DNA from: a virus
Virus record (IMG/VR): IMGVR_UViG_3300042868_005339
DNA: 64,000 nucleotides
Reading direction: 5' to 3' (one strand)
Positions 1 through 64,000 of this stretch are shown piece by piece. A program made the translations under genes and the position numbers. Under the pieces are notes generated by a model. It saw nothing but the letters and a program-made list of their open reading frames with translations, ran no database searches and was not told where the DNA came from. Numbering within the stretch: the stretch's first letter is position 1; each line of letters starts with the position of its first letter.

Positions 1-329
1 GTAGGCGTAGGCGTAGGTGTAGGCGACGGAGATGGTGTTGGTATCGGTGGCGGGGTTCCAGGACCAATGTAACTTACAGATCCAGTAAAAAAACCTGGAG
101 TGCCATCCTTAAATTTTCCAAATATCTGAATATTTGATCCAGCGGCAAATGGTGGACCTGAATTATTGATACTATCCATCTGCACATTCGACCTTGGCAG
201 ATTTGCAATCACCGTTGAGGTTCCGTCACGGCTCACATTCGAGCCAATTCCAGACATTCCCCACACCCAATTACGTTGAGCAAATGGGCTGTTCTCAGAT
301 GCAAAATCTCCGTTACCAGTATTAATCAT
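1..329 (-). CDS. hypothetical virion/tail-associated protein, 5' part only (ORF runs off the left edge)
   Basis: Not in the ORF track. ATG at 329-327 overlaps the TGA of the 326-1174 ORF (ATGA). The frame stays open to position 1. It reads MINTGNGDFASENSPFAQRNW...GTPPPIPTPSPSPTPTPTP; the Pro/Thr/Ser linker is encoded by the GTAGGC-type hexamer run at 1-30. Confidence 0.5.
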   Translation of the reverse strand, partial: MINTGNGDFASENSPFAQRNWVWGMSGIGSNVSRDGTSTVIANLPRSNVQMDSINNSGPPFAAGSNIQIFGKFKDGTPGFFTGSVSYIGPGTPPPIPTPSPSPTPTPTP

Positions 330-1174
330 TGAATAACCTCGTCTGGAGGTGATGGAGGATAGATCGTGATTCGTTCCCTCAACCAAAGACCGTTAGTATT
401 CTGTTGGCGGTCCTCAATTATGAACGGTGCCCAATCTAGGAAGTTTGTAGCTGGGAAAATCTGTGAAGATGAATTTCGATTTATCGGCGCTGGATATACA
501 CCAACTCCAAAAATAGGTGTTTCTGGCTGAACCTTCGGAAATACGCAAGTTGGATGCAAGCACCTCTCATAGTTTACGCTTAAACCAATGTAGTTACCAT
601 TAACATCCGTTGGAACTGGCTGAACATGCGTCAATTCACCAGCAGGATAGGCTACATCTGACAAGAATTGCTCAACTAAAATAGTGCTATTATACGAGAT
701 TCCAGGACGGTATCTGTACCTTGGCAGAAGCCTATCAGCCGTCTGAGTATCTGGACCATTATTGACAACTTGCGGGAATCCTACTGCTTTAGCGACGAAC
801 AAGTCTTCAAGCACGGAAGGCCAAGTGTATTGCCTTGTATCATAGTAGCTGTTGAACGGAACCCTGCGTTGAGCTGGAGTTCTTGGCCTGCCAAAAAACA
901 ATGTGATGTAATCTGGATCTCTCTGCTTATCAGACTTCAGGTAAACATAGTTACCGTAGGCTGGGAACTTTGAAAGCATCTCACGTCCCACCGTCCACCC
1001 GCACTGATTAAATGAAGTTGGACGCGCACCAACAAGCGATGCGCTTTGAGCAGAAATCAACGTGGAGCCATCCGGAAACACCAATTCAGGACCAATGTAG
1101 TCCTGCGGCACTCGTACAGAGAACATGAACTCCTCTTCGTGCGGAGTTGGCAACAGTTGGAAATTGCTAGCCAT
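326..1174 (-). CDS. hypothetical protein, probably virion/tail-associated
   Basis: 282-aa ORF, tightly coupled to neighbours by overlapping start/stop. No motif recognised. Confidence 0.6.
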   Translation of the reverse strand: MASNFQLLPTPHEEEFMFSVRVPQDYIGPELVFPDGSTLISAQSASLVGARPTSFNQCGWTVGREMLSKFPAYGNYVYLKSDKQRDPDYITLFFGRPRTPAQRRVPFNSYYDTRQYTWPSVLEDLFVAKAVGFPQVVNNGPDTQTADRLLPRYRYRPGISYNSTILVEQFLSDVAYPAGELTHVQPVPTDVNGNYIGLSVNYERCLHPTCVFPKVQPETPIFGVGVYPAPINRNSSSQIFPATNFLDWAPFIIEDRQQNTNGLWLRERITIYPPSPPDEVIQ

Positions 1175-1902
1175 TAGACCGTTTCAGGTGGTTCATTGGA
1201 GATTTGATCGCCATCTGCCCATGTGGCATACAAATATGTTGGTGTGGCGCTATTAGCCTGACGGAATCTCCAATGAGTCTTTTTGAGGACGGATTGGCGA
1301 AGATCAGTATGCGATACTTCATCGCTGGTGGTTGAGGTGACGCCAGTTGGAACAACGCTTGTGTTCGTTCCGTAAGATCGAGAACCAATAGTAGATGTAT
1401 AAGTTCCACTGACGGTTTGTTGATTAAGTGGCTCAGTTGGAATTAGACCAGCTTTGAATTGTAATTTTTCAGAAGTAACCGAGGTTATTGTTGTGCTTTC
1501 TCCAGGATTAGATGGCAAAGTAACCGTCAAACTACCGGGCGCTGAAAAAAGCGATGTATCGACATCAAATAGATCGCGATACTCGCTAGACCAGACGTTC
1601 ATGTCTGGTTCAGAATCGCCAGTTAAAACGATCTCGTCAATTTTCGAGAATTTCTGCCAGCGGCGGTCTTTTCGGAAGAGATAAACGTCTGAAGCCATAT
1701 TTTTTACCATATCCGCTTGACTGAATGGTGCAAGTGGGATTATGGTTAGATCGAATTCAATCTGGTTTGCGCTGTGGAGCAGTGCATTCTGCCCATTGCA
1801 AGCCACTGAGGCCGACATTGCTCCACGATGTCGGCCTCTTTGCGTTTGCTGATCTAGTTCCGTAATACCTGCTTGAATGAGAGGAGATAGGGCATTGCCC
1901 AT
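1174..1902 (-). CDS. hypothetical protein, probably virion/tail-associated
   Basis: 242-aa ORF whose stop overlaps the next start. Ser/Thr-rich middle typical of fibre/baseplate-like proteins. No motif recognised. Confidence 0.6.
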   Translation of the reverse strand: MGNALSPLIQAGITELDQQTQRGRHRGAMSASVACNGQNALLHSANQIEFDLTIIPLAPFSQADMVKNMASDVYLFRKDRRWQKFSKIDEIVLTGDSEPDMNVWSSEYRDLFDVDTSLFSAPGSLTVTLPSNPGESTTITSVTSEKLQFKAGLIPTEPLNQQTVSGTYTSTIGSRSYGTNTSVVPTGVTSTTSDEVSHTDLRQSVLKKTHWRFRQANSATPTYLYATWADGDQISNEPPETV

Positions 1903-2156
1903 CGGAAGAAGCCGTTAGAACGGAGGAGCGCATCGACTATCACAGAACCAATGCCTCCACTTTAAAAGACCCCGAAAGGGGAAACCACCCAACGGAGCAT
2001 CGTTATTTGGCAACCGTGATGAAGAGTTAGGTGAAGGTAATCTTTGTGTCTGGACCCCTCGCATGGCTCCGTACGCTGATAGAAAGCCAGTTTGCCCTGA
2101 AAAGGGGAAACTGTGCCCGTTTCCTGCCATTTTCCTTATCTGATAATTAACTCACA

Positions 2157-2714
2157 ATGCAAACTCAACCACTCTACAAACTTGAAATTGCTGAAAGCGG
2201 ACTAACGCAAAAGCAATGGTACTCGAAAATTTATCTGAAGAGCGAACACTGGAAACTACTTCGACAAAGTAAATTTTCAGAATGCGGGAAACATTGCGAG
2301 ATTTGCGGAAAGACGACAACAATTGAGGTTCATCACCTGCGATACCGTGAAATTTACGACGTGTTAACAAGTGATTTGCAGGTCTTGTGCAATAAGCATC
2401 ACAGCGAACAGCATAAACGTAAAAAGCCTCAAAAAAGAAATAAAAAACGTTCACTAATATTAAGCGAGGAGGAACGCAAAAAAAGGGAAGCGGCCAATAA
2501 GATTAGAAAGGCCATGAAGCGTGCTAAAAAACAAAAAAAGATTGATAGCCACAATGAAAGATTAGCAGCTTTTCAAGACATGAGATTTAACATGATTACA
2601 TTTTCAGACGAATCTTTGATTTCAATATCTAAAGGAACAAATTTAAGATTGGTTGGAATTGCCAAATGCATTCTCAACGGGAGAAAATGCAACGTTCGTC
2701 CAATGTTGCATTAA
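2157..2714 (+). CDS. HNH endonuclease (CxxC plus HNH), Lys-rich C-terminus
   Basis: CGKHCEICGK...EVHHLRY...LQVLCNKHHSEQH. Paralogous in layout to 44666-45034. AT-rich and on the opposite strand to its flanks. Confidence 0.7.
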   Translation: MQTQPLYKLEIAESGLTQKQWYSKIYLKSEHWKLLRQSKFSECGKHCEICGKTTTIEVHHLRYREIYDVLTSDLQVLCNKHHSEQHKRKKPQKRNKKRSLILSEEERKKREAANKIRKAMKRAKKQKKIDSHNERLAAFQDMRFNMITFSDESLISISKGTNLRLVGIAKCILNGRKCNVRPMLH

Positions 2715-2818
2715 ACTCTCCCAAAAGCCCAATGGAAAAAACCATGTATCCCAACTGAATAAATGATGATCCGCTACTAGATGATTGCGACGATTGAATG
2801 CGAAGACACTAAAGCATC

Positions 2819-3181
2819 TTGCATAGAAGATTAATCAGACGTAAAATTACCAGACATATGAGCCAAAGACTACACATAGGCAAAACAGATAAAACACTAT
2901 ACGACTGCATTATTGCAGATGCGGATGGTGCCGAATTAAAAATCAAAGAAGATTTTTTGTGCCTACAACCAAATGGTTACTTTCTAGGCCCATGGAAGAT
3001 TCGCATCTCTGATGTAGCTTTGTATCGAGAAATTGAACCCATTTTAACTCAAGTATTTTCAAGCATTGGGAATGAATTTCCTAAATGCACTTGGGTATTT
3101 TACCATGGCGATAAAGATATAGTTCATCCAACACGAGAAGAGCTTGATGCGTGGCTTGAACAAATTACACAAACTCCGTGA
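2819..3181 (+). CDS. hypothetical protein
   Basis: 120-aa ORF. The start is uncertain; an internal Met at residue 14 is possible. Confidence 0.5.
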   Translation: MHRRLIRRKITRHMSQRLHIGKTDKTLYDCIIADADGAELKIKEDFLCLQPNGYFLGPWKIRISDVALYREIEPILTQVFSSIGNEFPKCTWVFYHGDKDIVHPTREELDAWLEQITQTP

Positions 3182-3183
3182 CA

Positions 3184-3195
3184 CGTTTTCACCGC
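3184..3195. repeat. 12-nt inverted-repeat arm (CGTTTTCACCGC), partner at 4080-4091
   Basis: Exact reverse complement of GCGGTGAAAACG at 4080-4091. Lies 3 nt after the stop of the 2819-3181 ORF. Confidence 0.6.
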
Positions 3196-3318
3196 CTCGC
3201 CAACGGTTCAATCTTTCGCTATCACGGCGTCATGATGCTCAAGAAGTCTGTATTCAAGGCGGTGACGCACTCATTCACACTGGGGAAGAATAAGACCATC
3301 AGTGTCCTCATGTTGCCT

Positions 3319-3334
3319 TTCGTTAAAGTTGAAG
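3319..3334 (+). promoter_or_regulatory. conserved box TTCGTTAAAGTTGAAG upstream of thyX (second copy at 4065-4080)
   Basis: 15/16 identity with the box at 4065. Both lie 65-73 nt upstream of a start codon. Function not established. Confidence 0.35.
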
Positions 3335-3338
3335 TGAT

Positions 3339-3382
3339 AAAAATAACACAAAAATAACACAAAAATAACACAAAAATACACA
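3339..3382. repeat. 11-bp tandem repeat AAAAATAACAC x3 plus one degenerate unit (phased A5 tracts)
   Basis: Perfect units at 3339-3349, 3350-3360 and 3361-3371, then AAAAATACACA. Ends 1 nt before the thyX ATG. Confidence 0.9.
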
Positions 3383-3383
3383 C

Positions 3384-4064
3384 ATGAAAAATAAAGTCGA
3401 ATTGATTGGTTACTATGGCGACGATGAGATTCACGCATGCTCTGCTTGGACCTCTACTAGCCGCGACATCACAGAAGAAAAACGTGGACGTATTCCCAAG
3501 TTGCTAAAAACATTAGCGGATCAGGGCCATCATACACCTTTTGAAAAAAGCTCTCTTCACTTTCTTGTGGATTGCGATATTGCTTCTCATATTCACCTGC
3601 TCAAGCATCGCATTGGCGTTTCAATCAATGGTGAGAGTGCTCGGTATAAAGAGCTAAAGGAAGACAAGTATTATATTCCAGATGATTGGGAAGGCATTTA
3701 CCCATCTCAAGACATTGGACCAAATGCAGACTGTCCATGGGCAACTACGCAACAATCTTGGCATGCTATTTTAGAAGAATACACAAAAATAGGAAATGAT
3801 CTTTATCATCAATGCCTCAAAGACCTTGAACCTATTCTTGGTCGCAAACGCGCTAAAGAAAGTGCTCGATTCTTCAAGGCGTATAATTCCCAAATCCAGG
3901 CTGATGTGATGTTCAACTGGAGATCGTTCCACCACTTCTTGGAATTGCGCAACAAACCGGAAGCACAAAAAGAGATTCGTGAAATTGCCGTTGTCATGCT
4001 TGATCTTGTGAAGAACATTGATGGCGATCCATTCCGCCACACTATTAAAGCATTCGGGCATTGA
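3384..4064 (+). CDS. thyX: flavin-dependent thymidylate synthase ThyX
   Basis: GHHTPFEKSSLHFLV..., LLKHRIGVSINGESARY (ThyX RHR..S....S.RY-type motif, with one extra residue) and NWRSFHHFLELRNKPEAQKEIREIA. Confidence 0.85.
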   Translation: MKNKVELIGYYGDDEIHACSAWTSTSRDITEEKRGRIPKLLKTLADQGHHTPFEKSSLHFLVDCDIASHIHLLKHRIGVSINGESARYKELKEDKYYIPDDWEGIYPSQDIGPNADCPWATTQQSWHAILEEYTKIGNDLYHQCLKDLEPILGRKRAKESARFFKAYNSQIQADVMFNWRSFHHFLELRNKPEAQKEIREIAVVMLDLVKNIDGDPFRHTIKAFGH

Positions 4065-4080
4065 TTCGTTAAAATTGAAG
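4065..4080 (+). promoter_or_regulatory. conserved box TTCGTTAAAATTGAAG upstream of the XRE gene
   Basis: Second copy of the 3319 box. Directly abuts the inverted-repeat arm at 4080-4091. Confidence 0.35.
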
Positions 4081-4091
4081 CGGTGAAAACG
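4080..4091. repeat. 12-nt inverted-repeat arm (GCGGTGAAAACG), partner at 3184-3195
   Basis: Exact reverse complement of 3184-3195. Lies 16 nt after the thyX stop. Confidence 0.6.
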
Positions 4092-4137
4092 AAATGATTT
4101 GCATCGCGTTAAATAACGTGATAAGATTGATGACCAT

Positions 4138-4389
4138 ATGAAACCAATACAAGTAAAAACCACGCAAGGTCAACGCTATCGCATCCTTCGAGAGGTCAAC
4201 TGTTTGAGTCAGCAGGCAGTAAATGAGCACATGGGACGTGCAACTAGTTGGTGCTCGCAGCTTGAGAAGAATACCTTTGAACTCACTGTGGATGCAGCCT
4301 TGAAGCTGGCAAAGCTATACAAGGTAACCCTTGGTCAGCTTATCGGAGAAGAGGCGATAGAGGTTGTGCTGATGCCGAAGGTTGACTAA
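4138..4389 (+). CDS. XRE-family helix-turn-helix regulator
   Basis: LSQQAVNEHMGRATSWCSQLEKNTFELTVDAALKLAKLYKVTLGQLIG is a typical HTH_XRE pattern. Confidence 0.75.
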   Translation: MKPIQVKTTQGQRYRILREVNCLSQQAVNEHMGRATSWCSQLEKNTFELTVDAALKLAKLYKVTLGQLIGEEAIEVVLMPKVD

Positions 4390-4394
4390 AATCT

Positions 4395-5102
4395 ATGAAA
4401 ATATCAAAAGGCTTAATTAAAGGCTGTTGCAATTTTTCGGCTTTGTGGATGTATGACAATCACACATTCCAGCAGGTGGATGTAACTACACCAAACTGGA
4501 GAGAATATGTGATGAGCTGCTACGACATTGACGGCTTCGGCTCCTTTTTCGTGCGCGAGTCTTCGAGCGGGAAACCAATTATTGCGCTACACGGCAACGG
4601 AAAAAATGGCCGTGAAACATTCGCCGCCGCGCTCACTGCGTGGACTCTGCCGAACGACATCCAAATAAGTGCAAATACTGCTACCACAAACAGCCAAACT
4701 TGCGCCGGTTCCTCTTCATCGCCATTGTTTGGATTCCGATTGGCAAGGTTGGCTGTATGGAACCAAAGCCAAAAGACACACAAAAACATTTCTGGGATCG
4801 GGGCTTCAGTTTTTGCTGGCGGCGTTAACCTAACCGCATTTATCCACCGCGAAAACATTTCCAGATACCTGCGACAGCATCGTCAGATTGAAGAGGAATA
4901 TGAGGTGCATACCAGCCTGGGGAAAATGTATGTGAAGCCTGAAAAGTTTGGCGATTATTGCGCGAGAGTCCGTTTAGCCATTGATCCCAACCTAGACATC
5001 ACAGATGAAGGTTGGATAAAAGGCTTAGACAGTGCGTGTGACGCGGTGTGGCAGAGGCCAAACGACAATGATCTGGCGCGGCGGGCGCTGGACTCCGAGT
5101 AA
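4395..5102 (+). CDS. hypothetical protein (partner of the XRE gene)
   Basis: 235-aa ORF starting 6 nt after the XRE stop. No motif recognised. Confidence 0.6.
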   Translation: MKISKGLIKGCCNFSALWMYDNHTFQQVDVTTPNWREYVMSCYDIDGFGSFFVRESSSGKPIIALHGNGKNGRETFAAALTAWTLPNDIQISANTATTNSQTCAGSSSSPLFGFRLARLAVWNQSQKTHKNISGIGASVFAGGVNLTAFIHRENISRYLRQHRQIEEEYEVHTSLGKMYVKPEKFGDYCARVRLAIDPNLDITDEGWIKGLDSACDAVWQRPNDNDLARRALDSE

Positions 5103-5152
5103 ACCAACGGGGCAGCTCTCGCCGTTGCCAGCATTCACTTGTTAGCCTTCTT

Positions 5153-5455
5153 ATGGACATACTCACAATACTCGAATCCGCCGCATCCGAAATTCGAGAG
5201 CTTCGCGAACGTGCCGCATCCGATGAAACGATGCGGAAAAACCAAACTCTCCGCGTGGCGATCAGCCAGTTACGCGGGAACGTAATCGACTATTCCAACG
5301 CGGACAAAGTGGAGTGGGACACGCTCAACGAACTGATCGACGCCGAACGTGTTTGGATGGCTCACACGGGCGAAGTGCTGTGCGACATGCGGATTCTCAC
5401 CAAGGATCAACTGCGCGGAATTATTGAGGCTAACAAAAAGATCAGCGACTGCTGA
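5153..5455 (+). CDS. hypothetical protein
   Basis: 100-aa ORF, helical/charged. Last gene of the plus-strand island. Confidence 0.55.
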   Translation: MDILTILESAASEIRELRERAASDETMRKNQTLRVAISQLRGNVIDYSNADKVEWDTLNELIDAERVWMAHTGEVLCDMRILTKDQLRGIIEANKKISDC

Positions 5456-5560
5456 GCCTCATCGAAGCAGTTCGCTGCATCGTACGTTCGGCTAAGCCGC
5501 CCATAGTCCAGCCAGCTTATTGAACCTCTTCTGCAACGGGTTTGTTTTTCCTGGTGTGTG

Positions 5561-6097
5561 TTATACATGTTTCCACACTTTTCTGTTGATGACTGTTTTA
5601 ATAATAGTGATAGAAACGCCATAAGACCTTGCCATAGCAGCCTTGGATCGAAACTTTTTCTCAGCAAAGTCTTTTCGGATGCTTAATGCTATTGCTTCAT
5701 TAATTACCGACCTACCATTATTCGATCCTCTGACTACTGTTGAGTCTTTTTGCAGGTAATGATTTCCATTGTAGTTGAAGTTGTACCTTCCACGCTCATG
5801 TCTTTGTCGCATATTATCCGCATGAGTTCCCATCGAAAGATGGGCCGGATTGACGCATGATGGATTATCACAAGAATGAAGTATGTGCTTCTCCTTTAGG
5901 AAAGGTCCGTTTGTTAATTCAAACGCAAGCCTGTGCGATCTCCACTTGTGACCTTTGTAAAGGTGAAGACCGTAACCGGAATAATTTTTTAATCCAGTCC
6001 ACCACAAGCAGTCGCTACCTGGGATGGTTTTAGTTTTTGACCAAAACTTATTGATCTCTTCTTCTGGTAACGTAATGCTGATTTTAGCTTCTTGCAT
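5561..6097 (-). CDS. HNH_3-type homing endonuclease with C-terminal HTH
   Basis: WRSHRLAFEL...HSCDNPSCVNPAHL...HADN. Immediately downstream of terL. Confidence 0.75.
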   Translation of the reverse strand: MQEAKISITLPEEEINKFWSKTKTIPGSDCLWWTGLKNYSGYGLHLYKGHKWRSHRLAFELTNGPFLKEKHILHSCDNPSCVNPAHLSMGTHADNMRQRHERGRYNFNYNGNHYLQKDSTVVRGSNNGRSVINEAIALSIRKDFAEKKFRSKAAMARSYGVSITIIKTVINRKVWKHV

Positions 6098-6120
6098 GGT
6101 AATGACATGTTGGAGGTTAG

Positions 6121-6162
6121 ACGGTTGCTTCTGTTATCAGCAGATGCAGCCGTTGTTTTTAT
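6121..6162 (+). terminator. rho-independent terminator-like hairpin (plus-strand sense)
   Basis: ACGGTTGC-T-TCTG / CAGA-T-GCAGCCGT stem (12 bp, one G.U, one T/T mismatch) with a 7-nt loop, followed by TGTTTTTAT. Confidence 0.5.
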
Positions 6163-6181
6163 AAGCTTTGCTGATCTAAAG

Positions 6182-7990
6182 TCAATTAGAATAGATGGAT
6201 GCCAAGCTCATAAATCTTTTCTTCAATGGTGAAGATTTTCTATCATCTACATTTCCAGGTTTATCTATACTTGATAAACCATGCCTCTCACGGCAGAGCG
6301 AAATTAAACAAGCCGCAGAGTCAAAATAATCAGGACTTTTTCCGGTTCGACGTTTCATGTCCACTTTGGACTCGACTCTAATGCGCGAACCTCCATCCTG
6401 CGCTTTGTTATCCTTGTACCTTCTGACTGTCATTTCGTCTGCCATTTCTTTCGTGATATTTCTAAGCTGGTCACAACGAATAAGTTCTTTCCCAATCGAC
6501 CAAAGTTCGCTAACCCTGTTAGCATACCTCACGCTTGATTTCTCACGATCCGCAGCAGACACAGGACGATCTGAAGCCTTGCCACCGAAGTCCACACGCA
6601 AGAAAGTGTTACCCCACTTGCTCCACATAGCGTCAGCAAAAGTCTTGCCACCACCGGCAGACGCATCAATTGCCACGTCCTTGATGTCGATTCCATCCTT
6701 CTTGCAGATGTCTTTGATTTGGTCAATAAGCTGCGTGGTGCGGTCAACGTCGCGTTTGCTGGCATCGTCATTGAGAAGGATATGACGCTCAAACTTGAGT
6801 CGTTTCTTGCCATCAGTGCAGATGCCAATAGAGCCAATCGTCATCACCGTTTTGTCGCCACCGCTGGTATATGAAAGGTCGATGCCACACACCTTTGTTG
6901 GAATCCCCTGCCACACGCAATCCTTGGGCGTCTTGATAATTTCAGCGGGAGAATAAATATTGTCATCGTCTCCATCAAGCAAGAATGCACCAAGAACGCC
7001 TCGCCAGTAAGCTCTTGTATGCTGGCCTAGTTTTTCTCGCTTCTCTTCCAACATCTCCCTTGTCATCAAGAAAGGGTAGATCGTTTTCCCCTCGATAATG
7101 TTAGGAGATGTCTCGTTGTTGATGCGAATAACGTGAGCGCCTTTCCCTTTCCACTCATCCCAGTCTGGGTTGTAGCTATCCCAGCCTCCAGGAATAGGCT
7201 CACAAAGCTGCCCAAAAGTGTCGAAGGGAGAGTTTGCATTCGCTAGCGCAATAAGCTGAACGTTCGGATTCTGCGTCAAGTTTTCCTCAAAAGTATTGAT
7301 GATGGATGGCGAAAGTTCAGCGCACTCATCAAGAACAACAATGAGCTTACCGCCAGGGCCATGCTTTTGACCTCGGATAGCGCGTGATGATTCAGCGGCT
7401 TTGCTTTGCTCACCTGGAAACAAGCGGATGCCGTACTCGTCCATCACAACGCCAGTGTTTAAGTCCATCGACTTGATGCAGTGAGAAGACTCAACTAGCT
7501 TGCCAGGAGGTGCTCCAGCCATGCCATTGAAGTAACGAGTAATCTGGCCCCAAATACGCCCCATCGAGTCCTTGATGGTTGTGGTGTTGACGAGAACGAC
7601 GTTCTTGTATGGATTTGCCAACCACCAAACGAGACAGTAAACGGCGAACAAACCAGTCTTGCCACCAGAACCACCAGACGAGATCGCTAGACGCTTATTC
7701 TCAAATGCGGCCTTCGCCATCTTGATCGCCCAAGGATGCCACATGAACGGAGTTCGACTGCCTGGATAGTTCCAGATGAGATTGACAGCGTTGACGAAGT
7801 GAATCCAAGCAGGTTTCCCCTGTGGGTTTTTATCGCCTTTCCAACCGAATAACGAACCCGTTGGACACTTGAGGAAGATCAACTCGACATCCAGTTGATT
7901 GCCGAATTGATGATCAAACTTGATGCCGTATGTCTCGATTGGTCCTCGCGTAAGTTGAACGACACGAGATTTTTGGGGCTTCTGCTTCAT
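6182..7990 (-). CDS. terL: terminase large subunit
   Basis: 602 aa. Walker A-like SSGGSGGKTG, Walker B-like LIVVLDECAE, and an acidic nuclease-type C-terminal half. Confidence 0.9.
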   Translation of the reverse strand: MKQKPQKSRVVQLTRGPIETYGIKFDHQFGNQLDVELIFLKCPTGSLFGWKGDKNPQGKPAWIHFVNAVNLIWNYPGSRTPFMWHPWAIKMAKAAFENKRLAISSGGSGGKTGLFAVYCLVWWLANPYKNVVLVNTTTIKDSMGRIWGQITRYFNGMAGAPPGKLVESSHCIKSMDLNTGVVMDEYGIRLFPGEQSKAAESSRAIRGQKHGPGGKLIVVLDECAELSPSIINTFEENLTQNPNVQLIALANANSPFDTFGQLCEPIPGGWDSYNPDWDEWKGKGAHVIRINNETSPNIIEGKTIYPFLMTREMLEEKREKLGQHTRAYWRGVLGAFLLDGDDDNIYSPAEIIKTPKDCVWQGIPTKVCGIDLSYTSGGDKTVMTIGSIGICTDGKKRLKFERHILLNDDASKRDVDRTTQLIDQIKDICKKDGIDIKDVAIDASAGGGKTFADAMWSKWGNTFLRVDFGGKASDRPVSAADREKSSVRYANRVSELWSIGKELIRCDQLRNITKEMADEMTVRRYKDNKAQDGGSRIRVESKVDMKRRTGKSPDYFDSAACLISLCRERHGLSSIDKPGNVDDRKSSPLKKRFMSLASIYSN

Positions 7991-8291
7991 ATCTGTTGAA
8001 TGAGTAGTTCAGAACTGGTAAGTTTCAAGATTATATGATCTATGAACATCTGCCAAACTTGCTATAAAAACGGGCGATCTCTGTGGCAAGGTTGCTGTCT
8101 ATGCAGCAAAGACGTGATGACATCCAGCCAATTCCACGCTTGGAACGCAACTCGCAGGGTTCATCACGATATACCCCAACCAAAGATTGAGGTAAAGCAG
8201 GTAGTCTTCAGTAAGCCAAGGCTGGTCTTTGGGCAGAGGTTGCAGAAGTGACTTGCGATAAGTCAATTTACGATGTCATATCTGCAAAATT

Positions 8292-8516
8292 ATGAACCAT
8301 GAAGTTGAGACTATTGAGGATGCGCTGACGATGCTGCAAGCGACTGTATTTGAACCAGAATTTGCCGCTCCTTTGATCAGGCGAAATATTGAACACGGGC
8401 TTTGTTCAAACTATGAGATTCAGTTCTTCAAGGGGCAGAATGGTGTCTGTATGACAGCGAAAATAACTCCCTCCTACAAACCAAAATACCTTGGGAAGCA
8501 CGAGGGATTGGAATGA
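8292..8516 (+). CDS. hypothetical protein
   Basis: 74-aa ORF, convergent with the 8517-8711 ORF. Protein-like composition only. Confidence 0.4.
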   Translation: MNHEVETIEDALTMLQATVFEPEFAAPLIRRNIEHGLCSNYEIQFFKGQNGVCMTAKITPSYKPKYLGKHEGLE

Positions 8517-8711
8517 TCAACCAAACTTCTCTACCCACTCGGCTAGAAAACGGCTAAGTGGAATGCCATCTCCATCTGCTGTCATGCACTTGCAGCCTTC
8601 TGGCTTGCATTCAATCCAGGTGCAACCGTCGTGGTTGATCTTTGGCGAGTTGCCATGACGGCACTTAGCGCGTGACTCAAACTGGTTCTTGATGACTTCA
8701 AAGTCGGTCAT
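8517..8711 (-). CDS. hypothetical Cys-rich small protein
   Basis: 64 aa, CRH...C..IEC...GCKC. Its start overlaps the stop of the CHAP gene. Confidence 0.5.
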   Translation of the reverse strand: MTDFEVIKNQFESRAKCRHGNSPKINHDGCTWIECKPEGCKCMTADGDGIPLSRFLAEWVEKFG

Positions 8712-9202
8712 ACCATGATGCGGATTCGACTGCGAATCTTTGAGATATGGCGAGTCTTTTTGAGAACAGCGCCACCTTCACGGCTTCCAGCACCATCTGT
8801 ATTCCCCTCAATACTTTTGATGTTGCCATTTTTGTCAGGAGATGAGAGGGCAATTCCAATGTGACTGAAAGTGAAAATCAAAATATCACCAGCTTGAATG
8901 TCGCCCTTATGGGGCTTCTTCGTGTGCGTTGATTCGTCTTGTTCACGACTCCAATTTTCAAAGTCCCATGCTCCTGCTGTCCTTGGACGCTTAAATGTCT
9001 TGGTTTCCTTGATTCCGGCTAGCGCCAGAGCCTCGCGGAAGCACCAACAAACGTAAGCTGCACACCACGGCCAACCAACTTTTGGGTTAAGCCAAGTGGA
9101 CGCCTTATACTCATCAACGCGAGGTCCACAGTTTGTGCCATTGACCTCTGTGACTCCGACTTCTTTGAGTGCTACTTGAACGAGTGCTTCTGATAGTTTC
9201 AT
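8708..9202 (-). CDS. CHAP / NlpC-P60 superfamily peptidoglycan hydrolase (endolysin candidate)
   Basis: GWPWCAAYVCW (catalytic Cys context), GDILIFTFSHIGIAL (His), IEGNTDG. Confidence 0.8.
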   Translation of the reverse strand: MKLSEALVQVALKEVGVTEVNGTNCGPRVDEYKASTWLNPKVGWPWCAAYVCWCFREALALAGIKETKTFKRPRTAGAWDFENWSREQDESTHTKKPHKGDIQAGDILIFTFSHIGIALSSPDKNGNIKSIEGNTDGAGSREGGAVLKKTRHISKIRSRIRIMV

Positions 9203-9300
9203 ACTTTTGGAGAGCTAACAATGATGATGCCCCAAACAAGCAGGCAGATGGCAGTTATCGCAAGAATAGAAACCTGCGCGATAGAGAAATCTTGGATCAT
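9199..9300 (-). CDS. 33-aa single-pass membrane peptide (holin-like candidate)
   Basis: Not in the track. MIQDFSIAQVSILAITAICLLVWGIIIVSSPKV. ATGA overlaps at both ends (9297-9300 and 9199-9202). Confidence 0.5.
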   Translation of the reverse strand: MIQDFSIAQVSILAITAICLLVWGIIIVSSPKV

Positions 9301-9554
9301 GGATATTTGTCTTCCTCAATCATACGGGCGTTGTGCTTGTGAAGGAATTTAGCCAGATCGCTGCTGAGTGTATCAACAACTTCTTCTGGCAGAATCCATT
9401 CCCACTCATGGAGGAATTCATGAATGAGAATGCGGAGATGATGCTGCCCGCATAAACGCTCGTCAATCTCAATATTACCGTTGCCGTAAGCAAGACCTAA
9501 AGCCTTGTGACGGCCTAGCTTTCGCTTTTTAACGGTTATTGAAGTAACCTTCAC
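9297..9554 (-). CDS. small HExxH-motif protein (putative zinc metallopeptidase-like)
   Basis: 85 aa with LRILIHEFLHEWEW. Confidence 0.5.
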   Translation of the reverse strand: MKVTSITVKKRKLGRHKALGLAYGNGNIEIDERLCGQHHLRILIHEFLHEWEWILPEEVVDTLSSDLAKFLHKHNARMIEEDKYP

Positions 9555-9919
9555 TGTTTTTGGCGGATGCTATCAACCATTGCTATGGTGGCCCCACGAA
9601 TATTGTTTTTGATTTGGTAGCTTGTTTTATTCGGGTTGCGAGCAAGAGAAGCCTTGATTCGATCTTCAAGTGAAGAATCAACATTGGTTTCATCCTTCTG
9701 CCGATAGCAACGAATGCGAGTTGTCATGCGACGTTTAGCGTCCCAAACTGGGAAGTCTTGCGCCTCAAATGCCCCTGATGAGACGCCACTTTTCAGCATG
9801 TCATGTACTCTTTCGGGAGAGCATTGAAGCTCTTCGGCAATATGCTCCTTGGTATCCCAACCATGGGGAATGCAATACTTTTCAGCGTTGATCTTGTCGA
9901 TAGCCTTTTGCCATTTCAT
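9551..9919 (-). CDS. hypothetical protein
   Basis: 122-aa ORF overlapping the next start. Possible HTH (IAEELQCSPERVHDMLK). Confidence 0.6.
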   Translation of the reverse strand: MKWQKAIDKINAEKYCIPHGWDTKEHIAEELQCSPERVHDMLKSGVSSGAFEAQDFPVWDAKRRMTTRIRCYRQKDETNVDSSLEDRIKASLARNPNKTSYQIKNNIRGATIAMVDSIRQKQ

Positions 9920-9939
9920 TTGGTTTTGTGGTATGGTTG

Positions 9940-11925
9940 TTAATCAACAAAGATTGGGAACGTGACCGTTCTTCCGTATCGCTTGTCAAAGATAAAGCCA
10001 GTCTGTGATGGTGGCTCGTAAGGTGCCTTGATGGCGATGGAGTAGGCATTGAAGCCAATTAAACTCCCGTTGCAAACCCACTTTGGATTTTGCTGACTTT
10101 GATGCCAGTGACCAAAGATGTCTAGGTCTGCTGGAACACCCTTGTTCCACGAAGAAATAGCCTTCTCAACTGGGATGGTCAACCCACCAACGCCACCTTG
10201 GTATTGTAAGCCGTCTCCGTGATGAATGCGAAGTGTCTTGCCGTATAGATCGAGAAGCAAATGGTAACCATCAGAAACATGCCAAGAGGCTTTATTGCTA
10301 AGGTGCTTTGCCATCGTTTTGTAAAGCATCCACTCGTAGCTGTTAGCTGCGCCTGTAGCGTGACGTGGCTTGCGCGTCGTATTGCCACTGATAAACGGAA
10401 TGCCGTTACGTCGTGTAATTAAAGCTCCGTTTTTTACAGTACCGCACCAAATCACGCCGCTATAATACTCTTGCTTGATGGATTCCGACCATTTGTTGAT
10501 CTGATATGGGCTAGTATTAGAACGAACGCTCAATACACAATCCCCTCGATTATCAACACGGAGGCGAGATGAAATTCCATTCATCATCAATAATGCCTGA
10601 AGGCTTTCCAACGATGTTTTATCTTTATAAATTTGACCGCCTCCTGTTTTTTCTAAACTTCCATCAGCCTGAAATACAGTCTCAAGAAATACCTCAACCT
10701 GCCTTTGTGATAGATTGAACATCCAATCTGGAAGCTGGCCCTTTGATGGTAGCAGTTTCAACAAATCTTGACTGTGATCTGGTGAAATTTGAAAACAAAA
10801 TTCTCTCTTTGCCGTCAAGCATTGAACTCCTTTGATGATAGGCGGTGGACGATGGCGAGACACCTCCTTGTATGTCATATTTTCGCTTTTGAGAATCTTG
10901 CGTATCTCTTCAATTCCCTCCTCCTTACTTTGGTAAATACGGTAATAAGAATTACTGATTGTATTAACGATGTGTCCATCTGTCCAAATCCAAGCTAAAA
11001 TACGAAGCATATCATCAGATACGCTGTTCAAATCTTCTTTAGAACCAGTCGCTGTCTTTGGAAATCCTCTCCAAGCAAAACTACCAGATGGAACAGGCTT
11101 GAGGTCTTTCATTTCCTCAAAATGGCGCTTTCCAGTTTTGAGCGATTCAACAACCATCCTATGACCTGGAGTAACTTTAAAATCCATTGTGGCAGTTTTA
11201 CCAACAAACATATATCCATCCCACAGATCTACATAAACATCATCAAGTGGTTGCCATTCTGCGGCACCAGTTTCCATGTTGTATGTTGCAGCAATGTCTC
11301 CAACCTCAATTTCATTGTATTTCTTCCACCCACTTCTAGTCAGGAGTTCCGTTTCTGAATCATGACATCTGCCATGATTTCCATAGACACAGGGAATCAC
11401 AATTTCTCCAAAGTGCTTGGACAGCAATTCAACTCCACTGGCGATCTGATCTTGAAGCCACAACACTGTCTGAGTTGGAGACAAAGCGTTATTCTCCAAC
11501 AGTTCCTCGTGGATGTAGCCAGTCATTAAATCGCCACCCAAGATCAGCACAAGGCGATCAATTTTAGCACCATGGCGTTGAATCTTCGCCATGCGAATAA
11601 TCGAGTTCCAGAAACGGTTGATTCGCTGTTCAGCAATATCAAGATTGAACTCGTTTAGATTGTTGATGGTTTTTCCTTCAACCGTCTCTTCGACATGCCA
11701 ATCTGATGCGACGGCTACAAAAGTTGCTTCGGAGTCAAAATCACTGACCGCATTAATCTTGGAAGCAACAGGCTTCACGCCACCGATTCCAAGTGCGATA
11801 TTAAGCTGATTGTCCTTTTCTGAAATGACGTTGAGCAGCTTTTTACGCTCACTCTCAAAGTCGGCCACAGTCTTCTTGTGGCGAATCTCCTGGGTTTCAT
11901 GAACAGCGGTGGACCAGTTTTTCAT
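9940..11925 (-). CDS. calcineurin-like metallophosphoesterase (SbcD/Mre11-type nuclease candidate) interrupted by an intein
   Basis: SDWHVEE, LILGGDL, YGNHGR, then a 329-aa insert, then IHHGDG and FGHWHQ. Confidence 0.8.
   Translation of the reverse strand: MKNWSTAVHETQEIRHKKTVADFESERKKLLNVISEKDNQLNIALGIGGVKPVASKINAVSDFDSEATFVAVASDWHVEETVEGKTINNLNEFNLDIAEQRINRFWNSIIRMAKIQRHGAKIDRLVLILGGDLMTGYIHEELLENNALSPTQTVLWLQDQIASGVELLSKHFGEIVIPCVYGNHGRCHDSETELLTRSGWKKYNEIEVGDIAATYNMETGAAEWQPLDDVYVDLWDGYMFVGKTATMDFKVTPGHRMVVESLKTGKRHFEEMKDLKPVPSGSFAWRGFPKTATGSKEDLNSVSDDMLRILAWIWTDGHIVNTISNSYYRIYQSKEEGIEEIRKILKSENMTYKEVSRHRPPPIIKGVQCLTAKREFCFQISPDHSQDLLKLLPSKGQLPDWMFNLSQRQVEVFLETVFQADGSLEKTGGGQIYKDKTSLESLQALLMMNGISSRLRVDNRGDCVLSVRSNTSPYQINKWSESIKQEYYSGVIWCGTVKNGALITRRNGIPFISGNTTRKPRHATGAANSYEWMLYKTMAKHLSNKASWHVSDGYHLLLDLYGKTLRIHHGDGLQYQGGVGGLTIPVEKAISSWNKGVPADLDIFGHWHQSQQNPKWVCNGSLIGFNAYSIAIKAPYEPPSQTGFIFDKRYGRTVTFPIFVD
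10381..11367 (-). mobile_element. intein with LAGLIDADG-type homing endonuclease domain
   Basis: Cys1 TGT at 11365-11367 right after GNHGR. VTPGHRM block. LRILAWIWTDGHI and VEVFLETVFQADGSL. Ends ...IPFISGN (AAT 10381-10383) followed by Thr. Confidence 0.8.
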
Positions 11926-11949
11926 ATCGCAAGGATAGGTGTTGATGGT

Positions 11950-12069
11950 TTACTTCTTCATTCCTTTGGGGATCTTCCCAAATGGGATTCCAAGGAAAGA
12001 TAGTGTATCTTTGCCCTGTGTTTTGACGGCTTTCTTGACTGTTTTGGCTGGCTTTGTTGGTTTTTTCAT
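11950..12069 (-). CDS. 39-aa basic peptide (hypothetical)
   Basis: Not in the track. MKKPTKPAKTVKKAVKTQGKDTLSFLGIPFGKIPKGMKK. Confidence 0.3.
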   Translation of the reverse strand: MKKPTKPAKTVKKAVKTQGKDTLSFLGIPFGKIPKGMKK

Positions 12070-12079
12070 TTGGTATATT

Positions 12080-12175
12080 TTATGGTTTTACTGAAACTAT
12101 TAGCGCCCAGACTGATATGGATACCACTGCAAAACTGAATCCTATAAACTCATTAGCGGTTAAATATAAACTCAT
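12080..12175 (-). CDS. 31-aa membrane peptide (hypothetical)
   Basis: Not in the track. MSLYLTANEFIGFSFAVVSISVWALIVSVKP. ATGA overlap with the lipoprotein stop at 12172-12175. Confidence 0.45.
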   Translation of the reverse strand: MSLYLTANEFIGFSFAVVSISVWALIVSVKP

Positions 12176-12366
12176 GGTTGAATATTGCGAGGAGATTTTG
12201 CGCTGGTTCTGCCAAACTCAGCAGCAGCGGCGGAAATAGCTCCAGCTTGACCTCCAGTTAGATAACCGACTCCTCCAGCCACAGCGATGCGCTTTACGTT
12301 GGATGAGTCTGCAATTGAGCAGGAAGACAGTGTTGAGACGACAAGGATAAGTGAGAGGTATTTCAT
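12172..12366 (-). CDS. small lipoprotein (o-spanin-like or exclusion lipoprotein candidate)
   Basis: Internal start of the 12172-12498 track ORF. MKYLSLILVVSTLSSC has a lipobox, followed by a Gly-zipper (GGVGYLTGGQAG). ATGA overlap with the upstream stop. Confidence 0.6.
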   Translation of the reverse strand: MKYLSLILVVSTLSSCSIADSSNVKRIAVAGGVGYLTGGQAGAISAAAAEFGRTSAKSPRNIQP

Positions 12367-12842
12367 GGTGCGGCAACTTGAATAAGTAGTGGTGAAATGC
12401 CCAAGTTGGCAGGAGAAACTTCTGCTGAAGGAATGCGAAGAAGGAGGCGAGTTCCAGCATCCGCTAGCATTTTGTGAACTACCTCGGAGCAGAACCATTT
12501 TCCATTCTCTCGCGCTGGCTTTTTGGTGAGAAACCTTGCAACGCTCCAGTAGTCGTATGGCATGCCAAGCTGGCCCAAAAACAAGCTAATGGCATGATTG
12601 TAATCTTCATCGCTCATGCTTGGGATGGCAAACCAGTCGATCAGTCGGTTATCTGATTCGTCCAGAGTATGGAGCCGGACCCCTTTGAACTCTCGCGATT
12701 CAATAATGCGATTTGTGGTGCCAGGAATAAGCATCGCCGCATGTGAATACTTTGAGCGGGTCTGCTTTTTGATAAGCCAAGACACCACTCCATCACCATT
12801 GAATAGGGCAATGCGAGGCTTCATGTTTGGTTCTGTGATCAT
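12363..12842 (-). CDS. permuted papain-fold (YiiX/C92-like) amidase candidate
   Basis: KYSHAAML ... GMPYDYW ... WFCSEVV, i.e. His before Cys in the order of the permuted NlpC/P60 clan. Confidence 0.6.
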   Translation of the reverse strand: MITEPNMKPRIALFNGDGVVSWLIKKQTRSKYSHAAMLIPGTTNRIIESREFKGVRLHTLDESDNRLIDWFAIPSMSDEDYNHAISLFLGQLGMPYDYWSVARFLTKKPARENGKWFCSEVVHKMLADAGTRLLLRIPSAEVSPANLGISPLLIQVAAP

Positions 12843-12850
12843 TTAATAGA

Positions 12851-13141
12851 TCATGGCTTTTTCATGGAGTCTTTAATCTCGGTGACCGCCTCCCTGATGT
12901 ATTGCAAGTCGCGAGACTGCACGGCGGATTCTTTTTGGATCGCGTTAATGATTGAGCTATGCGCTCTGAGTTCTCCACGCATTTCAAAACGATCTGAGCT
13001 AAGACTAGCGATTCTTCCCTCTTGAGTTGCAACCCAGCCACCTACAGTGGCTGCTCCAGCTAGCAGGCTAACGACACCGCCGATCAACCACCGGATGGTT
13101 TTGCGCAGTTCGTCGATGGCTAAGGATTCGTCGTTGCTCAT
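12851..13141 (-). CDS. N-terminal TM plus coiled-coil protein (i-spanin-like or holin-like)
   Basis: IRWLIGGVVSLLAGAATVGGWVA, then a helical charged region. Confidence 0.55.
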   Translation of the reverse strand: MSNDESLAIDELRKTIRWLIGGVVSLLAGAATVGGWVATQEGRIASLSSDRFEMRGELRAHSSIINAIQKESAVQSRDLQYIREAVTEIKDSMKKP

Positions 13142-13160
13142 GGTTTATTGATCAATTTTG

Positions 13161-13544
13161 TTAAGATTGAGAAGCTAATGCTGATGCAAAAATAGCGTCG
13201 ATTTGCTCTGGCGTTTGACCAATCACTGTAGCAAGCGCAATAACAAAAGGATGGTCGCGCTGGACAGTAGTGCTCTGCGCTGTGTTCCACCAGATTTCTC
13301 CTTCGATAGTGGCAAGCGCGGCGGTTTTGACTTGCTCGTAGAGTCCGGCTTGCAGGAGAGCGAATGCTAAAGAGCGAAAGCTAACTACTACTGGATCGGC
13401 TGGCTTTGAATACCACGCTTTCTGCAATTCAACCAAGGTTGATTTTTCTCCAGGGCCGTGCCAAATGAGCGTGTCGTAGTCGTTGCCTGACAGGCTCCAT
13501 TCGGCCAAGGGGTGAGCGTAGGAAATTGCTAGGCTAAGGTCCAT
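13161..13544 (-). CDS. hypothetical protein, possible fibre accessory/assembly protein
   Basis: 127 aa, directly downstream of the fibre gene. DYDTLIWHGPGEKSTLVELQKAW resembles XkdW-type proteins (weak). Confidence 0.5.
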   Translation of the reverse strand: MDLSLAISYAHPLAEWSLSGNDYDTLIWHGPGEKSTLVELQKAWYSKPADPVVVSFRSLAFALLQAGLYEQVKTAALATIEGEIWWNTAQSTTVQRDHPFVIALATVIGQTPEQIDAIFASALASQS

Positions 13545-13547
13545 GTT

Positions 13548-16070
13548 TTAGAAGGATTGGAGGAATAGAGTTGAGGCGGTACGTGAGAACAAAGCAGTAT
13601 CTGTATCAAGAACACTGCGATTTAGAAAAACACTTCCAGTTCCTTGCCTATACCACTGCACTTTGTAAGTTCTAGGAGATATAGTTCCAGGTGTATAGAC
13701 CACTTCAAAAGTCACTGGAACCACAGAACCAGTGCTGTTAAGGAAGGTGAAGGCATGTGCTTGCAAACGAACGCCTGCTGCGTCACCTTGAAGCAAGGTT
13801 CCGTCTTCATTAACTAATCTGTAGATTATAGTTGCTGTTGATGGATTGCCAGCCAATAAACATGCTCTGACTAATATTTTTTGAGTGATGCTAGTAGCTG
13901 TAAAGCTAAGGCTTAAACCGCTAATATCCGTCCATGCAGCAGCATTAAGTGTTTCAGTGTTTGTTTTTGCGATAAATAATGGAACCCCAGGAAGGCCGGT
14001 GCAGTTAATTAGGTTGCCGCTTACTGGAGTTCCAAGCGCAGGTGAAATAAGCGTTGGGCCTTGAGCGAAAACCAATGATCCACTGCCAGTTTCATCTGAC
14101 ATAACTCCCCTCAGTTGAGTGCTTGTTGTAGGAGCAAACTGAGAAAGTGGCTGTGATGTCAGCGCATCGCCAATTCCGGCACTACTCCATTCAAGGTTTA
14201 GATCTGATCCAGAAACAGCATTAATTGAAAGCACCTGACCAGCCGTTCCAGTTTCAGGAGGTAAAACTAGAGCATAGCTATCTTGAGTTGATCCGCTTGG
14301 CCTAATGCTAATATCGTAAGATACGGGTGGATCTGCGCCTGTTTCACCTGCAAATCTTAATGATGTTTCAGGGTATGTTGTAATAGAAACAGATGATGTT
14401 CCTACCTCTGCTCTAACGAGAGCATCCTGTCCACTGCCAGACGTGCAAAAAAGTTGTGTCGCGGCGATGGTGCCATTATCATTTGCGGTAACAATGCTAT
14501 TTTGAATCAGCTTCCCGGTTGTGCTATCAAATCGAACCAGTGCATTATCGGTGGAGCTAGCAGGACCAAAAACATCGCCAAGGATATAATTTGGTCGAAT
14601 GAAGTAAGTCCCGTTTGATGCGTGAGCATGGACTACTGCCAACACTTGAACGATTGGATTTGGCGCAGAAGGCTGCGTTTTAGTTAGCGATCCAGTCGTT
14701 GTTCCAGCGTAGATGATTTCGCCATCAACCCATGTTTGACCGTAGTTTGCACCATTGGTCTGAATGCCTCGCAGTTTGCCAAACGCAATGACGAATCCTT
14801 CGCTTCCAGTTGTTAGCGATTCACCCGTAAGACCCATGAAAAACGTAGCAGGGCCAGTGCCGTTCCACGGTTGGATGAGTAGCTTTCCGCTGTTGCCAGT
14901 GGTGCCAGCGAACATCACAGGAACACCTTTAGCAATCGTGCTGCCAGTGCTATTTTGGACGTGATAAACGATATGTTCTCCAACGTGTAAAGCGAAACCG
15001 TTCAACTGGATGTCCAGTGTTTCTTCGTCAGCGTTCCACATCATCTGCCCTTGTGCGGCGAGACTGCCTGTTGGCGTGGTGTCCATCGTCATCGAATTGA
15101 TGGCAGCAAGATCGCCAACATCCGATTGCGTGACTTGACCGTTCTGGATCAACTTACCTGTTGTGCCATCGTAACGCACTAGGGCGTTATCAGTCGCGGA
15201 AGCAGGTCCAACCACATCACCTGAGCCACTGGCTGTCGAGTTAATCGTGATCGAATCCGTTGAGGAATTCGTAGTGATGGTAATATTGCTACCAGCGACA
15301 AGCGTGAGTGTATCACTGGTGGAATCTGCCACAACATCGCTTTGACCTGCAACAGCAAAAGTCCCGAAAAGATTCTGATCGCCTGTATTTGTGCCAGCCA
15401 GATTAAGCGTGGTCTTCATTGTGGTTGCATCAACTCCAAGCTGAATGCTTCCAGATGTTGTCACGGGCGATCCTGAATCAACCTGGATGCCATCTGTGCC
15501 GGTGATGCCAACACTAGTAACAGTTCCAGTTCCTGCTGAACCATTTGCAGCAGAAGTGATGCGACCCTTGCTGTCCACCGTGATATTAGCCAGCGTGTAT
15601 GCCCCTGGAGTTACAGCCGTAGATGCTAACGTGGCAGCAGCAGAACCAGGGCCAGAAGCGGTGACATCTCCCGTGAGTGCTGTGATGTAGTTTCCAGCAT
15701 CCTGCTTTGAATCAAAATCCTGCCAGTCTGCGGATGTCAATGCGCCAGTGGTCGAAGCGGAAGAAGTTCCAAGGCTCAATGCTTGACCTGCAATAGATAG
15801 ACCATTTGCAGTTCCAATCGTTACGTTGCCTGTATTCGTGCCAGAGAGTGTTCCGGTAGCTCCATCAGCAATCGTGATTCCTGAGTTCTGGATGATCTTG
15901 CCACTCGTTCCATCAAAACGAACAATCTGGTTATCCACCGAAGAGCTTGAGCTAGTCACATCTCCAGTTCCACTGACAGGATTGGCGACATTGATTATAA
16001 TGCCACCATCGCTCAGAACCTCAATCGTTGGTCCAAGGGTGGAATTGACGGAGATATTTGTCTGGCTCAT
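13548..16070 (-). CDS. tail fibre / receptor-binding protein
   Basis: 840 aa, Gly/Ser/Thr-rich. Three copies of GDV...DN(A/Q)(L/I)VR(F/Y)D(G/S)T(S/T)GK(I/L)IQN. Confidence 0.75.
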   Translation of the reverse strand: MSQTNISVNSTLGPTIEVLSDGGIIINVANPVSGTGDVTSSSSSVDNQIVRFDGTSGKIIQNSGITIADGATGTLSGTNTGNVTIGTANGLSIAGQALSLGTSSASTTGALTSADWQDFDSKQDAGNYITALTGDVTASGPGSAAATLASTAVTPGAYTLANITVDSKGRITSAANGSAGTGTVTSVGITGTDGIQVDSGSPVTTSGSIQLGVDATTMKTTLNLAGTNTGDQNLFGTFAVAGQSDVVADSTSDTLTLVAGSNITITTNSSTDSITINSTASGSGDVVGPASATDNALVRYDGTTGKLIQNGQVTQSDVGDLAAINSMTMDTTPTGSLAAQGQMMWNADEETLDIQLNGFALHVGEHIVYHVQNSTGSTIAKGVPVMFAGTTGNSGKLLIQPWNGTGPATFFMGLTGESLTTGSEGFVIAFGKLRGIQTNGANYGQTWVDGEIIYAGTTTGSLTKTQPSAPNPIVQVLAVVHAHASNGTYFIRPNYILGDVFGPASSTDNALVRFDSTTGKLIQNSIVTANDNGTIAATQLFCTSGSGQDALVRAEVGTSSVSITTYPETSLRFAGETGADPPVSYDISIRPSGSTQDSYALVLPPETGTAGQVLSINAVSGSDLNLEWSSAGIGDALTSQPLSQFAPTTSTQLRGVMSDETGSGSLVFAQGPTLISPALGTPVSGNLINCTGLPGVPLFIAKTNTETLNAAAWTDISGLSLSFTATSITQKILVRACLLAGNPSTATIIYRLVNEDGTLLQGDAAGVRLQAHAFTFLNSTGSVVPVTFEVVYTPGTISPRTYKVQWYRQGTGSVFLNRSVLDTDTALFSRTASTLFLQSF

Positions 16071-16438
16071 CAGGTTGTAGTCGTGTAGTTGGAGAGCACT
16101 TCTCCGATTCCTTCAATCAATGTTTCGACATAAGCAGGGCTGCTGGTGTCGGTGGTTTCAATCTGCCAGACATATTGACCAATGGGCAATTCGTAGCGAC
16201 CTGGATTGATAGTGAACACCCAATTGGACGCATCGGTAATGGTGATGTCGGAATTTCCGCTGGATAGTTCAAGCGTCGGCATCACGCTCTTTGGATTGAG
16301 CTTGAACGCCATCTTAACTGAGGCCAGATTTCCAGGCGCAACACGATTTGACACGGTGATGGACGGAAATCCATTCCATGTGTCTCCGGCAACGAAGACA
16401 ACCATTGCGTTTACTTCATCAGAAAATGCTGGCCTCAT
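16070..16438 (-). CDS. hypothetical virion protein
   Basis: 122-aa ORF whose stop overlaps the fibre start. Beta-rich composition. Confidence 0.6.
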   Translation of the reverse strand: MRPAFSDEVNAMVVFVAGDTWNGFPSITVSNRVAPGNLASVKMAFKLNPKSVMPTLELSSGNSDITITDASNWVFTINPGRYELPIGQYVWQIETTDTSSPAYVETLIEGIGEVLSNYTTTT

Positions 16439-16450
16439 AAGATGGGATGA

Positions 16451-16723
16451 TTATTTGAAGACGCCCATTTTCTTAGCGCGATCCATCATGTCTTCTTCTT
16501 CAGACATTTCTTTCTCAGGCATCGTCACTTCGACCTCCACCCCTTCATCCTCCATCTCCATTTCGTCATCTTCCATGACTGGGATTTCGGTGCCATCAAT
16601 GGCAGTCAATGTGATATTGCCGTCTTCATCGGCGAGGAATGTTCCAACAGCTTGAAACGGCTGTCCAGGTGTTGCGTCTTCTGGCATTTGCCAGCCTTCA
16701 GGTGATGTAAAAGAGAGAGTCAT
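16451..16723 (-). CDS. highly acidic small protein (start taken at first ATG)
   Basis: MTLSFTSPEGW...MEDDEMEMEDEGVEVEV...EEEDMMD. The track ORF extends to a TTG at 16762. Confidence 0.6.
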   Translation of the reverse strand: MTLSFTSPEGWQMPEDATPGQPFQAVGTFLADEDGNITLTAIDGTEIPVMEDDEMEMEDEGVEVEVTMPEKEMSEEEDMMDRAKKMGVFK

Positions 16724-16757
16724 AAGCAATGAGCTATTAGCAGAGTTTTGGTGTGTA

Positions 16758-16797
16758 TGCAAGAAAGGCGGGGCTAGTTTTTTAGACTAACCCCGCC
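16758..16797 (-). terminator. hairpin plus U-tract right after the capsid gene (terminator/attenuator)
   Basis: GGCGGGGCTAGT (16767-16778) pairs with ACTAACCCCGCC (16786-16797) with one mismatch. On the minus strand it is followed by TTTCTTG. Confidence 0.55.
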
Positions 16798-16815
16798 TCA
16801 AGTGGTTCTACTCGA

Positions 16816-17994
16816 TTAAGAGCAGGCGGTGTTCACAACCCAGTTTGTTGGGCAGCGACGGAAGCGGAGGATTGCGCCGTATTCAGGAATCACTGGCTGA
16901 GCACCGTAGGCGAACTTGCCACGGAAGAAGCCAATGTTTTCGTCCACGTTGCAAGTGCGGTCATACTTGTTGATCCAGTTGAATCGGCCAAGGTAGTCCT
17001 GAGGAGCGAATTTCATTTCCCCAGCGGAAAGCTGAGAATCAGGAATCGCAAACTTCACAACCTGCTTGGTAGCGATGATCGCATCTTCGTATTGAGCCGT
17101 GAAGTAGGCTGGATTGACGTTCGCAGGATCACCCTTGTTGGTAGCAGGGAGCATGAAGGGAACGCGCACCCAAGCACCACCGACCAGATTCCAGCGAGCA
17201 GCAGCGATGTCGATGGTCATCTTGAAGCCGTTGAGGCTGTCAAAGGAACCAGGGGCATTGTTGAGCGCACGGACCTTTTCGGAGTCCCAACGGATGTTCT
17301 GGATGGTAACACCATCGGTAGCGAGCGTCTGCTGAGCTTCATCGGAGAGGACGAGTGGCAGAAGAGGCTGACCCATCTTGTTGACGGAGAGGCCGTTCTG
17401 AATGTCTGCTCCATTGCGGATGAGGCTGTAGCGGATGTAATCAAGCATCTCACGCTTCAGGGTGCCAATCGTTCCAGTGGCGAACGAAGCGGAGTTGACC
17501 GTAAGGCCAGCATCAGCGACGTACTTGTTGGAGCAGATAGACGTGAACTGATCGCGGCGTTGATTTTCCCACAGGTAGCGGGAGTATCCACGAAGGTTAC
17601 GGATGAAGGCAGCAGCCTGCTGAACGATGTTGTAGCTCATGCGAGCATCTTCAATACAGAAGGGAGGGCTTTCGACAGCCGCAATCTTGAGTTCCATCGA
17701 GCGGCGAGTCTGCGAAGGATAGATTGTGGACACAGGAGGCTGGCAAGAACCGCCTTCGTCACCGCTACCGCCGTCATTGAAGCCGTAGGTGGTGAACGCG
17801 ACATCGGAACCGTACGGCATCGCACGCTCAAAGGTCAGGAAGTTCGGGGTATCGCCCATACCATTGGGCCAGCGGGAACGCGGAACGATAGAGTCGTTCT
17901 GCCAAGGATTGCTGATGAATTGCTTCTCGGAAGGATCATCGACGATTCGATTACTTTCAGACTCCAAGAATTGATTAATATCGGTACAGGCCAT
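16816..17994 (-). CDS. major capsid protein (by position and size)
   Basis: 392 aa, downstream of portal and an acidic coiled-coil scaffold-like gene, and followed by a terminator-like hairpin. No motif proof. Confidence 0.7.
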   Translation of the reverse strand: MACTDINQFLESESNRIVDDPSEKQFISNPWQNDSIVPRSRWPNGMGDTPNFLTFERAMPYGSDVAFTTYGFNDGGSGDEGGSCQPPVSTIYPSQTRRSMELKIAAVESPPFCIEDARMSYNIVQQAAAFIRNLRGYSRYLWENQRRDQFTSICSNKYVADAGLTVNSASFATGTIGTLKREMLDYIRYSLIRNGADIQNGLSVNKMGQPLLPLVLSDEAQQTLATDGVTIQNIRWDSEKVRALNNAPGSFDSLNGFKMTIDIAAARWNLVGGAWVRVPFMLPATNKGDPANVNPAYFTAQYEDAIIATKQVVKFAIPDSQLSAGEMKFAPQDYLGRFNWINKYDRTCNVDENIGFFRGKFAYGAQPVIPEYGAILRFRRCPTNWVVNTACS

Positions 17995-18487
17995 AATCTT
18001 AAGTGAGTTTAGTTGTTTTGCCTATTAGGCGGGTGTTGGAACGGGTTGTTTGTTTGAACAAGAGGATGCCATTGGCTGAATGCCATGACGCTTGTTCTAC
18101 TTCCATTCTTGAGCCTGGAATGCCCCATTGTTGGGTTTGCCCCGTGTAGGGCGCTCAGTCACCATTTCACCTAGAGAGCCTCCTAGGAGCGTTGATACAC
18201 GCTTTTTAGCTCATGGCGATGATGTCACCATAAGCTCAACAGTCAAGATTATTTTACTGAAATTATGCGGAGTAAGGCATTTTATCCCTTTTCTCTCTAT
18301 TTTCCCACCACCACATAGGTCGAAGATTCTTGACGAATCCAAATCCATCTGCGATGTTTTCTCACGCACAAGGTTTTGTTTTCATGTGTCCCTTAGTGCC
18401 AGACGCCGTGGCGAGTTGGTTGCTCCCACGGCGTTGCTCTTTCCGCTTGCAATCTTATACCAATCTAGTTAGTGTTGATGACCGAAT

Positions 18488-18688
18488 ATGACAACTTTGC
18501 AATTCATGTCAGAAAGTCCATTTTTGACCTTCTTTCTTTGCTACATAGTAATCGAAGCAATTTTCAAGATTTGGAATCGCTTCATGAGACATCTTAATAT
18601 CATGAGGCAAGGCTGGCCTCCTCCCCATTGCGATGCCGATGGAGACTTTAAGTATAATTCAAATACTGATAACAAAGACAAGGAATAA
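18488..18688 (+). CDS. small membrane protein (hypothetical)
   Basis: SPFLTFFLCYIVIEAIF is a hydrophobic segment. Lies on the opposite strand, inside the scaffold-capsid gap. Confidence 0.45.
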   Translation: MTTLQFMSESPFLTFFLCYIVIEAIFKIWNRFMRHLNIMRQGWPPPHCDADGDFKYNSNTDNKDKE

Positions 18689-18696
18689 AATATCTC

Positions 18697-18996
18697 ATGA
18701 CAACCCCATCTATCTACATCCGCATTGACCAACTGCCAGTCGGCTCAAACTCTCGCTTCGAGGCTCAAGTTGCCATTGGCGACGACGAAAAAGGCCAAGC
18801 AGCAGGTTTCAAATCGCCTGTATTCGAGTCAGAAGACGAGCATGAGCCATTCGTTGGCATGATGCAGCGAATCACGCAGGCGCTTCTTCAGGTGCGCGAC
18901 TTCAAAAAGAAGGCAACTGTTGAAGACCTTCATATTCTCAACAAGCAAAGTCAGGAGGTTAAACCTGACGATGCCCCGTTGATTATTATGCCGTAA
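18697..18996 (+). CDS. hypothetical acidic protein
   Basis: 99-aa ORF, 8 nt after the previous stop. Confidence 0.5.
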   Translation: MTTPSIYIRIDQLPVGSNSRFEAQVAIGDDEKGQAAGFKSPVFESEDEHEPFVGMMQRITQALLQVRDFKKKATVEDLHILNKQSQEVKPDDAPLIIMP

Positions 18997-18999
18997 GCA

Positions 19000-20160
19000 T
19001 CACCCTTGCCGCTGGTGCGCCTGGAATCGAGCCATAATCGAATCTACGTCGTAGCCAGTAGGCAGGTTATCGCTCGTGCTCACAGGCGTAGAAGTGCTAG
19101 AAGGACGAGGTGAAGCTGCAATGCGCGACTTCAAAGAAGTCTCAAGCTCAGAAATCTTAGCATTCCGTTCGTCAAGCTGACGAAGCAAATGTGGAAGAAT
19201 CACGCTTGCACGCGCTGCTACAGCCATGCTAGCAGGGTCTTTTCTGATCTCAGCCTTTGAGACTGCCTCCATGAGATCTTTGTTATCTTTGAGGAAAGGA
19301 ATCTTCTCTTGGAGCAGCTTATTTGCAGCTTCGGTAGCAGACGAGAATTGCTTGTCTTCATCTTCTTTGGCTCTGCGAGCTTTCTCTTGCTCCATGAATG
19401 AAAGCTCTTGCTTAGCCCTGTCGGCATTCCCAAGCATATCGGATGACTTCCTGAGAAGCGACTGAGTATTGCGGGCATGCTCCATGAGTTCAGCGGCATC
19501 TGTTGGGTGCCAGCCCTCAGTCACTTCGCGCAGCTTTTTACGCTGCTCAATAGGATCACTAATTTCCAAAACGCCTTGAAGCGTCTTTGCATCAACATCA
19601 TTAGCTCCTGCCAGCACTTCAATTGCCTGACCAATAGCGGCAGCAGGTTCGAGGATGGACTCATAGTAGGCGGTGGAGTTCTGGACATCGTGGATAGAGC
19701 GGAACTGCTCATGCTCACCAAGTTTCGACTCCATCTCTGAAATGCGCCTCTCGTACGCGGAAATATCCTTGCCTTCAAACTCGGCAATCTTCTTCCGCAT
19801 CTCTTCGATTTCGAGCATCTTTTCCTGAACGGTCTTGTCCTTTTCAGGGAGCGTGTTCTTCAAGCTGTCGCGCTCTTCTCGAAGCTGCTTCAACTCAGCC
19901 TTCATGTCCTTCCATGTGGAAATGGCTTCTGGAGTAGCCTTCGATCCTTTTGGAAGATCGTTCTCAGTGACTTCTTCGATTTTCTCACCAGGCTCATCGC
20001 GCTTCACATCTTCCTTGGCTGGTTCTGGATCAGTGGGTGCAACTTTATCCTCCACCTTGGCTTCATTCTCTGTCGGAAGGAACGATTGGGCGCGATCCCA
20101 CATCGCTTGAGCTTCTGCTGTTGCGTCGTATTCTGGTGGCTGTGTGTTTTCGGTGTCCAT
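19000..20160 (-). CDS. scaffolding protein candidate
   Basis: 386 aa, Glu/Lys/Ala-rich helical sequence between portal and capsid. Confidence 0.6.
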   Translation of the reverse strand: MDTENTQPPEYDATAEAQAMWDRAQSFLPTENEAKVEDKVAPTDPEPAKEDVKRDEPGEKIEEVTENDLPKGSKATPEAISTWKDMKAELKQLREERDSLKNTLPEKDKTVQEKMLEIEEMRKKIAEFEGKDISAYERRISEMESKLGEHEQFRSIHDVQNSTAYYESILEPAAAIGQAIEVLAGANDVDAKTLQGVLEISDPIEQRKKLREVTEGWHPTDAAELMEHARNTQSLLRKSSDMLGNADRAKQELSFMEQEKARRAKEDEDKQFSSATEAANKLLQEKIPFLKDNKDLMEAVSKAEIRKDPASMAVAARASVILPHLLRQLDERNAKISELETSLKSRIAASPRPSSTSTPVSTSDNLPTGYDVDSIMARFQAHQRQG

Positions 20161-20165
20161 ATATT

Positions 20166-20519
20166 TTACTGATGAGTCTGTTCGAGATATTTTTCGTCAA
20201 TGTGGCTGTACGCTTCAAGAGTGAATGCGTCCATGTGTTGGTTGTCAGCTTGAGGTCTAAATGCCAATGCTTTCAACAATCGCAACGTGCGACGAATGCC
20301 AGCCTGTCCGGCGTGGATCATAGAGATAACCATAGGAGCTTCAGCTTTGTAATCGCGTACAAGGCCAGTCAAAATCGAGTCGTTTGGCTCGGTCTTCTCC
20401 TCAATAATGGCAAGCGCCTCAACCATCACAGGGTCTTTGAGAAGCGTAGCAAGACGCCCAGGACCATCTCCATCTCTGAATTTTTCAAGTCGCGTTTTTT
20501 GTGTATTTGCTGGTATCAT
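20166..20519 (-). CDS. hypothetical protein
   Basis: 117-aa ORF whose start overlaps the portal stop. Confidence 0.6.
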   Translation of the reverse strand: MIPANTQKTRLEKFRDGDGPGRLATLLKDPVMVEALAIIEEKTEPNDSILTGLVRDYKAEAPMVISMIHAGQAGIRRTLRLLKALAFRPQADNQHMDAFTLEAYSHIDEKYLEQTHQ

Positions 20520-22792
20520 AGAGAACTTCTAATCGAGGCTTGCTGCGCTTGGTATGAAGCGCCCTTCAAGGCAATAGCGGCAGCGGCAGCGGTATCTTTC
20601 AGAGCGCGAGCTTGAGCTGCATCAGCTTGGCGCTGTTCCATCTTCATGCGAAACTCTTCAGCGCGTTGATCCATTTTTGCACGCCACTCAGCCATCTTCA
20701 TTTCAATCTCAGACGGTCCTTGATTTTCTTGAGGTTGACCAGATGCCTCCGCCTCCATCGCCTGCTGTTTCTGTAGGTGTCGCGAGCCGTTGACAATGAT
20801 CTCATTAAACTGTTGGAGTTGCTGACGGAATTGAGGTGCTTCTGGACCAGTGAACTGCTCAAGAGTCTGAGCAGCATGATCAAAGATGTTTGACATTGGC
20901 GGAACGATCTGAGCATACATCTCAGGATTCTGACCAGCTTGGTCAAACTGCTGGTAGAACTCAGTCAGCTTGGCAATGTGAGTCTGCAAATGCACGCTCT
21001 TGTTCTCATTTGGCAAGATCGCCTGAGTAGCCCCTTGAGCAAGAATTGCATTCTGAGCATCTGCAATAGCGGCATCAATCGGCGGACGCTGATTAGCTCC
21101 AGCAGGAGTTGTAAGCTCATCAGCCATCTGCCAGCCAGCGATAGCACCAGTGAAGTTGCGGATGAGAGTCTGCTTGCCGTATTCGTCGTAATACGGATAC
21201 ATCGGCATCAGGTTTTCGTATGCCAAGCGACGTGCGGAAGGACTACCAAAACCAATGGAACGACTGGCTCGCGTGTAGCGCAAGTCCATGTTCTTCAGTG
21301 CTTCCTCTGGAATACCATCTTCCAAGCACATTTGACGGAACTGCCACACTTCCTCGCCTCCAGGCTCGCTACGTTGATAACCAGGACGGAAGAATCGACG
21401 GCCAACTTCATTCATCAGACGGTCAAACGGCTGCATGAACAGATTAATGGAAGTCACGGAAAGCTGAGAAGCCATTTCCATGCGAGACATCGCCTCAAAC
21501 TTGGAAAGCTCTCTGCCAGTATCGAGCGTTTTACTGCTCGTGTACTGCGCGATGTTGTTATAGAACGTCTGGCGCAGACTTTGAACGGCAGGCTCAATGT
21601 TCTGGATGATGTTTGGCTGCTGAATCTGAACAAAACTTGCTCCAGGCGTCACAAGGTAACCAAAGCCATACGGAACAATGCGGAAGTTCTCGACGGCTTC
21701 TTCGCTTTCAACCTGCCAGTGTGGGCCAGCGGTTTGAGCTACATCCACTTTCTTGTTTTCCAAACGCATCAACTGCTGGAAGGCATTGAACATGTCGGAG
21801 CCGAGTCCGCGAATACCATGATAGTTGCCGTTGGTGCCGATGCCGCGAGTGAAGAAAGTAAACGCCTCGCTAGCGTTGCGGTAAAGGTGACGACGCTTAA
21901 AGAGGAAGTTTTCAGGAACTCCATCGGTGATCGGATAGCCATTCTCAGCAAACGCATACATGGAGTAGCTGCCGTCAAGCTCTTGAACCCACATGTAGAT
22001 CACCGAGATAGACGGACTCGTCTCGCCATAGGTGATGTCGTTGTCTTTCCAGCGAGCTTCCCACTCCATCCAGTTGAGCATATCGGGAATCTGCTCCGAA
22101 GCGTTCATGATCGCCTTCTTTAGCTGATCGCGATCCCATCCTTGCTCATCAGCAATCTCGCCCATGTTGATGTACTTCATCAAGTCGGCAGGATTTTCCA
22201 GTTTCTTGAGGCATGCGTATTGGATTTCAGCTTCGTTAGCGCGTGTCTGACGAGGAATCTTGAAGTAGGCAAGATTCGTTACGTCCCACTCCCAATTGAG
22301 AGGGTCTTGGAAATAAGCGATGCCAACACCGTGGAGAACCATGTAGTGCGGAATGTAGCTGTACTTGAAGTTGAACTGAGGCCAGCGACGAATGACGCGG
22401 CTCATATTCAGGCTCATCTTCTGCGACCATTCTTGACGCTCTTGTTCGGAACCATACTTAGTGCGAAGGTCAATCAGGCTCTCGGTGCCAGAAATGAGGT
22501 CATAGAACGCAGCAAGAGACGTATCCAGAACAGCCTTAGCATCACCTGGATTGAAGTTGGACATATAGGCCAGACCCTGCTTGGCAAGCTGATTCTGGTC
22601 CAATGGTGGAGCGCCATCAACCATTGCCTGAACCTTTGCCATCTGCTGATTCGATTTCAAATCAGCCTGTTGAAGGCGAAACCAAAGGCTTCGAGCAGCG
22701 CCAACGTCCTTGATTCGTTCGTCAAGGAATTTGCCCCGGTCATCTACGACGGGAGGATTATAAGACTCAAGGGTATTTGTGGAATCAGCCAT
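20516..22792 (-). CDS. portal protein candidate
   Basis: 758 aa, first large gene of the head module, with a Gln/Ala-rich helical C-terminus. Called from position and size only. Confidence 0.7.
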   Translation of the reverse strand: MADSTNTLESYNPPVVDDRGKFLDERIKDVGAARSLWFRLQQADLKSNQQMAKVQAMVDGAPPLDQNQLAKQGLAYMSNFNPGDAKAVLDTSLAAFYDLISGTESLIDLRTKYGSEQERQEWSQKMSLNMSRVIRRWPQFNFKYSYIPHYMVLHGVGIAYFQDPLNWEWDVTNLAYFKIPRQTRANEAEIQYACLKKLENPADLMKYINMGEIADEQGWDRDQLKKAIMNASEQIPDMLNWMEWEARWKDNDITYGETSPSISVIYMWVQELDGSYSMYAFAENGYPITDGVPENFLFKRRHLYRNASEAFTFFTRGIGTNGNYHGIRGLGSDMFNAFQQLMRLENKKVDVAQTAGPHWQVESEEAVENFRIVPYGFGYLVTPGASFVQIQQPNIIQNIEPAVQSLRQTFYNNIAQYTSSKTLDTGRELSKFEAMSRMEMASQLSVTSINLFMQPFDRLMNEVGRRFFRPGYQRSEPGGEEVWQFRQMCLEDGIPEEALKNMDLRYTRASRSIGFGSPSARRLAYENLMPMYPYYDEYGKQTLIRNFTGAIAGWQMADELTTPAGANQRPPIDAAIADAQNAILAQGATQAILPNENKSVHLQTHIAKLTEFYQQFDQAGQNPEMYAQIVPPMSNIFDHAAQTLEQFTGPEAPQFRQQLQQFNEIIVNGSRHLQKQQAMEAEASGQPQENQGPSEIEMKMAEWRAKMDQRAEEFRMKMEQRQADAAQARALKDTAAAAAIALKGASYQAQQASIRSSL

Positions 22793-22794
22793 AA

Positions 22795-23841
22795 TTATGC
22801 GAGGCTAACCCATTTAGGCGGTCCCGCAACCTTCAATCCACTTCCAGTTTCGGAACATGCGGAAACGATTTCTTCGGTCTTGAGTCCAAGCTGCTCTGCA
22901 ATCTTCTTGGCTGTCAGGCGATCCTTACTAGCCTCCACAACTCCTTTGATGCGGAAAGCAAGAAACCCTACAGATGGAAGCTGGCCTTCTTGTCCAGTGA
23001 GGCTTTTAGGTTCTTCAACCACCGTTTTTGGTTCAACCTTATTAGTGTCGGAAGCCTTAGTTGTGATTTTGTCAGCCAAAACCAGTTTCGCGAGACTTCC
23101 ATCTTTGCAGCCGTGAACGACTACTGCGTGACCGTCATAAGGCTTGGCGTGACTCAGGTTCACGTCACCAGAAAGATCATCACAGACAATTTGTCCATTT
23201 TCTACGCGGTAGTTGCCCGTGTTCCAGTTGTGCTGGATTAGAATCGTGTTGTGAGCGTGTGGAACAACCTCATAGCGAAGTCGGATGTCAAAAGGCTCAA
23301 GCGGACCAGCCCAAGGCATAGAGCGGTCAAGTTGACCAATGTTTGGCGAAAGAGCGCCCATAGCATGATGGTAAATGCCAGTGCCAACCATGTGAGGATC
23401 GCCAAATGATGGCTTGAGTGATCCGTCCTGCATGATTGAAAATCCACGGGTTGGAACGATTGCCCCCATGTGAGCCTTACCAGATTCGTGATGCTCACGT
23501 TGGAGCTTACTCAGCCAACCAATTTGAATTGGCGTATTATCCAACTCATAGAAGTACCAAGGTCCAGCGGTATATTTCTCACTTACCGTCTGAGCAACAG
23601 CGCGGAAATGCTTAGCGGCAGCTTCCGTGGCTCCATTGGAGTGGAAGTCGATAATGTGAATGTCTAGGTTGGAGAATAAAGGCTTAATCTGCTCAGCAAA
23701 TACGCGAGCTTCATTTTCAATTTCTAAGCGGGCAAAGATTGCACACTGGAAACCAGCATAAGGACCGAACTTCTTGAAGATTTCCGCCGTATGGGGCAGG
23801 TTTTTGGCGTCACTGGCACTAACAGGAATAGCTAAGAGCAT
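22795..23841 (-). CDS. glycosyltransferase-like protein (uncharacterised fold), C-terminal HTH-like tail
   Basis: N-terminal ~130 aa are paralogous to the N-terminus of the next gene (WYFYELDNTPIQIGWLSKL versus FMWIECDSIPIKKGWLKAI). Confidence 0.4.
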   Translation of the reverse strand: MLLAIPVSASDAKNLPHTAEIFKKFGPYAGFQCAIFARLEIENEARVFAEQIKPLFSNLDIHIIDFHSNGATEAAAKHFRAVAQTVSEKYTAGPWYFYELDNTPIQIGWLSKLQREHHESGKAHMGAIVPTRGFSIMQDGSLKPSFGDPHMVGTGIYHHAMGALSPNIGQLDRSMPWAGPLEPFDIRLRYEVVPHAHNTILIQHNWNTGNYRVENGQIVCDDLSGDVNLSHAKPYDGHAVVVHGCKDGSLAKLVLADKITTKASDTNKVEPKTVVEEPKSLTGQEGQLPSVGFLAFRIKGVVEASKDRLTAKKIAEQLGLKTEEIVSACSETGSGLKVAGPPKWVSLA

Positions 23842-23889
23842 AAGATTTCTTGGTTATAAGGGTTTGATTGAAAGTGGTCAAATAGAATT

Positions 23890-25569
23890 TCAAAGCAAAT
23901 CTCCAATATTTCCACTCGTGAGAGTAAAGATTGGATGATCTGTATAGCCATTCTCACGAAGGGCATCCATTGCAGCAGTCATGTTTGACATGCGCAGATT
24001 GCCACTAAAAGAATTTGGCGCAGCTTTAACGGTGGCTTTAACAACCTCTGCTTCGGCTTGCTCGTGGCTAATTCCAAGTAGCTTGGATACCTTGAATGCC
24101 ACCTTTCTTACGGTGCCTTCTTGAATGCGTGTGCCGCCATGGTCATAGATCCAACCGTATCCACGTCCAACTTTTGGCACAATCGTTGTGTCGAAGTTTG
24201 ACCAATGAATGGCGTTAGACTTGAGACTTTTTGCTGGAATATAAGCTGTGGCTGGAAGCGTTACCGTTCCATCAAAGACATACTGAGCGTTATGCGCCTT
24301 TGGATAAATACAGTCTGGAATTAAAAGTGATCCCTCAAGAATTCGAGGATGCTTCAAGCCTTCTGCAATGGTCATGCAAGAGCTTTGGTTTCCGATAAAT
24401 AACTCACTTCCAGCAATTACCTGCGCCACTTCCAACATATCGTTGGTGATGATGTAGCGCACCTTACCAAAATTATGCTCAAAATCAGCGTGCTCCTGTG
24501 GTAATCCAATGAAGCAAAGTAGTTTCCCATAGTGTTCAACTATCTCTCTCCAAGGGAAATGTGGATTATTGTAGCGAGGGCTACGATTGATAATAATGAA
24601 GTCGTTAAACTTCTTGTTTGGCTCAACCGTAAGCCACGGCTTGCTCATGTCCGGTAGCGTGTCGATGAAATGCGTATCGAGAGCGTGTTGAGCATGGCAA
24701 GTAGCCAGATTGCGTCTTTTGTCATGCCAGCTTGGTCGGAAACCTTCCGATGCCCACACAATAGATTCTCGCTTCCAGATTTTGACAGCGTTGATATATG
24801 GTTGGGATTCGATCAGTGGCCTGATTAAAGGTAGCCTTTCCACGAAGCCTTTAGTTGAACCGTTATCGCGAGCGTAATAATCAAACATCCCACCATGATG
24901 CTTCAATGTTGCTAGGCTCACCACCGCATCCCCCAAATCACCAACTCCAGAGACTCCAATAATCTCATCACGCTTCATGGATGGCATGATGTGGTCGATT
25001 AAACCCTGAGCGTTATCTTTGTGGAAGATCACAGAATCATCTCGCAGAATATGCAAATCACGCGGGAACTCGTGGAGTGTGGCATCGCCCCTAGAATCAT
25101 AGAAGCCATACGAGTGTTGAATCAAATCAGTGAGTCCAATTTGATCTGGAAAATTGGTAGAAATCCACTCATCAAATCCGCCCGTGGTATATCCAACTGG
25201 AGCCTGCTCGTATGCGTCCGGTCCTTGCACGCCAATGCCAGTAAAGTTATCAAACGGTGGATTGCGAGTCTTTGGATAAAGATACGGCTTGCCCTGCTTC
25301 ACATACTCATCAGTGATCGCTTTGAGCCATCCCTTCTTGATTGGAATTGAGTCACACTCAATCCACATAAAAGCCTTACCACGCATCGCTTTAGCGCACT
25401 GCTTGAACGCCAAATTTGCCACTTCTGGATAACGCATGCCAGGAGGGTCTTGAAACGACATCGTAATTACCTCGGTGCCATCTAGCTCTTTCAAATATTG
25501 AACCAAGCGTTCAGCCTGACTTTTTTCGTGAGGCGCTATGTTGAGGACTACCGGGAGTAGTAATGTCAT
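23890..25569 (-). CDS. two-domain glycosyltransferase-like protein (unknown N-domain plus GT9/heptosyltransferase-like domain)
   Basis: GVGDLGDAVVSLATLK...LIESQPYINAV...IIINRSPRYN...DMLEVAQVIAGSELFIGNQSSCMTIAEGL. Start taken at ATG 25569, which overlaps the upstream stop (ATGA). Confidence 0.55.
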   Translation of the reverse strand: MTLLLPVVLNIAPHEKSQAERLVQYLKELDGTEVITMSFQDPPGMRYPEVANLAFKQCAKAMRGKAFMWIECDSIPIKKGWLKAITDEYVKQGKPYLYPKTRNPPFDNFTGIGVQGPDAYEQAPVGYTTGGFDEWISTNFPDQIGLTDLIQHSYGFYDSRGDATLHEFPRDLHILRDDSVIFHKDNAQGLIDHIMPSMKRDEIIGVSGVGDLGDAVVSLATLKHHGGMFDYYARDNGSTKGFVERLPLIRPLIESQPYINAVKIWKRESIVWASEGFRPSWHDKRRNLATCHAQHALDTHFIDTLPDMSKPWLTVEPNKKFNDFIIINRSPRYNNPHFPWREIVEHYGKLLCFIGLPQEHADFEHNFGKVRYIITNDMLEVAQVIAGSELFIGNQSSCMTIAEGLKHPRILEGSLLIPDCIYPKAHNAQYVFDGTVTLPATAYIPAKSLKSNAIHWSNFDTTIVPKVGRGYGWIYDHGGTRIQEGTVRKVAFKVSKLLGISHEQAEAEVVKATVKAAPNSFSGNLRMSNMTAAMDALRENGYTDHPIFTLTSGNIGDLL

Positions 25570-26159
25570 ATTTTCTGGTAAATAATGCAAAGTTGAGCTA
25601 GCCCATTGTGCATAGTCGAGTCAAAATCAGGATCGTTCCACTTGTCCCAATGGAAGCCGTCTAGTTCCATACGCAGATCAACAAGGTGCAATCCAGCATC
25701 TTTTCCCATTTGCACGATGCGCTTGTAGTCGTAGTGATCGTGGTTCATCGGCTTGTCCACGCTAACAATATCCCATGATGTTTTGTGATCTGGATTAAAG
25801 CGTGCTTGATGAGAACTGCCAAAACGGAAGTCGCGGAACTTCTCATAAGCACTATAGAGAGGAACTAGAATGTACACATATCCGCCCTCCTTGAGAACTC
25901 GGCTCCAGTTTTGAAGAGCTACTTCTGGATCGTTCATGTGTTCCAGGCAATGGGCGCTCACTACACAATCAAACGACTTGTCAGCAACACCAGTCAGATA
26001 TTGCGCGTCTCCATCAGGCAAGTCCCAACCTCGAACGGTTGATGGTGGATCAAGTTTGATGGCGTCTGGACCACAGCCAATATCAAGGACTGATCCTTTA
26101 ATAAACTGATAGTCTCCATGCCTGACTCGGCACTTGTGGGATTTGGTCATTTCGTCCAT
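25566..26159 (-). CDS. class I SAM-dependent methyltransferase
   Basis: VLDIGCGPD (motif I) ... DCVVSAHCLEHM ... LKEGGYVYILVP. Confidence 0.75.
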   Translation of the reverse strand: MDEMTKSHKCRVRHGDYQFIKGSVLDIGCGPDAIKLDPPSTVRGWDLPDGDAQYLTGVADKSFDCVVSAHCLEHMNDPEVALQNWSRVLKEGGYVYILVPLYSAYEKFRDFRFGSSHQARFNPDHKTSWDIVSVDKPMNHDHYDYKRIVQMGKDAGLHLVDLRMELDGFHWDKWNDPDFDSTMHNGLAQLCIIYQKI

Positions 26160-26374
26160 ATTGATATATTGAAATTAGTTGCCCGCCGCCGCATCATCCG
26201 TTCCTTCTTATGGATACACGGTAGCCAACATGGGCAATTATGCTTGATGCGCTTTTCGACCACTACTTTCTCGTCGGTAATTACCAATCTGATTTGGCGA
26301 GGTACTTCGGCCAGCACAGGCACGGCGGGCAAATTGTTATTTAACTGCACTGACTTTAGCACCCATGCCAACAC
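26147..26374 (-). CDS. hypothetical small protein (doubtful)
   Basis: The only ORF filling the 26160-26336 gap. Overlaps both neighbours. CPCWLPC motif. Confidence 0.3.
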   Translation of the reverse strand: MLAWVLKSVQLNNNLPAVPVLAEVPRQIRLVITDEKVVVEKRIKHNCPCWLPCIHKKERMMRRRATNFNISIWTK

Positions 26375-26675
26375 GGGTTTTCTCGCGCATCTTGGCCTGA
26401 ACCTTATTACGCCCTAATTCGCTAGCCGTTTTAGGCGTATCGGATGAAACTCGCTTCGTTGGTCGGCAATACTCGTTATCACCACCTGATCCGCAAGGCT
26501 TGCCAGTGCGCTGGTCTTTCCAGTTCTCCTTCTCCCATCGTTTGAGATTGGAGCCAGCTTCGGTCTTGCGAACATTGCCACTTTCCTTGCGGCACTTGGC
26601 AATGGCTTGAGAAGCGCGAGCCGATGGAAACACGTCGTAGCTTGCTTTGACTTTTTTGTAGCAGGAGTCCTTCAT
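26337..26675 (-). CDS. hypothetical basic protein
   Basis: 112 aa. KKVKASYDVFPSARASQAIAKCRK resembles small conserved phage/large-virus proteins (from memory only). Confidence 0.55.
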   Translation of the reverse strand: MKDSCYKKVKASYDVFPSARASQAIAKCRKESGNVRKTEAGSNLKRWEKENWKDQRTGKPCGSGGDNEYCRPTKRVSSDTPKTASELGRNKVQAKMREKTRVGMGAKVSAVK

Positions 26676-26775
26676 GGTAGATTGAGATTATGTTTTCCGA
26701 TTTCAGTCAGGCATTTGACCAATAGAATGCAAAGTAGAATGACTGACATCCACACTGTTTCAGTATTCATGGTGT

Positions 26776-27009
26776 TTACTTCTTCTTTACGCTTTTAGAT
26801 CCCGAACATCCCCATTTCCGACGAGACAGGGAATTTGGCGAATTGGAATCAGAGCGCCAATCGCCAGCGATGTTGTTGCTGCGAGCGCAATACGCATCAG
26901 CACGCTTGCTGCCAATAGGGCCAATTTTGCTGCCTTTTTGGCCGTATTTCACCGTCTTTTCACGGCCAGTATCAGGATTCTTGACTGTTTTAGAGAACTT
27001 CTTTTCCAT
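26776..27009 (-). CDS. hypothetical basic protein
   Basis: 77-aa ORF, Lys/Gly/Ser-rich. Confidence 0.5.
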   Translation of the reverse strand: MEKKFSKTVKNPDTGREKTVKYGQKGSKIGPIGSKRADAYCARSNNIAGDWRSDSNSPNSLSRRKWGCSGSKSVKKK

Positions 27010-27021
27010 ATAATTGATAGC

Positions 27022-27264
27022 TTATGGCTTTTTGCGATATGTTGCAAGAGTGATTTTCACTCGTTCTTGTGGTGTTGTGTGTATTCTGGCAAATTTACCT
27101 CGCATCATATCCATCCAGTTTTGCCACTCAACCCTGTCGAGTTTCCACTCTTCCTCGGAAATCTCGTTGATGATCTTTTGGCGCTTCTCATCGTCTGTTA
27201 TTCCGGCTAAGCGTCTAGTCGCCATTGCTCGCGCCGGTGGTCTGAATGTGGCTGGAATGCTCAT
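27022..27264 (-). CDS. hypothetical protein
   Basis: 80-aa ORF whose start overlaps the upstream stop. Confidence 0.55.
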   Translation of the reverse strand: MSIPATFRPPARAMATRRLAGITDDEKRQKIINEISEEEWKLDRVEWQNWMDMMRGKFARIHTTPQERVKITLATYRKKP

Positions 27265-27932
27265 CTGTAGAGTGAGTTAAAACGCGGGGAGCGATAGCCG
27301 CTGATGGCCGTGTTGCGCAGTTTAGCAGCTATCTCTGCTGGCGTCATGGTGATGAGTGCCACGCGGGTTTCATCGAAAAGAGCTTTCGCCATAGATGCTG
27401 AGAAGCGAACCCTATCCTGCTTACGCTTTGGTGCTGTCGCTAGCTCATAGCGCATATTGAGAAAGTCGATTATTGCAGCCTCGACTGAGGCATCAAACTC
27501 ACCAGGTATTGGAAGCGTCATAGCGTCGTCAGCCTCCATCTTGTAAACCTCTTCCCATGAAAGGTTATCCTTTTTCTGCTTGCGATACTTTTTCATGTAA
27601 TCTCGCATGTAGGCATTTTTTTGTTCAGGAGTCCTTATATCTCGATACTGAAAATAATTCAGGATTTTGAATCCACCGCTGACTCGCTCGATACGTCTCC
27701 CTTCATTATCTGGGGTGCGTGATTTTGGGTCTGGCGATGTAAAAGCTAGAATTGCGTCATCCGCTTCCTCCTTGGTGATATTAGCTACTCGGTAGAGAGA
27801 CGCCTCGGTGATTGGGCTGATGCCGTTAGTTTTACAAGTTACCATCAGGGCCATCCACGCAATCCTCTGGTGATACGGACCTTCCCATACTGAAGAAGTG
27901 ACTAATTCGCAGTGCGCCTTGATGAACGACAT
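27261..27932 (-). CDS. hypothetical protein, possible winged-helix DNA-binding protein
   Basis: 223 aa, first gene after a 208-bp AT-rich gap. Confidence 0.55.
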   Translation of the reverse strand: MSFIKAHCELVTSSVWEGPYHQRIAWMALMVTCKTNGISPITEASLYRVANITKEEADDAILAFTSPDPKSRTPDNEGRRIERVSGGFKILNYFQYRDIRTPEQKNAYMRDYMKKYRKQKKDNLSWEEVYKMEADDAMTLPIPGEFDASVEAAIIDFLNMRYELATAPKRKQDRVRFSASMAKALFDETRVALITMTPAEIAAKLRNTAISGYRSPRFNSLYR

Positions 27933-28140
27933 GAGCCATAATGCGTTAGTTATAGTTAAGAGTCAACATGAACTATCTCGAATTATGTTAACCACTTGTC
28001 TATTCTATTATGTTAGCTTTACGCGCTTTTCTCATTGATCGTCAATGGTTTATAGCCTGTTTTCAGCCTGTGCTCGACTTTTACACTTTTTCACATCTTA
28101 CCCTCCCAAAGTCTGGCATCAGGACCGCATAGCCCAAATA

Positions 28141-28443
28141 TTATTCAGCTTTGTTAAGTTTCCCTGCGCACTCGGCATATCCGATGATGTCAACTAGGGT
28201 GTCTCGCTTTTTGCTTGTCTTGGCTCGGCTGACTTTCAGAAGAATCATCATCTGTGCTACATCCCAAGGTTCAATGGTCGAACCTGTGTAGGCGCTCCAC
28301 AGATTTGCGATGCGAGCAAAGGATTTGTTCGCATCGCCGTAGTCAACTTGACGTTCTCCAGCGACGATTGCTGCGGCCTCCTCGGAAATGGATTGCTGTG
28401 AAGCTGGAGTCGCAGCGTCTGTTTCAGGTGTTGGTGTATTCAT
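28141..28443 (-). CDS. conserved-looking phage protein (hypothetical)
   Basis: Start taken at ATG 28443 (ATGA overlap). ERQVDYGDANKSFARIANLW...LLKVSRAK...DTLVDIIGYA. Confidence 0.55.
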   Translation of the reverse strand: MNTPTPETDAATPASQQSISEEAAAIVAGERQVDYGDANKSFARIANLWSAYTGSTIEPWDVAQMMILLKVSRAKTSKKRDTLVDIIGYAECAGKLNKAE

Positions 28444-28658
28444 AATTGTTTCTTGGAGCCAATCTTCCTTCCCTTGGGTAAGCAGCCACAGGACTGCACA
28501 CTGCGAGAGGTGAGATTTTGGTAATACACTTCGGTCTTGTTGCCGCACTCGCATTGACACAGCCAGCGGCTATTACCATGGGTGTTGCGCGATACAAGTT
28601 CTACAACAATCAAGCTGCCGAAGGTTTCGTTGATGAGTGATTTTGGTGAGCGTCCCAT
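28440..28658 (-). CDS. zinc-ribbon-only member of the CxC...CGC paralog family
   Basis: Internal ATG 28658. FGSLIVVE...RWLCQCECGNKTEV...SCGCL. Confidence 0.55.
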   Translation of the reverse strand: MGRSPKSLINETFGSLIVVELVSRNTHGNSRWLCQCECGNKTEVYYQNLTSRSVQSCGCLPKGRKIGSKKQL

Positions 28659-28665
28659 TGGGATG

Positions 28666-28938
28666 TTAACTGGAAAGTTGGTTGGGATAATTGCTGTCCG
28701 CCTCAATGAGGAACTCGCACTCGAAAGCGACAATCGCAGGTGGATGTATGAACGATATTAGCGTCATATCTCCGCGTGGAGCAGTGCGGCGTAAACACGT
28801 CTCACAGCCTTCGCGCCAGTCCCAACTGCCGTTTTCATTGAATCCTACGCCATCACATCGGGCCACATCATTAGGAAGCCGAATCAAGGCGCTATTGGTC
28901 TTCATGGGTTTCATTTCCGTGTTTAATTCCTGCGTCAA
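28666..28938 (-). CDS. hypothetical Cys-rich protein
   Basis: VARCDGVG...WREGCETCLRR. Confidence 0.5.
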   Translation of the reverse strand: MTQELNTEMKPMKTNSALIRLPNDVARCDGVGFNENGSWDWREGCETCLRRTAPRGDMTLISFIHPPAIVAFECEFLIEADSNYPNQLSS

Positions 28939-29245
28939 TGTGGATTTTGGTTATGCTCGCCATCGCTTGATCCGAGACGTTGAGCCGAATATCTCGCATG
29001 GTGGCCGCAATTAGACCGGCCTCGCCAAAAAGTTTAGAGCATTGGTGGCCACCCAAAGCGGCGCGCACCGCATCGGCTCGGATATACTCAATGTCTCCGT
29101 CGAAGATTCGATCGCGGCACCATGTTACCTCATCTTCGTGGATTGGTTCATCGAGATCATCTGAGTCTCCGTGCCACTGGAGGTAGATTGTTGTTGGTCG
29201 TTCGTTCATTGTATTCATGTCCTCCGTTGGTGTTAATACGCCCAC
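28892..29245 (-). CDS. hypothetical acidic protein
   Basis: 117-aa ORF. Start uncertain. Confidence 0.5.
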   Translation of the reverse strand: MGVLTPTEDMNTMNERPTTIYLQWHGDSDDLDEPIHEDEVTWCRDRIFDGDIEYIRADAVRAALGGHQCSKLFGEAGLIAATMRDIRLNVSDQAMASITKIHIDAGIKHGNETHEDQ

Positions 29246-29865
29246 TTGGCATCGCCAAGGATTTCGTCCGAATCAGACCACCATTCGTCCCACTGAGCGT
29301 TAGTCGCGACACTCCAGCCTGGGATGGTTGCGGCTGCGTCTTTGCCGGTCAGTGAAACGGGAAGCCACTTGATCCTGTTGTTTGGATAAATTGCGATCTG
29401 TCCGTTGCTGAGCTTGATGAAGTTGCCTTCCTTGTGCTCTTCAAGAAGCTCTGCATCACCCACGTCGAGGATGCCGCTGGCTTGTCCTTCTGGCAAGTGA
29501 TCAATCGTGAACCAGTAATGTCCGCTGATGGGTGGATTACCTTTGCCAAGGTTCACTAGAACAGGCACGTCGCTCAACTGATCCTTGCGCCAAAGCTCAA
29601 TGGAACCAGACAGGCATTCCCACATCTGAACTTTATGTAGCGGAAGAGGCTTGTGATCATCTTCTGGTTCATACCAATAGACGCACTGAGGCGGGATTTT
29701 GTCGAAACAGGCAGCGTATTTCTCGACCCATGCTTGGAAGCAGAATGGACGGTTACGCATCGCTCGAACAGATACAAGCCAAGCTGTTTCAAATTCGTTT
29801 TCTGGACCACCGAAGGCGTCACAGCGGATGTATATTTTTGTTTTGGGGAGGTTTATGTTTCTCAT
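29233..29865 (-). CDS. hypothetical protein
   Basis: 210-aa ORF, Trp-rich. No motif recognised. Confidence 0.6.
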   Translation of the reverse strand: MRNINLPKTKIYIRCDAFGGPENEFETAWLVSVRAMRNRPFCFQAWVEKYAACFDKIPPQCVYWYEPEDDHKPLPLHKVQMWECLSGSIELWRKDQLSDVPVLVNLGKGNPPISGHYWFTIDHLPEGQASGILDVGDAELLEEHKEGNFIKLSNGQIAIYPNNRIKWLPVSLTGKDAAATIPGWSVATNAQWDEWWSDSDEILGDAKWAY

Positions 29866-29868
29866 ATT

Positions 29869-30255
29869 TTACCAAAGGTTGAGGGTTTTTCCGAGAGCTT
29901 CGGAGCGTTGGGTTGCGGTTGCGTTGGCAAACGCAAACAAAACAACCTCCCTATAGCTTGCTGGCGAACTTAACGGAACAAGCTCAAGAACATCGTTTAA
30001 ATGATAAACAAATTCAAACTGTTGATCATTCGTCAACTTATCTTGAAGTTCTTGCACCGCGTTGAGGTCGTTGAAGTAGTCGGGTAATGGGTCTAGCGGG
30101 AAGCACTCCAATTCGTCCACTGGGCAAGCGTTCACGCGGTCTGAGTAAGGCTCAGTTCTCCACGGTGCATACCCCACAAGGAACTGTTCAGAGATTCCCT
30201 TCCACCTAGCAGCCTCAGCCAGCTTGATTCGTTTTTCTTCTTGGGTCATTTGCAT
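29869..30255 (-). CDS. hypothetical protein
   Basis: 128-aa ORF. Confidence 0.6.
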   Translation of the reverse strand: MQMTQEEKRIKLAEAARWKGISEQFLVGYAPWRTEPYSDRVNACPVDELECFPLDPLPDYFNDLNAVQELQDKLTNDQQFEFVYHLNDVLELVPLSSPASYREVVLFAFANATATQRSEALGKTLNLW

Positions 30256-30368
30256 AGCTTTAGTCCTTTGAATTTATAACACACCTTGGCGCTTTCGATT
30301 CGTTTCAGCCTGTTATTCGTGCGGTCTTTGGCGCTTTGTTGTTTTCTACGTTTTTCTTCTTCTGTCAT
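30246..30368 (-). CDS. 40-aa basic peptide (hypothetical)
   Basis: Not in the track. MTEEEKRRKQQSAKDRTNNRLKRIESAKVCYKFKGLKLCK. ATGA overlap with the upstream stop; its stop overlaps the next start. Confidence 0.35.
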   Translation of the reverse strand: MTEEEKRRKQQSAKDRTNNRLKRIESAKVCYKFKGLKLCK

Positions 30369-30658
30369 TTCGATGCCTCCCAAATGGTGAGGATTTGTTG
30401 GAGTGTGTCTTGTGCTAACTTTGAGTCTTGAGCGTAGGCGTTAAGAGCTTCATCCGAGCATTCAACATTTACCTCGATTGACATGGCTTCAATCATTGTC
30501 ACAGCCACCAGCAAACACTCAGCAATAGCTGGCGAGATGTTGCGGATTGATTTATCCATTATCATGTAAGTCTTCGACAGTTCGATAAACTCGCGGAGTT
30601 CGGTTTTAAGTTGTTCTAGGTTCATATTATTTGGTCTATTCATATCGTCACCAACCAT
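30365..30658 (-). CDS. hypothetical protein
   Basis: 97-aa helical ORF. Confidence 0.55.
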   Translation of the reverse strand: MVGDDMNRPNNMNLEQLKTELREFIELSKTYMIMDKSIRNISPAIAECLLVAVTMIEAMSIEVNVECSDEALNAYAQDSKLAQDTLQQILTIWEASK

Positions 30659-30699
30659 CGCACACCGATTCTTTCAATGCAACAAATACAATAAGATAT

Positions 30700-31188
30700 T
30701 TATCCTCTCAGCCAAATCGCAAGCTCATCCTTCTGTGCCAGCTTGACGTAGAAATCCGTTGGCTTCTGGCCCTTGTAGGTAAGTCCTTTGACCCTGCAAC
30801 GAGCAATACAGCGCCAGAGACGTTGATCGTTAAGGATGAGTTTTTTAGCCTCAGATACCACAGGCTTCTTGGAATCAACCAGCATCGCCTCAAGCTCAGC
30901 CAAATCACCAATAGGCTCTTCAACAGCAGTTGGTTTTTCTGGCTTCACATCCACTGCTTTACCGCGCAGTAGATCGGTTCTAAGGCATCCACAGGAAAGA
31001 GACTTGCCCGTTGTGAGAGCAGTGTAGAACACGTTCTGCTTGATGCGCCCACAGTCGCACTGGCACCTCCAGGTTGAAGATCCTTTTCTACCCGTAGGAA
31101 CATGGGAGAGAACCGTCCAGCGACCAAAGCGTTTACCCGTGAGGTTTTTGAAGTTGGGATGGAAGGATGAAATCATCGTCAGAAACAA
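30700..31188 (-). CDS. zinc-ribbon paralog with unrelated C-terminal domain
   Basis: LTGKRFGRWTVL...WRCQCDCGRIK...SCGCLR. Confidence 0.6.
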   Translation of the reverse strand: MFLTMISSFHPNFKNLTGKRFGRWTVLSHVPTGRKGSSTWRCQCDCGRIKQNVFYTALTTGKSLSCGCLRTDLLRGKAVDVKPEKPTAVEEPIGDLAELEAMLVDSKKPVVSEAKKLILNDQRLWRCIARCRVKGLTYKGQKPTDFYVKLAQKDELAIWLRG

Positions 31189-31605
31189 TAACCAAGTAAA
31201 CGGACGGAATCAAATGGTATAAGAAATAATTTAGAGGGAGAAATTGTTGAGGATGATTTTACAGAAAAGACCCCTGGGGTGGGCGAATAAATAAATCAGA
31301 CCCGGTGGTGGTAATGGTAGAAGATATTTATGTGGGGAACTTTTGTGAGGGGAGTGAATATACGCACAACATGGGCCGCTCGCCCTCGGTGCCTACTACT
31401 ACCCGCCCCGTGGCCTACGCTCTGCGCTGCTGGCTACCGCTACCGCTATGCGCTGCCGCTACTGGCTACGCTGCCAGCTAGCGCAGTAGCAACCCCCCAT
31501 ACCTTGCCACAATCGATGGAAAACCGGGCCGGATATGGCAGGGTAAAGTTATAGGCTTGAACAATCCACATATCCCAAAGTAGAACATCACTGATAATCA
31601 ATGAC

Positions 31606-32172
31606 TTACACATCATGTACCTTATCAGTCTCAATAGCAGGCTCAAAATGCGGGGAAAATTCCATCGGTTGCGATGACAAGACATTAACTTGGACGGCTT
31701 GGGCCTGATCCATGCCACTAGCTTTAGCGACAATGTCCATCAGCGCTTTGACATCCTGCCAGCTCTGAACATCAGGTGGCGCTGCATTGGCCTGCTTTAG
31801 CCCTTTTCCTGCGATCTGAAGGGCTAGGAGGCGGTTCTGCTCTCCTAGTCGGGAGATGTTCTCCGACACCGTAGAAGCCACTTTCTGCGCAAGTGAGGAC
31901 GTGCTGGCAGGTGGCGAGACTGGCAAATTTAACACTTTTTCGCCTTTCGTTTCAATTCCCGTTTCATTCTCTTCATTGCCTATCGTTTCAGTCGCCTTTT
32001 CCTGCTTGCTAGTTAACGCTGCTTTCCACACATCATCACGGAATCGTTTAATCCTGATCGTTGCCTCGCAGACTCCGAAACTCTCGGCGAGTTGTGAATC
32101 TGGAACGCCTCTAATGCTGGCCGCTTTTAACGCTTCCCATGTTGCGGGATCAATGACCGGAGTGTTTGCCAT
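31606..32172 (-). CDS. HTH-containing protein, first gene of the leftward block
   Basis: GVPDSQLAESFGVCEATIRIKRFRD. Confidence 0.55.
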   Translation of the reverse strand: MANTPVIDPATWEALKAASIRGVPDSQLAESFGVCEATIRIKRFRDDVWKAALTSKQEKATETIGNEENETGIETKGEKVLNLPVSPPASTSSLAQKVASTVSENISRLGEQNRLLALQIAGKGLKQANAAPPDVQSWQDVKALMDIVAKASGMDQAQAVQVNVLSSQPMEFSPHFEPAIETDKVHDV

Positions 32173-32494
32173 GTTCTTATGTTTTTACTTTGTATCACAA
32201 AGCATTCACCTTTCCTGGTCTTTAGCAAATATATTTTCAAAGTGTCCTTTTTTCTGTTTGCCATCCGTCCGTTTTTATGCGATACTCTGCGGGTTAGGAA
32301 ACCACAGCATAAACCAATATGAAACTCGTTCCCCATCGCCTCCGCTTCGTCTCCAATATCCTGCATAACGTGGCAATGCTCCCATGCATGCCGCTCCCAG
32401 TTGCTCGCATCATTGGCAAAGCAGCGGGACGTTTTTATTATCAACTCGCCAAGTAAACCCAGTCAGGAAACCACAACGAAAACCAAAAACCGAT

Positions 32495-32686
32495 ATGATA
32501 TTGAAACTCCTGAACAAGCACAAAAACACGGCATGGGAACGCTGGCCCGACAGCCTGAAAAAGTCGCTCCGCGCCATAAGCGCAAACAGCGACGGCATTG
32601 CCAACTCTTGCACCTTTGGCCAATCGCGTGAATACTTTTTCCGCAAGTATGGCGAAAACGGAGCAAGTGAGTTTGTGAAAGGCTAA
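32495..32686 (+). CDS. hypothetical small protein
   Basis: Internal ATG of the 32384-32686 track ORF, preceded by the A/C-rich leader aaaccaaaaaccgat shared with neighbouring starts. Confidence 0.45.
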   Translation: MILKLLNKHKNTAWERWPDSLKKSLRAISANSDGIANSCTFGQSREYFFRKYGENGASEFVKG

Positions 32687-32699
32687 TCCACAAAAGGGG

Positions 32700-32718
32700 C
32701 CGCGCATCTTACACGCGG
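32700..32718 (+). other. GC stem-loop after a stop codon (CCGCG / CGCGG, 9-nt loop)
   Basis: Lies 14 nt after the 32686 stop and 24 nt before the next ATG. No U-tract. Confidence 0.5.
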
Positions 32719-32741
32719 AACAATCAAACACTGATAAATCT

Positions 32742-32843
32742 ATGACACCCCACGACACCCCCGCCGCAATGTTCGCCCTTCTAGCGGCTTGGATTCTCGG
32801 CACGATCTCCATGATCTCTATCGCTCTCATCCTTTGGCACTAA
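32742..32843 (+). CDS. 33-aa membrane peptide (hypothetical)
   Basis: Not in the track. MTPHDTPAAMFALLAAWILGTISMISIALILWH. Confidence 0.4.
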   Translation: MTPHDTPAAMFALLAAWILGTISMISIALILWH

Positions 32844-32861
32844 CCTGAAAACGAAAAAAAA

Positions 32862-33098
32862 ATGAAACTTGGAATTGATTACACTCCGACGGGCCTTTTG
32901 GCAAATTACTGCATAGCATGCACTAATCCAGAAACAGGAAGGGAGGGCAGTTGGCTTTTCCTCGGCGATAGCCACAAAACGGGAACGCAAATATCGCCAT
33001 TTTTCCCAGATTTACTTCCTTTTTTCCAGTGGGCAAAGGATAATAAATGGCGGAACATTTATACGCCTGGCAGGCCGTTTTCCATGATTAAAGAATAG
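32862..33098 (+). CDS. hypothetical protein
   Basis: 78-aa ORF. Confidence 0.5.
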   Translation: MKLGIDYTPTGLLANYCIACTNPETGREGSWLFLGDSHKTGTQISPFFPDLLPFFQWAKDNKWRNIYTPGRPFSMIKE

Positions 33099-33107
33099 AC
33101 TACGCCC

Positions 33108-33132
33108 GCGCCTTCTCTTCTAGGGAAGGCGC
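33108..33132 (+). other. GC stem-loop after a stop codon (GCGCCTTC / GAAGGCGC, 9-nt loop)
   Basis: Lies 10 nt after the 33098 stop and 43 nt before the next ATG. No U-tract. Confidence 0.5.
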
Positions 33133-33174
33133 AAGCGTGAGCTAACCGCCCACGAACAAACCAAATAAAAACAC

Positions 33175-33324
33175 ATGAAAACCGAACCAAATAATCTTCG
33201 TCTCCACTACCTCTCCGCCTCCCGCCATCGCCAGCGCCAGAAGTTCCATCACAAATTAATGCTTTGGGCGTACCTTTTCGCCGTCGCTGCAATCCTAGCA
33301 GGAGCCGCAGCGTCTGCGTTGTAA
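33175..33324 (+). CDS. 49-aa C-terminally anchored membrane peptide (hypothetical)
   Basis: Not in the track. MKTEPNNLRLHYLSASRHRQRQKFHHKLMLWAYLFAVAAILAGAAASAL. Confidence 0.4.
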   Translation: MKTEPNNLRLHYLSASRHRQRQKFHHKLMLWAYLFAVAAILAGAAASAL

Positions 33325-33345
33325 ACCATCAACCATCAAAAATAT

Positions 33346-33627
33346 ATGAGCACTAAAGATAACCCGCCCGCCGTGGGCTCTTACGGCATCGACTGGAACA
33401 ACGTTAATCTTGATTCGCCAAGTGAATCAAGCCACAACCTCGTCGAAGGCTTGACCTTTGATACCTTGCTACTGGAAATCAATTGCAACCTGCGCGAGAT
33501 CAACGCGGAAACCGTCACAGCTCAATTTGAGATCGACCTTCAAAGCCGAATTTCAGAAGCTCGCGACATTTTCCGCATGAACCTAAAAAACATCGTGAGG
33601 CATGCCAAGAAAGAGAGGGAGGAATAA
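33346..33627 (+). CDS. hypothetical protein
   Basis: 93-aa ORF. Confidence 0.55.
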   Translation: MSTKDNPPAVGSYGIDWNNVNLDSPSESSHNLVEGLTFDTLLLEINCNLREINAETVTAQFEIDLQSRISEARDIFRMNLKNIVRHAKKEREE

Positions 33628-33628
33628 T

Positions 33629-33790
33629 ATGCACAATACGCCGCTCCAAAACGCTGAGTTTGCCCTCACGTTCACAGAGACAAATCTCCGCTGGTTACTT
33701 GGCGAGGAACCGCCAAACGAGGAGAAGATTACAGCATGCAAGGATCAAATCGAAGCAATAAAGCGGGAGATTGAGCAACTCAGAAAGTGA
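33629..33790 (+). CDS. hypothetical protein
   Basis: Start taken at the ATG 1 nt after the upstream TAA. 53 aa, helical. Confidence 0.5.
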   Translation: MHNTPLQNAEFALTFTETNLRWLLGEEPPNEEKITACKDQIEAIKREIEQLRK

Positions 33791-33845
33791 CACCCTAAAC
33801 CGCCCGCAGGATTTACCCTTGCGGGCGGCAAGGATGGCACAAGCC
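33787..33845 (+). repeat. conserved intergenic element, copy 1 (GTGACACCCTAAACCGC + hairpin + CAAGGATGGCACAAGCC)
   Basis: Hairpin CCGCCCGCA / TGCGGGCGG at 33800-33828. The flanks match the copy at 34492, while the stem sequence differs but still pairs. Confidence 0.55.
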
Positions 33846-33870
33846 GCCAAAACCAAAGACCAAAAAACAT

Positions 33871-34488
33871 ATGAAAAAGCACATCGCAGACATCACATTA
33901 AGCACTAAAAAAGGCCACGAACAGAAAACCCGCTGGCTTGTTTCGCAGGCCCGCCCCTTCCCCGATATTCACGGGGTTTCCGGGCTAGAATGGCGCAACG
34001 CGGGGCAGTTGATTCCACAATACGGCAGCAAGCATCCGCCGACACTTGGCAACAGCTATTATTGCCAGTTGCTCCGCTCCGATTACAACGCGGAGACGGC
34101 TACCGGCAACCGTAACGACTTCGCCGGTTTCTCGCCCGGCCTAGTGTACAAAGATGGGGAAAGAGTCATGGAACCGGAACTCCCCGGCACAATCGAGCTA
34201 CGCGGCAAGTCTCTGGGTGAAATGGAAATCACTTTCGGGAATAATCCAGAATGGCCAGATATTAAGGTGCGCGGCTACAATGGCGGCCCACTAACCACAA
34301 CAGAACGCGACTGGATCAAGGCGGCAATCGTGCCAGCTTTGCGCCAGTTCATCGCAGACAACGCGGCAGGCCTGAAGGCTGAAGCGGTGGCAGCTTTGAA
34401 GAAAGACACGGCTGAACGCATCGCCTCCTATCGGGCCGACCTTAGCCGTATGGAAAAGCAAATGGGCGAGATTATCGCCAAGCTCTAA
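33871..34488 (+). CDS. hypothetical protein
   Basis: 205-aa ORF. Confidence 0.65.
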   Translation: MKKHIADITLSTKKGHEQKTRWLVSQARPFPDIHGVSGLEWRNAGQLIPQYGSKHPPTLGNSYYCQLLRSDYNAETATGNRNDFAGFSPGLVYKDGERVMEPELPGTIELRGKSLGEMEITFGNNPEWPDIKVRGYNGGPLTTTERDWIKAAIVPALRQFIADNAAGLKAEAVAALKKDTAERIASYRADLSRMEKQMGEIIAKL

Positions 34489-34491
34489 CGA

Positions 34492-34546
34492 GTGACACCA
34501 TAAACCGCGCTGCTTCACCGGGAGCGCGGCAATGATGCCACAAGGC
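34492..34546 (+). repeat. conserved intergenic element, copy 2 (GTGACACCATAAACCGC + hairpin + CAATGATGCCACAAGGC)
   Basis: Hairpin CCGCGCT / AGCGCGG at 34505-34529. Confidence 0.55.
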
Positions 34547-34617
34547 AACAATCCGCGAACGCTGCCCACGTTTGCGCCTTATCAAACGGGCAAGACATAA
34601 CCAAAAACGAAAACGAT

Positions 34618-34953
34618 ATGATACTGAACCACAGCGCCGCAGAATTCTGCGCCGTAAATCACATTATCGGCCTCGCAATAGACCGCCTACCTTCCGGCAA
34701 AGTGATAGCATGCGAGGTCCGAAAAGATGAAGCCGGAGAGCTTCGCGTTCCCATCGCTCAAATGAGCCTTGAAGACCTCTACGCGCTGGCTGCTCGCTTG
34801 CACTTGGAGATTCTCCCGTCTCGATTCGCCAGCCGTCAAGAGATGGACAGTCACCGCGCCCACGTCCGCAGACTGGCAGAAAGGTCAAACGAAGCGCGAG
34901 AAATGCGAGGCGTTCGCGAAACGCCAGCATGGGCCGTGCCGGATAAAGCCTAA
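34618..34953 (+). CDS. hypothetical protein
   Basis: 111-aa ORF. Confidence 0.55.
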   Translation: MILNHSAAEFCAVNHIIGLAIDRLPSGKVIACEVRKDEAGELRVPIAQMSLEDLYALAARLHLEILPSRFASRQEMDSHRAHVRRLAERSNEAREMRGVRETPAWAVPDKA

Positions 34954-35155
34954 ATCACGCCCGTTTGCTATCTATGCGGCATCGCCAGCCGCCAAGATGG
35001 CAAGAGGGCGCGATTATGCGCCGAATAAACAACAAATAGAACACTATGCCAAGAGAACCCATGGAAGAAGAGACGCCAAAAACTTTGCGCCGTTTATATT
35101 TAAGCCTTCGCAAGAATGGCACAAGATTAGATCGCATAAGCTGATGGACGCCGCC

Positions 35156-35377
35156 CTAATACTCCGCCTTGCCGGACCGCTTCCTCGGCGTTCCATCCAG
35201 CGCCTTGTTCGATTTCTTTTTGATGGAGCGTCGAATGAGCGCCAGCCAGTGAGTCTGCTGCCACTCTGGAGGCTCGCGCCGACCTTGAAGCCAATCATAG
35301 GCGGTGCCACGCGGGCAACCGATGGCGGCAATGATCTCGGGGGCGGAATACTCGGCAAGCTGGTCGGCGAAGGACAT
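35156..35377 (-). CDS. Cro/YdaS-like HTH regulator on the opposite strand
   Basis: SAPEIIAAIGCPRGTAYDWLQGRREPPEWQ. Start taken at ATG 35377; the track starts at TTG 35383. Confidence 0.6.
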   Translation of the reverse strand: MSFADQLAEYSAPEIIAAIGCPRGTAYDWLQGRREPPEWQQTHWLALIRRSIKKKSNKALDGTPRKRSGKAEY

Positions 35378-35404
35378 GGGCAAACTGTATCACGGAAAAA
35401 TAAA

Positions 35405-35417
35405 TCGGCAATGCCGA
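35405..35417. promoter_or_regulatory. 13-nt palindrome TCGGCAATGCCGA (operator candidate 1)
   Basis: Perfect 6+1+6 inverted repeat, 28 nt upstream of the minus-strand HTH gene. Confidence 0.45.
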
Positions 35418-35436
35418 AAATAGTTCTGGACAAACG

Positions 35437-35449
35437 TCGGCAATGCCGA
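35437..35449. promoter_or_regulatory. 13-nt palindrome TCGGCAATGCCGA (operator candidate 2)
   Basis: Identical second copy, 32 bp centre-to-centre from the first and 13 nt upstream of ATG 35462. Confidence 0.45.
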
Positions 35450-35461
35450 CAGATTACGTGC

Positions 35462-35728
35462 ATGAGCAACGCCACACAAGCCGCCTACATCTCCGATGCC
35501 TCCGCCCTGATCGACACCGCGCATCTCTGCTGCACGACTCAGGAGCAAGCCAAGAATCTGTATCGTCACGCGATGCAAATCCTTCGGGCAATCCCGACCG
35601 CTGGTCTTCCATTCATCGAGGTGCGGTCGATCCGCAACCTGACCGGCGAGGCCGAGTCTCATCTCAACGTCATCCTCGATTCCGAGGCCGCTCAACTCAA
35701 ACCAATACCAACCGCATGGAAACGCTAG
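35462..35728 (+). CDS. hypothetical protein (first rightward gene of the switch)
   Basis: Internal ATG of the 34769-35728 track ORF. MSNATQAAYISDASALIDTAHLCCTTQEQAKNLYRHAMQIL... Confidence 0.45.
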   Translation: MSNATQAAYISDASALIDTAHLCCTTQEQAKNLYRHAMQILRAIPTAGLPFIEVRSIRNLTGEAESHLNVILDSEAAQLKPIPTAWKR

Positions 35729-35937
35729 AAGCCGCCGCCCACTGGGAAGAACTCGCCGCAAAGGAGGACCGCTGGGCGGACTTCCTAGAGTCGGGGAAAG
35801 CCACTCACACCACGGAACGCCCGGACGGAAGTCGTGGTCGTGCGCGGTCTTATCGGAACACTGCGCTGGCGATGCGCATGTCTGCGGAGACTGGTCGGCG
35901 GTATTGCTCATGCACGACGCCACCGCACGCGCTCTGA
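35716..35937 (+). CDS. hypothetical protein
   Basis: Internal ATG of the 35443-35937 track ORF. METLEAAAHWEELAAKEDRWADFLESGK... Confidence 0.4.
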   Translation: METLEAAAHWEELAAKEDRWADFLESGKATHTTERPDGSRGRARSYRNTALAMRMSAETGRRYCSCTTPPHAL

Positions 35938-35959
35938 ATGAATCGAACGAGCAATCACG

Positions 35960-36121
35960 ATGTCAGAACTTTGGAATCAGGCCACGAATCCATCTATTCT
36001 GCGGCTTGAATGTGAGCACAAACAATGCTCTCGTGTTGCGAGGGTGTGCAAGGCCACAATCAAACGCCATAATCTGCCAGTACGAGAATTGAGCAATGGA
36101 ACATTGCTTGCCATCGGATGA
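35960..36121 (+). CDS. hypothetical 53-aa protein
   Basis: Not in the track. MSELWNQATNPSILRLECEHKQCSRVARVCKATIKRHNLPVRELSNGTLLAIG. Confidence 0.4.
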   Translation: MSELWNQATNPSILRLECEHKQCSRVARVCKATIKRHNLPVRELSNGTLLAIG

Positions 36122-36261
36122 GTGACGCCGACAAGCCCGCTGCTTTCTTCGCTCTGCTTGCCAAACGGCAGGCGGAGCACGAAGCGCGACAAGCGCAGGA
36201 AAGACGCGAGGAGGAAGACCGCAAACTTGCCAAGCTAAAACCCTGGTGGCAGGAGCCGTGA
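36118..36261 (+). CDS. hypothetical 47-aa protein
   Basis: Not in the track. ATGA overlap with the previous ORF. MSDADKPAAFFALLAKRQAEHEARQAQERREEEDRKLAKLKPWWQEP. Confidence 0.4.
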   Translation: MSDADKPAAFFALLAKRQAEHEARQAQERREEEDRKLAKLKPWWQEP

Positions 36262-36326
36262 AACACATCAAAGGGCCGAAAAACCACTTGCACAAAACGG
36301 ACGATTGAACCAAAGTTAGAAACTAT

Positions 36327-36623
36327 ATGAAAAACAGAAGCATAAGCGCCGCCGAGCTAAAAACACTCACAAATCAAAAGTCTCTTCCAAGGGCGATTAC
36401 AGATATTGCCATTAGGATGCAGAAAAGAACTTGGGCAATCGCCGGAAAACTGGTTCAATGGAGCGGTATAAATTGGGAAAAGGATTATGTGTCTTTTTCC
36501 CTGATTGAATCCGCTGGAGAAAATGCAGCAAGCTATCGTTTCTGGCGCGTCTCAATTGAGGATGCGCTAGATTGCATCAGCGGAAAACTAGACGGCACAA
36601 ATAGCCTAGAAAGGACGGCTTGA
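36327..36623 (+). CDS. hypothetical protein
   Basis: 98-aa ORF. Confidence 0.55.
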   Translation: MKNRSISAAELKTLTNQKSLPRAITDIAIRMQKRTWAIAGKLVQWSGINWEKDYVSFSLIESAGENAASYRFWRVSIEDALDCISGKLDGTNSLERTA

Positions 36624-36652
36624 GCCATGAGAGCTATTTTGGAATAAATAAT

Positions 36653-36874
36653 ATGACAACCGAAGCAAAACCAGAACTGGTGACGACATTCACCGAACGA
36701 TATGAACGAGCCGAAAAACTGCTCGAAACCATTCTCGAAAGTGCCGCAAAACAATACAAGGACGGCGCTTCCCGAAGAGTCGCGAAAATCGGCACCATGA
36801 AAGCTATCATCATGCGTTGGGCCGCTCGCGAGCCTGAGTGCATGGAGTCACTTGAATACCTTTCGACACACTAA
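36653..36874 (+). CDS. hypothetical protein
   Basis: Start taken at MTTEAKPE (aataatATG context). Confidence 0.55.
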   Translation: MTTEAKPELVTTFTERYERAEKLLETILESAAKQYKDGASRRVAKIGTMKAIIMRWAAREPECMESLEYLSTH

Positions 36875-36877
36875 AAT

Positions 36878-37096
36878 ATGAACCTCGCAGCGCTACTCAA
36901 AAAACACCTCGATGAAGGTCCGCACGGATCAGTAACCAAAATGGCTCGATTGATCGGCACTGATCGCCAGCGTCTTTACGAATGGGCCAGCGGCAAAGTG
37001 AAGCCGCGCAAAGAAACGGTGCCAACGATTGTGGAATATTTGCAATCTTTGAAAGCGCCGAAAAAGCAACTGGACAAAGCGGACAAATCGGACTAA
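36878..37096 (+). CDS. small HTH protein
   Basis: SVTKMARLIGTDRQRLYEWASGKVKP. Confidence 0.55.
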   Translation: MNLAALLKKHLDEGPHGSVTKMARLIGTDRQRLYEWASGKVKPRKETVPTIVEYLQSLKAPKKQLDKADKSD

Positions 37097-37120
37097 CATT
37101 ACAACTCACCCCGATAAAAT

Positions 37121-37471
37121 ATGAATACAAGAGAAGCATTAAATGAACTGGCCGATGCAGCCTATAAAAACGCATCAGACAAAGGATTCCATGACGCGGA
37201 TTACGAATACTCATCCGTTGAACTCTATGCTAAATGGACAGCAAATCTTCACGGAGAAGTTAGCGAGCTTTGGGAAGCAGCACGCAAGGGCCATCTTGAG
37301 AGCCAATGCGACAAAGATTGCCCACTTACTTGCGAAGAAGAGGAATTCGCAGACATTATCATCCGTGTTCTTGACTCTTCCAAAGCACGCAGCATCGACA
37401 TTGGCAGAGCCGTTGAAATGAAGATGGCTTACAACGCAGGTCGCGAATATATGCACGGCAAACTAGCATGA
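37121..37471 (+). CDS. mazG: MazG-like nucleoside triphosphate pyrophosphohydrolase
   Basis: LHGEVSELWEAARKG...EEEEFADIIIRVLD...IDIGRAVEMKMAYNAGR. Confidence 0.75.
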   Translation: MNTREALNELADAAYKNASDKGFHDADYEYSSVELYAKWTANLHGEVSELWEAARKGHLESQCDKDCPLTCEEEEFADIIIRVLDSSKARSIDIGRAVEMKMAYNAGREYMHGKLA

Positions 37472-37629
37472 AAATCGACCGCACTCCTGGCGTTATCGCC
37501 GCACTTGATTACCTCGGAATTGATGTCGGCACCATGCCAGTTATTGGGCGCACCAACCACGCATTTCCAAAGCGCAAACCGGATAACTGGAAAAGCATTA
37601 TCGCAGCATTCAAACTTAGGTTCAGTTAA
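37468..37629 (+). CDS. hypothetical 53-aa protein
   Basis: Not in the track. ATGA overlap with the mazG stop. MKIDRTPGVIAALDYLGIDVGTMPVIGRTNHAFPKRKPDNWKSIIAAFKLRFS. Confidence 0.45.
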   Translation: MKIDRTPGVIAALDYLGIDVGTMPVIGRTNHAFPKRKPDNWKSIIAAFKLRFS

Positions 37630-37655
37630 TTTCTCACCCACATAAAACACAAAAT

Positions 37656-38021
37656 ATGAAAAATATCGACAGTCTTACTATCGGAGAGGCTAAACAAATC
37701 GCATCATTTTTTAATCAATCATGTCAGCAGGAACAATCCCACCCAATGCTTGGACGACGCTGCCTTGTTCGCACTTATTCGGCAGGTGTTCATATTGGCG
37801 ATGTGGTAAGCGTCACTAATGGAACGGAAGTGCTACTTAAAAACGCATTGCGCCTATGGAAATGGGAGGGTGGCGGCCTTAGCTTGTCTGTAGTGGCAAA
37901 TACCGGCATCAAAGGTGGTCGCTTAAACAAAACTAACGAGGTTTTACTCACCAACGCCATTGAATTTATTCCAACAACAACTGAGGCTGAAAAGTCCTAT
38001 GAACGATTTATTGAGGAATAA
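37656..38021 (+). CDS. hypothetical protein
   Basis: 121-aa ORF. Confidence 0.6.
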   Translation: MKNIDSLTIGEAKQIASFFNQSCQQEQSHPMLGRRCLVRTYSAGVHIGDVVSVTNGTEVLLKNALRLWKWEGGGLSLSVVANTGIKGGRLNKTNEVLLTNAIEFIPTTTEAEKSYERFIEE

Positions 38022-38211
38022 GCATCACGGTCACGCAGTTGGCTATGGCTCTGGCTCTGGCGATGGCTCTGGCGATGGCTCTGGCTCTGGCTATGGCGAT
38101 GGCGATGGCGATGGCTCTGGCGATGGCTCTGGCGATGGCTCTGGCTCTGGCTATGGCGATGGCGATGGCGATGGCTCTGGCGATGGCTCTGGCGATGGCT
38201 ACTGTGAATAG
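37999..38211 (+). CDS. 70-aa Gly/Ser/Asp/Tyr repeat peptide (coding status uncertain)
   Basis: MNDLLRNKHHGHAVGYGSGSGDGSGDG...GDGYCE. The ATG overlaps the end of the previous gene. All frames are open because of the repeat. Confidence 0.4.
   Translation: MNDLLRNKHHGHAVGYGSGSGDGSGDGSGSGYGDGDGDGSGDGSGDGSGSGYGDGDGDGSGDGSGDGYCE
38041..38202. repeat. 27 tandem hexamers (GGCTCT/GGCGAT/GGCTAT) with a 60-nt higher-order period
   Basis: Counted directly. 38101-38160 is repeated at 38161-38196, and 38053-38100 matches 38113-38160. Confidence 0.95.
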
Positions 38212-38450
38212 TCGGAATACAAATCATACCAAATAAAAAAAACTTTAGCAGTTCATCACAATAAAATGCAGCGAGAAAGCGATGCCGGGAAGACTGCCTC
38301 CGTTTTACGGTGGAGATTGCAAGGCTAGTGAGTATCTAATAGATCGTCGATGGATAAGAAGCTGCACTGCTAATTCAATTTTATCACCCACATACAAAAC
38401 ATGAGAAGTTTTTATGTTGACGGAATGATTAAAAACATCTCTATTAATAG

Positions 38451-39092
38451 ATGCCTAAAATTATAGATAAGACAAAACAAAAATTTGGAAGACTTCAGCC
38501 TATTTCTCTTGCTTCGAGGCATAAAAATGGAAAGCCTAGATGGCTTTGTAAATGTGATTGCGGAAATGAAGTAATCGTGACATCAGCAGACCTTGGAAGG
38601 AGTTCAAATTCTTGCGGATGTCTTAGAAAAGAAAAGACTTCTCAACGAAGAACAACTCACGGTTTGTCAAACACGCGAACTTATAATTGCTGGTGGGCAA
38701 TCAGACTTCGTTGCGACTATCCAAGCAGTAGGCACTATTACCGATATGGAATGCGCGGGATAAAGGTTTGCGATGAATGGAAAAACAGCTTTCAATCATT
38801 TCTTGATGACATGGGAGAATGCCCATCAAACAAGCACTCAATAGATAGAATAGACAATTCAGGAAATTACACCAAACAAAACTGCCGATGGGCAACGTCT
38901 AGAGAGCAAGCTCAAAACACCAGAACGAATAATAAAATAACTTGGAACGGAGAAACCAAATGCTTAATCCAATGGGAGCGAGATTTGGGATTTCCATACA
39001 ACTGTCTCCAGCAGCGTATAGTGAAGCGTAAATGGAGTATTGAAAAAGCATTCACAACACCACTACTAAAATGCAAGAACACACCGAAATAG
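38451..39092 (+). CDS. homing-endonuclease-like protein, paralog 1 (zinc ribbon plus DRIDN..GNY..RWAT domain)
   Basis: KFGRLQPIS...WLCKCDCGNEV...SCGCLR...HSIDRIDNSGNYTKQNCRWATSREQAQN...KWSIEKAFTTP. AT-rich. Confidence 0.7.
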   Translation: MPKIIDKTKQKFGRLQPISLASRHKNGKPRWLCKCDCGNEVIVTSADLGRSSNSCGCLRKEKTSQRRTTHGLSNTRTYNCWWAIRLRCDYPSSRHYYRYGMRGIKVCDEWKNSFQSFLDDMGECPSNKHSIDRIDNSGNYTKQNCRWATSREQAQNTRTNNKITWNGETKCLIQWERDLGFPYNCLQQRIVKRKWSIEKAFTTPLLKCKNTPK

Positions 39093-39871
39093 AAATCCTG
39101 AAACCCGAAACTCTTTCCGCGATTGAGCAAATTTCTCGCGCTGAGATCGACTGCCAAATCAGCACTGCCAAGAAGTATCCGCGCTCTTTGTCATCGGTAA
39201 AAAAAGACATGCTGGCATTTGCCACGCTTGACCAAGAAACATCTGAGGGCTGCTTTTACAGCCTTCCTCGCGGTGGAAAAACAATCCAAGGGCCATCTGT
39301 TCGTTTGGCTGAAATCGCCGTCTCTTGTTATGGAAACCTTCGCGCTGGTGTTCGCATTATCAATACTGTATCAACGGGTGACAATCCACATGTAGTGCTT
39401 CAAGCAGTGTGCCACGATCTCGAAAAAAACGTGGCGATTCAAGTAGAAAAGCGTCGTCGCATCGTTGGGAAGAAGTCCAAAGGTGGAGCAATTGATGAAG
39501 ATGACATCAATCTTGCCGCTAATGCTGGTGCTGCTATCGCTTTCCGTGATGCGGTTTTTAAAGTGATTCCTGGGGCTTTGATTAAACCTGTGTGCGATGA
39601 AGCAAAACGTGTTGCAATTGGTGATTCTAAGACCCTCTCGGAACGTCGCCAACGTGCCATCGACAGCTTTGGCAAGATGTCTGTCAGCAAGGACAAAATC
39701 CTAGCATTTCTTGGCAAGAAGTCGGTTGAAGACATCGACCTGACAGACCTTGAAACGATGTTTGGACTTCATACAGCCATCAAGGACGGCCACACCACTG
39801 TTGACGAAGCATTCACGCCTAAAGCAGAAGTTGCCGATCTGAAACTTCCAAGCCAGAAGGAGTCCGCATGA
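39071..39871 (+). CDS. putative single-strand annealing / recombination protein
   Basis: 266 aa. Its stop overlaps the start of the PD-(D/E)XK exonuclease (ATGA). GPSVRLAEIAVSCYGNL motif. Family not assigned. Confidence 0.5.
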   Translation: MQEHTEIEILKPETLSAIEQISRAEIDCQISTAKKYPRSLSSVKKDMLAFATLDQETSEGCFYSLPRGGKTIQGPSVRLAEIAVSCYGNLRAGVRIINTVSTGDNPHVVLQAVCHDLEKNVAIQVEKRRRIVGKKSKGGAIDEDDINLAANAGAAIAFRDAVFKVIPGALIKPVCDEAKRVAIGDSKTLSERRQRAIDSFGKMSVSKDKILAFLGKKSVEDIDLTDLETMFGLHTAIKDGHTTVDEAFTPKAEVADLKLPSQKESA

Positions 39872-40665
39872 TCATCCTAGACGAACAAACATACCGATCT
39901 CATCCGGCTGCTAATTTCAGCAGCTTGAAGACGATCCTCAAGTCTCCAAAGCATTATCAATCGTCCCTCAAAAAGACGTTTGAGCCAACGATTGAGATGA
40001 CTATTGGAACCATCGTCCACGAAGCCATTCTCGAAGGCAAACCATACAGCCATACCGTCAAGCCTGCTGACATTGATCTTCGGACCAAAGAAGGAAAGGC
40101 ATGGCGCGATAAACACGCTGGCATGACCATCCTTTCTCTGGCTGAGCATGCAACAGTCGTCCGCACGGTTGAAGCTGTGCGCAATAGTACTGATGCCCAA
40201 TACTTGCTCAACCTGTGCAAGCAGCGCGAAGTAGGCATTGTGAACAATTACAAGGGCGTCGAGATCAAGGGCAGACTTGACGCATACGGCCAGGATGAGG
40301 GTGGTAAGCCGCTCATCGTGGATTTCAAGACGACGAGTGAAGCTGATCCTGAGCTATGGGGACGCAAGGCATTTGGCCTGCGATACATGATGCAGATGCA
40401 GTATTACAAGGCGCTACTGTCTCTGGAGCTTGGCCTCGATGTTGAGCCAGCGTATATCTGGCTTGTTGCTGAAACGAACGAGGCCGCAGACGTGTGCATT
40501 TATCAGCCGCCACCTGAGGCAATCGCCATCGGTCAGGCTCAAATGGACTATGCTGTCGAAACTTATAAGAAGTGCCTTGAAACCGGACAGTGGCAAGGAT
40601 ACGGTAAAGGAATAATTCAATTAGAAGTACCTTTCTTTGAGAGAAAGAAATGGCTCAAACAATAA
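39868..40665 (+). CDS. PD-(D/E)XK (RecB/Cas4-like) recombination exonuclease
   Basis: GTIVHEAILEG ... GRLD ... LIVDFKTT ... MMQMQYYKALL (QxxxY). Confidence 0.75.
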   Translation: MIILDEQTYRSHPAANFSSLKTILKSPKHYQSSLKKTFEPTIEMTIGTIVHEAILEGKPYSHTVKPADIDLRTKEGKAWRDKHAGMTILSLAEHATVVRTVEAVRNSTDAQYLLNLCKQREVGIVNNYKGVEIKGRLDAYGQDEGGKPLIVDFKTTSEADPELWGRKAFGLRYMMQMQYYKALLSLELGLDVEPAYIWLVAETNEAADVCIYQPPPEAIAIGQAQMDYAVETYKKCLETGQWQGYGKGIIQLEVPFFERKKWLKQ

Positions 40666-40700
40666 TTTGACTGGAAGCGGTTCCAGTATTAAATAGATAA

Positions 40701-41447
40701 ATGCACAATGAACCATCAAGAATTCAGCAGCAAGGGTGGAAAATCGAAATCGAAAGCAAAAATGGAAGCCATGCGGAAAAATCTTGCAAAAGGCAGAGAA
40801 AAAATAGCCTTGCGAATAAAATCCAAGAAGGACAAATCTTCTCAATGCTTACCGCCATCGCAGAAAAAGGAAGGGATAAAAAGCAAAGCTTAATATGGTT
40901 ATTTCAATGCGATTGTGGAAATAGTCTTATTGCAACTGTATCCAATGTGATAAGTAATAATACCAGATCATGCGGTTGCTTGAGAATAGTTGGAAAAACT
41001 ACTCATTCCGCGTGTGGAACACCTGAGCATAAAGCGTGGGGATCAATTAAAGATAGATGCTTTTGCAAAACGAACTGCAACTACAAATACTATGGCGCAA
41101 GAGGAATAACAATGTTTGAAGAGTGGCGATCTTCATTTCAGGCATTTTACCATTACATTGGGCCGAGGCCAAGCCCGTCTCACTCTATTGATCGTATTGA
41201 TGTGAATGGCAACTATGAACCCGGCAATGTGAGATGGGCGACTGATCTTGATCAGGCAAACAATAGGAGAAACAACAAATTTATTGAGTTTAATGGAGCC
41301 ACTTTGACATGCTCCCAATGGTCGGCTAAACTTGGATTTAAGAGACATACAATACATAACCGTCTAAGAGATGGTTGGAGCATTGAGAAAACTTTAACAA
41401 CCCCACTAAAACAAACAATATGCCAACACCAATCATCATTAAACTAG
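40701..41447 (+). CDS. homing-endonuclease-like protein, paralog 2 (start/frame at the N-terminus ambiguous)
   Basis: QEGQIFSMLTAI...WLFQCDCGNSL...SCGCLR...HSIDRIDVNGNYEPGNVRWATDLDQANN...GWSIEKTLTTP. Confidence 0.65.
   Translation: MHNEPSRIQQQGWKIEIESKNGSHAEKSCKRQRKNSLANKIQEGQIFSMLTAIAEKGRDKKQSLIWLFQCDCGNSLIATVSNVISNNTRSCGCLRIVGKTTHSACGTPEHKAWGSIKDRCFCKTNCNYKYYGARGITMFEEWRSSFQAFYHYIGPRPSPSHSIDRIDVNGNYEPGNVRWATDLDQANNRRNNKFIEFNGATLTCSQWSAKLGFKRHTIHNRLRDGWSIEKTLTTPLKQTICQHQSSLN
40708..40893 (+). CDS. Lys/Gly-rich leader ORF overlapping paralog 2 in another frame
   Basis: MNHQEFSSKGGKSKSKAKMEAMRKNLAKGREK... is protein-like only up to the A6 run at 40799-40804. Confidence 0.35.
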   Translation: MNHQEFSSKGGKSKSKAKMEAMRKNLAKGREKIALRIKSKKDKSSQCLPPSQKKEGIKSKA

Positions 41448-41734
41448 ACGTAACCAAGCTCAAAAAAGAGTGGTTTTTCAAAGGAGCTAAAGGCACCTAC
41501 GTTGATCTTGTGCTTTACGAAAATGATCGTGAATCACCTTACGGAGATACTCACACACTCAAACAGTCTCCAAATAAAGAAGCGCGTGACGCTGGAGAAA
41601 AAGCAATCATAGCTGGCAATGGAAAATGGATGCCTCAAAAAGTTGGCTCGCGCTCATCCGCACCAAGAACAGCAACGCCAGCAAGAGAGCACCCGTTAAT
41701 GAAAGACGAAGATACAACGGATATTCCGTGGTGA
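41420..41734 (+). CDS. small SSB-like protein candidate
   Basis: 104 aa. The C-terminal acidic tip DEDTTDIPW resembles the SSB DDDIPF tail. Lies in the recombination module. Confidence 0.4.
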   Translation: MPTPIIIKLDVTKLKKEWFFKGAKGTYVDLVLYENDRESPYGDTHTLKQSPNKEARDAGEKAIIAGNGKWMPQKVGSRSSAPRTATPAREHPLMKDEDTTDIPW

Positions 41735-41752
41735 TCAGTTAACCGCCCGTTT

Positions 41753-41776
41753 GCCGAGGGTTAAATCGGCTTTTTG
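41753..41776 (+). terminator. small rho-independent terminator
   Basis: GCCGA-gggttaaa-TCGGC followed by TTTTTG. Confidence 0.45.
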
Positions 41777-41783
41777 ATAAAAT

Positions 41784-42254
41784 ATGAAACCACCAAATCA
41801 ACGAACCGCAACGATTGGAGATATGCTGATATTTGCTTCACAGCAAAACGGCAAGGCGACGTCGAAAAAAGCATCGGCAATCATCTCTTATTGCCTTAGC
41901 AACATCACTGATCTTCAGCCTCTTTCTGAATTACCATGGCAGTCTCGCAAGTGGGCAGTTCCAGCTTGGCATGAGATTCAGCGTGTTGGAATCTTGGATA
42001 GGCTAGAATTGCTAAGTCCAGAGAAGCCAAGGCCACTGGATTATATTTCACCACCAATCTTTCGTGTCCGCTATCTTTGCAATATTCTTGGGCTGTATTA
42101 TGGCAAGATCAACAGCCGAACTCTGATCACTCGTCAGCCAGTTGAGCTAGTTCAATCCATCTCTCACGCTTACGATTCTGAATCCGCTTTATTCGCCATG
42201 GAGATTGATCAAAACGCTAAACCAACAACGCTATGTACGCCTCAGAACTCATAA
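41784..42254 (+). CDS. hypothetical protein
   Basis: 156-aa ORF. Confidence 0.55.
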   Translation: MKPPNQRTATIGDMLIFASQQNGKATSKKASAIISYCLSNITDLQPLSELPWQSRKWAVPAWHEIQRVGILDRLELLSPEKPRPLDYISPPIFRVRYLCNILGLYYGKINSRTLITRQPVELVQSISHAYDSESALFAMEIDQNAKPTTLCTPQNS

Positions 42255-42397
42255 TCGAACTGCAAAGGATCGTCAAAATTCATGGCGATGTAACTGTTAA
42301 GTGCGTCACAGATAAAACCGAGTCAATCGCCTCAGACGTTTACTATAAAAGCGGCGGACTTTCGCAGCAACCAAGCATTAAAATCATCGCACAATGA
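42233..42397 (+). CDS. hypothetical 54-aa protein
   Basis: Not in the track. MYASELIIELQRIVKIHGDVTVKCV... Its stop overlaps the next ATG (ATGA). Confidence 0.45.
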   Translation: MYASELIIELQRIVKIHGDVTVKCVTDKTESIASDVYYKSGGLSQQPSIKIIAQ

Positions 42398-42588
42398 AAC
42401 TTACTCTTAAACCAACAATCAATCCTCCTCGAGAAGGCATACCATCGCCAACGATCTCGATTGAGATTCCAGACGATGACATGACATGCCGAGCCACCAT
42501 TATGGACTTAGTGTTTCCGCTTCTTAATGCTGCATATCCAAGTAGTAACGTGCGTAATTACTTCAATACAGACGAAATCGACCTATGA
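42394..42588 (+). CDS. hypothetical protein
   Basis: 64-aa ORF. Confidence 0.5.
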   Translation: MKLTLKPTINPPREGIPSPTISIEIPDDDMTCRATIMDLVFPLLNAAYPSSNVRNYFNTDEIDL

Positions 42589-42725
42589 CTCCCAACAAAG
42601 AAAAGATCGCATTGTTTGACGATGCGATTGTCTATCACTCCTGCAAAGAAGAAATCAGCAAAGCTGAATCCGAATGGATTGAGTGGGCAAGGATTCGCGT
42701 GATGGAACTAGAAATGGAGGGATAA
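42585..42725 (+). CDS. hypothetical 46-aa protein
   Basis: Not in the track. ATGA overlap with the upstream stop. MTPNKEKIALFDDAIVYHSCKEEISKAESEWIEWARIRVMELEMEG. Confidence 0.45.
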   Translation: MTPNKEKIALFDDAIVYHSCKEEISKAESEWIEWARIRVMELEMEG

Positions 42726-42726
42726 T

Positions 42727-43074
42727 GTGGCTCTAAATTACCATGGAATCTTGCGACATTTCCCAAATGCCAGTCCCGATCTGCTCGCTTACAATTCCAA
42801 GCAAGTTACCATCATGGAACGAGATTCTAGGGATGCACCATTGGGCAAGAAAAAAGTTCAAGGATCAACTAGCCAAAGAATTCTTGTCCGTGTTACGAGC
42901 GTCCGCAAACGACTTATCGACGAAGACAATTTGTGCGAAAAATATCATGTCGATTTATGCAGATACGCTGGAATCATATCTGGCGATGAAGCAAGCAAAA
43001 CAAAAATTGAGACAATCCAACGCAAGGCAGAAAAAGGCGAAGAAGAAAAAGTGATTATTGATATTTTCTCTTGA
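42727..43074 (+). CDS. RusA-like Holliday-junction resolvase candidate (frame/N-terminus uncertain)
   Basis: GTG start 5 nt after GGAGGG. RLIDEDNLCEKYHVDLCRYAGIISGDE resembles the RusA D-x-DN...DD core. An overlapping frame (42743-43054) carries a PS-x-N...HW N-terminal-like motif. Confidence 0.5.
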   Translation: MALNYHGILRHFPNASPDLLAYNSKQVTIMERDSRDAPLGKKKVQGSTSQRILVRVTSVRKRLIDEDNLCEKYHVDLCRYAGIISGDEASKTKIETIQRKAEKGEEEKVIIDIFS

Positions 43075-43102
43075 AAAGCTAAACGCTTAGGTTATTATCA
43101 TT

Positions 43103-43243
43103 ATGAATGAAAACAAAAATCCAAACGCAGTTGAACTTGGAAAAAAAGGCGGCAGCGCAAAAAGTATGGCTAAGTCACAATCGTCTAAACTTAATGGCAA
43201 AAAGGGCGGAAGACCGAAAAAAAATGGTGGGAAATCAATTTGA
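43103..43243 (+). CDS. Lys/Gly-rich 46-aa leader ORF upstream of paralog 3
   Basis: Not in the track. MNENKNPNAVELGKKGGSAKSMAKSQSSKLNGKKGGRPKKNGGKSI. Confidence 0.4.
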   Translation: MNENKNPNAVELGKKGGSAKSMAKSQSSKLNGKKGGRPKKNGGKSI

Positions 43244-43868
43244 TAACCTTTTGGTTCTTGATCATCAATTTCAATATCTAAAAAACAAATGGTACTGCTT
43301 TTGTGCATGTAGTTGTGGAAACAAAAAATGGATAGGCATTGATGGGAAAAAGCTGAAGCAGAAAAGTTGCGGTTGCCTAAAAGGTAAAAATTCACCTGTA
43401 AAACACGGGCAATACAGAGGTGATACTGAATCAAAAACTCACATGGCTTGGAGATCTATGCTTAACAGATGTTATGGATCAAAACCTCAACATGTGAATT
43501 ATCGCAAACGTGGTATTCAAGTGTGTAACCGTTGGAGATTTGGTGAAAATGGAGAAAGTCCGTTTGATCTGTTTTTTAAAGATGTTGGTCATCCTCCAGA
43601 TTCATCTTACTCATTAGACAGAATCAATAATAATGGAAATTATGAGCCGTGCAACGTGAGATGGGCAACGGCAAAGCAACAAGCTGAGAATCGTTGTGAC
43701 TCTAAATTTTTAACTTTAAATGGAGAGTCTAAACTGCTTACTCAATGGTGCCGTGAATTGAACTGGCCTTATTCTGTAATATGGAACAGAATCCAAAATG
43801 GATGGAGCGATGAAGAAATTTTAACAACACCAAAAGGTGTAAGAAGATGCCGGAGGACAATCAAATAA
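43224..43868 (+). CDS. homing-endonuclease-like protein, paralog 3 (start taken where family similarity begins)
   Basis: MVGNQFDNLLVL...WYCFCACSCGNKK...SCGCLK...YSLDRINNNGNYEPCNVRWATAKQQAEN...GWSDEEILTTP. The track ORF extends to 43107. Confidence 0.7.
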   Translation: MVGNQFDNLLVLDHQFQYLKNKWYCFCACSCGNKKWIGIDGKKLKQKSCGCLKGKNSPVKHGQYRGDTESKTHMAWRSMLNRCYGSKPQHVNYRKRGIQVCNRWRFGENGESPFDLFFKDVGHPPDSSYSLDRINNNGNYEPCNVRWATAKQQAENRCDSKFLTLNGESKLLTQWCRELNWPYSVIWNRIQNGWSDEEILTTPKGVRRCRRTIK

Positions 43869-44110
43869 TGCCCAACTCAAAACAACCATCCGCAGAATGC
43901 CGCCTTCACAATCAGTTGGCTCGCACACTTAATGGAACGAAGGCATCAAAAGATGAGACAACTCAAGTTCTCATCCACCTGTTAGCCATTCAGATCGCCA
44001 GCTACGACCCATTGATGCGCGATGCAGTTTGGGAATGTGCTGTCGATACACTGGACGACATGGTTGAGGACATCGCATCAGAGATCGACGCACACTTTAT
44101 CAATAACTGA
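43847..44110 (+). CDS. hypothetical protein
   Basis: 87-aa ORF. An alternative start is ATG 43868, overlapping the upstream TAA. Confidence 0.5.
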   Translation: MPEDNQIMPNSKQPSAECRLHNQLARTLNGTKASKDETTQVLIHLLAIQIASYDPLMRDAVWECAVDTLDDMVEDIASEIDAHFINN

Positions 44111-44112
44111 AT

Positions 44113-44487
44113 ATGAATACACCAGAAACAGATGCGGCTGAGAAAATGGCTTTCTCCCAAGAGTACATGGTTCCTACAGACTTTGCCCGCAAAATTGAGC
44201 TAGAACGGAACAGTATCATCAAGAAATCTGCCGAATTGGAGATTAAATGCCTCAAAATAGGTGAAGTGATCACCGAGTTAAACCAACGCCTTCAAGATCG
44301 CCAAGAGAGCTTCCAGGCGCAACTGATCCGCATCGAGGATATATGGCGTGGGAAGCTGGTCGAATCGCGCAAGGATGCGGACAGGCTTTACAATTGCCTG
44401 CTCGAAGCTCAATTTGGCGAAGCCTTGGACATTGCCTATGTGCAGAACATTCTAGCGCAGCACGAAGAACTGGCCGCGATTGGGTAG
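44113..44487 (+). CDS. hypothetical coiled-coil protein
   Basis: 124-aa ORF. Confidence 0.55.
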   Translation: MNTPETDAAEKMAFSQEYMVPTDFARKIELERNSIIKKSAELEIKCLKIGEVITELNQRLQDRQESFQAQLIRIEDIWRGKLVESRKDADRLYNCLLEAQFGEALDIAYVQNILAQHEELAAIG

Positions 44488-44583
44488 TTTTTGTTGACTG
44501 GGTGTTTTGATGCAGTAGCGTTGGTTTGTCGAAGTTCTTGGGAGTAGTGTCCATCGTGAATTAGACGCCTTTAGAAAATCATT

Positions 44584-44662
44584 GGCCGCTCAGGCCGCTT
44601 CCTCGCCGGGTTAAAATCCGGGTCACTACCGGGGAGGCAACCTGAGCGGCCTTTTTGTTTTT
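44584..44662 (+). terminator. strong rho-independent terminator (long compound hairpin plus T-run)
   Basis: GGCCGCTCAGG (44584-44594) pairs with CCTGAGCGGCC (44641-44651). Inner stem CCTCGCCGG/CCGGGGAGG. Followed by TTTTTGTTTTT. Confidence 0.7.
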
Positions 44663-44665
44663 AAG

Positions 44666-45034
44666 ATGCACAACTGGTACGCAAATCTCCTCCTTGATCA
44701 CCGATGGCTAGCGAAGCGCAAAGAAGCACTCCATCATGATCAATATACCTGCCAGAACTGCGGCAGGAAAAACCCAGAAGTAACGCTTTGCGTCCACCAT
44801 CTTGGATACGTTACTGGTTGGATGCCGTGGGATTACCCATTGACGCTTCTTCAAACACTGTGCCTTGGTTGTCATAACGAAGTTCACGCAGGACAGAAGC
44901 CGCATTATGTCATTTGCACCACTTGTGGAGGTCTAACTCCAGATTCAAAAGCCAACGGAAGAAATGACAAGCACGAGTGGATTTGCGAGGATTGCATTTT
45001 GAAATCAATACAACTAGAAAATAAAGATCAATGA
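44666..45034 (+). CDS. HNH endonuclease (CxxC plus HNH), paralog of 2157-2714
   Basis: YTCQNCGR...CVHHLGY...LQTLCLGCHNEVH. Starts 4 nt after the terminator. Confidence 0.7.
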   Translation: MHNWYANLLLDHRWLAKRKEALHHDQYTCQNCGRKNPEVTLCVHHLGYVTGWMPWDYPLTLLQTLCLGCHNEVHAGQKPHYVICTTCGGLTPDSKANGRNDKHEWICEDCILKSIQLENKDQ

Positions 45035-45840
45035 AGCGTTTTACATCAACACTGAAATGGACAGATCCATGGTTTCGCCGTCTTTCGGCAAGCGCAAAGA
45101 TGCTTTGGTATTATGCCCTGGATCACTGCGATCACATTGGAATCGTTGAGCTTGATCTCGACTTGGTTTCTCATGATTGCGGAATCAAATGTAACGATAA
45201 AAGTGTTTCAGAATTGGGAGACAGGATACAGGCCATTGGTGGCAATCGTTACTTCATTCCCAAGTTCATTGGCTTCCAATATGGCAAGCTGAGCACTGCA
45301 TGCAGACCCCATGAAAAGGTGATTGAGGCCATCAATACCCATGGATTGGTGCTCACACCGAGCGGTTATCGGTATCCTGTTGCCCAAGAAGTGAAGGGTA
45401 TTGATAGGGTATCTGAACTTTCAGAAGGGGTATCTGGGGTTTTTAATACCCCTCATGTACAAGATAAGGATAATACAGGACAAGAAGAAGATAAGAACAA
45501 GAAGAAGGGAACCCTTTCCGATCTTCAAGATTTCTGTCGCAACAACGGCTTATTTCCACGGGATGCCGATTACCTCTGGAATCGTTGGGAATCCAACGGA
45601 TGGCAAAATGCCAACAAGCCAATCAAGGACTGGCGTGCGACGGTCAGGGCATGGAAGGCTCAGGGATACCTGCCAAGCCAAAAACAATCGCTTCCAACGG
45701 ATGTTTGGGATGAGCCAAGATCACAGGAGCCAGACATCGACCTCATGGCCCTTATGCTTGAGAATCGAGCCAAGGCCATTGCCAAGGAAGCCGAGGCATC
45801 AGAAGAGCCATCTCTCACCAAGGAGTCCACATGGAGCTAA
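45031..45840 (+). CDS. replisome-organiser / DnaD-like replication protein candidate
   Basis: WTDPWFRRLSASAKMLWYYALDHCDHIGIVELD. Directly upstream of the primase-helicase and overlapping it. Confidence 0.5.
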   Translation: MKRFTSTLKWTDPWFRRLSASAKMLWYYALDHCDHIGIVELDLDLVSHDCGIKCNDKSVSELGDRIQAIGGNRYFIPKFIGFQYGKLSTACRPHEKVIEAINTHGLVLTPSGYRYPVAQEVKGIDRVSELSEGVSGVFNTPHVQDKDNTGQEEDKNKKKGTLSDLQDFCRNNGLFPRDADYLWNRWESNGWQNANKPIKDWRATVRAWKAQGYLPSQKQSLPTDVWDEPRSQEPDIDLMALMLENRAKAIAKEAEASEEPSLTKESTWS

Positions 45841-47588
45841 GCGTTGCTCAAATCAGCGAGCGATTAGCCGCTCAAACACTTACAGTATGCTCAATGCTGC
45901 TTCCTGGTGGCAAACTGGTGCATGGCAAGGAATGGGTCTGCGGAGACATCAGTGGCAAGCCGGGAGAAAGCCTCAAGGTTTGCGTTTACGGGCAGTTTAT
46001 GGGTCAGTGGCAGGATTGGAGCAACGACACCGATAAGGGCGATCTAATCGACCTGTGGCGCTGCGTGAAGGGTTGCACGCAGGCTGAAGCCATCAAGCAG
46101 GCTAAGCAGTGGCTTGGAATCGTTGATGCAGTAAAAATCCAGGAGCAGAAGAGATACGCAAAACCTCCAATTATCAAATCTGAGATTCTCCATAACGATG
46201 GAGGAGCGATGAAGTATCTGCGAGAGAAGAGGGGTTTGAGTCCAGAAATTGTCAAGGCGCTCAAAATAGAAGGCAGCAGAGAAAAGCAGGCGATTGTTTT
46301 TCCGTCGTATTCCCCTAGTGGCGAATTGATCAATCGTTCATACCGAACACTTGGTGCCGATAAGAAGGTTTGGCAGGACAAAGAATGCGCCCCATCGTTA
46401 TTTGGCTGGCAATGCCTCTCACAAGCGTCGTACACGAATCGGGTGGTCTTACTCTCAGAGGGGCAGATCGACTGCGCTACATGGCTGCAATGGGGCATTC
46501 CAGCCCTTTCTATACCAAATGGCACTGGATGCTCGTGGATCGACTATGAATGGGATAATCTCGCCCCATTTGACACGTTTTATCTGGCTTTTGATCAAGA
46601 TGAAGCTGGAATGAAAATAACCGAGACTGTGATGGGCAGGTTGGGCAAGCACCGTTGTCTTATTGTGGCAATGCCAAAAAAAGACGCCAACGATTGCCTT
46701 CAAGCTGGATACACATCGGAGGATGCTCAGTCTTGGATCAAAGCTGCAAAAGCTCCCAAAATCAAAAGGTTGGTAACCGCCGCTGAGATGGAGACGCGGC
46801 TTCTTGCGGAAATCCAGTACAAAGATGAGGCGTTCACGCTGCCGATGTTTGCTGGAAACTGGCCTCACACTGGCTTCTATTTCCGTCCAGGAGAGGTAAC
46901 CCTTTGGGGTGGATTCTCACATGCTGGTAAATCAACGATGCTAAACTTTGTCAAATCATCGCTGCTTGCCAACCAGACGAGAATTTTTGAAGCCTCCATG
47001 GAAATGAAGGTTGAAACAATGCTTAGAAAGCTGGCTAAAATTTTCCTGAATGAACGGCTAACAGACGAGACGGCCAAGCAGTTTGTGCGAGGCGTTGGTG
47101 AAAACCTTGTCTATGCAGATGTGGTTGGCTCCATGAAGCAGGCTGAGTTGATGGAAATGATGTGGTTCTCGTTTCGGCGTTATGGATGCACGCATTTCCT
47201 TATCGACTCGCTGATGCGAATTCAAGACCTTGAGGAAGATTATCCAGCGCAGGGTGAGTTCTGTAATCGTCTGCAAGACTTTGCCAAAGAAACTGGCGGG
47301 CATGTGCATTTGGTAGCTCACCTTGGTAAGCCGTCACAGGCTATAGATCGACCATCCATGTATTCCATCAAAGGCTCAAGCCTATTGGTCAACAATGCAG
47401 ACAATGTTTTGCTCGTATGCAGAAATCCTGACAAGGAGAAGCTGAGAAAGGCAAACAAGCTGTCGGAAGAGCAAGATAAAAACATGCACGACACAGAAAT
47501 CATCGTTGAGAAGCAGCGAGAAACTGGATGGCTTAACACATTCAAACTTAAGTTTGATCCGATCAGATTCACATATAGGAAGTTTTAA
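45831..47588 (+). CDS. bifunctional primase (Toprim) / DnaB-like replicative helicase
   Basis: LLSEGQIDCATW...FDQDEAG (Toprim). GGFSHAGKSTML (Walker A). HFLIDSLM (Walker B). Confidence 0.85.
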   Translation: MELSVAQISERLAAQTLTVCSMLLPGGKLVHGKEWVCGDISGKPGESLKVCVYGQFMGQWQDWSNDTDKGDLIDLWRCVKGCTQAEAIKQAKQWLGIVDAVKIQEQKRYAKPPIIKSEILHNDGGAMKYLREKRGLSPEIVKALKIEGSREKQAIVFPSYSPSGELINRSYRTLGADKKVWQDKECAPSLFGWQCLSQASYTNRVVLLSEGQIDCATWLQWGIPALSIPNGTGCSWIDYEWDNLAPFDTFYLAFDQDEAGMKITETVMGRLGKHRCLIVAMPKKDANDCLQAGYTSEDAQSWIKAAKAPKIKRLVTAAEMETRLLAEIQYKDEAFTLPMFAGNWPHTGFYFRPGEVTLWGGFSHAGKSTMLNFVKSSLLANQTRIFEASMEMKVETMLRKLAKIFLNERLTDETAKQFVRGVGENLVYADVVGSMKQAELMEMMWFSFRRYGCTHFLIDSLMRIQDLEEDYPAQGEFCNRLQDFAKETGGHVHLVAHLGKPSQAIDRPSMYSIKGSSLLVNNADNVLLVCRNPDKEKLRKANKLSEEQDKNMHDTEIIVEKQRETGWLNTFKLKFDPIRFTYRKF

Positions 47589-47638
47589 AATCCCACTTGC
47601 ATCCCAACCAAAAACGGACGTATAGTTAGACACCGAAT

Positions 47639-47851
47639 ATGAAAACCATTGATGAACTGGAAAAAATGCTACTCGAACTCTCATGGGTTCTAGTTGATGA
47701 TCGCCTGCCAACCAAAGAAGACGCCCTGCGTCCGATGAACGGACGAAGCGCGCTGATTACCAGCACCCACCACTGCGTAGCCGGTCTCCCGGCGAGTCAC
47801 ATGATAGTTTTTAGCCATCTTCTTGGTCTCCTATTTGCAATCCCTTTATAA
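47639..47851 (+). pseudogene. possible truncated DUF551-like gene
   Basis: MKTIDELEKMLLELSWVLVDDRLPTKED is protein-like. After about 47715 the composition turns GC-rich and the translation loses protein character. Confidence 0.3.
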
Positions 47852-47963
47852 AGCCTAGAATTGGGCTTGACCCCCACTGGCTGATCTTGCAGAATCGGTG
47901 CGCTTTGAACCAACCTGCTACCAGGAGGGTGTCTCCAGCAAGGGACACCATCTGAAGCAAAGG

Positions 47964-48004
47964 AGCCGGTTCCGGTTGCACCCGGAATCGGCTTCTCTGT
48001 TTTG
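47964..48004 (+). terminator. rho-independent terminator candidate
   Basis: AGCCGGTTCCGG / CCGGAATCGGCT 12-bp stem (one G.U), loop TTGCAC, then TCTCTGTTTTGG. Confidence 0.5.
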
Positions 48005-48073
48005 GAATTCGACTTTCCATTGCTCCAAAATGGATGTTTACAAAAGATGGTCAAGGATATATTTCTTTAAACC

Positions 48074-49153
48074 ATGACCACCGAAGCCCCCGACATCTTT
48101 TCTAAACGGCTTCGTCAAGCGCGAGCGATGAAGGGTTTAGCCCTGAGAGGATTAGCAGATGCGATTGGCGGAGCGGTCTCTCACACTGCTCTTGCCAAAT
48201 ATGAAGCAGGTCAGATGCAGCCAGACTCCACTGTTTTGATCAAGCTCTGTGACGCACTGGATCAGGTGCCTGATTATTTCTTCCGCCCATTCACCATCAC
48301 CCTCCAGGATGTTCGATTCAGGAAGAAGGCTTCACTTGGTGTGAAGGCTGAGCAGGCGGTTCGGGAGCGAGCCATGGAGTATTTTGAGCGCTACCATGAG
48401 ATCGAACAAATTGTGGATGCCCCCAGCAAGTTCCCTGGCCGGTTATCAGGGCCTAGCATCAAGACTCCTGAAGCCGCTGAAAAGATGGCGGATGAACTGC
48501 GCAAGGAATGGAAGCTCGGACGAGATCCACTGCCGAATGTGATCGAGCTGATCGAGTCACATGGCATCAAGGTGTTTGAACTAGCAAATGCTGACCAGGA
48601 TTTTGACGGATTCTCTGCTGAGACTGAGGCTGGCCCTGTCATCGTGCTGGCTGACTGGCTGAATGTGAACCTGCTGAGGAAGCGCATGACTGCCGTTCAT
48701 GAGCTGGCGCATCTTGTCTTGCCTCTCGCCAAGAACCTTTCCGAGAAGGAGGAGGAAGACATTGTGAAACGTTTCGCGGGTGCATTGCTCTTGCCCAAGG
48801 AGAGCTTTGAGCAGACTTTTGGAAAGCACCGGACCAGTTTGAGCCTGGGGGAGCTGATCGAGATGAAGGCTAATTTTGGTGCCTCCATCTGGGCCATCAT
48901 GATGAGAGCACGACAGCTAGGACTCATCGGCGAACAGGTGTTCTTGCGCTTCTGCCGGGAGGCGAATGCTTGGCGTGCTCAAAAACGTGAACCTGGTGAT
49001 GACCTGTATCGTGGAAACGAGAGCCACTCCCGATTCAAACAACTGGTTCATCGTGCGGTCGCCGAGGAATGCATCAGCGCATCGAAAGCTTCAAGCTTGC
49101 TCGGGCAGACCATTGGTGAGTTCCGAAAAGAGTTCCGGGAGGTGTTTTCCTGA
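48074..49153 (+). CDS. fused XRE HTH plus ImmA/IrrE (COG2856) metallopeptidase-domain protein
   Basis: LRQARAMKGLALRGLADAIGGAVSHTALAKYEAG (HTH). MTAVHELAHLVLP (HExxH). Confidence 0.75.
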   Translation: MTTEAPDIFSKRLRQARAMKGLALRGLADAIGGAVSHTALAKYEAGQMQPDSTVLIKLCDALDQVPDYFFRPFTITLQDVRFRKKASLGVKAEQAVRERAMEYFERYHEIEQIVDAPSKFPGRLSGPSIKTPEAAEKMADELRKEWKLGRDPLPNVIELIESHGIKVFELANADQDFDGFSAETEAGPVIVLADWLNVNLLRKRMTAVHELAHLVLPLAKNLSEKEEEDIVKRFAGALLLPKESFEQTFGKHRTSLSLGELIEMKANFGASIWAIMMRARQLGLIGEQVFLRFCREANAWRAQKREPGDDLYRGNESHSRFKQLVHRAVAEECISASKASSLLGQTIGEFRKEFREVFS

Positions 49154-49158
49154 CGGCA

Positions 49159-49281
49159 ATGAAGATTGCAGTCAAAGACGCCTGTGTGTTGATCGACCTG
49201 ATCAACGGAGGTCTGATTGGTGCCTGGTTTAAGCTTGGCATTGAGACATGGACGACAGATCCGACTGACAATCAAGCGTAA
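49159..49281 (+). pseudogene. 40-aa remnant resembling the N-terminus of a PIN-like nuclease
   Basis: Not in the track. MKIAVKDACVLIDLINGGLIGAWFKLGIETW... stops after 40 aa, 18 nt from the converging late gene. Confidence 0.35.
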
Positions 49282-49299
49282 GCTCAAGCAGAAGTTATG

Positions 49300-49947
49300 T
49301 TACTTCATCCAACAAGGATGATCTGTCGGCCACTTTTCACGAAGCTCAGGCTCGTCCATGGCATCTTTTGGGCACCAGCACTTCATACGAAGATCGCAAC
49401 TGCAAATCTGGCACGTCTTCAACAACGGATCGCTAGGCGTATGCCGACTCGTTAAGAACTGGTTGATATGCCCAACAAGGCTACGAGTTGAGCAACTAAC
49501 ACAGAACTCCACAATTTTGTCCGTGTTCTTCGGGCAAGTTGCACAAATAGCCGCTCTTCGATTTGCTTCTTCTTGATCCACAAGCTCGCCAGCTAAGTAC
49601 GGCTTGACTGCAGAGTTGTAGAACCGCTTCATCATCTGAAACGCTCCAATTTTAGCCTCGCTATCAGGATCGCGCTCGACACACAAGTCAGGACGATGCT
49701 GGCAAAATGCTGCTTGCATGATGAGGCCAAGATTCGCTGGAATCTCAATGCCATTTCCCTCCAGGTGCTCTTGAACGGATTTCGCTAGATCACGCCATCC
49801 GTATCTAACGAATACCGTGTTTGTGGCTTCAACGTGGTAGAAGAATCCGTAGGTATCACCCGTGATAACAGACGTTGGAAATAACTCACGCAGCTTCGCG
49901 TGGTTAAATTCCTTTGGGATGGTATTTTTGCGGATGAGTTCCTGCAT
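49300..49947 (-). CDS. Cys-rich (multi-CxxC) hypothetical protein downstream of the giant gene
   Basis: ICATCPKN...FCVSCS...TCQICSCDLRMKCWCP. Confidence 0.6.
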   Translation of the reverse strand: MQELIRKNTIPKEFNHAKLRELFPTSVITGDTYGFFYHVEATNTVFVRYGWRDLAKSVQEHLEGNGIEIPANLGLIMQAAFCQHRPDLCVERDPDSEAKIGAFQMMKRFYNSAVKPYLAGELVDQEEANRRAAICATCPKNTDKIVEFCVSCSTRSLVGHINQFLTSRHTPSDPLLKTCQICSCDLRMKCWCPKDAMDEPELREKWPTDHPCWMK

Positions 49948-49948
49948 G

Positions 49949-52900
49949 TTAGCTTGCTGGTGTGTAGCCTCTATAGACCTTCTTTAGCACCCTGTCGCGC
50001 ACGTCGTCAGCTTTGTCCAACAGGAATGCTTTGGCGCGTTCTGTGGGCATCTGGAGCGCACGCTGGCCGTAGCGTAGGAGCATCTGCTTGTAACCCTTTC
50101 CTGTTTCGAGGCTGTAGTTGTCAGCTTCTTCTTGCGTGAGGGAGCGACGACGAGCGCCTTTGCCAACCATGCGGTGTTCGGCATTAGCAGGAGTCAGCCA
50201 GATTCCACGGGAAATGAGAGCGCCGAGAACCTTGTAAGCTGGATCAGTTGGTTTCACCATGAACTCGCGGCTTCCAGGATACACATTGCGTTGGATTTGC
50301 TGGCCCAAGATGTCGTAGTACTCCTTGCCTTCGTAGCGACGATAAACAGGAATGTGTGAGGCTGTCTTCTCCCACAGTGTTTCGTATTTACGCAGATTTG
50401 GATCTTGCGCGTAGTCGATGTCCTTCAGGAATCGAGGAACGAAACCGCCAGCGTAGCTCGACATCACCTTGGCAAAACGCTCCATGCGCTTCTCGTTGGG
50501 GTCTTTACTGGACAAGCTGTTGCCGAATAGCTCTTGGAACTGAGAAAGAGCAGGAATATCAGCGGCAGCAGCAGCACCAGACATTGCGGCACTTGCCATA
50601 ATTTGAACCACGTTTTTGTCGTTCCATTGGTCTGGTGAGAAGCGGATTAGATCAGCCAAGCTACCAATAGCTGCAAGCGCAGATGAAATGGGCCAGTTAG
50701 CATAACTAAATACTGTGTCATTGTATCCAATGGTGTACTCCTTCTCGCCAGCGGCTAGCTTTTGCTGCTTCTTTTCCGGTGTAAGGTTTCCCCATCCTCC
50801 GTTGATAAACAAGCCGCCTCGTTTTTCGTCATCTGGTTCTTCTGCAATAGCTTTAAGTAAGTAGTAGCCACCAACGGATAGTATCACTCCAACAAGCTGA
50901 TTGCGTTGAATTGAGTCAATGAATGCTTCTTTTCCAATGATGCGATCAGGATCAAATTCAGCCTCGAATGCACGAGCGAAACCAATGCCCGGAATGAAGC
51001 TCAGACCTTGGTTGAATTTGTTTCCAGCGAAGCGTGCGAAGCGAACACCACCAAAGTTGGCTACATTATATGCAGAGAACTGCATAAGATAGGCGAATGC
51101 CAACTCAAGTCCAGAAAGAATCCTATCGCCATTCTGTGCTGAGTCACTCCATCCGCGTTGAGCTTGCTTTAGGAATCTATCAGAACCAGCTTCAGCATTG
51201 GTCACAAGCGATCTGATCGCACGATAGCCGACACCTCCAAGTCCAGACGGTTCAAGCGTCATGGCACCTTGCATTGCCATTTGGTTAGCGTTCTCAGACA
51301 CTTTGCCAAACTTATCCAATTCCTTCATCATGTCTGCCAAAGCGTAGGAATCCACGATTGCCTTATCATGCAATGATTTTGGAGGTGTGCCACCGAAGTC
51401 TTTCTGAATAATGGCATCCTTGTAAGGCTTCAGGTCCGATTTCTTCTCAAGTGCTGCGATCTTTTCTGGATCGAGTCCAATTTGTCGGAATACGATGGAA
51501 AGCGAGCCTTCCTTGGTTAGTCCGCCATTGAACACGTCAAGAGCTTTCAGCAAACGGCTAACAGTCCGCATAAACAAGCCTGCGCTCTTAACGAGAATCT
51601 TATCAGACTTCGCCATTTGCTCTGCTAATTGGTTACTCTTGCCGATATTTGCCCACTGCATGTTCTCAGTCACATCATTCATGGATGGATCAAGAAACAC
51701 TGGATCACCCGTCACAAGGTATTGCCAAGCGATGTTGGCTTGACGACCAAAAGCACTCAATAATCGAGCTAACGTCTTGTATGCGCCAGCAAGCTCAGAT
51801 GGAAGCTGCTTTGGATTGGTAAATCCAGAGATGAACACGCGAGACAATGCCGTGGAAAGCTCGAATGCACCGCTGGCAACAGCCAAGCCGATTGAGACGA
51901 TAGTATTTGGACCAGAGAGCACACTGGAAACCCAGAAGTCAGCGATCATCTTTACCACTGGAATCTTGAGTTCGCCTTGCAACACCTCAAGTAGCTTGTA
52001 AGCAGCAACTTGGCGCTTCACAGCGTTCAAACCTTCGTCTTGAAGAACCTCGATAAGCGAATTTATCTTCTCACGCTCCGTCTCGGTGAACTCGGACTTG
52101 ATGCCAAATTTCTCAGCTATGATCTTCGCGATTTCATCGTTGTCGAAGATGCCAAGGTTGATGTCCTCAACGATACGCATGCGATTTTCCTGAAGAGCTT
52201 TAGCAGCTTTTTTGCTGAGATTACCCTTTGCCTCTTGCTCACGGATCAATCGCTCCTGCATGCTGTCGAGAATGCGTTTACGCTTGGATTCCCATGCTTC
52301 CGCGAACAAGTCTGCGAGACGTGCTTTTTGCTCTGGCGTTGCGTTCTTGAGTTCTTCGTTGGCAGAGATGGCGTCAAAGATACGCTGGCGGTATTCTTCG
52401 ACTGTCTTTGCGCTTTGCGAGAGGAGCTGACGCCAAGGGATAGGCGTCCTAAGAGGAATTTCCTCGCCACGGCGCATGTTGTTGATCTCGTTGATCATTC
52501 GTTGCAGGGCTTTGGGGCCTTGCAGAATGTTGAATGCAGCCATTGCTTCGAGATCAGTCTTTTCGCGTTCAGCAGTCTTGAATAGGCGTTCAGCCACATC
52601 AGGTGAAACATCCAATTTAGCGAGGCGTTCAGCAAACTTTGATTTCTCAACTGGATCAGAAACTTGATCCTTGAAAGCCTTGTTAATGGAGTCACCAGAC
52701 GTTGATTTGGATAGGTCTTTGGAACCTTGGCGCAACCTTTCCTCAGTAGAGTAAATAAGTCTGGATGCTTGTTTGTCGGCAATCTCAACTCGGCGCTTCT
52801 CGATTTTGAATTTCTTCATTCGAGCCAAGTCGGAACGCTCTCTGGATGCGGTTAGGAATAAGCGTTCAGAAACCTCTTCACCAACCTTGAGCGCGCCCAG

Positions 52901-55900
52901 TCGTTCTGCGAATTGCTCAAATGATACAGGGTTTTTAACCTGATCTCTAAATGCTCGAATGATGGAGTCTTTTTGCTCCTTTTTTGACATGCCTTCAGGT
53001 GGATTCTTGAATCCTTGGCGATACAATTCCTCAAAGCGATAAACAATTTGAGATGCCTTGTTTTCGGCAATCTCAATTTCGTTGGCGATCTCTTCTGCTG
53101 TTGGCTCAATAGGTTGACCTTCTGCAACACGTTTCTCCACCGTGTCGATGATCTCCTTGCGCTTCTTGCGTTTTTTCTTCTCTGTTGGCGTATCGGTTGG
53201 TGATTCCTCTCCAAGCAACTTGCCCATAATGGAGCGAAATTCAGCCAAGTCTTTTGCCTCTGCCGCATCCGCTTCCTCATCCGACATTTGCAGAATGGCG
53301 TTAAGCTCGCTTCGCTCTGCATCTGTCATGGATGCCTTGGCATTTGCTACCTTCATATCCTTGCGACGTTTGTAGAAAGCAAATCTACGAACCAGCATCT
53401 TTGCCCTTTCCCACAAGGTCTTATCTGCACCTTCAAATACCTGTTCACCTTCTTTGATTAATGCCCACTCATTATTGTTGACGACATCCTGAGCTATCTC
53501 ATCCACCGCCTGCTGATTGGCCTTATCAGAATTCTCATACGAGTTCTGCGTGAGGCTAGTCGCATTCTCGCTTCCGAAGTTGGAAATAAGGATATTTGTT
53601 CTTGCCTCCTTCATCACCTTCTCTGCGATTTCACGAATGAACATCCAGCTATAACGAGCTTTGTTCACAAGATAGCGTCGTTGCCCAAGGTGTTGACCTT
53701 TCTTGCTACCCACGCCTTGCCAGAATGCAGATAGGCGCTCGCTAAGTTTGGATAGTTGCTTCTTTCTATCTGGAGACTTCGCCTCGCGTGCAGCGTTGTC
53801 CACACGTTGACGAACTTCGATAGTGAGGGCGTCTTGGGCCATCAAGTCTTGCTCAATGCCGATGCTTTCAAGGAATGCCGGGGAGATGACTGAGTTGGCA
53901 ATATCATCAAGCGAAACGCCTTCATTCTCAAGGTTGTTGACGTATTTGATGGCATTATCGCTGTATTCTTCAGAAGATTTGATCTCGCGGTCAATTGGCT
54001 TGAAGTTTGTGAACTGAACACCTCCAAACGGAGCCTTAGTTGTGCCACTGTTGATGTCCTTAATATTCTTCGCGAACTGCTTGGTTGCAGCGTCTTCAGG
54101 ATCAATCATAGATGCCCTTGCGCCAGTCTGCTGATAAGCCATCGCCAGCATCATTTCAGTCTCGTTGATACGATTCTTGAGAATATCGCCAAACTCGCCA
54201 GCCTTTGCAGGAGCGATGGCATCACGAATCTTTTGTAGCATTTTCATCACGCGCTCAATGAAGCGGCGGAATAGCGATGCTTCCGAAACTGTTTGGTGCA
54301 TGTCTTGCTGAATCATCTGGCGCACAAACTCGGACATCACTATGCTGATGTTGCCATTTGGAGATGAAAATAGCTCATCAATGTCACTTGGAGTTGCGCC
54401 TGCACCGTAAAGTTGGCGAGATGCTTGAATCGCATCAAAAAGTATCCGTGTTGCTTTTACTGGATCATTGCTTGATGCCACAACCTCCCTCATTTCGTCC
54501 AACATGGATTTATCGCTGTCGATGGCAAATTCAGTAAACGGCTTACGCCTTCCGCTGGCAATCCATGCCTCACGTTGAACTGCAAGATCAGCCGCATGAA
54601 TCAGTTCCTCTACCAAAGCATTGCCAATAGTTTCAAAAGCACTCGCCTCATCTAGGCCGAAGCTGATTCCAGCCATCCGCTCACTAAGTTGTGCGGCATT
54701 GATGAGGATGGTTGTGGCCCCATTTTCATCCGCCATAACAGCCAGTCCACCTCCGATGTCGTTAGAAACTTCCTGAACTCTTGCTCCAATTCTGGACGCA
54801 ATTTGAGCATAATCGGCAAAAGTGTAGCCACCACTTGCCATTCCCATGTCAGGTCTGGCCCCGGCTTTCCCTTCGCGATTTTCCCCTCTTCCTGCAATTG
54901 CCTCACGATTTCTAGAAACTTCTGATTCGACTCTTTGTGCTTGTGGTATGACTCCCTGTACTCCTTCTGGAAGGCCATCGAAGAGTGGTGTCCCGCTATC
55001 AGTCTGTCCAGCCCGGCCAACTCCAGAACCTTGTCGTAAACCTCCACCAAGTCCGGCCTTTTTGCCGGTGTAATTATCCATATTGGCTTCACCAGAGCGG
55101 TCCAATTGAATTGGTAAAGGGATTCGCCCTCCATTGGATATAAAATCCCTGAGTCGAGTAAGTACTGTATCATATAATTCTTGGTTGATTCCTCCAGATG
55201 GAGCCGGATTCGCAGCAGACATACCACGAAGCATGGAAATGACATCATCCTTAGTCATGTCGGTAGGCGGCATGATAATCGCAGAGCCAGCGCGTTCGCC
55301 TTCGGTGGTGAATGTAGCAAATGGAGACTCACCTTCAATCAACAGCGCCCCACTGTCCTCATACAGCCCTTGCAGGATGCGGCTGAACTCGGTTTCCGTC
55401 AGATCAGGCATCGACTGCTTCACGATGCTGAAAAGCTCGTCTAGCGGCACCGATGGACCATTTGTCTTCGGAGCAATATCGTATGCTGCGCGAATAGTAG
55501 AACGCACTTCCTTGTCGCGTTCGTCGTAGTCAGTGTTGCGAGCTACTTCAGCGCCACTGTTGAATGCGGCATCATTAGGGGAGTCGTATTCGACTTTGGA
55601 TGCCATTGGCTGTGAGGCAGATTCCAACTCGTTCATTAGCGCGTTAACTTCGCTAATCTCGTCTTGTAAACGCTTGCCAACTTGGCCGTTTTTAGCCATT
55701 GTAAGAGCGGTTTTAAGAGCATTCGTAATATCAGTCAGCAATGCCTTCATCGCCTCAACAAAGCGCATCCATCCAGTCTCGGTGGTGAAGTCTTGACGCT
55801 TAAATTGAAGTAACTGCCTGCCAACTTCCATAGCAAAAGCTGGTGCGTTTTTAGACTGTGCTAAACTTTGAAGAATTACCTGAATGTCATTTGTTGGTGA

Positions 55901-58900
55901 CTGTGGATTATAAATATTCCACGCGGTAACAATAACATTAGCCGCTTTTACATCGCCATTTTTCAAGCCATCAGCAGCAGCTTGATACATCTCAGAAAGC
56001 ATTTCTGTGTATTGCTTTACTTCAAAATCTTCAAACTCGCCAACTGATCCATTATCCTGCCACAGCTTGTATGTATTAAGATGTTGAGCGGTGTGAATGA
56101 TCTCCTCCTGAGCCACATCATATATGAAGGCAAAGGCGGTTGTTGCGTCTGAGTTTTGCAACTGAACTAAACCTCTAGTGTCGAATCGCACTTCAATTGA
56201 GGGATTAGCTCCCGCAATGAATAAACTAGCTGGTCTGCCTTCATTTGTCCTTTTGTTGGTAATGCGAACAGGAAGTAACGTGGCATCGAAGGAATAACGC
56301 GACGAAATGGCCTCAAGTCCAAAGTCTTCCATAGCCTTCGCCCTCTGAGTTGGCGAAAGCTCATTCCAGTTTGACTCTGAAACAGCTTTTCGTATTGCCT
56401 GCGCTCTTGGAGAGTTGTCTCCTGTCGAAACTCCCTCCATGCGCTGGCTACCATATCCCTCGGATGCGTAAGGACGAACTGATGTATCATAAGTTTCATA
56501 TTTGGTTTTTCCACCATTCACCAGAATATCGGCATTCACCTTCTCCGAGTTCTTCAAGCTATTGCGAATCAAGCGTAAAACGTCCTTGTAGTCCTTCAGC
56601 GTAGGCTCGCTCGTCTTGCCAGTGATCTTCTGCCAGATGCCACGCAGGAATTGCATGAACTCTGCCAAAATGCCATCACGCGGGATTTCAACCATCGAGT
56701 CGAAGTCGCGAGTCATCGCTTCTTCAAGGATGCTGAAGTAGCTCACCTGATTCGTGCGCCAATCAGAGTATTCGCTGTAGGATTCAGCAAGCGAATCAAG
56801 CTCCTGTGGAGAGTACATCCGGCGCAGGAACGAGAAAATCTGCATCTTCTCCTTCATCGACAAGAAGAACATGCCTTTGTGGATATTCTCATGAAGAATA
56901 ACGCGACGAACCGCCGCTACTTCTGGCGTAGTGCCTTGAAGATTGGCTAGCTTGCGATCAAGATCGGATACACCTACGTTGTCCGTGAAGACAATCGGCT
57001 GTCCATTTTCAGACATGCCTTCGATTTTTGAGTTGGCGCTTACTGCTGCCCAAGTCTCAGGATAGCGAACGCGATTAGCTGGATCAGCAAGGAAGTCCTT
57101 AGATGTGCCAATCCAGGTGAATAGCACATTTGGAATCTCGCCTGAACGATTGAGAATCGCGACAGCTTGATTGGCATCGGTTGGATTAACGGTGCCTTGA
57201 ACGACGTTCGTGCGTGTTTTCTGAATGAGCGAGTTGAGCGTCTTGAGGTTTAGCTCATCGCGCTTCTTTTGTGCGGCTTCCGCCTTGGCCTGCTCCTTCT
57301 CGTCACGCTCGATTTCTTTGGCGAGCTTGGCATCGGCTGCATCACGCTTAGCTTGAGCTTCTGACGCTTCCTTATCAGCTTTGAGATAGGCTTGAACAAT
57401 CGGACGAGAGCCAACGAGTTTGGGAAATGCAGCACGAAGCACATCCATGTCTTTGCCACCGCTAGCGAAGTAGGCTTTTGCGGCAGCGATCTTTTCTGGA
57501 CTCCATTGCCTTTTGCTCTCGATCAAATCCTCTTCCAAGAACGCCATTGCGGCATCTGCAATGTCCGCTTTTTCGTTTGACTCTATGGCAGTTGTAGCAG
57601 ATTCTTGCTCAAAAGCAGGGATCGACCCCTCTGCTGGTTGTTGAACAACACTGGCTACCGCCGCTTCCTTAGCCAAGGGAGCGGCGGTTTCTGTTGGTGT
57701 GGCTACCGTTGTGGTTTGGGGGGATTCTTGAGTGGAATTGTCTTTAGTCCATGCCGCAAAGTCGTGCTCAGTCTTTGTTACTTTGAAAATGCTATCGCCA
57801 TCGCCTTTTTCGAGAACGAAATCATTGCCTCTCTTTTTTGGAATGTAGCCATCCTGCACCATTTGGGATACCACATCTGCCTTGGTACCAGAGTATATTT
57901 TCCCTGCCGACTGACTACGGCGTGAAGCTGGTTGAGACAATACGCTTACAGCTTTTTCAGCAGACACACCCTTCATTCCTAAGTCTTGAGCGAACTTTCT
58001 AGGAACCTCTTCTTGAGAGGCTTTCTTCTCGGCTTCCTGTCGCTCCTTATTCTTGAGGTCTTCGATAGATTTTGCGCGAGATTGAGAATTTTTACGTTCA
58101 ATCTCTCCAGCTTTCAATGCTTCCTCTTCCGTATCAAAAAGGTAGTCTCCAAATCCGCGTTTATTGGAAGTCTGAACTGCCCACTGTGGCTGATTGTTAA
58201 GTTTAGTCTGGTAAACAGAACCAATGCCTACCTCTTGGCCTTTTTCTGCACCACTATCTTTGGTGGTGGATGCTGCGGGTTCGGCGGCTTGTACGCTGCC
58301 TGAAGGAGTATCTTGAATTGGGGGCGCTTCATTAGTCGGCTGGAAAACGTAGAGGTCGCCTTGCTTGACGTAGCCTTGTGGAAGTTTGATGCCGTAGGTG
58401 TCAACGGCGGCGGCGGAGACTGGTTTGCTGTCACTGGTGGCTAGTAATATAAGGTGTTGATGAGTAATGCCAGCGCCCCACTTGCCCTTTGAAATCTGAG
58501 CCACCTCATACATGTCCGACAGTGGAACATTATACTTGTCTGTAATATTCCTGAATGCATCTCGATCCTTGCGAGAATCAACCCAACTATTCAGGCTTTC
58601 TTGGGCGGCATCGCGAGTCTTTTGAACATTGATCGTTACGTCGTTTGCCTTTTTTGGGAGTGTTAAAGCCTCCTCCGGCGTCATCTGCTCCGGCTTCGTC
58701 ACATCCCGCTCAATGGCGCTGCCTCCCGGCATGACCGTGCCTTCGGTAGCGGGCGTCGGCGTCCCTTGCGGGGTGATTGGTGGAGCTACTTCTTCTTGGA
58801 TTTGACCTTCTGCGGCAACTTCTTGAGGCTGGGCGTTTCCTTCACCCAGTCCTTGCAGTTCCATTTCGGGTCTTTCTTGGCGTAGCAAGCCTTCATCTGT

Positions 58901-60547
58901 GATTTGCTCTTGAATGGCATCTGGCGCTGTTTCTATGGGTTGAGGTTGAATCGCCTCACCCACCCCTGCACCTGCTTGCACAGTTGGGGGCAGCACAGAC
59001 ATTTCAGGCGCGATTTCGCCATTGGAGTCAGTGATCGTTTGTGAGAGATTTTCAGGCATCTCCATTGCTGGAGAAGGTGTTACTGCTGGAAGCTCAATTG
59101 CAGGCGCTACCTGTGGCTGCGGAGTATTAACCACGCCTTGAATGATATTGCGGGCTGCTGTCGTCGCCTGAGATACATCGGAAGACGTGTTTTCAGCCGT
59201 TGTGACGATGCTATCAGCGGTGTTTACTGCGGCAGTTAGGCCGGGTGAAATAGCAGGCTGTCCAAGTTGCGATAAACCACGAATGTTTTGCCGAGAAAAT
59301 GGAAGCTCTGTTGAGCGAATATCTTCGCGGTTGAAAGGCAACTGCGTAGGACGAATATCTTCACGGGTAAACGGAAGTTCGGAAGCTCTAATGTCTTCGC
59401 GATTGAATGGCAGATCGGTTGCTCGAATATCCTCACGGTTGAATGGAAGCGTTGTGACTACTCCATCTGTTGGCGCAGGTGCTGTGGTCGGTTCTTCTGG
59501 AACAATTTCAGTTTCAACAACCTGCTGCTCAGCCTGAGGGCGCAAGGCGCGATACCCACGATTAATAGCTGTTGGTCCAAGTCCAGCCAGGCCCGTCAAT
59601 CCAGTCATTGCTAGAGTTGTTGGGGCAACGTTTGTGATCCCTTGGGTATAATCCTGCACCGTCCTATCTGGCAAAACAACACTCTCAGGTGCTTCACCTC
59701 GAAGAACGCTTTGCTTAAATTCTTTGTTGATACGATCCTGCTCAACTGCGGTAATCGCTTCTGTGCCAACTTCACCAGCAGCAGCGCCGACACCAGCTCC
59801 CACCGCTTTAGCTCCAGTAACCTTGGATAGGGCATTGGAGGCGAGGCTCATGATGCCATTCTTACCGCCGAGAGCTTTACGAATGTATTTTCCAGCGCCT
59901 CCAAGGGCCATGTTGCCGAGAGCTTCTGGGCCAGCTTCGGCAGCGCCAAATTTGCGGGCCAATGGGAGCAATTCTTCGTATGCCTCATTTTGCTCTTCTG
60001 GAGTCAGCGGACGTTGCAGCTTCTCTTGGAAGAAATTGTCGATTCTTTCGCGGGAATCATCAAGAAATTGAGCGCCAGCCATGCGATAGGCCATCAAAAG
60101 CGATGTTCCTGCTGCTGCCGAACGTGCTGCCGCTGGACTCTTAGTAGCAAGAGCGGTTACTGCCCCTGCCGCAAGGCTTGGAACCAGTGTTGATCCAGAA
60201 AATCCAAGGCTTGGAGTCGCTTCTCGAATTGAGGATGAAACCGATGATGCATCACCTCCTGCCATAGCGGCAGCTTCGGAAGCATTAAGCTCTTCCTGAA
60301 GAGCCCGCATGTCTGCCCGACTTTGCGCGTAGCCCTCACTGCGCTGCCAAGGGTTTTCTAATCCTCCAAACGCCTGACGCATTGAAGCTGGAACGCTCGT
60401 TCCAAGAGAGGTAAAAGCCCTTCCAGTGGCAGAAAGAGTGTCAGACAGGTCGAAAAACGGCTTCTCCTCGACTTTTGGATACTTGTTCAGCCAAGATTCC
60501 TGATTAACTTTGGGATATTTTGTGAGCCAGTCTGTTTCAGAAGCCAT
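49949..60547 (-). CDS. giant 3,532-aa multi-module protein (candidate virion/ejected protein); function unknown
   Basis: Single uninterrupted ORF. HENIH at 56879-56893 plus two EExxH modules. Tandem 11-aa repeats. Coiled-coil stretches. Hydrophobic C-terminal third. Confidence 0.85.
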   Translation of the reverse strand: MASETDWLTKYPKVNQESWLNKYPKVEEKPFFDLSDTLSATGRAFTSLGTSVPASMRQAFGGLENPWQRSEGYAQSRADMRALQEELNASEAAAMAGGDASSVSSSIREATPSLGFSGSTLVPSLAAGAVTALATKSPAAARSAAAGTSLLMAYRMAGAQFLDDSRERIDNFFQEKLQRPLTPEEQNEAYEELLPLARKFGAAEAGPEALGNMALGGAGKYIRKALGGKNGIMSLASNALSKVTGAKAVGAGVGAAAGEVGTEAITAVEQDRINKEFKQSVLRGEAPESVVLPDRTVQDYTQGITNVAPTTLAMTGLTGLAGLGPTAINRGYRALRPQAEQQVVETEIVPEEPTTAPAPTDGVVTTLPFNREDIRATDLPFNREDIRASELPFTREDIRPTQLPFNREDIRSTELPFSRQNIRGLSQLGQPAISPGLTAAVNTADSIVTTAENTSSDVSQATTAARNIIQGVVNTPQPQVAPAIELPAVTPSPAMEMPENLSQTITDSNGEIAPEMSVLPPTVQAGAGVGEAIQPQPIETAPDAIQEQITDEGLLRQERPEMELQGLGEGNAQPQEVAAEGQIQEEVAPPITPQGTPTPATEGTVMPGGSAIERDVTKPEQMTPEEALTLPKKANDVTINVQKTRDAAQESLNSWVDSRKDRDAFRNITDKYNVPLSDMYEVAQISKGKWGAGITHQHLILLATSDSKPVSAAAVDTYGIKLPQGYVKQGDLYVFQPTNEAPPIQDTPSGSVQAAEPAASTTKDSGAEKGQEVGIGSVYQTKLNNQPQWAVQTSNKRGFGDYLFDTEEEALKAGEIERKNSQSRAKSIEDLKNKERQEAEKKASQEEVPRKFAQDLGMKGVSAEKAVSVLSQPASRRSQSAGKIYSGTKADVVSQMVQDGYIPKKRGNDFVLEKGDGDSIFKVTKTEHDFAAWTKDNSTQESPQTTTVATPTETAAPLAKEAAVASVVQQPAEGSIPAFEQESATTAIESNEKADIADAAMAFLEEDLIESKRQWSPEKIAAAKAYFASGGKDMDVLRAAFPKLVGSRPIVQAYLKADKEASEAQAKRDAADAKLAKEIERDEKEQAKAEAAQKKRDELNLKTLNSLIQKTRTNVVQGTVNPTDANQAVAILNRSGEIPNVLFTWIGTSKDFLADPANRVRYPETWAAVSANSKIEGMSENGQPIVFTDNVGVSDLDRKLANLQGTTPEVAAVRRVILHENIHKGMFFLSMKEKMQIFSFLRRMYSPQELDSLAESYSEYSDWRTNQVSYFSILEEAMTRDFDSMVEIPRDGILAEFMQFLRGIWQKITGKTSEPTLKDYKDVLRLIRNSLKNSEKVNADILVNGGKTKYETYDTSVRPYASEGYGSQRMEGVSTGDNSPRAQAIRKAVSESNWNELSPTQRAKAMEDFGLEAISSRYSFDATLLPVRITNKRTNEGRPASLFIAGANPSIEVRFDTRGLVQLQNSDATTAFAFIYDVAQEEIIHTAQHLNTYKLWQDNGSVGEFEDFEVKQYTEMLSEMYQAAADGLKNGDVKAANVIVTAWNIYNPQSPTNDIQVILQSLAQSKNAPAFAMEVGRQLLQFKRQDFTTETGWMRFVEAMKALLTDITNALKTALTMAKNGQVGKRLQDEISEVNALMNELESASQPMASKVEYDSPNDAAFNSGAEVARNTDYDERDKEVRSTIRAAYDIAPKTNGPSVPLDELFSIVKQSMPDLTETEFSRILQGLYEDSGALLIEGESPFATFTTEGERAGSAIIMPPTDMTKDDVISMLRGMSAANPAPSGGINQELYDTVLTRLRDFISNGGRIPLPIQLDRSGEANMDNYTGKKAGLGGGLRQGSGVGRAGQTDSGTPLFDGLPEGVQGVIPQAQRVESEVSRNREAIAGRGENREGKAGARPDMGMASGGYTFADYAQIASRIGARVQEVSNDIGGGLAVMADENGATTILINAAQLSERMAGISFGLDEASAFETIGNALVEELIHAADLAVQREAWIASGRRKPFTEFAIDSDKSMLDEMREVVASSNDPVKATRILFDAIQASRQLYGAGATPSDIDELFSSPNGNISIVMSEFVRQMIQQDMHQTVSEASLFRRFIERVMKMLQKIRDAIAPAKAGEFGDILKNRINETEMMLAMAYQQTGARASMIDPEDAATKQFAKNIKDINSGTTKAPFGGVQFTNFKPIDREIKSSEEYSDNAIKYVNNLENEGVSLDDIANSVISPAFLESIGIEQDLMAQDALTIEVRQRVDNAAREAKSPDRKKQLSKLSERLSAFWQGVGSKKGQHLGQRRYLVNKARYSWMFIREIAEKVMKEARTNILISNFGSENATSLTQNSYENSDKANQQAVDEIAQDVVNNNEWALIKEGEQVFEGADKTLWERAKMLVRRFAFYKRRKDMKVANAKASMTDAERSELNAILQMSDEEADAAEAKDLAEFRSIMGKLLGEESPTDTPTEKKKRKKRKEIIDTVEKRVAEGQPIEPTAEEIANEIEIAENKASQIVYRFEELYRQGFKNPPEGMSKKEQKDSIIRAFRDQVKNPVSFEQFAERLGALKVGEEVSERLFLTASRERSDLARMKKFKIEKRRVEIADKQASRLIYSTEERLRQGSKDLSKSTSGDSINKAFKDQVSDPVEKSKFAERLAKLDVSPDVAERLFKTAEREKTDLEAMAAFNILQGPKALQRMINEINNMRRGEEIPLRTPIPWRQLLSQSAKTVEEYRQRIFDAISANEELKNATPEQKARLADLFAEAWESKRKRILDSMQERLIREQEAKGNLSKKAAKALQENRMRIVEDINLGIFDNDEIAKIIAEKFGIKSEFTETEREKINSLIEVLQDEGLNAVKRQVAAYKLLEVLQGELKIPVVKMIADFWVSSVLSGPNTIVSIGLAVASGAFELSTALSRVFISGFTNPKQLPSELAGAYKTLARLLSAFGRQANIAWQYLVTGDPVFLDPSMNDVTENMQWANIGKSNQLAEQMAKSDKILVKSAGLFMRTVSRLLKALDVFNGGLTKEGSLSIVFRQIGLDPEKIAALEKKSDLKPYKDAIIQKDFGGTPPKSLHDKAIVDSYALADMMKELDKFGKVSENANQMAMQGAMTLEPSGLGGVGYRAIRSLVTNAEAGSDRFLKQAQRGWSDSAQNGDRILSGLELAFAYLMQFSAYNVANFGGVRFARFAGNKFNQGLSFIPGIGFARAFEAEFDPDRIIGKEAFIDSIQRNQLVGVILSVGGYYLLKAIAEEPDDEKRGGLFINGGWGNLTPEKKQQKLAAGEKEYTIGYNDTVFSYANWPISSALAAIGSLADLIRFSPDQWNDKNVVQIMASAAMSGAAAAADIPALSQFQELFGNSLSSKDPNEKRMERFAKVMSSYAGGFVPRFLKDIDYAQDPNLRKYETLWEKTASHIPVYRRYEGKEYYDILGQQIQRNVYPGSREFMVKPTDPAYKVLGALISRGIWLTPANAEHRMVGKGARRRSLTQEEADNYSLETGKGYKQMLLRYGQRALQMPTERAKAFLLDKADDVRDRVLKKVYRGYTPAS
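59276..59449 (-). repeat. five tandem 33-nt (11-aa) repeats LPFNREDIR-x-T-x inside the giant ORF
   Basis: LPFNREDIRATD / LPFNREDIRASE / LPFTREDIRPTQ / LPFNREDIRSTE / LPFSRQNIRGLS. Copies differ at synonymous sites. Confidence 0.9.
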
Positions 60548-60555
60548 AAAAGAAG

Positions 60556-62256
60556 TTATTTTCGCCGAACTTCGCCATCCGACCCTCTAAATTTAGTCCC
60601 CTTTGGCAAAGCATCAACTTCTTCTTCGGTTGAAATTTCTACAATGGATTCTTGAGCGGGCTGTGGCGATTGAGATGGTGATCTTGATTTTTTTTCGTCA
60701 ATATATGATTCGAATACATCGTTCCATGTTTTTCCGCTAGATAATCCAAGATCGTAAGCATTTGGAAGTTTTTTCAACGGCTCAAAGGATGGAATCTTAT
60801 TCCTCCAATCAACTTTGGATAGAGCCTTGAAGATATTACGCGTCGCAACCTCATTAGACCGAACATTTCCGTATTTAGCTACGATTTCAGGTCCAACTTT
60901 GTCGCCTGACAATACTTCATTCTTAATGAGAGAATTAAGCAATGTATCTGTGGTCATGTTTAGTTTTTTTGCGACCTCTTTGACCTTGGAGTCCATTACT
61001 GACTTGACATTATCCCATACAGGATTCGCAACTGATCTATCTTTCTCCATGGAGAATTGTATCTCTGCATCTTTGAGATTATTCTCAAGTTTCTCAGCGT
61101 ATTGCAAGCCCTCAGTAAAATCTGCAAATGTTTTAGGCTTTGGATTATTCACATAATCACGAAGATTGCTTAGAGCTTTCTCTTTAACTTTAAGTGAAAC
61201 ATTCGGATCTGAAATAGCAGCCATATAAGTATTCTCATCCGCAGAAGGATCATTGATCCCTTGCAAAACCTCAGACTCATCAACCTTGAGAATATTTTCA
61301 GCTTTTGGCGCGGCCAAATCCTTCATGGTTTGCCGGAATGGCGCTGCGGCCTTAGGTGCCTCTGGTGGCCTAAATGGAATTACAGTACCATCCTTAGTTG
61401 CGGCAACAGGAGTTTGCGCTGGACTGTATATGCCTCGGTATGATCCGCGCAATTCGTTGAACAAACGATCATACTCCTCTACCAGCTTATCGAATTTTGG
61501 ATTTGGTATTTCTGCGCCATCTTTGTCGTAAAGAACGCTTTTCCCTAATTTCTCCATCTTGTCGATCTCAGAACTAACAAGTTCAAAATCCTTTTGCTTC
61601 GCTTGACCAGCAACATCTTTAGCGCCACCGCGAGTTCCAACAGCCTCCCTTGCCGCTTTTCTCATCTGTCCCTCAAGATATTTAGCCTGCTGAACTGATT
61701 TGATGGACGGAACCAAGTTGGCATCTCCGCCATATTCAAGGAATCCTCCAATGGCTGTTTGCAATTCCTCATTCGCCTTCGCAGCAGCAGCGCGTTCAGC
61801 ATCCATCTGTTGCTTGCGAGCAGCTTGATAATTCTGATTCTGAGCGGCATACAGTCCAGCTACGTCGCTAAACCGAGGATCACTAAATGCTAGAGGGTTG
61901 CGAGTCGCAAGATCGCGGTATTTAGCTCCGAAGTCCTCGCTCTCAGGATTCAAATTACCACCTGCCAATTCGTTCGCTGCACGCTCTACCTGCGCCTCTA
62001 TCTCCTGCTTCATGCGCAAGTCTCTAGCGTCCTGCGCCACCTTGTCGTAGGCTATTTGAGCTTTTTGAGCTTCAAATACTGGAGCTTGGCGTTGAAGACT
62101 GCGAAGTTGATCTATTGCGGCAGCACCTTTGTAGAAATCTTCAACCTCACGATCAAGTGATGCCACGCCGGTAGATTTCCGAGTTTGGTTAAAAACTGGA
62201 TTGGCGGGTGCCTGAGCAGGCATTCCAAGGTAGTCGGCAAGGTCAATGACTGGCAT
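60556..62256 (-). CDS. hypothetical virion/internal protein (coiled-coil rich)
   Basis: 566-aa ORF, 8 nt upstream of the giant gene. Confidence 0.6.
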   Translation of the reverse strand: MPVIDLADYLGMPAQAPANPVFNQTRKSTGVASLDREVEDFYKGAAAIDQLRSLQRQAPVFEAQKAQIAYDKVAQDARDLRMKQEIEAQVERAANELAGGNLNPESEDFGAKYRDLATRNPLAFSDPRFSDVAGLYAAQNQNYQAARKQQMDAERAAAAKANEELQTAIGGFLEYGGDANLVPSIKSVQQAKYLEGQMRKAAREAVGTRGGAKDVAGQAKQKDFELVSSEIDKMEKLGKSVLYDKDGAEIPNPKFDKLVEEYDRLFNELRGSYRGIYSPAQTPVAATKDGTVIPFRPPEAPKAAAPFRQTMKDLAAPKAENILKVDESEVLQGINDPSADENTYMAAISDPNVSLKVKEKALSNLRDYVNNPKPKTFADFTEGLQYAEKLENNLKDAEIQFSMEKDRSVANPVWDNVKSVMDSKVKEVAKKLNMTTDTLLNSLIKNEVLSGDKVGPEIVAKYGNVRSNEVATRNIFKALSKVDWRNKIPSFEPLKKLPNAYDLGLSSGKTWNDVFESYIDEKKSRSPSQSPQPAQESIVEISTEEEVDALPKGTKFRGSDGEVRRK

Positions 62257-62259
62257 AAA

Positions 62260-62877
62260 TTAAGCGGCTTTTTTCTTCTTTTCCTTTTCTCCACCTTTTT
62301 TAATAGCGGCCAAAACTCGCTCTTTATCAGCACGCGCATATTTATTGTCCACCCCTTGGCGAGCAGCAGCTTGACCGAAGAATTGCTCCTTGGACATGCC
62401 ATCGAATGTGGCTGGTTTTCCAGTGCTGGCAGTTGCTGTTCCGGTTCCGTAGCGGCTGGTAACAACGCGCTCTTGCGGGCCATAGGAGGCAATGACTCCG
62501 CCTGTTGGGCGCTGTTGAAGCTGAGTTGGCGTTGGTCTGGATGATGGCATTGGAAGATTTCCAGCTACTAGCATGCGCTTTGTGAGTTCCAAATCTGCCG
62601 CTTCTGGATTTGCAGGCACATACGAACGCACGCCTTGTTCCTCCTGCTCACGCATTCTCATTCGAGCAGCGCCACCAGCATTCCTCAACCTCTCGCGAGC
62701 GGCTTGTAGAAGCTGATCGGCGGTTGAGATTTGCGGCCTTGTATTGACAAAAATGGACTGGAAATTAGGCGTGAGTCTGGATGCTCCACCTAAAGATTCA
62801 TAAGTGTTTCCAGTGTATGGATTGCTCGTTGCATTGAATGTCGGTGATTCTCTGTCACCAGTGATTGTGGTAGCCAT
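62260..62877 (-). CDS. hypothetical protein
   Basis: 205-aa ORF, Gly/Pro/Arg-rich with a Lys-rich C-terminus. Confidence 0.6.
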   Translation of the reverse strand: MATTITGDRESPTFNATSNPYTGNTYESLGGASRLTPNFQSIFVNTRPQISTADQLLQAARERLRNAGGAARMRMREQEEQGVRSYVPANPEAADLELTKRMLVAGNLPMPSSRPTPTQLQQRPTGGVIASYGPQERVVTSRYGTGTATASTGKPATFDGMSKEQFFGQAAARQGVDNKYARADKERVLAAIKKGGEKEKKKKAA

Positions 62878-62882
62878 GTTTT

Positions 62883-63242
62883 TTAGCGGTAAATAGTGAT
62901 TAATCCTGGATTCATCGCTCCAAAAACTGAATTGCGAGACATCTTTTGAGGCTGAGAGATTCCTTCAGACTGCATGTTAGATTGAGCAAATGGAGAAAGT
63001 GCTTGGTCAAGTTGACGCGATTTTAAGCGAAGCTCTCGCTCAGCGATGCGGTCAGGAGAGTTACGAGAGCGTCCAACTGGCGTTGAGCGTTGCAGCGATG
63101 GTGGCAGCAGCTCATTGTAATTTTGCTGCATGTTTGCCAACTCACCCTTACTAGCTTGTCCTGTATTGAAACTGTATGCTGATGGAAGAGTTTGCTTCTT
63201 CTTGAAATCATTAAGACCTGATCTGAGTGGTTCGTATGCCAT
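62883..63242 (-). CDS. hypothetical protein
   Basis: 119-aa ORF. Confidence 0.55.
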   Translation of the reverse strand: MAYEPLRSGLNDFKKKQTLPSAYSFNTGQASKGELANMQQNYNELLPPSLQRSTPVGRSRNSPDRIAERELRLKSRQLDQALSPFAQSNMQSEGISQPQKMSRNSVFGAMNPGLITIYR

Positions 63243-63245
63243 AAT

Positions 63246-63965
63246 TTATCGAGTTTGTGGAGTTTGTCCGGCTGAGAAAGACCAATCCATTGCCATTTTA
63301 GGACGGATAGCTCCTCGGTTTTGTTTCAGCCCTTGGTTAAGAACTTCGTAGCACTTCTGCCAGAAAAGCTGTGACTGTTGAAGCTCTGTAGCTCCACTGT
63401 CTTCAAGCTGAATCGCCTTCATTGCGAATTTCAGCGCACCAATGTTGTCGGGCCAGATCAAATCAGTCTCTTGAATGAGTCGAACAAAACGACGCTTACA
63501 AAGGCATCGAAGCACTGGCTTATTGTCTGGACTAGCCTCGATTGTGCCAACCTTGTAACGACGATAAATAGGATTCGTTTCACTTGGCTCATAGACGGAA
63601 AGCTCAGTCGGAGTGCCAGAAACAACGACTGACAGCGTGACGTTGCCGGTAGTGAGTGGCTTGACTACCTGCGTCACGAACATTTGCACAGCAGTGGTTG
63701 CCGTTGGATTGGCGAGCGTTAGTTCAATACCTTCTACACCGTTAGCATCGAAAATGGTGTTGCCGTTTGCGTCGTGACCGTAGATTCGCACAACTTGACC
63801 AACATCGTTTGCGTCAGCGATAGTGAGGCGGATGAATCCAGCGTCAGCTTGATACTCCTGCGTGCAAACATCGCCTTGATCCAAGATGATGCGAAGATCT
63901 CTCGTCGTCTCGTCAATGTAGCCAGGTCCAGAAGTCATGAACTCCTGCATGCGCGAGAATGGCAT
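63246..63965 (-). CDS. hypothetical virion protein (start uncertain)
   Basis: 239-aa ORF. The same frame stays open from 63965 to the window edge, so the gene may start beyond 64000. Confidence 0.55.
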   Translation of the reverse strand: MPFSRMQEFMTSGPGYIDETTRDLRIILDQGDVCTQEYQADAGFIRLTIADANDVGQVVRIYGHDANGNTIFDANGVEGIELTLANPTATTAVQMFVTQVVKPLTTGNVTLSVVVSGTPTELSVYEPSETNPIYRRYKVGTIEASPDNKPVLRCLCKRRFVRLIQETDLIWPDNIGALKFAMKAIQLEDSGATELQQSQLFWQKCYEVLNQGLKQNRGAIRPKMAMDWSFSAGQTPQTR

Positions 63966-64000
63966 CGTGGGCCAGTTGACGCGAGTGACGCCAACAATGG

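Follow-up and report, generated by a model that had tools for sequence, protein, structure and literature searches.

A giant cysteine-free phage protein with an IVP-D-like C-terminal domain and candidate cargo modules

Introduction

The concept of polyvalent proteins, in which a HExxH module forms a recurring hub, was described by Iyer, Burroughs, Anand, de Souza, and Aravind (2017, PMC5512222). Such proteins of phages and conjugative elements combine 2-15 unrelated domains, with zincin MPTase, ART-PolyVal, LPDs, and SNF2 plus methylase among the hallmarks. One of the giant phage proteins known to be packaged, N4 gp50, possesses a HExxH domain together with a large helical C-terminal domain that is needed for encapsidation (PMC13434306; PMC5512222), and its cargo is said to be embedded in an IVP-D homologue (PMC4819975). 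IVP-D homologues also host other domains destined for the cytoplasm: besides the virion RNA polymerase (vRNAP) of N4, Pseudomonas phage H66 gp60 is a fusion of IVP-D homology with a SAM-dependent methylase (Hardies et al. 2016, PMC4819975). The hydrophobic helices of T7 gp16 are kept buried until ejection, after which insertion into the inner membrane has been proposed for them (PMC8954989, in which the PDB entry 7EYB is cited for this protein).

Here we analysed a stretch of viral DNA of 64 kb (IMG/VR record IMGVR_UViG_3300042868_005339; the window), about a sixth of which is occupied by a single gene. The structural and comparative analyses led us to the view that its product is most likely an internal-virion (ejection) protein of an uncultivated phage of ~63 kb, carrying cargo modules.

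Results

ORF calling located the giant gene at 49949..60547 on the minus strand, with an ATG start and a product of 3,532 amino acids, in agreement with the original prediction of one uninterrupted 10.6-kb ORF, which had been made from the nucleotide sequence alone. A random run of 3,532 stop-free codons has a chance of about 1e-74. Profile searches against Pfam, PHROG, and NCBIfam, in which the neighbouring gene products were also scanned, returned no match for the 3,532-aa product; a RmlD_sub_bind match (E 0.0095, below the cut-off) was taken as noise. Sequence and profile searches of the PDB with the whole protein, the C-terminal domain, and the modules A and E described below gave nothing significant, and zero matches were obtained among GenBank phages by megablast or by tblastn with both halves of the protein. 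The profile libraries recognised no enzymatic domain in the protein, and a motif scan found the Walker A, DxDGD, and R-x3-K-x7-YG motifs all to be absent, as had been noticed at the outset. The accompanying statement that the module combination could not be placed in a described family holds for every profile library; the C-terminal domain could be placed by remote homology.

This C-terminal domain (aa ~2680-3532; 49952..52510, minus strand) was delineated by profiles, AF2, and Foldseek as an IVP-D-like (gp16-class) domain, and it is the constant anchor of the family. At least 493 clusters (50% identity) of giant metagenomic proteins contain it at E<=1e-3, and 191 do so at E<=1e-30. Among the 150 best matches, which are proteins of 1,100-4,584 aa, nearly all end with the domain, a few residues from the C-terminus. 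The AF2 model (pLDDT 80.9, pTM 0.75) is nearly all helical. A Foldseek search of BFVD with this model found 35 matches at E<=1e-3, 34 of them with a probability of 1.00. They include the "Internal virion protein" of the Synechococcus phages S-CBP2 and S-CBP3 and of the Pelagibacter phage Eyrgjafa, as well as C-terminal chunks of ART-PolyVal, LPD, and MuF-C proteins. When compared by hhalign with an alignment of the gp16-position proteins of S-CBP2, Syn5, P-SSP7, CRP-114, and S-TIP28, the domain gave a probability of 99.1% (P 9e-19) over 640 columns. The values for single proteins were 95.7% (P-SSP7 gp16) and 92.3% (CRP-114 IVP-D), and those for the controls, gp15-class proteins and tail fibers, were below 1%. 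The S-CBP2 member, ORF41, is encoded directly before the tail fiber gene, and its relatives found by tblastn are Syn5 gp45, a protein of P60, P-SSP7 gene 16, and the roseophage and pelagiphage proteins annotated as "internal virion protein D". The P-SSP7 protein had itself originally been assigned as gp16 "by synteny and size". As judged from the profiles and models, the C-terminal ~850 aa of the giant protein and the last two-thirds of the gp16-position proteins from marine T7-like phages are homologous.

The comparison with T7 gp16 itself yielded an hhalign probability of 0.1% and no match in hmmsearch. The best Foldseek match of the C-terminal model in the PDB was at the noise level (E 0.15), with no T7 gp16 entry found, and hhalign with the C2 domain of N4 gp50 gave 0.1-0.2%. 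In addition, tblastn of GenBank phages with the family consensus of the C-terminal subdomain found no match. T7 gp15 and gp16, S-CBP2 ORF39 and ORF40, and N4 C2 (both as a single sequence and as a 21-sequence profile) were accordingly rejected as homologues on direct comparison. The tie between the anchor and T7 gp16 is only transitive, via the marine T7-like proteins.

Several segments of the C-terminal region had been thought to insert into a membrane. Only two of them, the moderately hydrophobic helices at residues 2868-2907 and 3216-3237, reach a TM-like level (Kyte-Doolittle 19-residue maxima of 1.65 and 1.49, respectively), the other segments being weaker, and the peaks are comparable in magnitude to those of T7 gp16. 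The idea of a simple membrane region was not borne out: in the confident AF2 model, both segments are helices inside a globular helical domain.

Homologues of 2,695-3,819 aa that extend over the full length and are mosaic were found in at least 12 independent contigs of IMG/VR, which reach 62-67 kb. The similarity breaks at about aa 349, 942, 1349, 1650, 1787, 2140, 2481, and 2680, and several of these breakpoints match linkers of low confidence in AF2 (aa 1334-1378, 1647-1653, and 1763-1908). At least eight separately conserved modules, with differing distributions, can be distinguished: the N-terminal region, A, L, B/C, E, D, R, and the C-terminal domain. The exact combination present in the window protein was found in no other contig, and no relative emerged when two conserved motifs were used to search the genomes of 185,579 bacterial and archaeal species for prophage copies. 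In the variable parts of the relatives, Pfam models detected ART-PolyVal, LPD23, SNF2/ResIII, Sno-type helicase, Helicase_C_4/AAA_34, and DUF6782, and furthermore Eco57I/N6_Mtase methylase, methyltransferase, GNAT, and YkuD domains. These domains are hallmarks of polyvalent proteins. In the comparison with polyvalent-protein domain families, which had been proposed as a check, such domains were detected in the relatives, and none of the Pfam PolyVal and LPD models matched the window protein itself. The presence of ADP-ribosyltransferase, helicase, methylase, acetyltransferase, and L,D-transpeptidase domains in the equivalent slots of the relatives suggests that the gene encodes a polyvalent effector-delivery protein.

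The N-terminal region (aa 1-350; 59498..60547, minus strand) was characterised by composition and hhalign. The original description of this part was largely accurate: the WL(T/N)KYPKV motif is duplicated within aa 7-26 (WLTKYPKV at aa 7 and WLNKYPKV at aa 19), and a mildly hydrophobic Ala/Gly-rich part lies at about aa 100-330, with hydrophobic peaks at 112-139 and 307-328. Residues 149-235 match the other N-terminal type of the family with an hhalign probability of 90%. A relationship with the NTD of N4 gp50 was rejected, the comparison being at the noise level. Inspection of the sequence confirmed five tandem repeats at aa 367-426 (59270..59449, minus strand), with a period that needs correction from 11 to 12 aa: the LPF starts of the units, LPF(N/T/S)R(E/Q)(D/N)IRxxx, are at aa 367, 379, 391, 403, and 415. 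TRF found no tandem repeat at the DNA level anywhere in the giant ORF, the five units being too diverged at that level. Next to the repeats is a region (aa 427-1063; 57359..59269, minus strand) in which variable linkers rich in P/Q/T/E alternate with segments of poor conservation, and which is mosaic between homologues. The Pro/Gln/Glu/Thr linkers of the prediction correspond to P/Q/T/S-rich sequence at aa ~400-600, 700-800, and 900-1000, and its long Lys/Glu/Ala stretches to K/E/R/D-rich sequence at aa 1001-1100 and 2401-2800.

Module A (aa 1064-1346; 56509..57358, minus strand) is a putative zincin-like metallopeptidase module, as suggested by its conservation and AF2 model. It is present in all 16 sequences that span the region, the window protein included, and in 36 of the 152 family representatives. 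The conservation, read from the whole-protein alignment and checked module by module, revealed the invariant residues E1176, D1197, R1215, H1219, E1220, H1223, Y1257, E1276, and G1310. The motif VILHENIH starts at aa 1216, so that HENIH corresponds to aa 1219-1223 (nt 56879-56893), and its H1219, E1220, and H1223, together with the downstream E1276, are invariant across 34 diverse sequences. In the AF2 model (pLDDT 80-95), three strands are followed by the HExxH helix (q119-133) and an EE helix (q178-194). Module A hence displays the zincin layout, in which a small beta-sheet precedes the HExxH helix and the third-ligand Glu is located on a later helix. The spacing is HExxxH rather than HExxH in 20 of 33 aligned homologues. 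Against Pfam, nothing was found but an LPD22 match (E 0.03) in one homologue. A PDB profile search found no match, and Foldseek against the PDB with a composite model that included module A and disordered linkers gave noise only. Homology of module A to module B/C, N4 C1, or module E was rejected by profile comparison. We presume from the invariant residues and the predicted fold that module A may be a peptidase.

Module B (aa 1463-1639; 55631..56161, minus strand), defined by HMM and AF2, contains the first EExxH copy (VAQEEIIH at aa 1478), and its model (pLDDT 55-80) comprises a beta-hairpin and then a long helix bearing the motif. The second copy (ALVEELIH at aa 1977) is in module C (aa 1966-2135; 54143..54652, minus strand), a paralogue of module B. 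The two share 30% identity (E 2e-6), and a single HMM detects both, whereas the hhalign probability of B/C with module A is about 1%, that is, no detectable sequence relation. On the basis of these alignments, modules B and C are true paralogues, and module A represents a separate family. The three modules had originally been grouped by a common [H/E]ExxH core. The motifs are indeed present, at aa 1216, 1478, and 1977, and the all-vs-all alignment suggested for them supports kinship between B and C only and sets A apart.

The remaining modules differ in how widely they are conserved. Module L (aa 1354-1460; 56168..56488, minus strand) is a rare accessory segment found in three other representatives, with low AF2 confidence. 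Module E (aa 1653-1755; 55283..55591, minus strand) is a small, widely conserved helical domain (pLDDT 86-97) that directly follows module A in many relatives; its best PDB lead is a marginal caltractin/EF-hand match (E 0.009). Segment M (aa 1790-1965; 54653..55180, minus strand) is rich in Gly, Arg, and Ala and predicted to be largely disordered (pLDDT 24-50). In a search set consisting of the 152 family representatives and the window protein, the conserved domain D (aa 2140-2485; 53093..54130, minus strand), which has invariant columns, was found in 62 sequences, and 90 copies of R were found in 49 sequences. Self-comparison revealed R as tandem domains of ~90 aa, R1 (aa 2491-2580) and R2 (aa 2587-2672; together 52532..53077, minus strand), which are 49% identical (E 7e-23). 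Neither this duplication nor the lack of Cys had been mentioned in the original prediction. Modules D, R, E, and A were rejected by comparison as relatives of the N-terminal halves of gp16-class proteins.

The giant protein contains no Cys among its 3,532 residues, and the Cys content of the other ORFs in the window is 1.2%. Likewise, 106 of 118 giant relatives are Cys-free, as are T7 gp15 and gp16, S-CBP2 ORF39-41, Syn5 gp44 and gp45, P-SSP7 gp15 and gp16, and N4 gp50, gp51, and gp52. Tail and fiber proteins, in turn, contain Cys. The absence of Cys fits unfolded passage through a channel of ~35 angstroms and an oxidising periplasm.

The gene lies at the end of a tight minus-strand run of ORFs of 239, 119, 205, and 566 aa, and its stop is followed, after a spacer of 1 nt, by an ORF of 215 aa (49300..49947, minus strand) with 12 Cys residues (5.6%); the ORF list agrees with the original description of both. 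In most related loci, too, the Cys-rich ORF comes immediately after the giant gene. The 566-aa ORF (60556..62256, minus strand) is Cys-free and syntenic, since in relatives it likewise directly precedes the giant gene. From position and composition, it is a candidate companion ejection protein, and the 205-aa and 119-aa ORFs (62260..63242, minus strand), both Cys-free, are candidate small ejection proteins. The 566-aa and 205-aa ORFs were rejected as gp14/gp15-class or N4 gp51/gp52 homologues, no similarity being found. The giant gene is thus the penultimate one in a long same-strand block, after three Cys-free ORFs, as in N4. The block runs opposite to the replication genes, which include a primase-helicase and, in relatives, RecT and PDDEXK. 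Profile searches recognised no portal, capsid, tail, fiber, or terminase genes in the window, and relaxed PHROG scans of candidate structural ORFs gave nothing usable. In one distant relative, DUF5907 and Laminin_G_3 proteins, which we take to be tail-fiber-like, are encoded upstream within the block. As the structural genes are unrecognisable, the label "late structural operon" rests on strand, gene order, and this one distant relative.

Discussion

The proposed mechanism concerns the packaging and ejection of the protein, its membrane insertion, its peptidase activity, and the targets of its modules, all of which we infer. The IVP-D-like C-terminal module would dock the protein into the internal capsid core and, after ejection, might refold at the inner membrane, like T7 gp16. 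The ~2,650 aa ahead of the anchor would be arranged as beads on a string with low-complexity linkers between them, the cargo being the Ala/Gly-rich N-terminal region, the HExxH...E module A, the EExxH modules B and C, and the domains E, D, and the duplicated R. This cargo would pass through the tail channel with the anchor and then become active in the host as infection begins, and its modules may be exchanged by recombination at the linkers. Delivery together with the DNA is suggested by the IVP-D-like nature of the anchor.

In size the giant protein matches N4 gp50 (3,532 versus 3,500 aa), as the original prediction had pointed out, and it might be a single-chain RNA polymerase that is packaged and transcribes early genes after ejection. 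The two are also both Cys-free, their genes both close a same-strand block in which two or three Cys-free proteins are encoded ahead of them, and a HExxH module ahead of a large helical C-terminal domain recalls C1 and C2 of N4 (PMC13434306). We nevertheless regard a vRNAP as extremely improbable: both polymerase motifs are absent; Pfam, PHROG, NCBIfam, and PDB sequences gave no match; tblastn against all GenBank phages, Schitoviridae included, was empty; and HMM and hhalign comparisons with the NTD, C1, C2, and C2 family profile of N4 gp50 were all at the noise level, with no match to a T7/N4-type RNA polymerase. The relatives' domains, the anchor homology, and the lack of any polymerase motif or match instead support the predicted packaged or ejected polyvalent protein. 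The polyvalent repertoire of the relatives would equally suit an anti-defence or host-takeover protein that is made after infection and acts only in the cytoplasm, or is delivered otherwise, and the fact that the structural genes of the phage are unrecognised also favours such a protein. It is unlikely, since the domain that defines the family shares homology with internal virion/core proteins and the gene ends a long block opposite to the replication genes; furthermore, the family-wide avoidance of Cys, which is common to proven ejection proteins, would be left without explanation.

If the C-terminus were purely a core or scaffold-like structure, the N-terminal 2,650 aa might be non-enzymatic spacer or DNA-organising material that serves as a capsid "filler" or length ruler without any effector role. 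The abundance of low-complexity, charged helical sequence, the lack of a full HExxH in modules B and C, and the lack of a recognised catalytic domain are consistent with this. We consider it decidedly unlikely because the HExxH...E residues of module A are invariant in 34 diverse sequences, because modules A, D, E, and R are conserved across large distances, and because bona fide enzymes occupy the same region in relatives. An assembly chimera of giant genes from co-occurring strains, or a mis-binned giant toxin or adhesin secreted by a bacterium, is very improbable. The best-matching contigs do change from segment to segment (L006 for aa 1-349 and 942-1349, L016/L026 for 1041-1787, and L021 for 1745-3532), and no contig reproduces the exact combination. 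However, the at least 12 independent contigs encode uninterrupted full-length homologues in the same overall order, the frame is intact across 10.6 kb, the neighbouring genes serve phage replication (a primase-helicase and, in relatives, also RecT and PDDEXK), and related contigs cluster at 56-67 kb. The two-motif scan of bacterial and archaeal genomes, which found no relative, likewise argues against mis-binning.

Taken as an internal-virion protein with cargo, the giant protein points to a broader picture. The C-terminal ~800-aa domain, for which neither Pfam nor PHROG has a model, may constitute a large unnamed family of at least 493 clusters. We tentatively propose, at somewhat short of an even chance, that this IVP-D-like family is a general effector-delivery platform with swapped cargo and with Cys avoidance as its signature. 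It would then be a third type of polyvalent anchor, beside the MuF/portal fusions and the N4 vRNAP, with N-terminal cassettes swapped at disordered linkers much like those of polymorphic toxins, and the IVP-D scaffold would routinely carry interchangeable host-conditioning or anti-defence enzymes. Near-total avoidance of Cys would be a simple sequence signature of tail-threaded phage proteins, and its combination with giant size and a conserved C-terminal anchor would provide an easily computed marker with which injected effectors could be sought in viral dark matter. Within this family, the window protein would be rich in cargo, all of its modules (HExxH/HExxxH, the EExxH pair, D, E, and R) being new families, and modules A, B/C, D, E, and R would be candidates for new early-infection activities. 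A clade of uncultivated phages of ~60-65 kb would devote a sixth of the genome to one ejected protein, and their structural genes would be too divergent for current profile libraries. The proposal would also join structural work on podovirus ejectosomes with the comparative genomics of polyvalent proteins, which have so far been largely separate. No concept is overturned, because IVP-D-type proteins with cytoplasmic cargo are already known from N4 gp50 and H66 gp60 (Hardies 2016; Iyer 2017).

Comparison with known systems

The gp16-position proteins of marine T7-like phages (P-SSP7 gp16, Syn5 gp45, S-CBP2 ORF41, and CRP-114 gp40) are among the closest known counterparts of the window protein. 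Their C-terminal ~800 aa is homologous (Foldseek E 1e-10 to 1e-9), and they are likewise all-helical and Cys-free with the domain at the C-terminal end. They differ in size (773-1,415 aa versus 3,532 aa), in their N-terminal parts, which have no relationship with modules A-E, D, and R, and in the next gene, which encodes a tail fiber instead of the Cys-rich 215-aa ORF; in addition, the phage of the window lacks recognisable T7-like structural genes. T7 gp16 is also helical and Cys-free and shows no direct similarity to the window protein, and yet its layout is the same, an N-terminal enzymatic add-on (lytic transglycosylase) being placed before the core/ejection module.

N4 gp50 resembles the window protein in its length of about 3,500 aa, the lack of Cys, the beads-on-a-string arrangement, and the position of its gene, which is the last large one in the late block and comes behind those of two ejection proteins that lack Cys (gp51 and gp52). 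Its cargo is an RNA polymerase, whereas the window protein carries different modules and no RNAP, and no sequence or profile similarity is detectable in any part. H66 gp60 is comparable by design, as an IVP-D-type anchor joined to an intracellular domain, and some relatives of the window protein carry methylases; the window protein itself is larger, with many modules and no recognised methylase. In PMC5512222, the packaging of polyvalent proteins is exemplified by MuF, portal fusions, and the N4 vRNAP, and a word search of this text for gp16, internal virion proteins, and ejection was negative; the window protein has an IVP-D-like C-terminal anchor that is absent from Pfam. Like the window protein, polyvalent proteins such as P1 DarB and the MuF-fused effectors combine many unrelated modules in one polypeptide, and they do so in the context of phage late genes, which is the probable setting of the window protein as well.

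The giant ORF and its family

The ORF at 49949–60547 (−) codes for 3,532 aa, as the original prediction had described, and its start codon is ATG; the chance probability of a stop-free run of 3,532 codons is ~1e-74. The predicted neighbors were likewise found, namely the upstream same-strand ORFs of 239, 119, 205, and 566 aa and a Cys-rich downstream ORF (215 aa, 12 Cys) beginning 1 nt past the stop of the giant gene. The WL[T/N]KYPKV motif occurs at aa 7 and 19 of the giant protein, as expected, and the absence of Walker A, DxDGD, and R-x3-K-x7-YG motifs held true. Five tandem repeats had been proposed with a period of 11 aa; their number was correct but the measured period is 12 aa, with LPF at aa 367, 379, 391, 403, and 415. 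The two hydrophobic C-terminal sequences cited as membrane-inserting were located at aa 2868 and 3218; of the several such segments envisaged, only residues 2868–2907 and 3216–3237 approach transmembrane hydrophobicity (Kyte-Doolittle maxima of 1.65 and 1.49, respectively). A tandemly duplicated domain of ~90 aa (the R repeat, aa 2491–2580 and 2587–2672; 49% identity, E = 7e-23) had been overlooked.

The giant protein gave no match in Pfam, PHROGs, or NCBIfam, by phmmer against PDB sequences, or by megablast or tblastn against 50,697 GenBank phage records. When the last 866 aa were used in a word-indexed search, three close metagenomic fragments were retrieved, and a scan of IMG/VR yielded 31 loci (46–96% identity over the C-terminal region) on contigs of up to 62–67 kb. 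Uninterrupted full-length homologs of 2,695–3,819 aa are present at at least 12 of these loci, so that an artefact of one assembly does not account for the giant ORF. One further homolog is cut off by the contig end after more than 4,190 aa. At one related locus (L001/L012, 2–7514), the giant gene appears as two overlapping frames of 1,529 and 1,115 aa, which may mean a frameshift, a sequencing error, or a truly divided gene; the division of the gp16-position protein of phage S-CBP2 into ORF40 and ORF41 is a possible parallel.

BLAST comparison with the full-length set showed that the C-terminal ~850 aa are common to all homologs, that the N-termini fall into several types, and that several internal blocks recur in combinations differing from contig to contig; the protein is thus a mosaic. 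Similarity breaks off near aa 349, 942, 1349, 1650, 1787, 2140, 2481, and 2680, and several of these breakpoints coincide with disorder predicted by AlphaFold (aa 1334–1378, 1647–1653, and 1763–1908).

The constant C-terminal domain

A profile of the C-terminal domain (aa ~2680–3532) was searched against 1.84 billion representative proteins and matched 493 clusters at E ≤ 1e-3, including 191 at E ≤ 1e-30. Almost without exception, the 150 best matches have the domain at the extreme C-terminal end, to within a few residues, of proteins of 1,100–4,584 aa; the remotest members have only the last ~360 aa in common. The AlphaFold model (46-sequence alignment; pLDDT 80.9, pTM 0.75) is almost purely helical. 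Foldseek found nothing for it in the PDB (best E = 0.15); in BFVD, 35 matches reached E ≤ 1e-3, the highest TM-score being 0.52. Among them are proteins annotated as "Internal virion protein" in Synechococcus phages S-CBP2 and S-CBP3 and in Pelagibacter phage Eyrgjafa, a protein from cyanophage NATL2A-133, and C-terminal chunks of ART-PolyVal-like, LPD-containing, MuF-C-containing, and PolyVal ADP-ribosyltransferase proteins of uncultured phages. Two BFVD matches are named "EF-hand domain-containing."

S-CBP2 ORF41 (773 aa) directly precedes the tail fiber gene, which is the position of T7 gp16. [quoted passage not shown] By hhalign, the family profile matched S-CBP2 ORF41, CRP-114 IVP-D, and P-SSP7 gp16 with probabilities of 77%, 92.3%, and 95.7%, respectively, and an alignment of five gp16-position proteins with 99.1% (P = 9e-19 over 640 columns). 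Gp15-class proteins, tail fibers, T7 gp15, and T7 gp16 itself all scored below 1%. At the level of sequence profiles, these results confirm the homology of the C-terminal domain to the gp16-position internal virion proteins. Since P-SSP7 gp16 is handled as an IVP-D homolog by Hardies et al. (PMC4819975), the domain can be placed in the extended IVP-D family by transitivity, without direct similarity to T7 gp16. A C-terminal link to N4 gp50 was also considered and was not reproduced: a 21-sequence profile of N4 C2 matched the family profile with a probability of 0.1%.

Absence of cysteine

A further feature overlooked in the original prediction is that the giant protein contains no cysteine, whose share across 20 other ORFs in the window is 1.2% (P ~1e-18). 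Among the family members longer than 1,500 aa, 106 of 118 are Cys-free (mean Cys content, 0.01%), as are the three ORFs just upstream of the giant gene (566, 205, and 119 aa). The same holds for known or presumed ejection proteins: T7 gp15 and gp16, N4 gp50, gp51, and gp52, S-CBP2 ORF39–41, Syn5 gp44 and gp45, P-SSP7 gp15 and gp16, and CRP-114 gp39 and gp40. Cysteine is present in the tail tube, tail fiber, and adjoining proteins of the compared phages. A word search of a review on ejection proteins found no mention of cysteine. We infer that its avoidance reflects a constraint on proteins that cross the tail and periplasm unfolded. A 386-aa ORF at 19000–20160 (−) is also Cys-free, with weak PHROG matches (Gp5.9-like, 0.0036; major head protein, 0.19), and could encode a further internal or ejected protein, or a scaffold.

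Internal modules and enzymatic domains of relatives

The internal segments, denoted modules A, L, B, E, M, C, D, and R from the N- to the C-terminus, were counted by iterated HMM searches over 152 family representatives and the window protein. Three of them had been thought to share an [H/E]ExxH core: VILHENIH (aa 1216, module A), VAQEEIIH (aa 1478, module B), and ALVEELIH (aa 1977, module C). Modules B (aa 1463–1639) and C (aa 1966–2135) are indeed paralogs (30% identity, E = 2e-6), but hhalign revealed no relation of module A to the B/C family (probability ~1%), so that the shared core is limited to B and C. This family is rarer, with 10 other sequences, and occurs in two copies only in the window protein. 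EExxH is present in 11 of its 12 aligned copies and HExxH in none; in the composite AF2 model, B and C form a hairpin followed by a long EExxH helix at low confidence.

Module A (aa 1064–1346) is present as a single copy in all 16 homologs spanning the region; across the 152 representatives, 36 contain it. Residues E1176, D1197, R1215, H1219, E1220, H1223, Y1257, E1276, and G1310 are invariant over 34 diverse sequences. AlphaFold (pLDDT 80–95) predicts three short strands before the module, the HExxH helix, and a later helix with an invariant EE, a layout described for zincin-like MPTases (PMC5512222). Pfam and PDB profile searches did not recognize the module, and the composite model containing it had no Foldseek match. 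Among 33 aligned homologs, 13 carry HExxH and 20 HExxxH (e.g., HESLVH, HEVGGH, and HEAFAH). Such alternation inside one clearly homologous family is unusual for zincins, and we take the HExxGH of the DPP III type to be a precedent for the spacing. Given the null profile and Foldseek searches and the HExxxH majority, we regard module A as a putative metallopeptidase-like module.

Module E (aa 1653–1755; 55283–55591 (−)), found in 39 representatives, often directly follows module A; its profile marginally matched a caltractin/centrin EF-hand pair (E = 0.009), and the composite AF2 model gave weak Fur/PerR-like Foldseek matches. Module D (aa 2140–2485) was detected in 62 sequences, and the R repeat in 90 copies in 49 sequences.

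Pfam scans of the variable regions of 12 close and 14 distant members detected LPD23 (5 close and 5 distant) and ART-PolyVal (5 and 6), together with YkuD, a methyltransferase, ResIII/SNF2/Helicase_C, the Strawberry-notch-type pair AAA_34 and Helicase_C_4, Eco57I/N6_Mtase, GNAT, and DUF6782. This repertoire is the defining mark of polyvalent proteins (PMC5512222). In relatives, LPD23 lies immediately after module A, and ART-PolyVal ahead of module E or D; the enzymes of the relatives hence occupy the slots of modules L, B, M, and C of the window protein.

Gene context

The window contains two main gene blocks. The one on the plus strand encodes replication and regulation (a primase-helicase and an HTH-M78 regulator) and opens with a local peak in GC (34001–36000; 0.563 versus ~0.47 elsewhere), where AT skew is strongly positive. 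The large ORFs of the other, a long minus-strand block, matched no structural family: those of 602, 840, 392, 386, 758, 348, 566, 282, and 242 aa (6182–25590 and 326–1902) had no PHROG or Pfam structural match at E ≤ 1. As portal, capsid, terminase, and tail genes are thus unrecognizable by sequence, the phage seems to belong to a deep-branching lineage. A 661-aa ORF at 9940–11925 (−) combines an exonuclease-like PHROG match (aa 16–190), a P-loop-like stretch, and LAGLIDADG_3 (aa 412–461), and an intein or homing endonuclease may have interrupted the gene; a related locus (L003) carries a 757-aa ORF with Intein_splicing.

The giant gene occupies the next-to-last position in the minus-strand block, and the upstream 566-aa ORF and the downstream 215-aa ORF are syntenic in relatives. 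The latter (49300–49947 (−)) has CxxC, CxxC, CxxCxC, and CxC clusters, has no match in Pfam, PHROG, or NCBIfam, and at most related loci, down to the remotest, is the next gene after the giant one, only a few nucleotides away. It is a conserved partner, and its richness in cysteine sets it sharply apart from the Cys-free giant. Upstream of the giant gene in a distant relative lie DUF5907 and Laminin_G_3 proteins, presumably tail-fiber-like, together with ORFs of 322 and 705 aa; an integrase-RecT-DnaB block faces the giant gene on the opposite strand. An HTH_3 and Peptidase_M78 (ImmA/IrrE-type) regulator adjoins the giant-gene block in the window (48074–49153 (+)), and a phage integrase lies in the equivalent region of a distant relative (L042, 21633–22727); because of these two genes, parts of the group may be temperate, although scanning bacterial and archaeal genomes for motifs revealed no relative.

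Proposed function and comparison with known systems

We consider it probable that the giant protein is an ejection protein with an IVP-D-like anchor and N-terminal cargo modules. The C-terminal module would place it in the internal core of the capsid. At infection, the chain would pass the tail like beads on a string, a mode put forward for N4 gp50 (PMC13434306), and the C-terminal module would refold at the inner membrane via its buried hydrophobic helices, as does T7 gp16 (PMC8954989). The N-terminal modules would then work inside the cell, and module A might process the chain, a role suggested for MPTase domains by Iyer et al. (PMC5512222).

Gene order and sizes parallel those of N4, in which gp52 and gp51 precede gp50; the proteins upstream of the giant gene show no homology to gp14, gp15, or N4 gp51/52. 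The design principle is already published by Hardies et al. (PMC4819975), as are polyvalent proteins by Iyer et al. 2017 (PMC5512222); by word search, the latter paper names neither gp16 nor internal virion proteins nor ejection. What the present family adds to these systems is its large unannotated membership, an anchor domain without a model in any library, the module set, a module A that alternates between HExxH and HExxxH, the Cys-free signature, and an explicit tie of polyvalent proteins to a gp16-class anchor.
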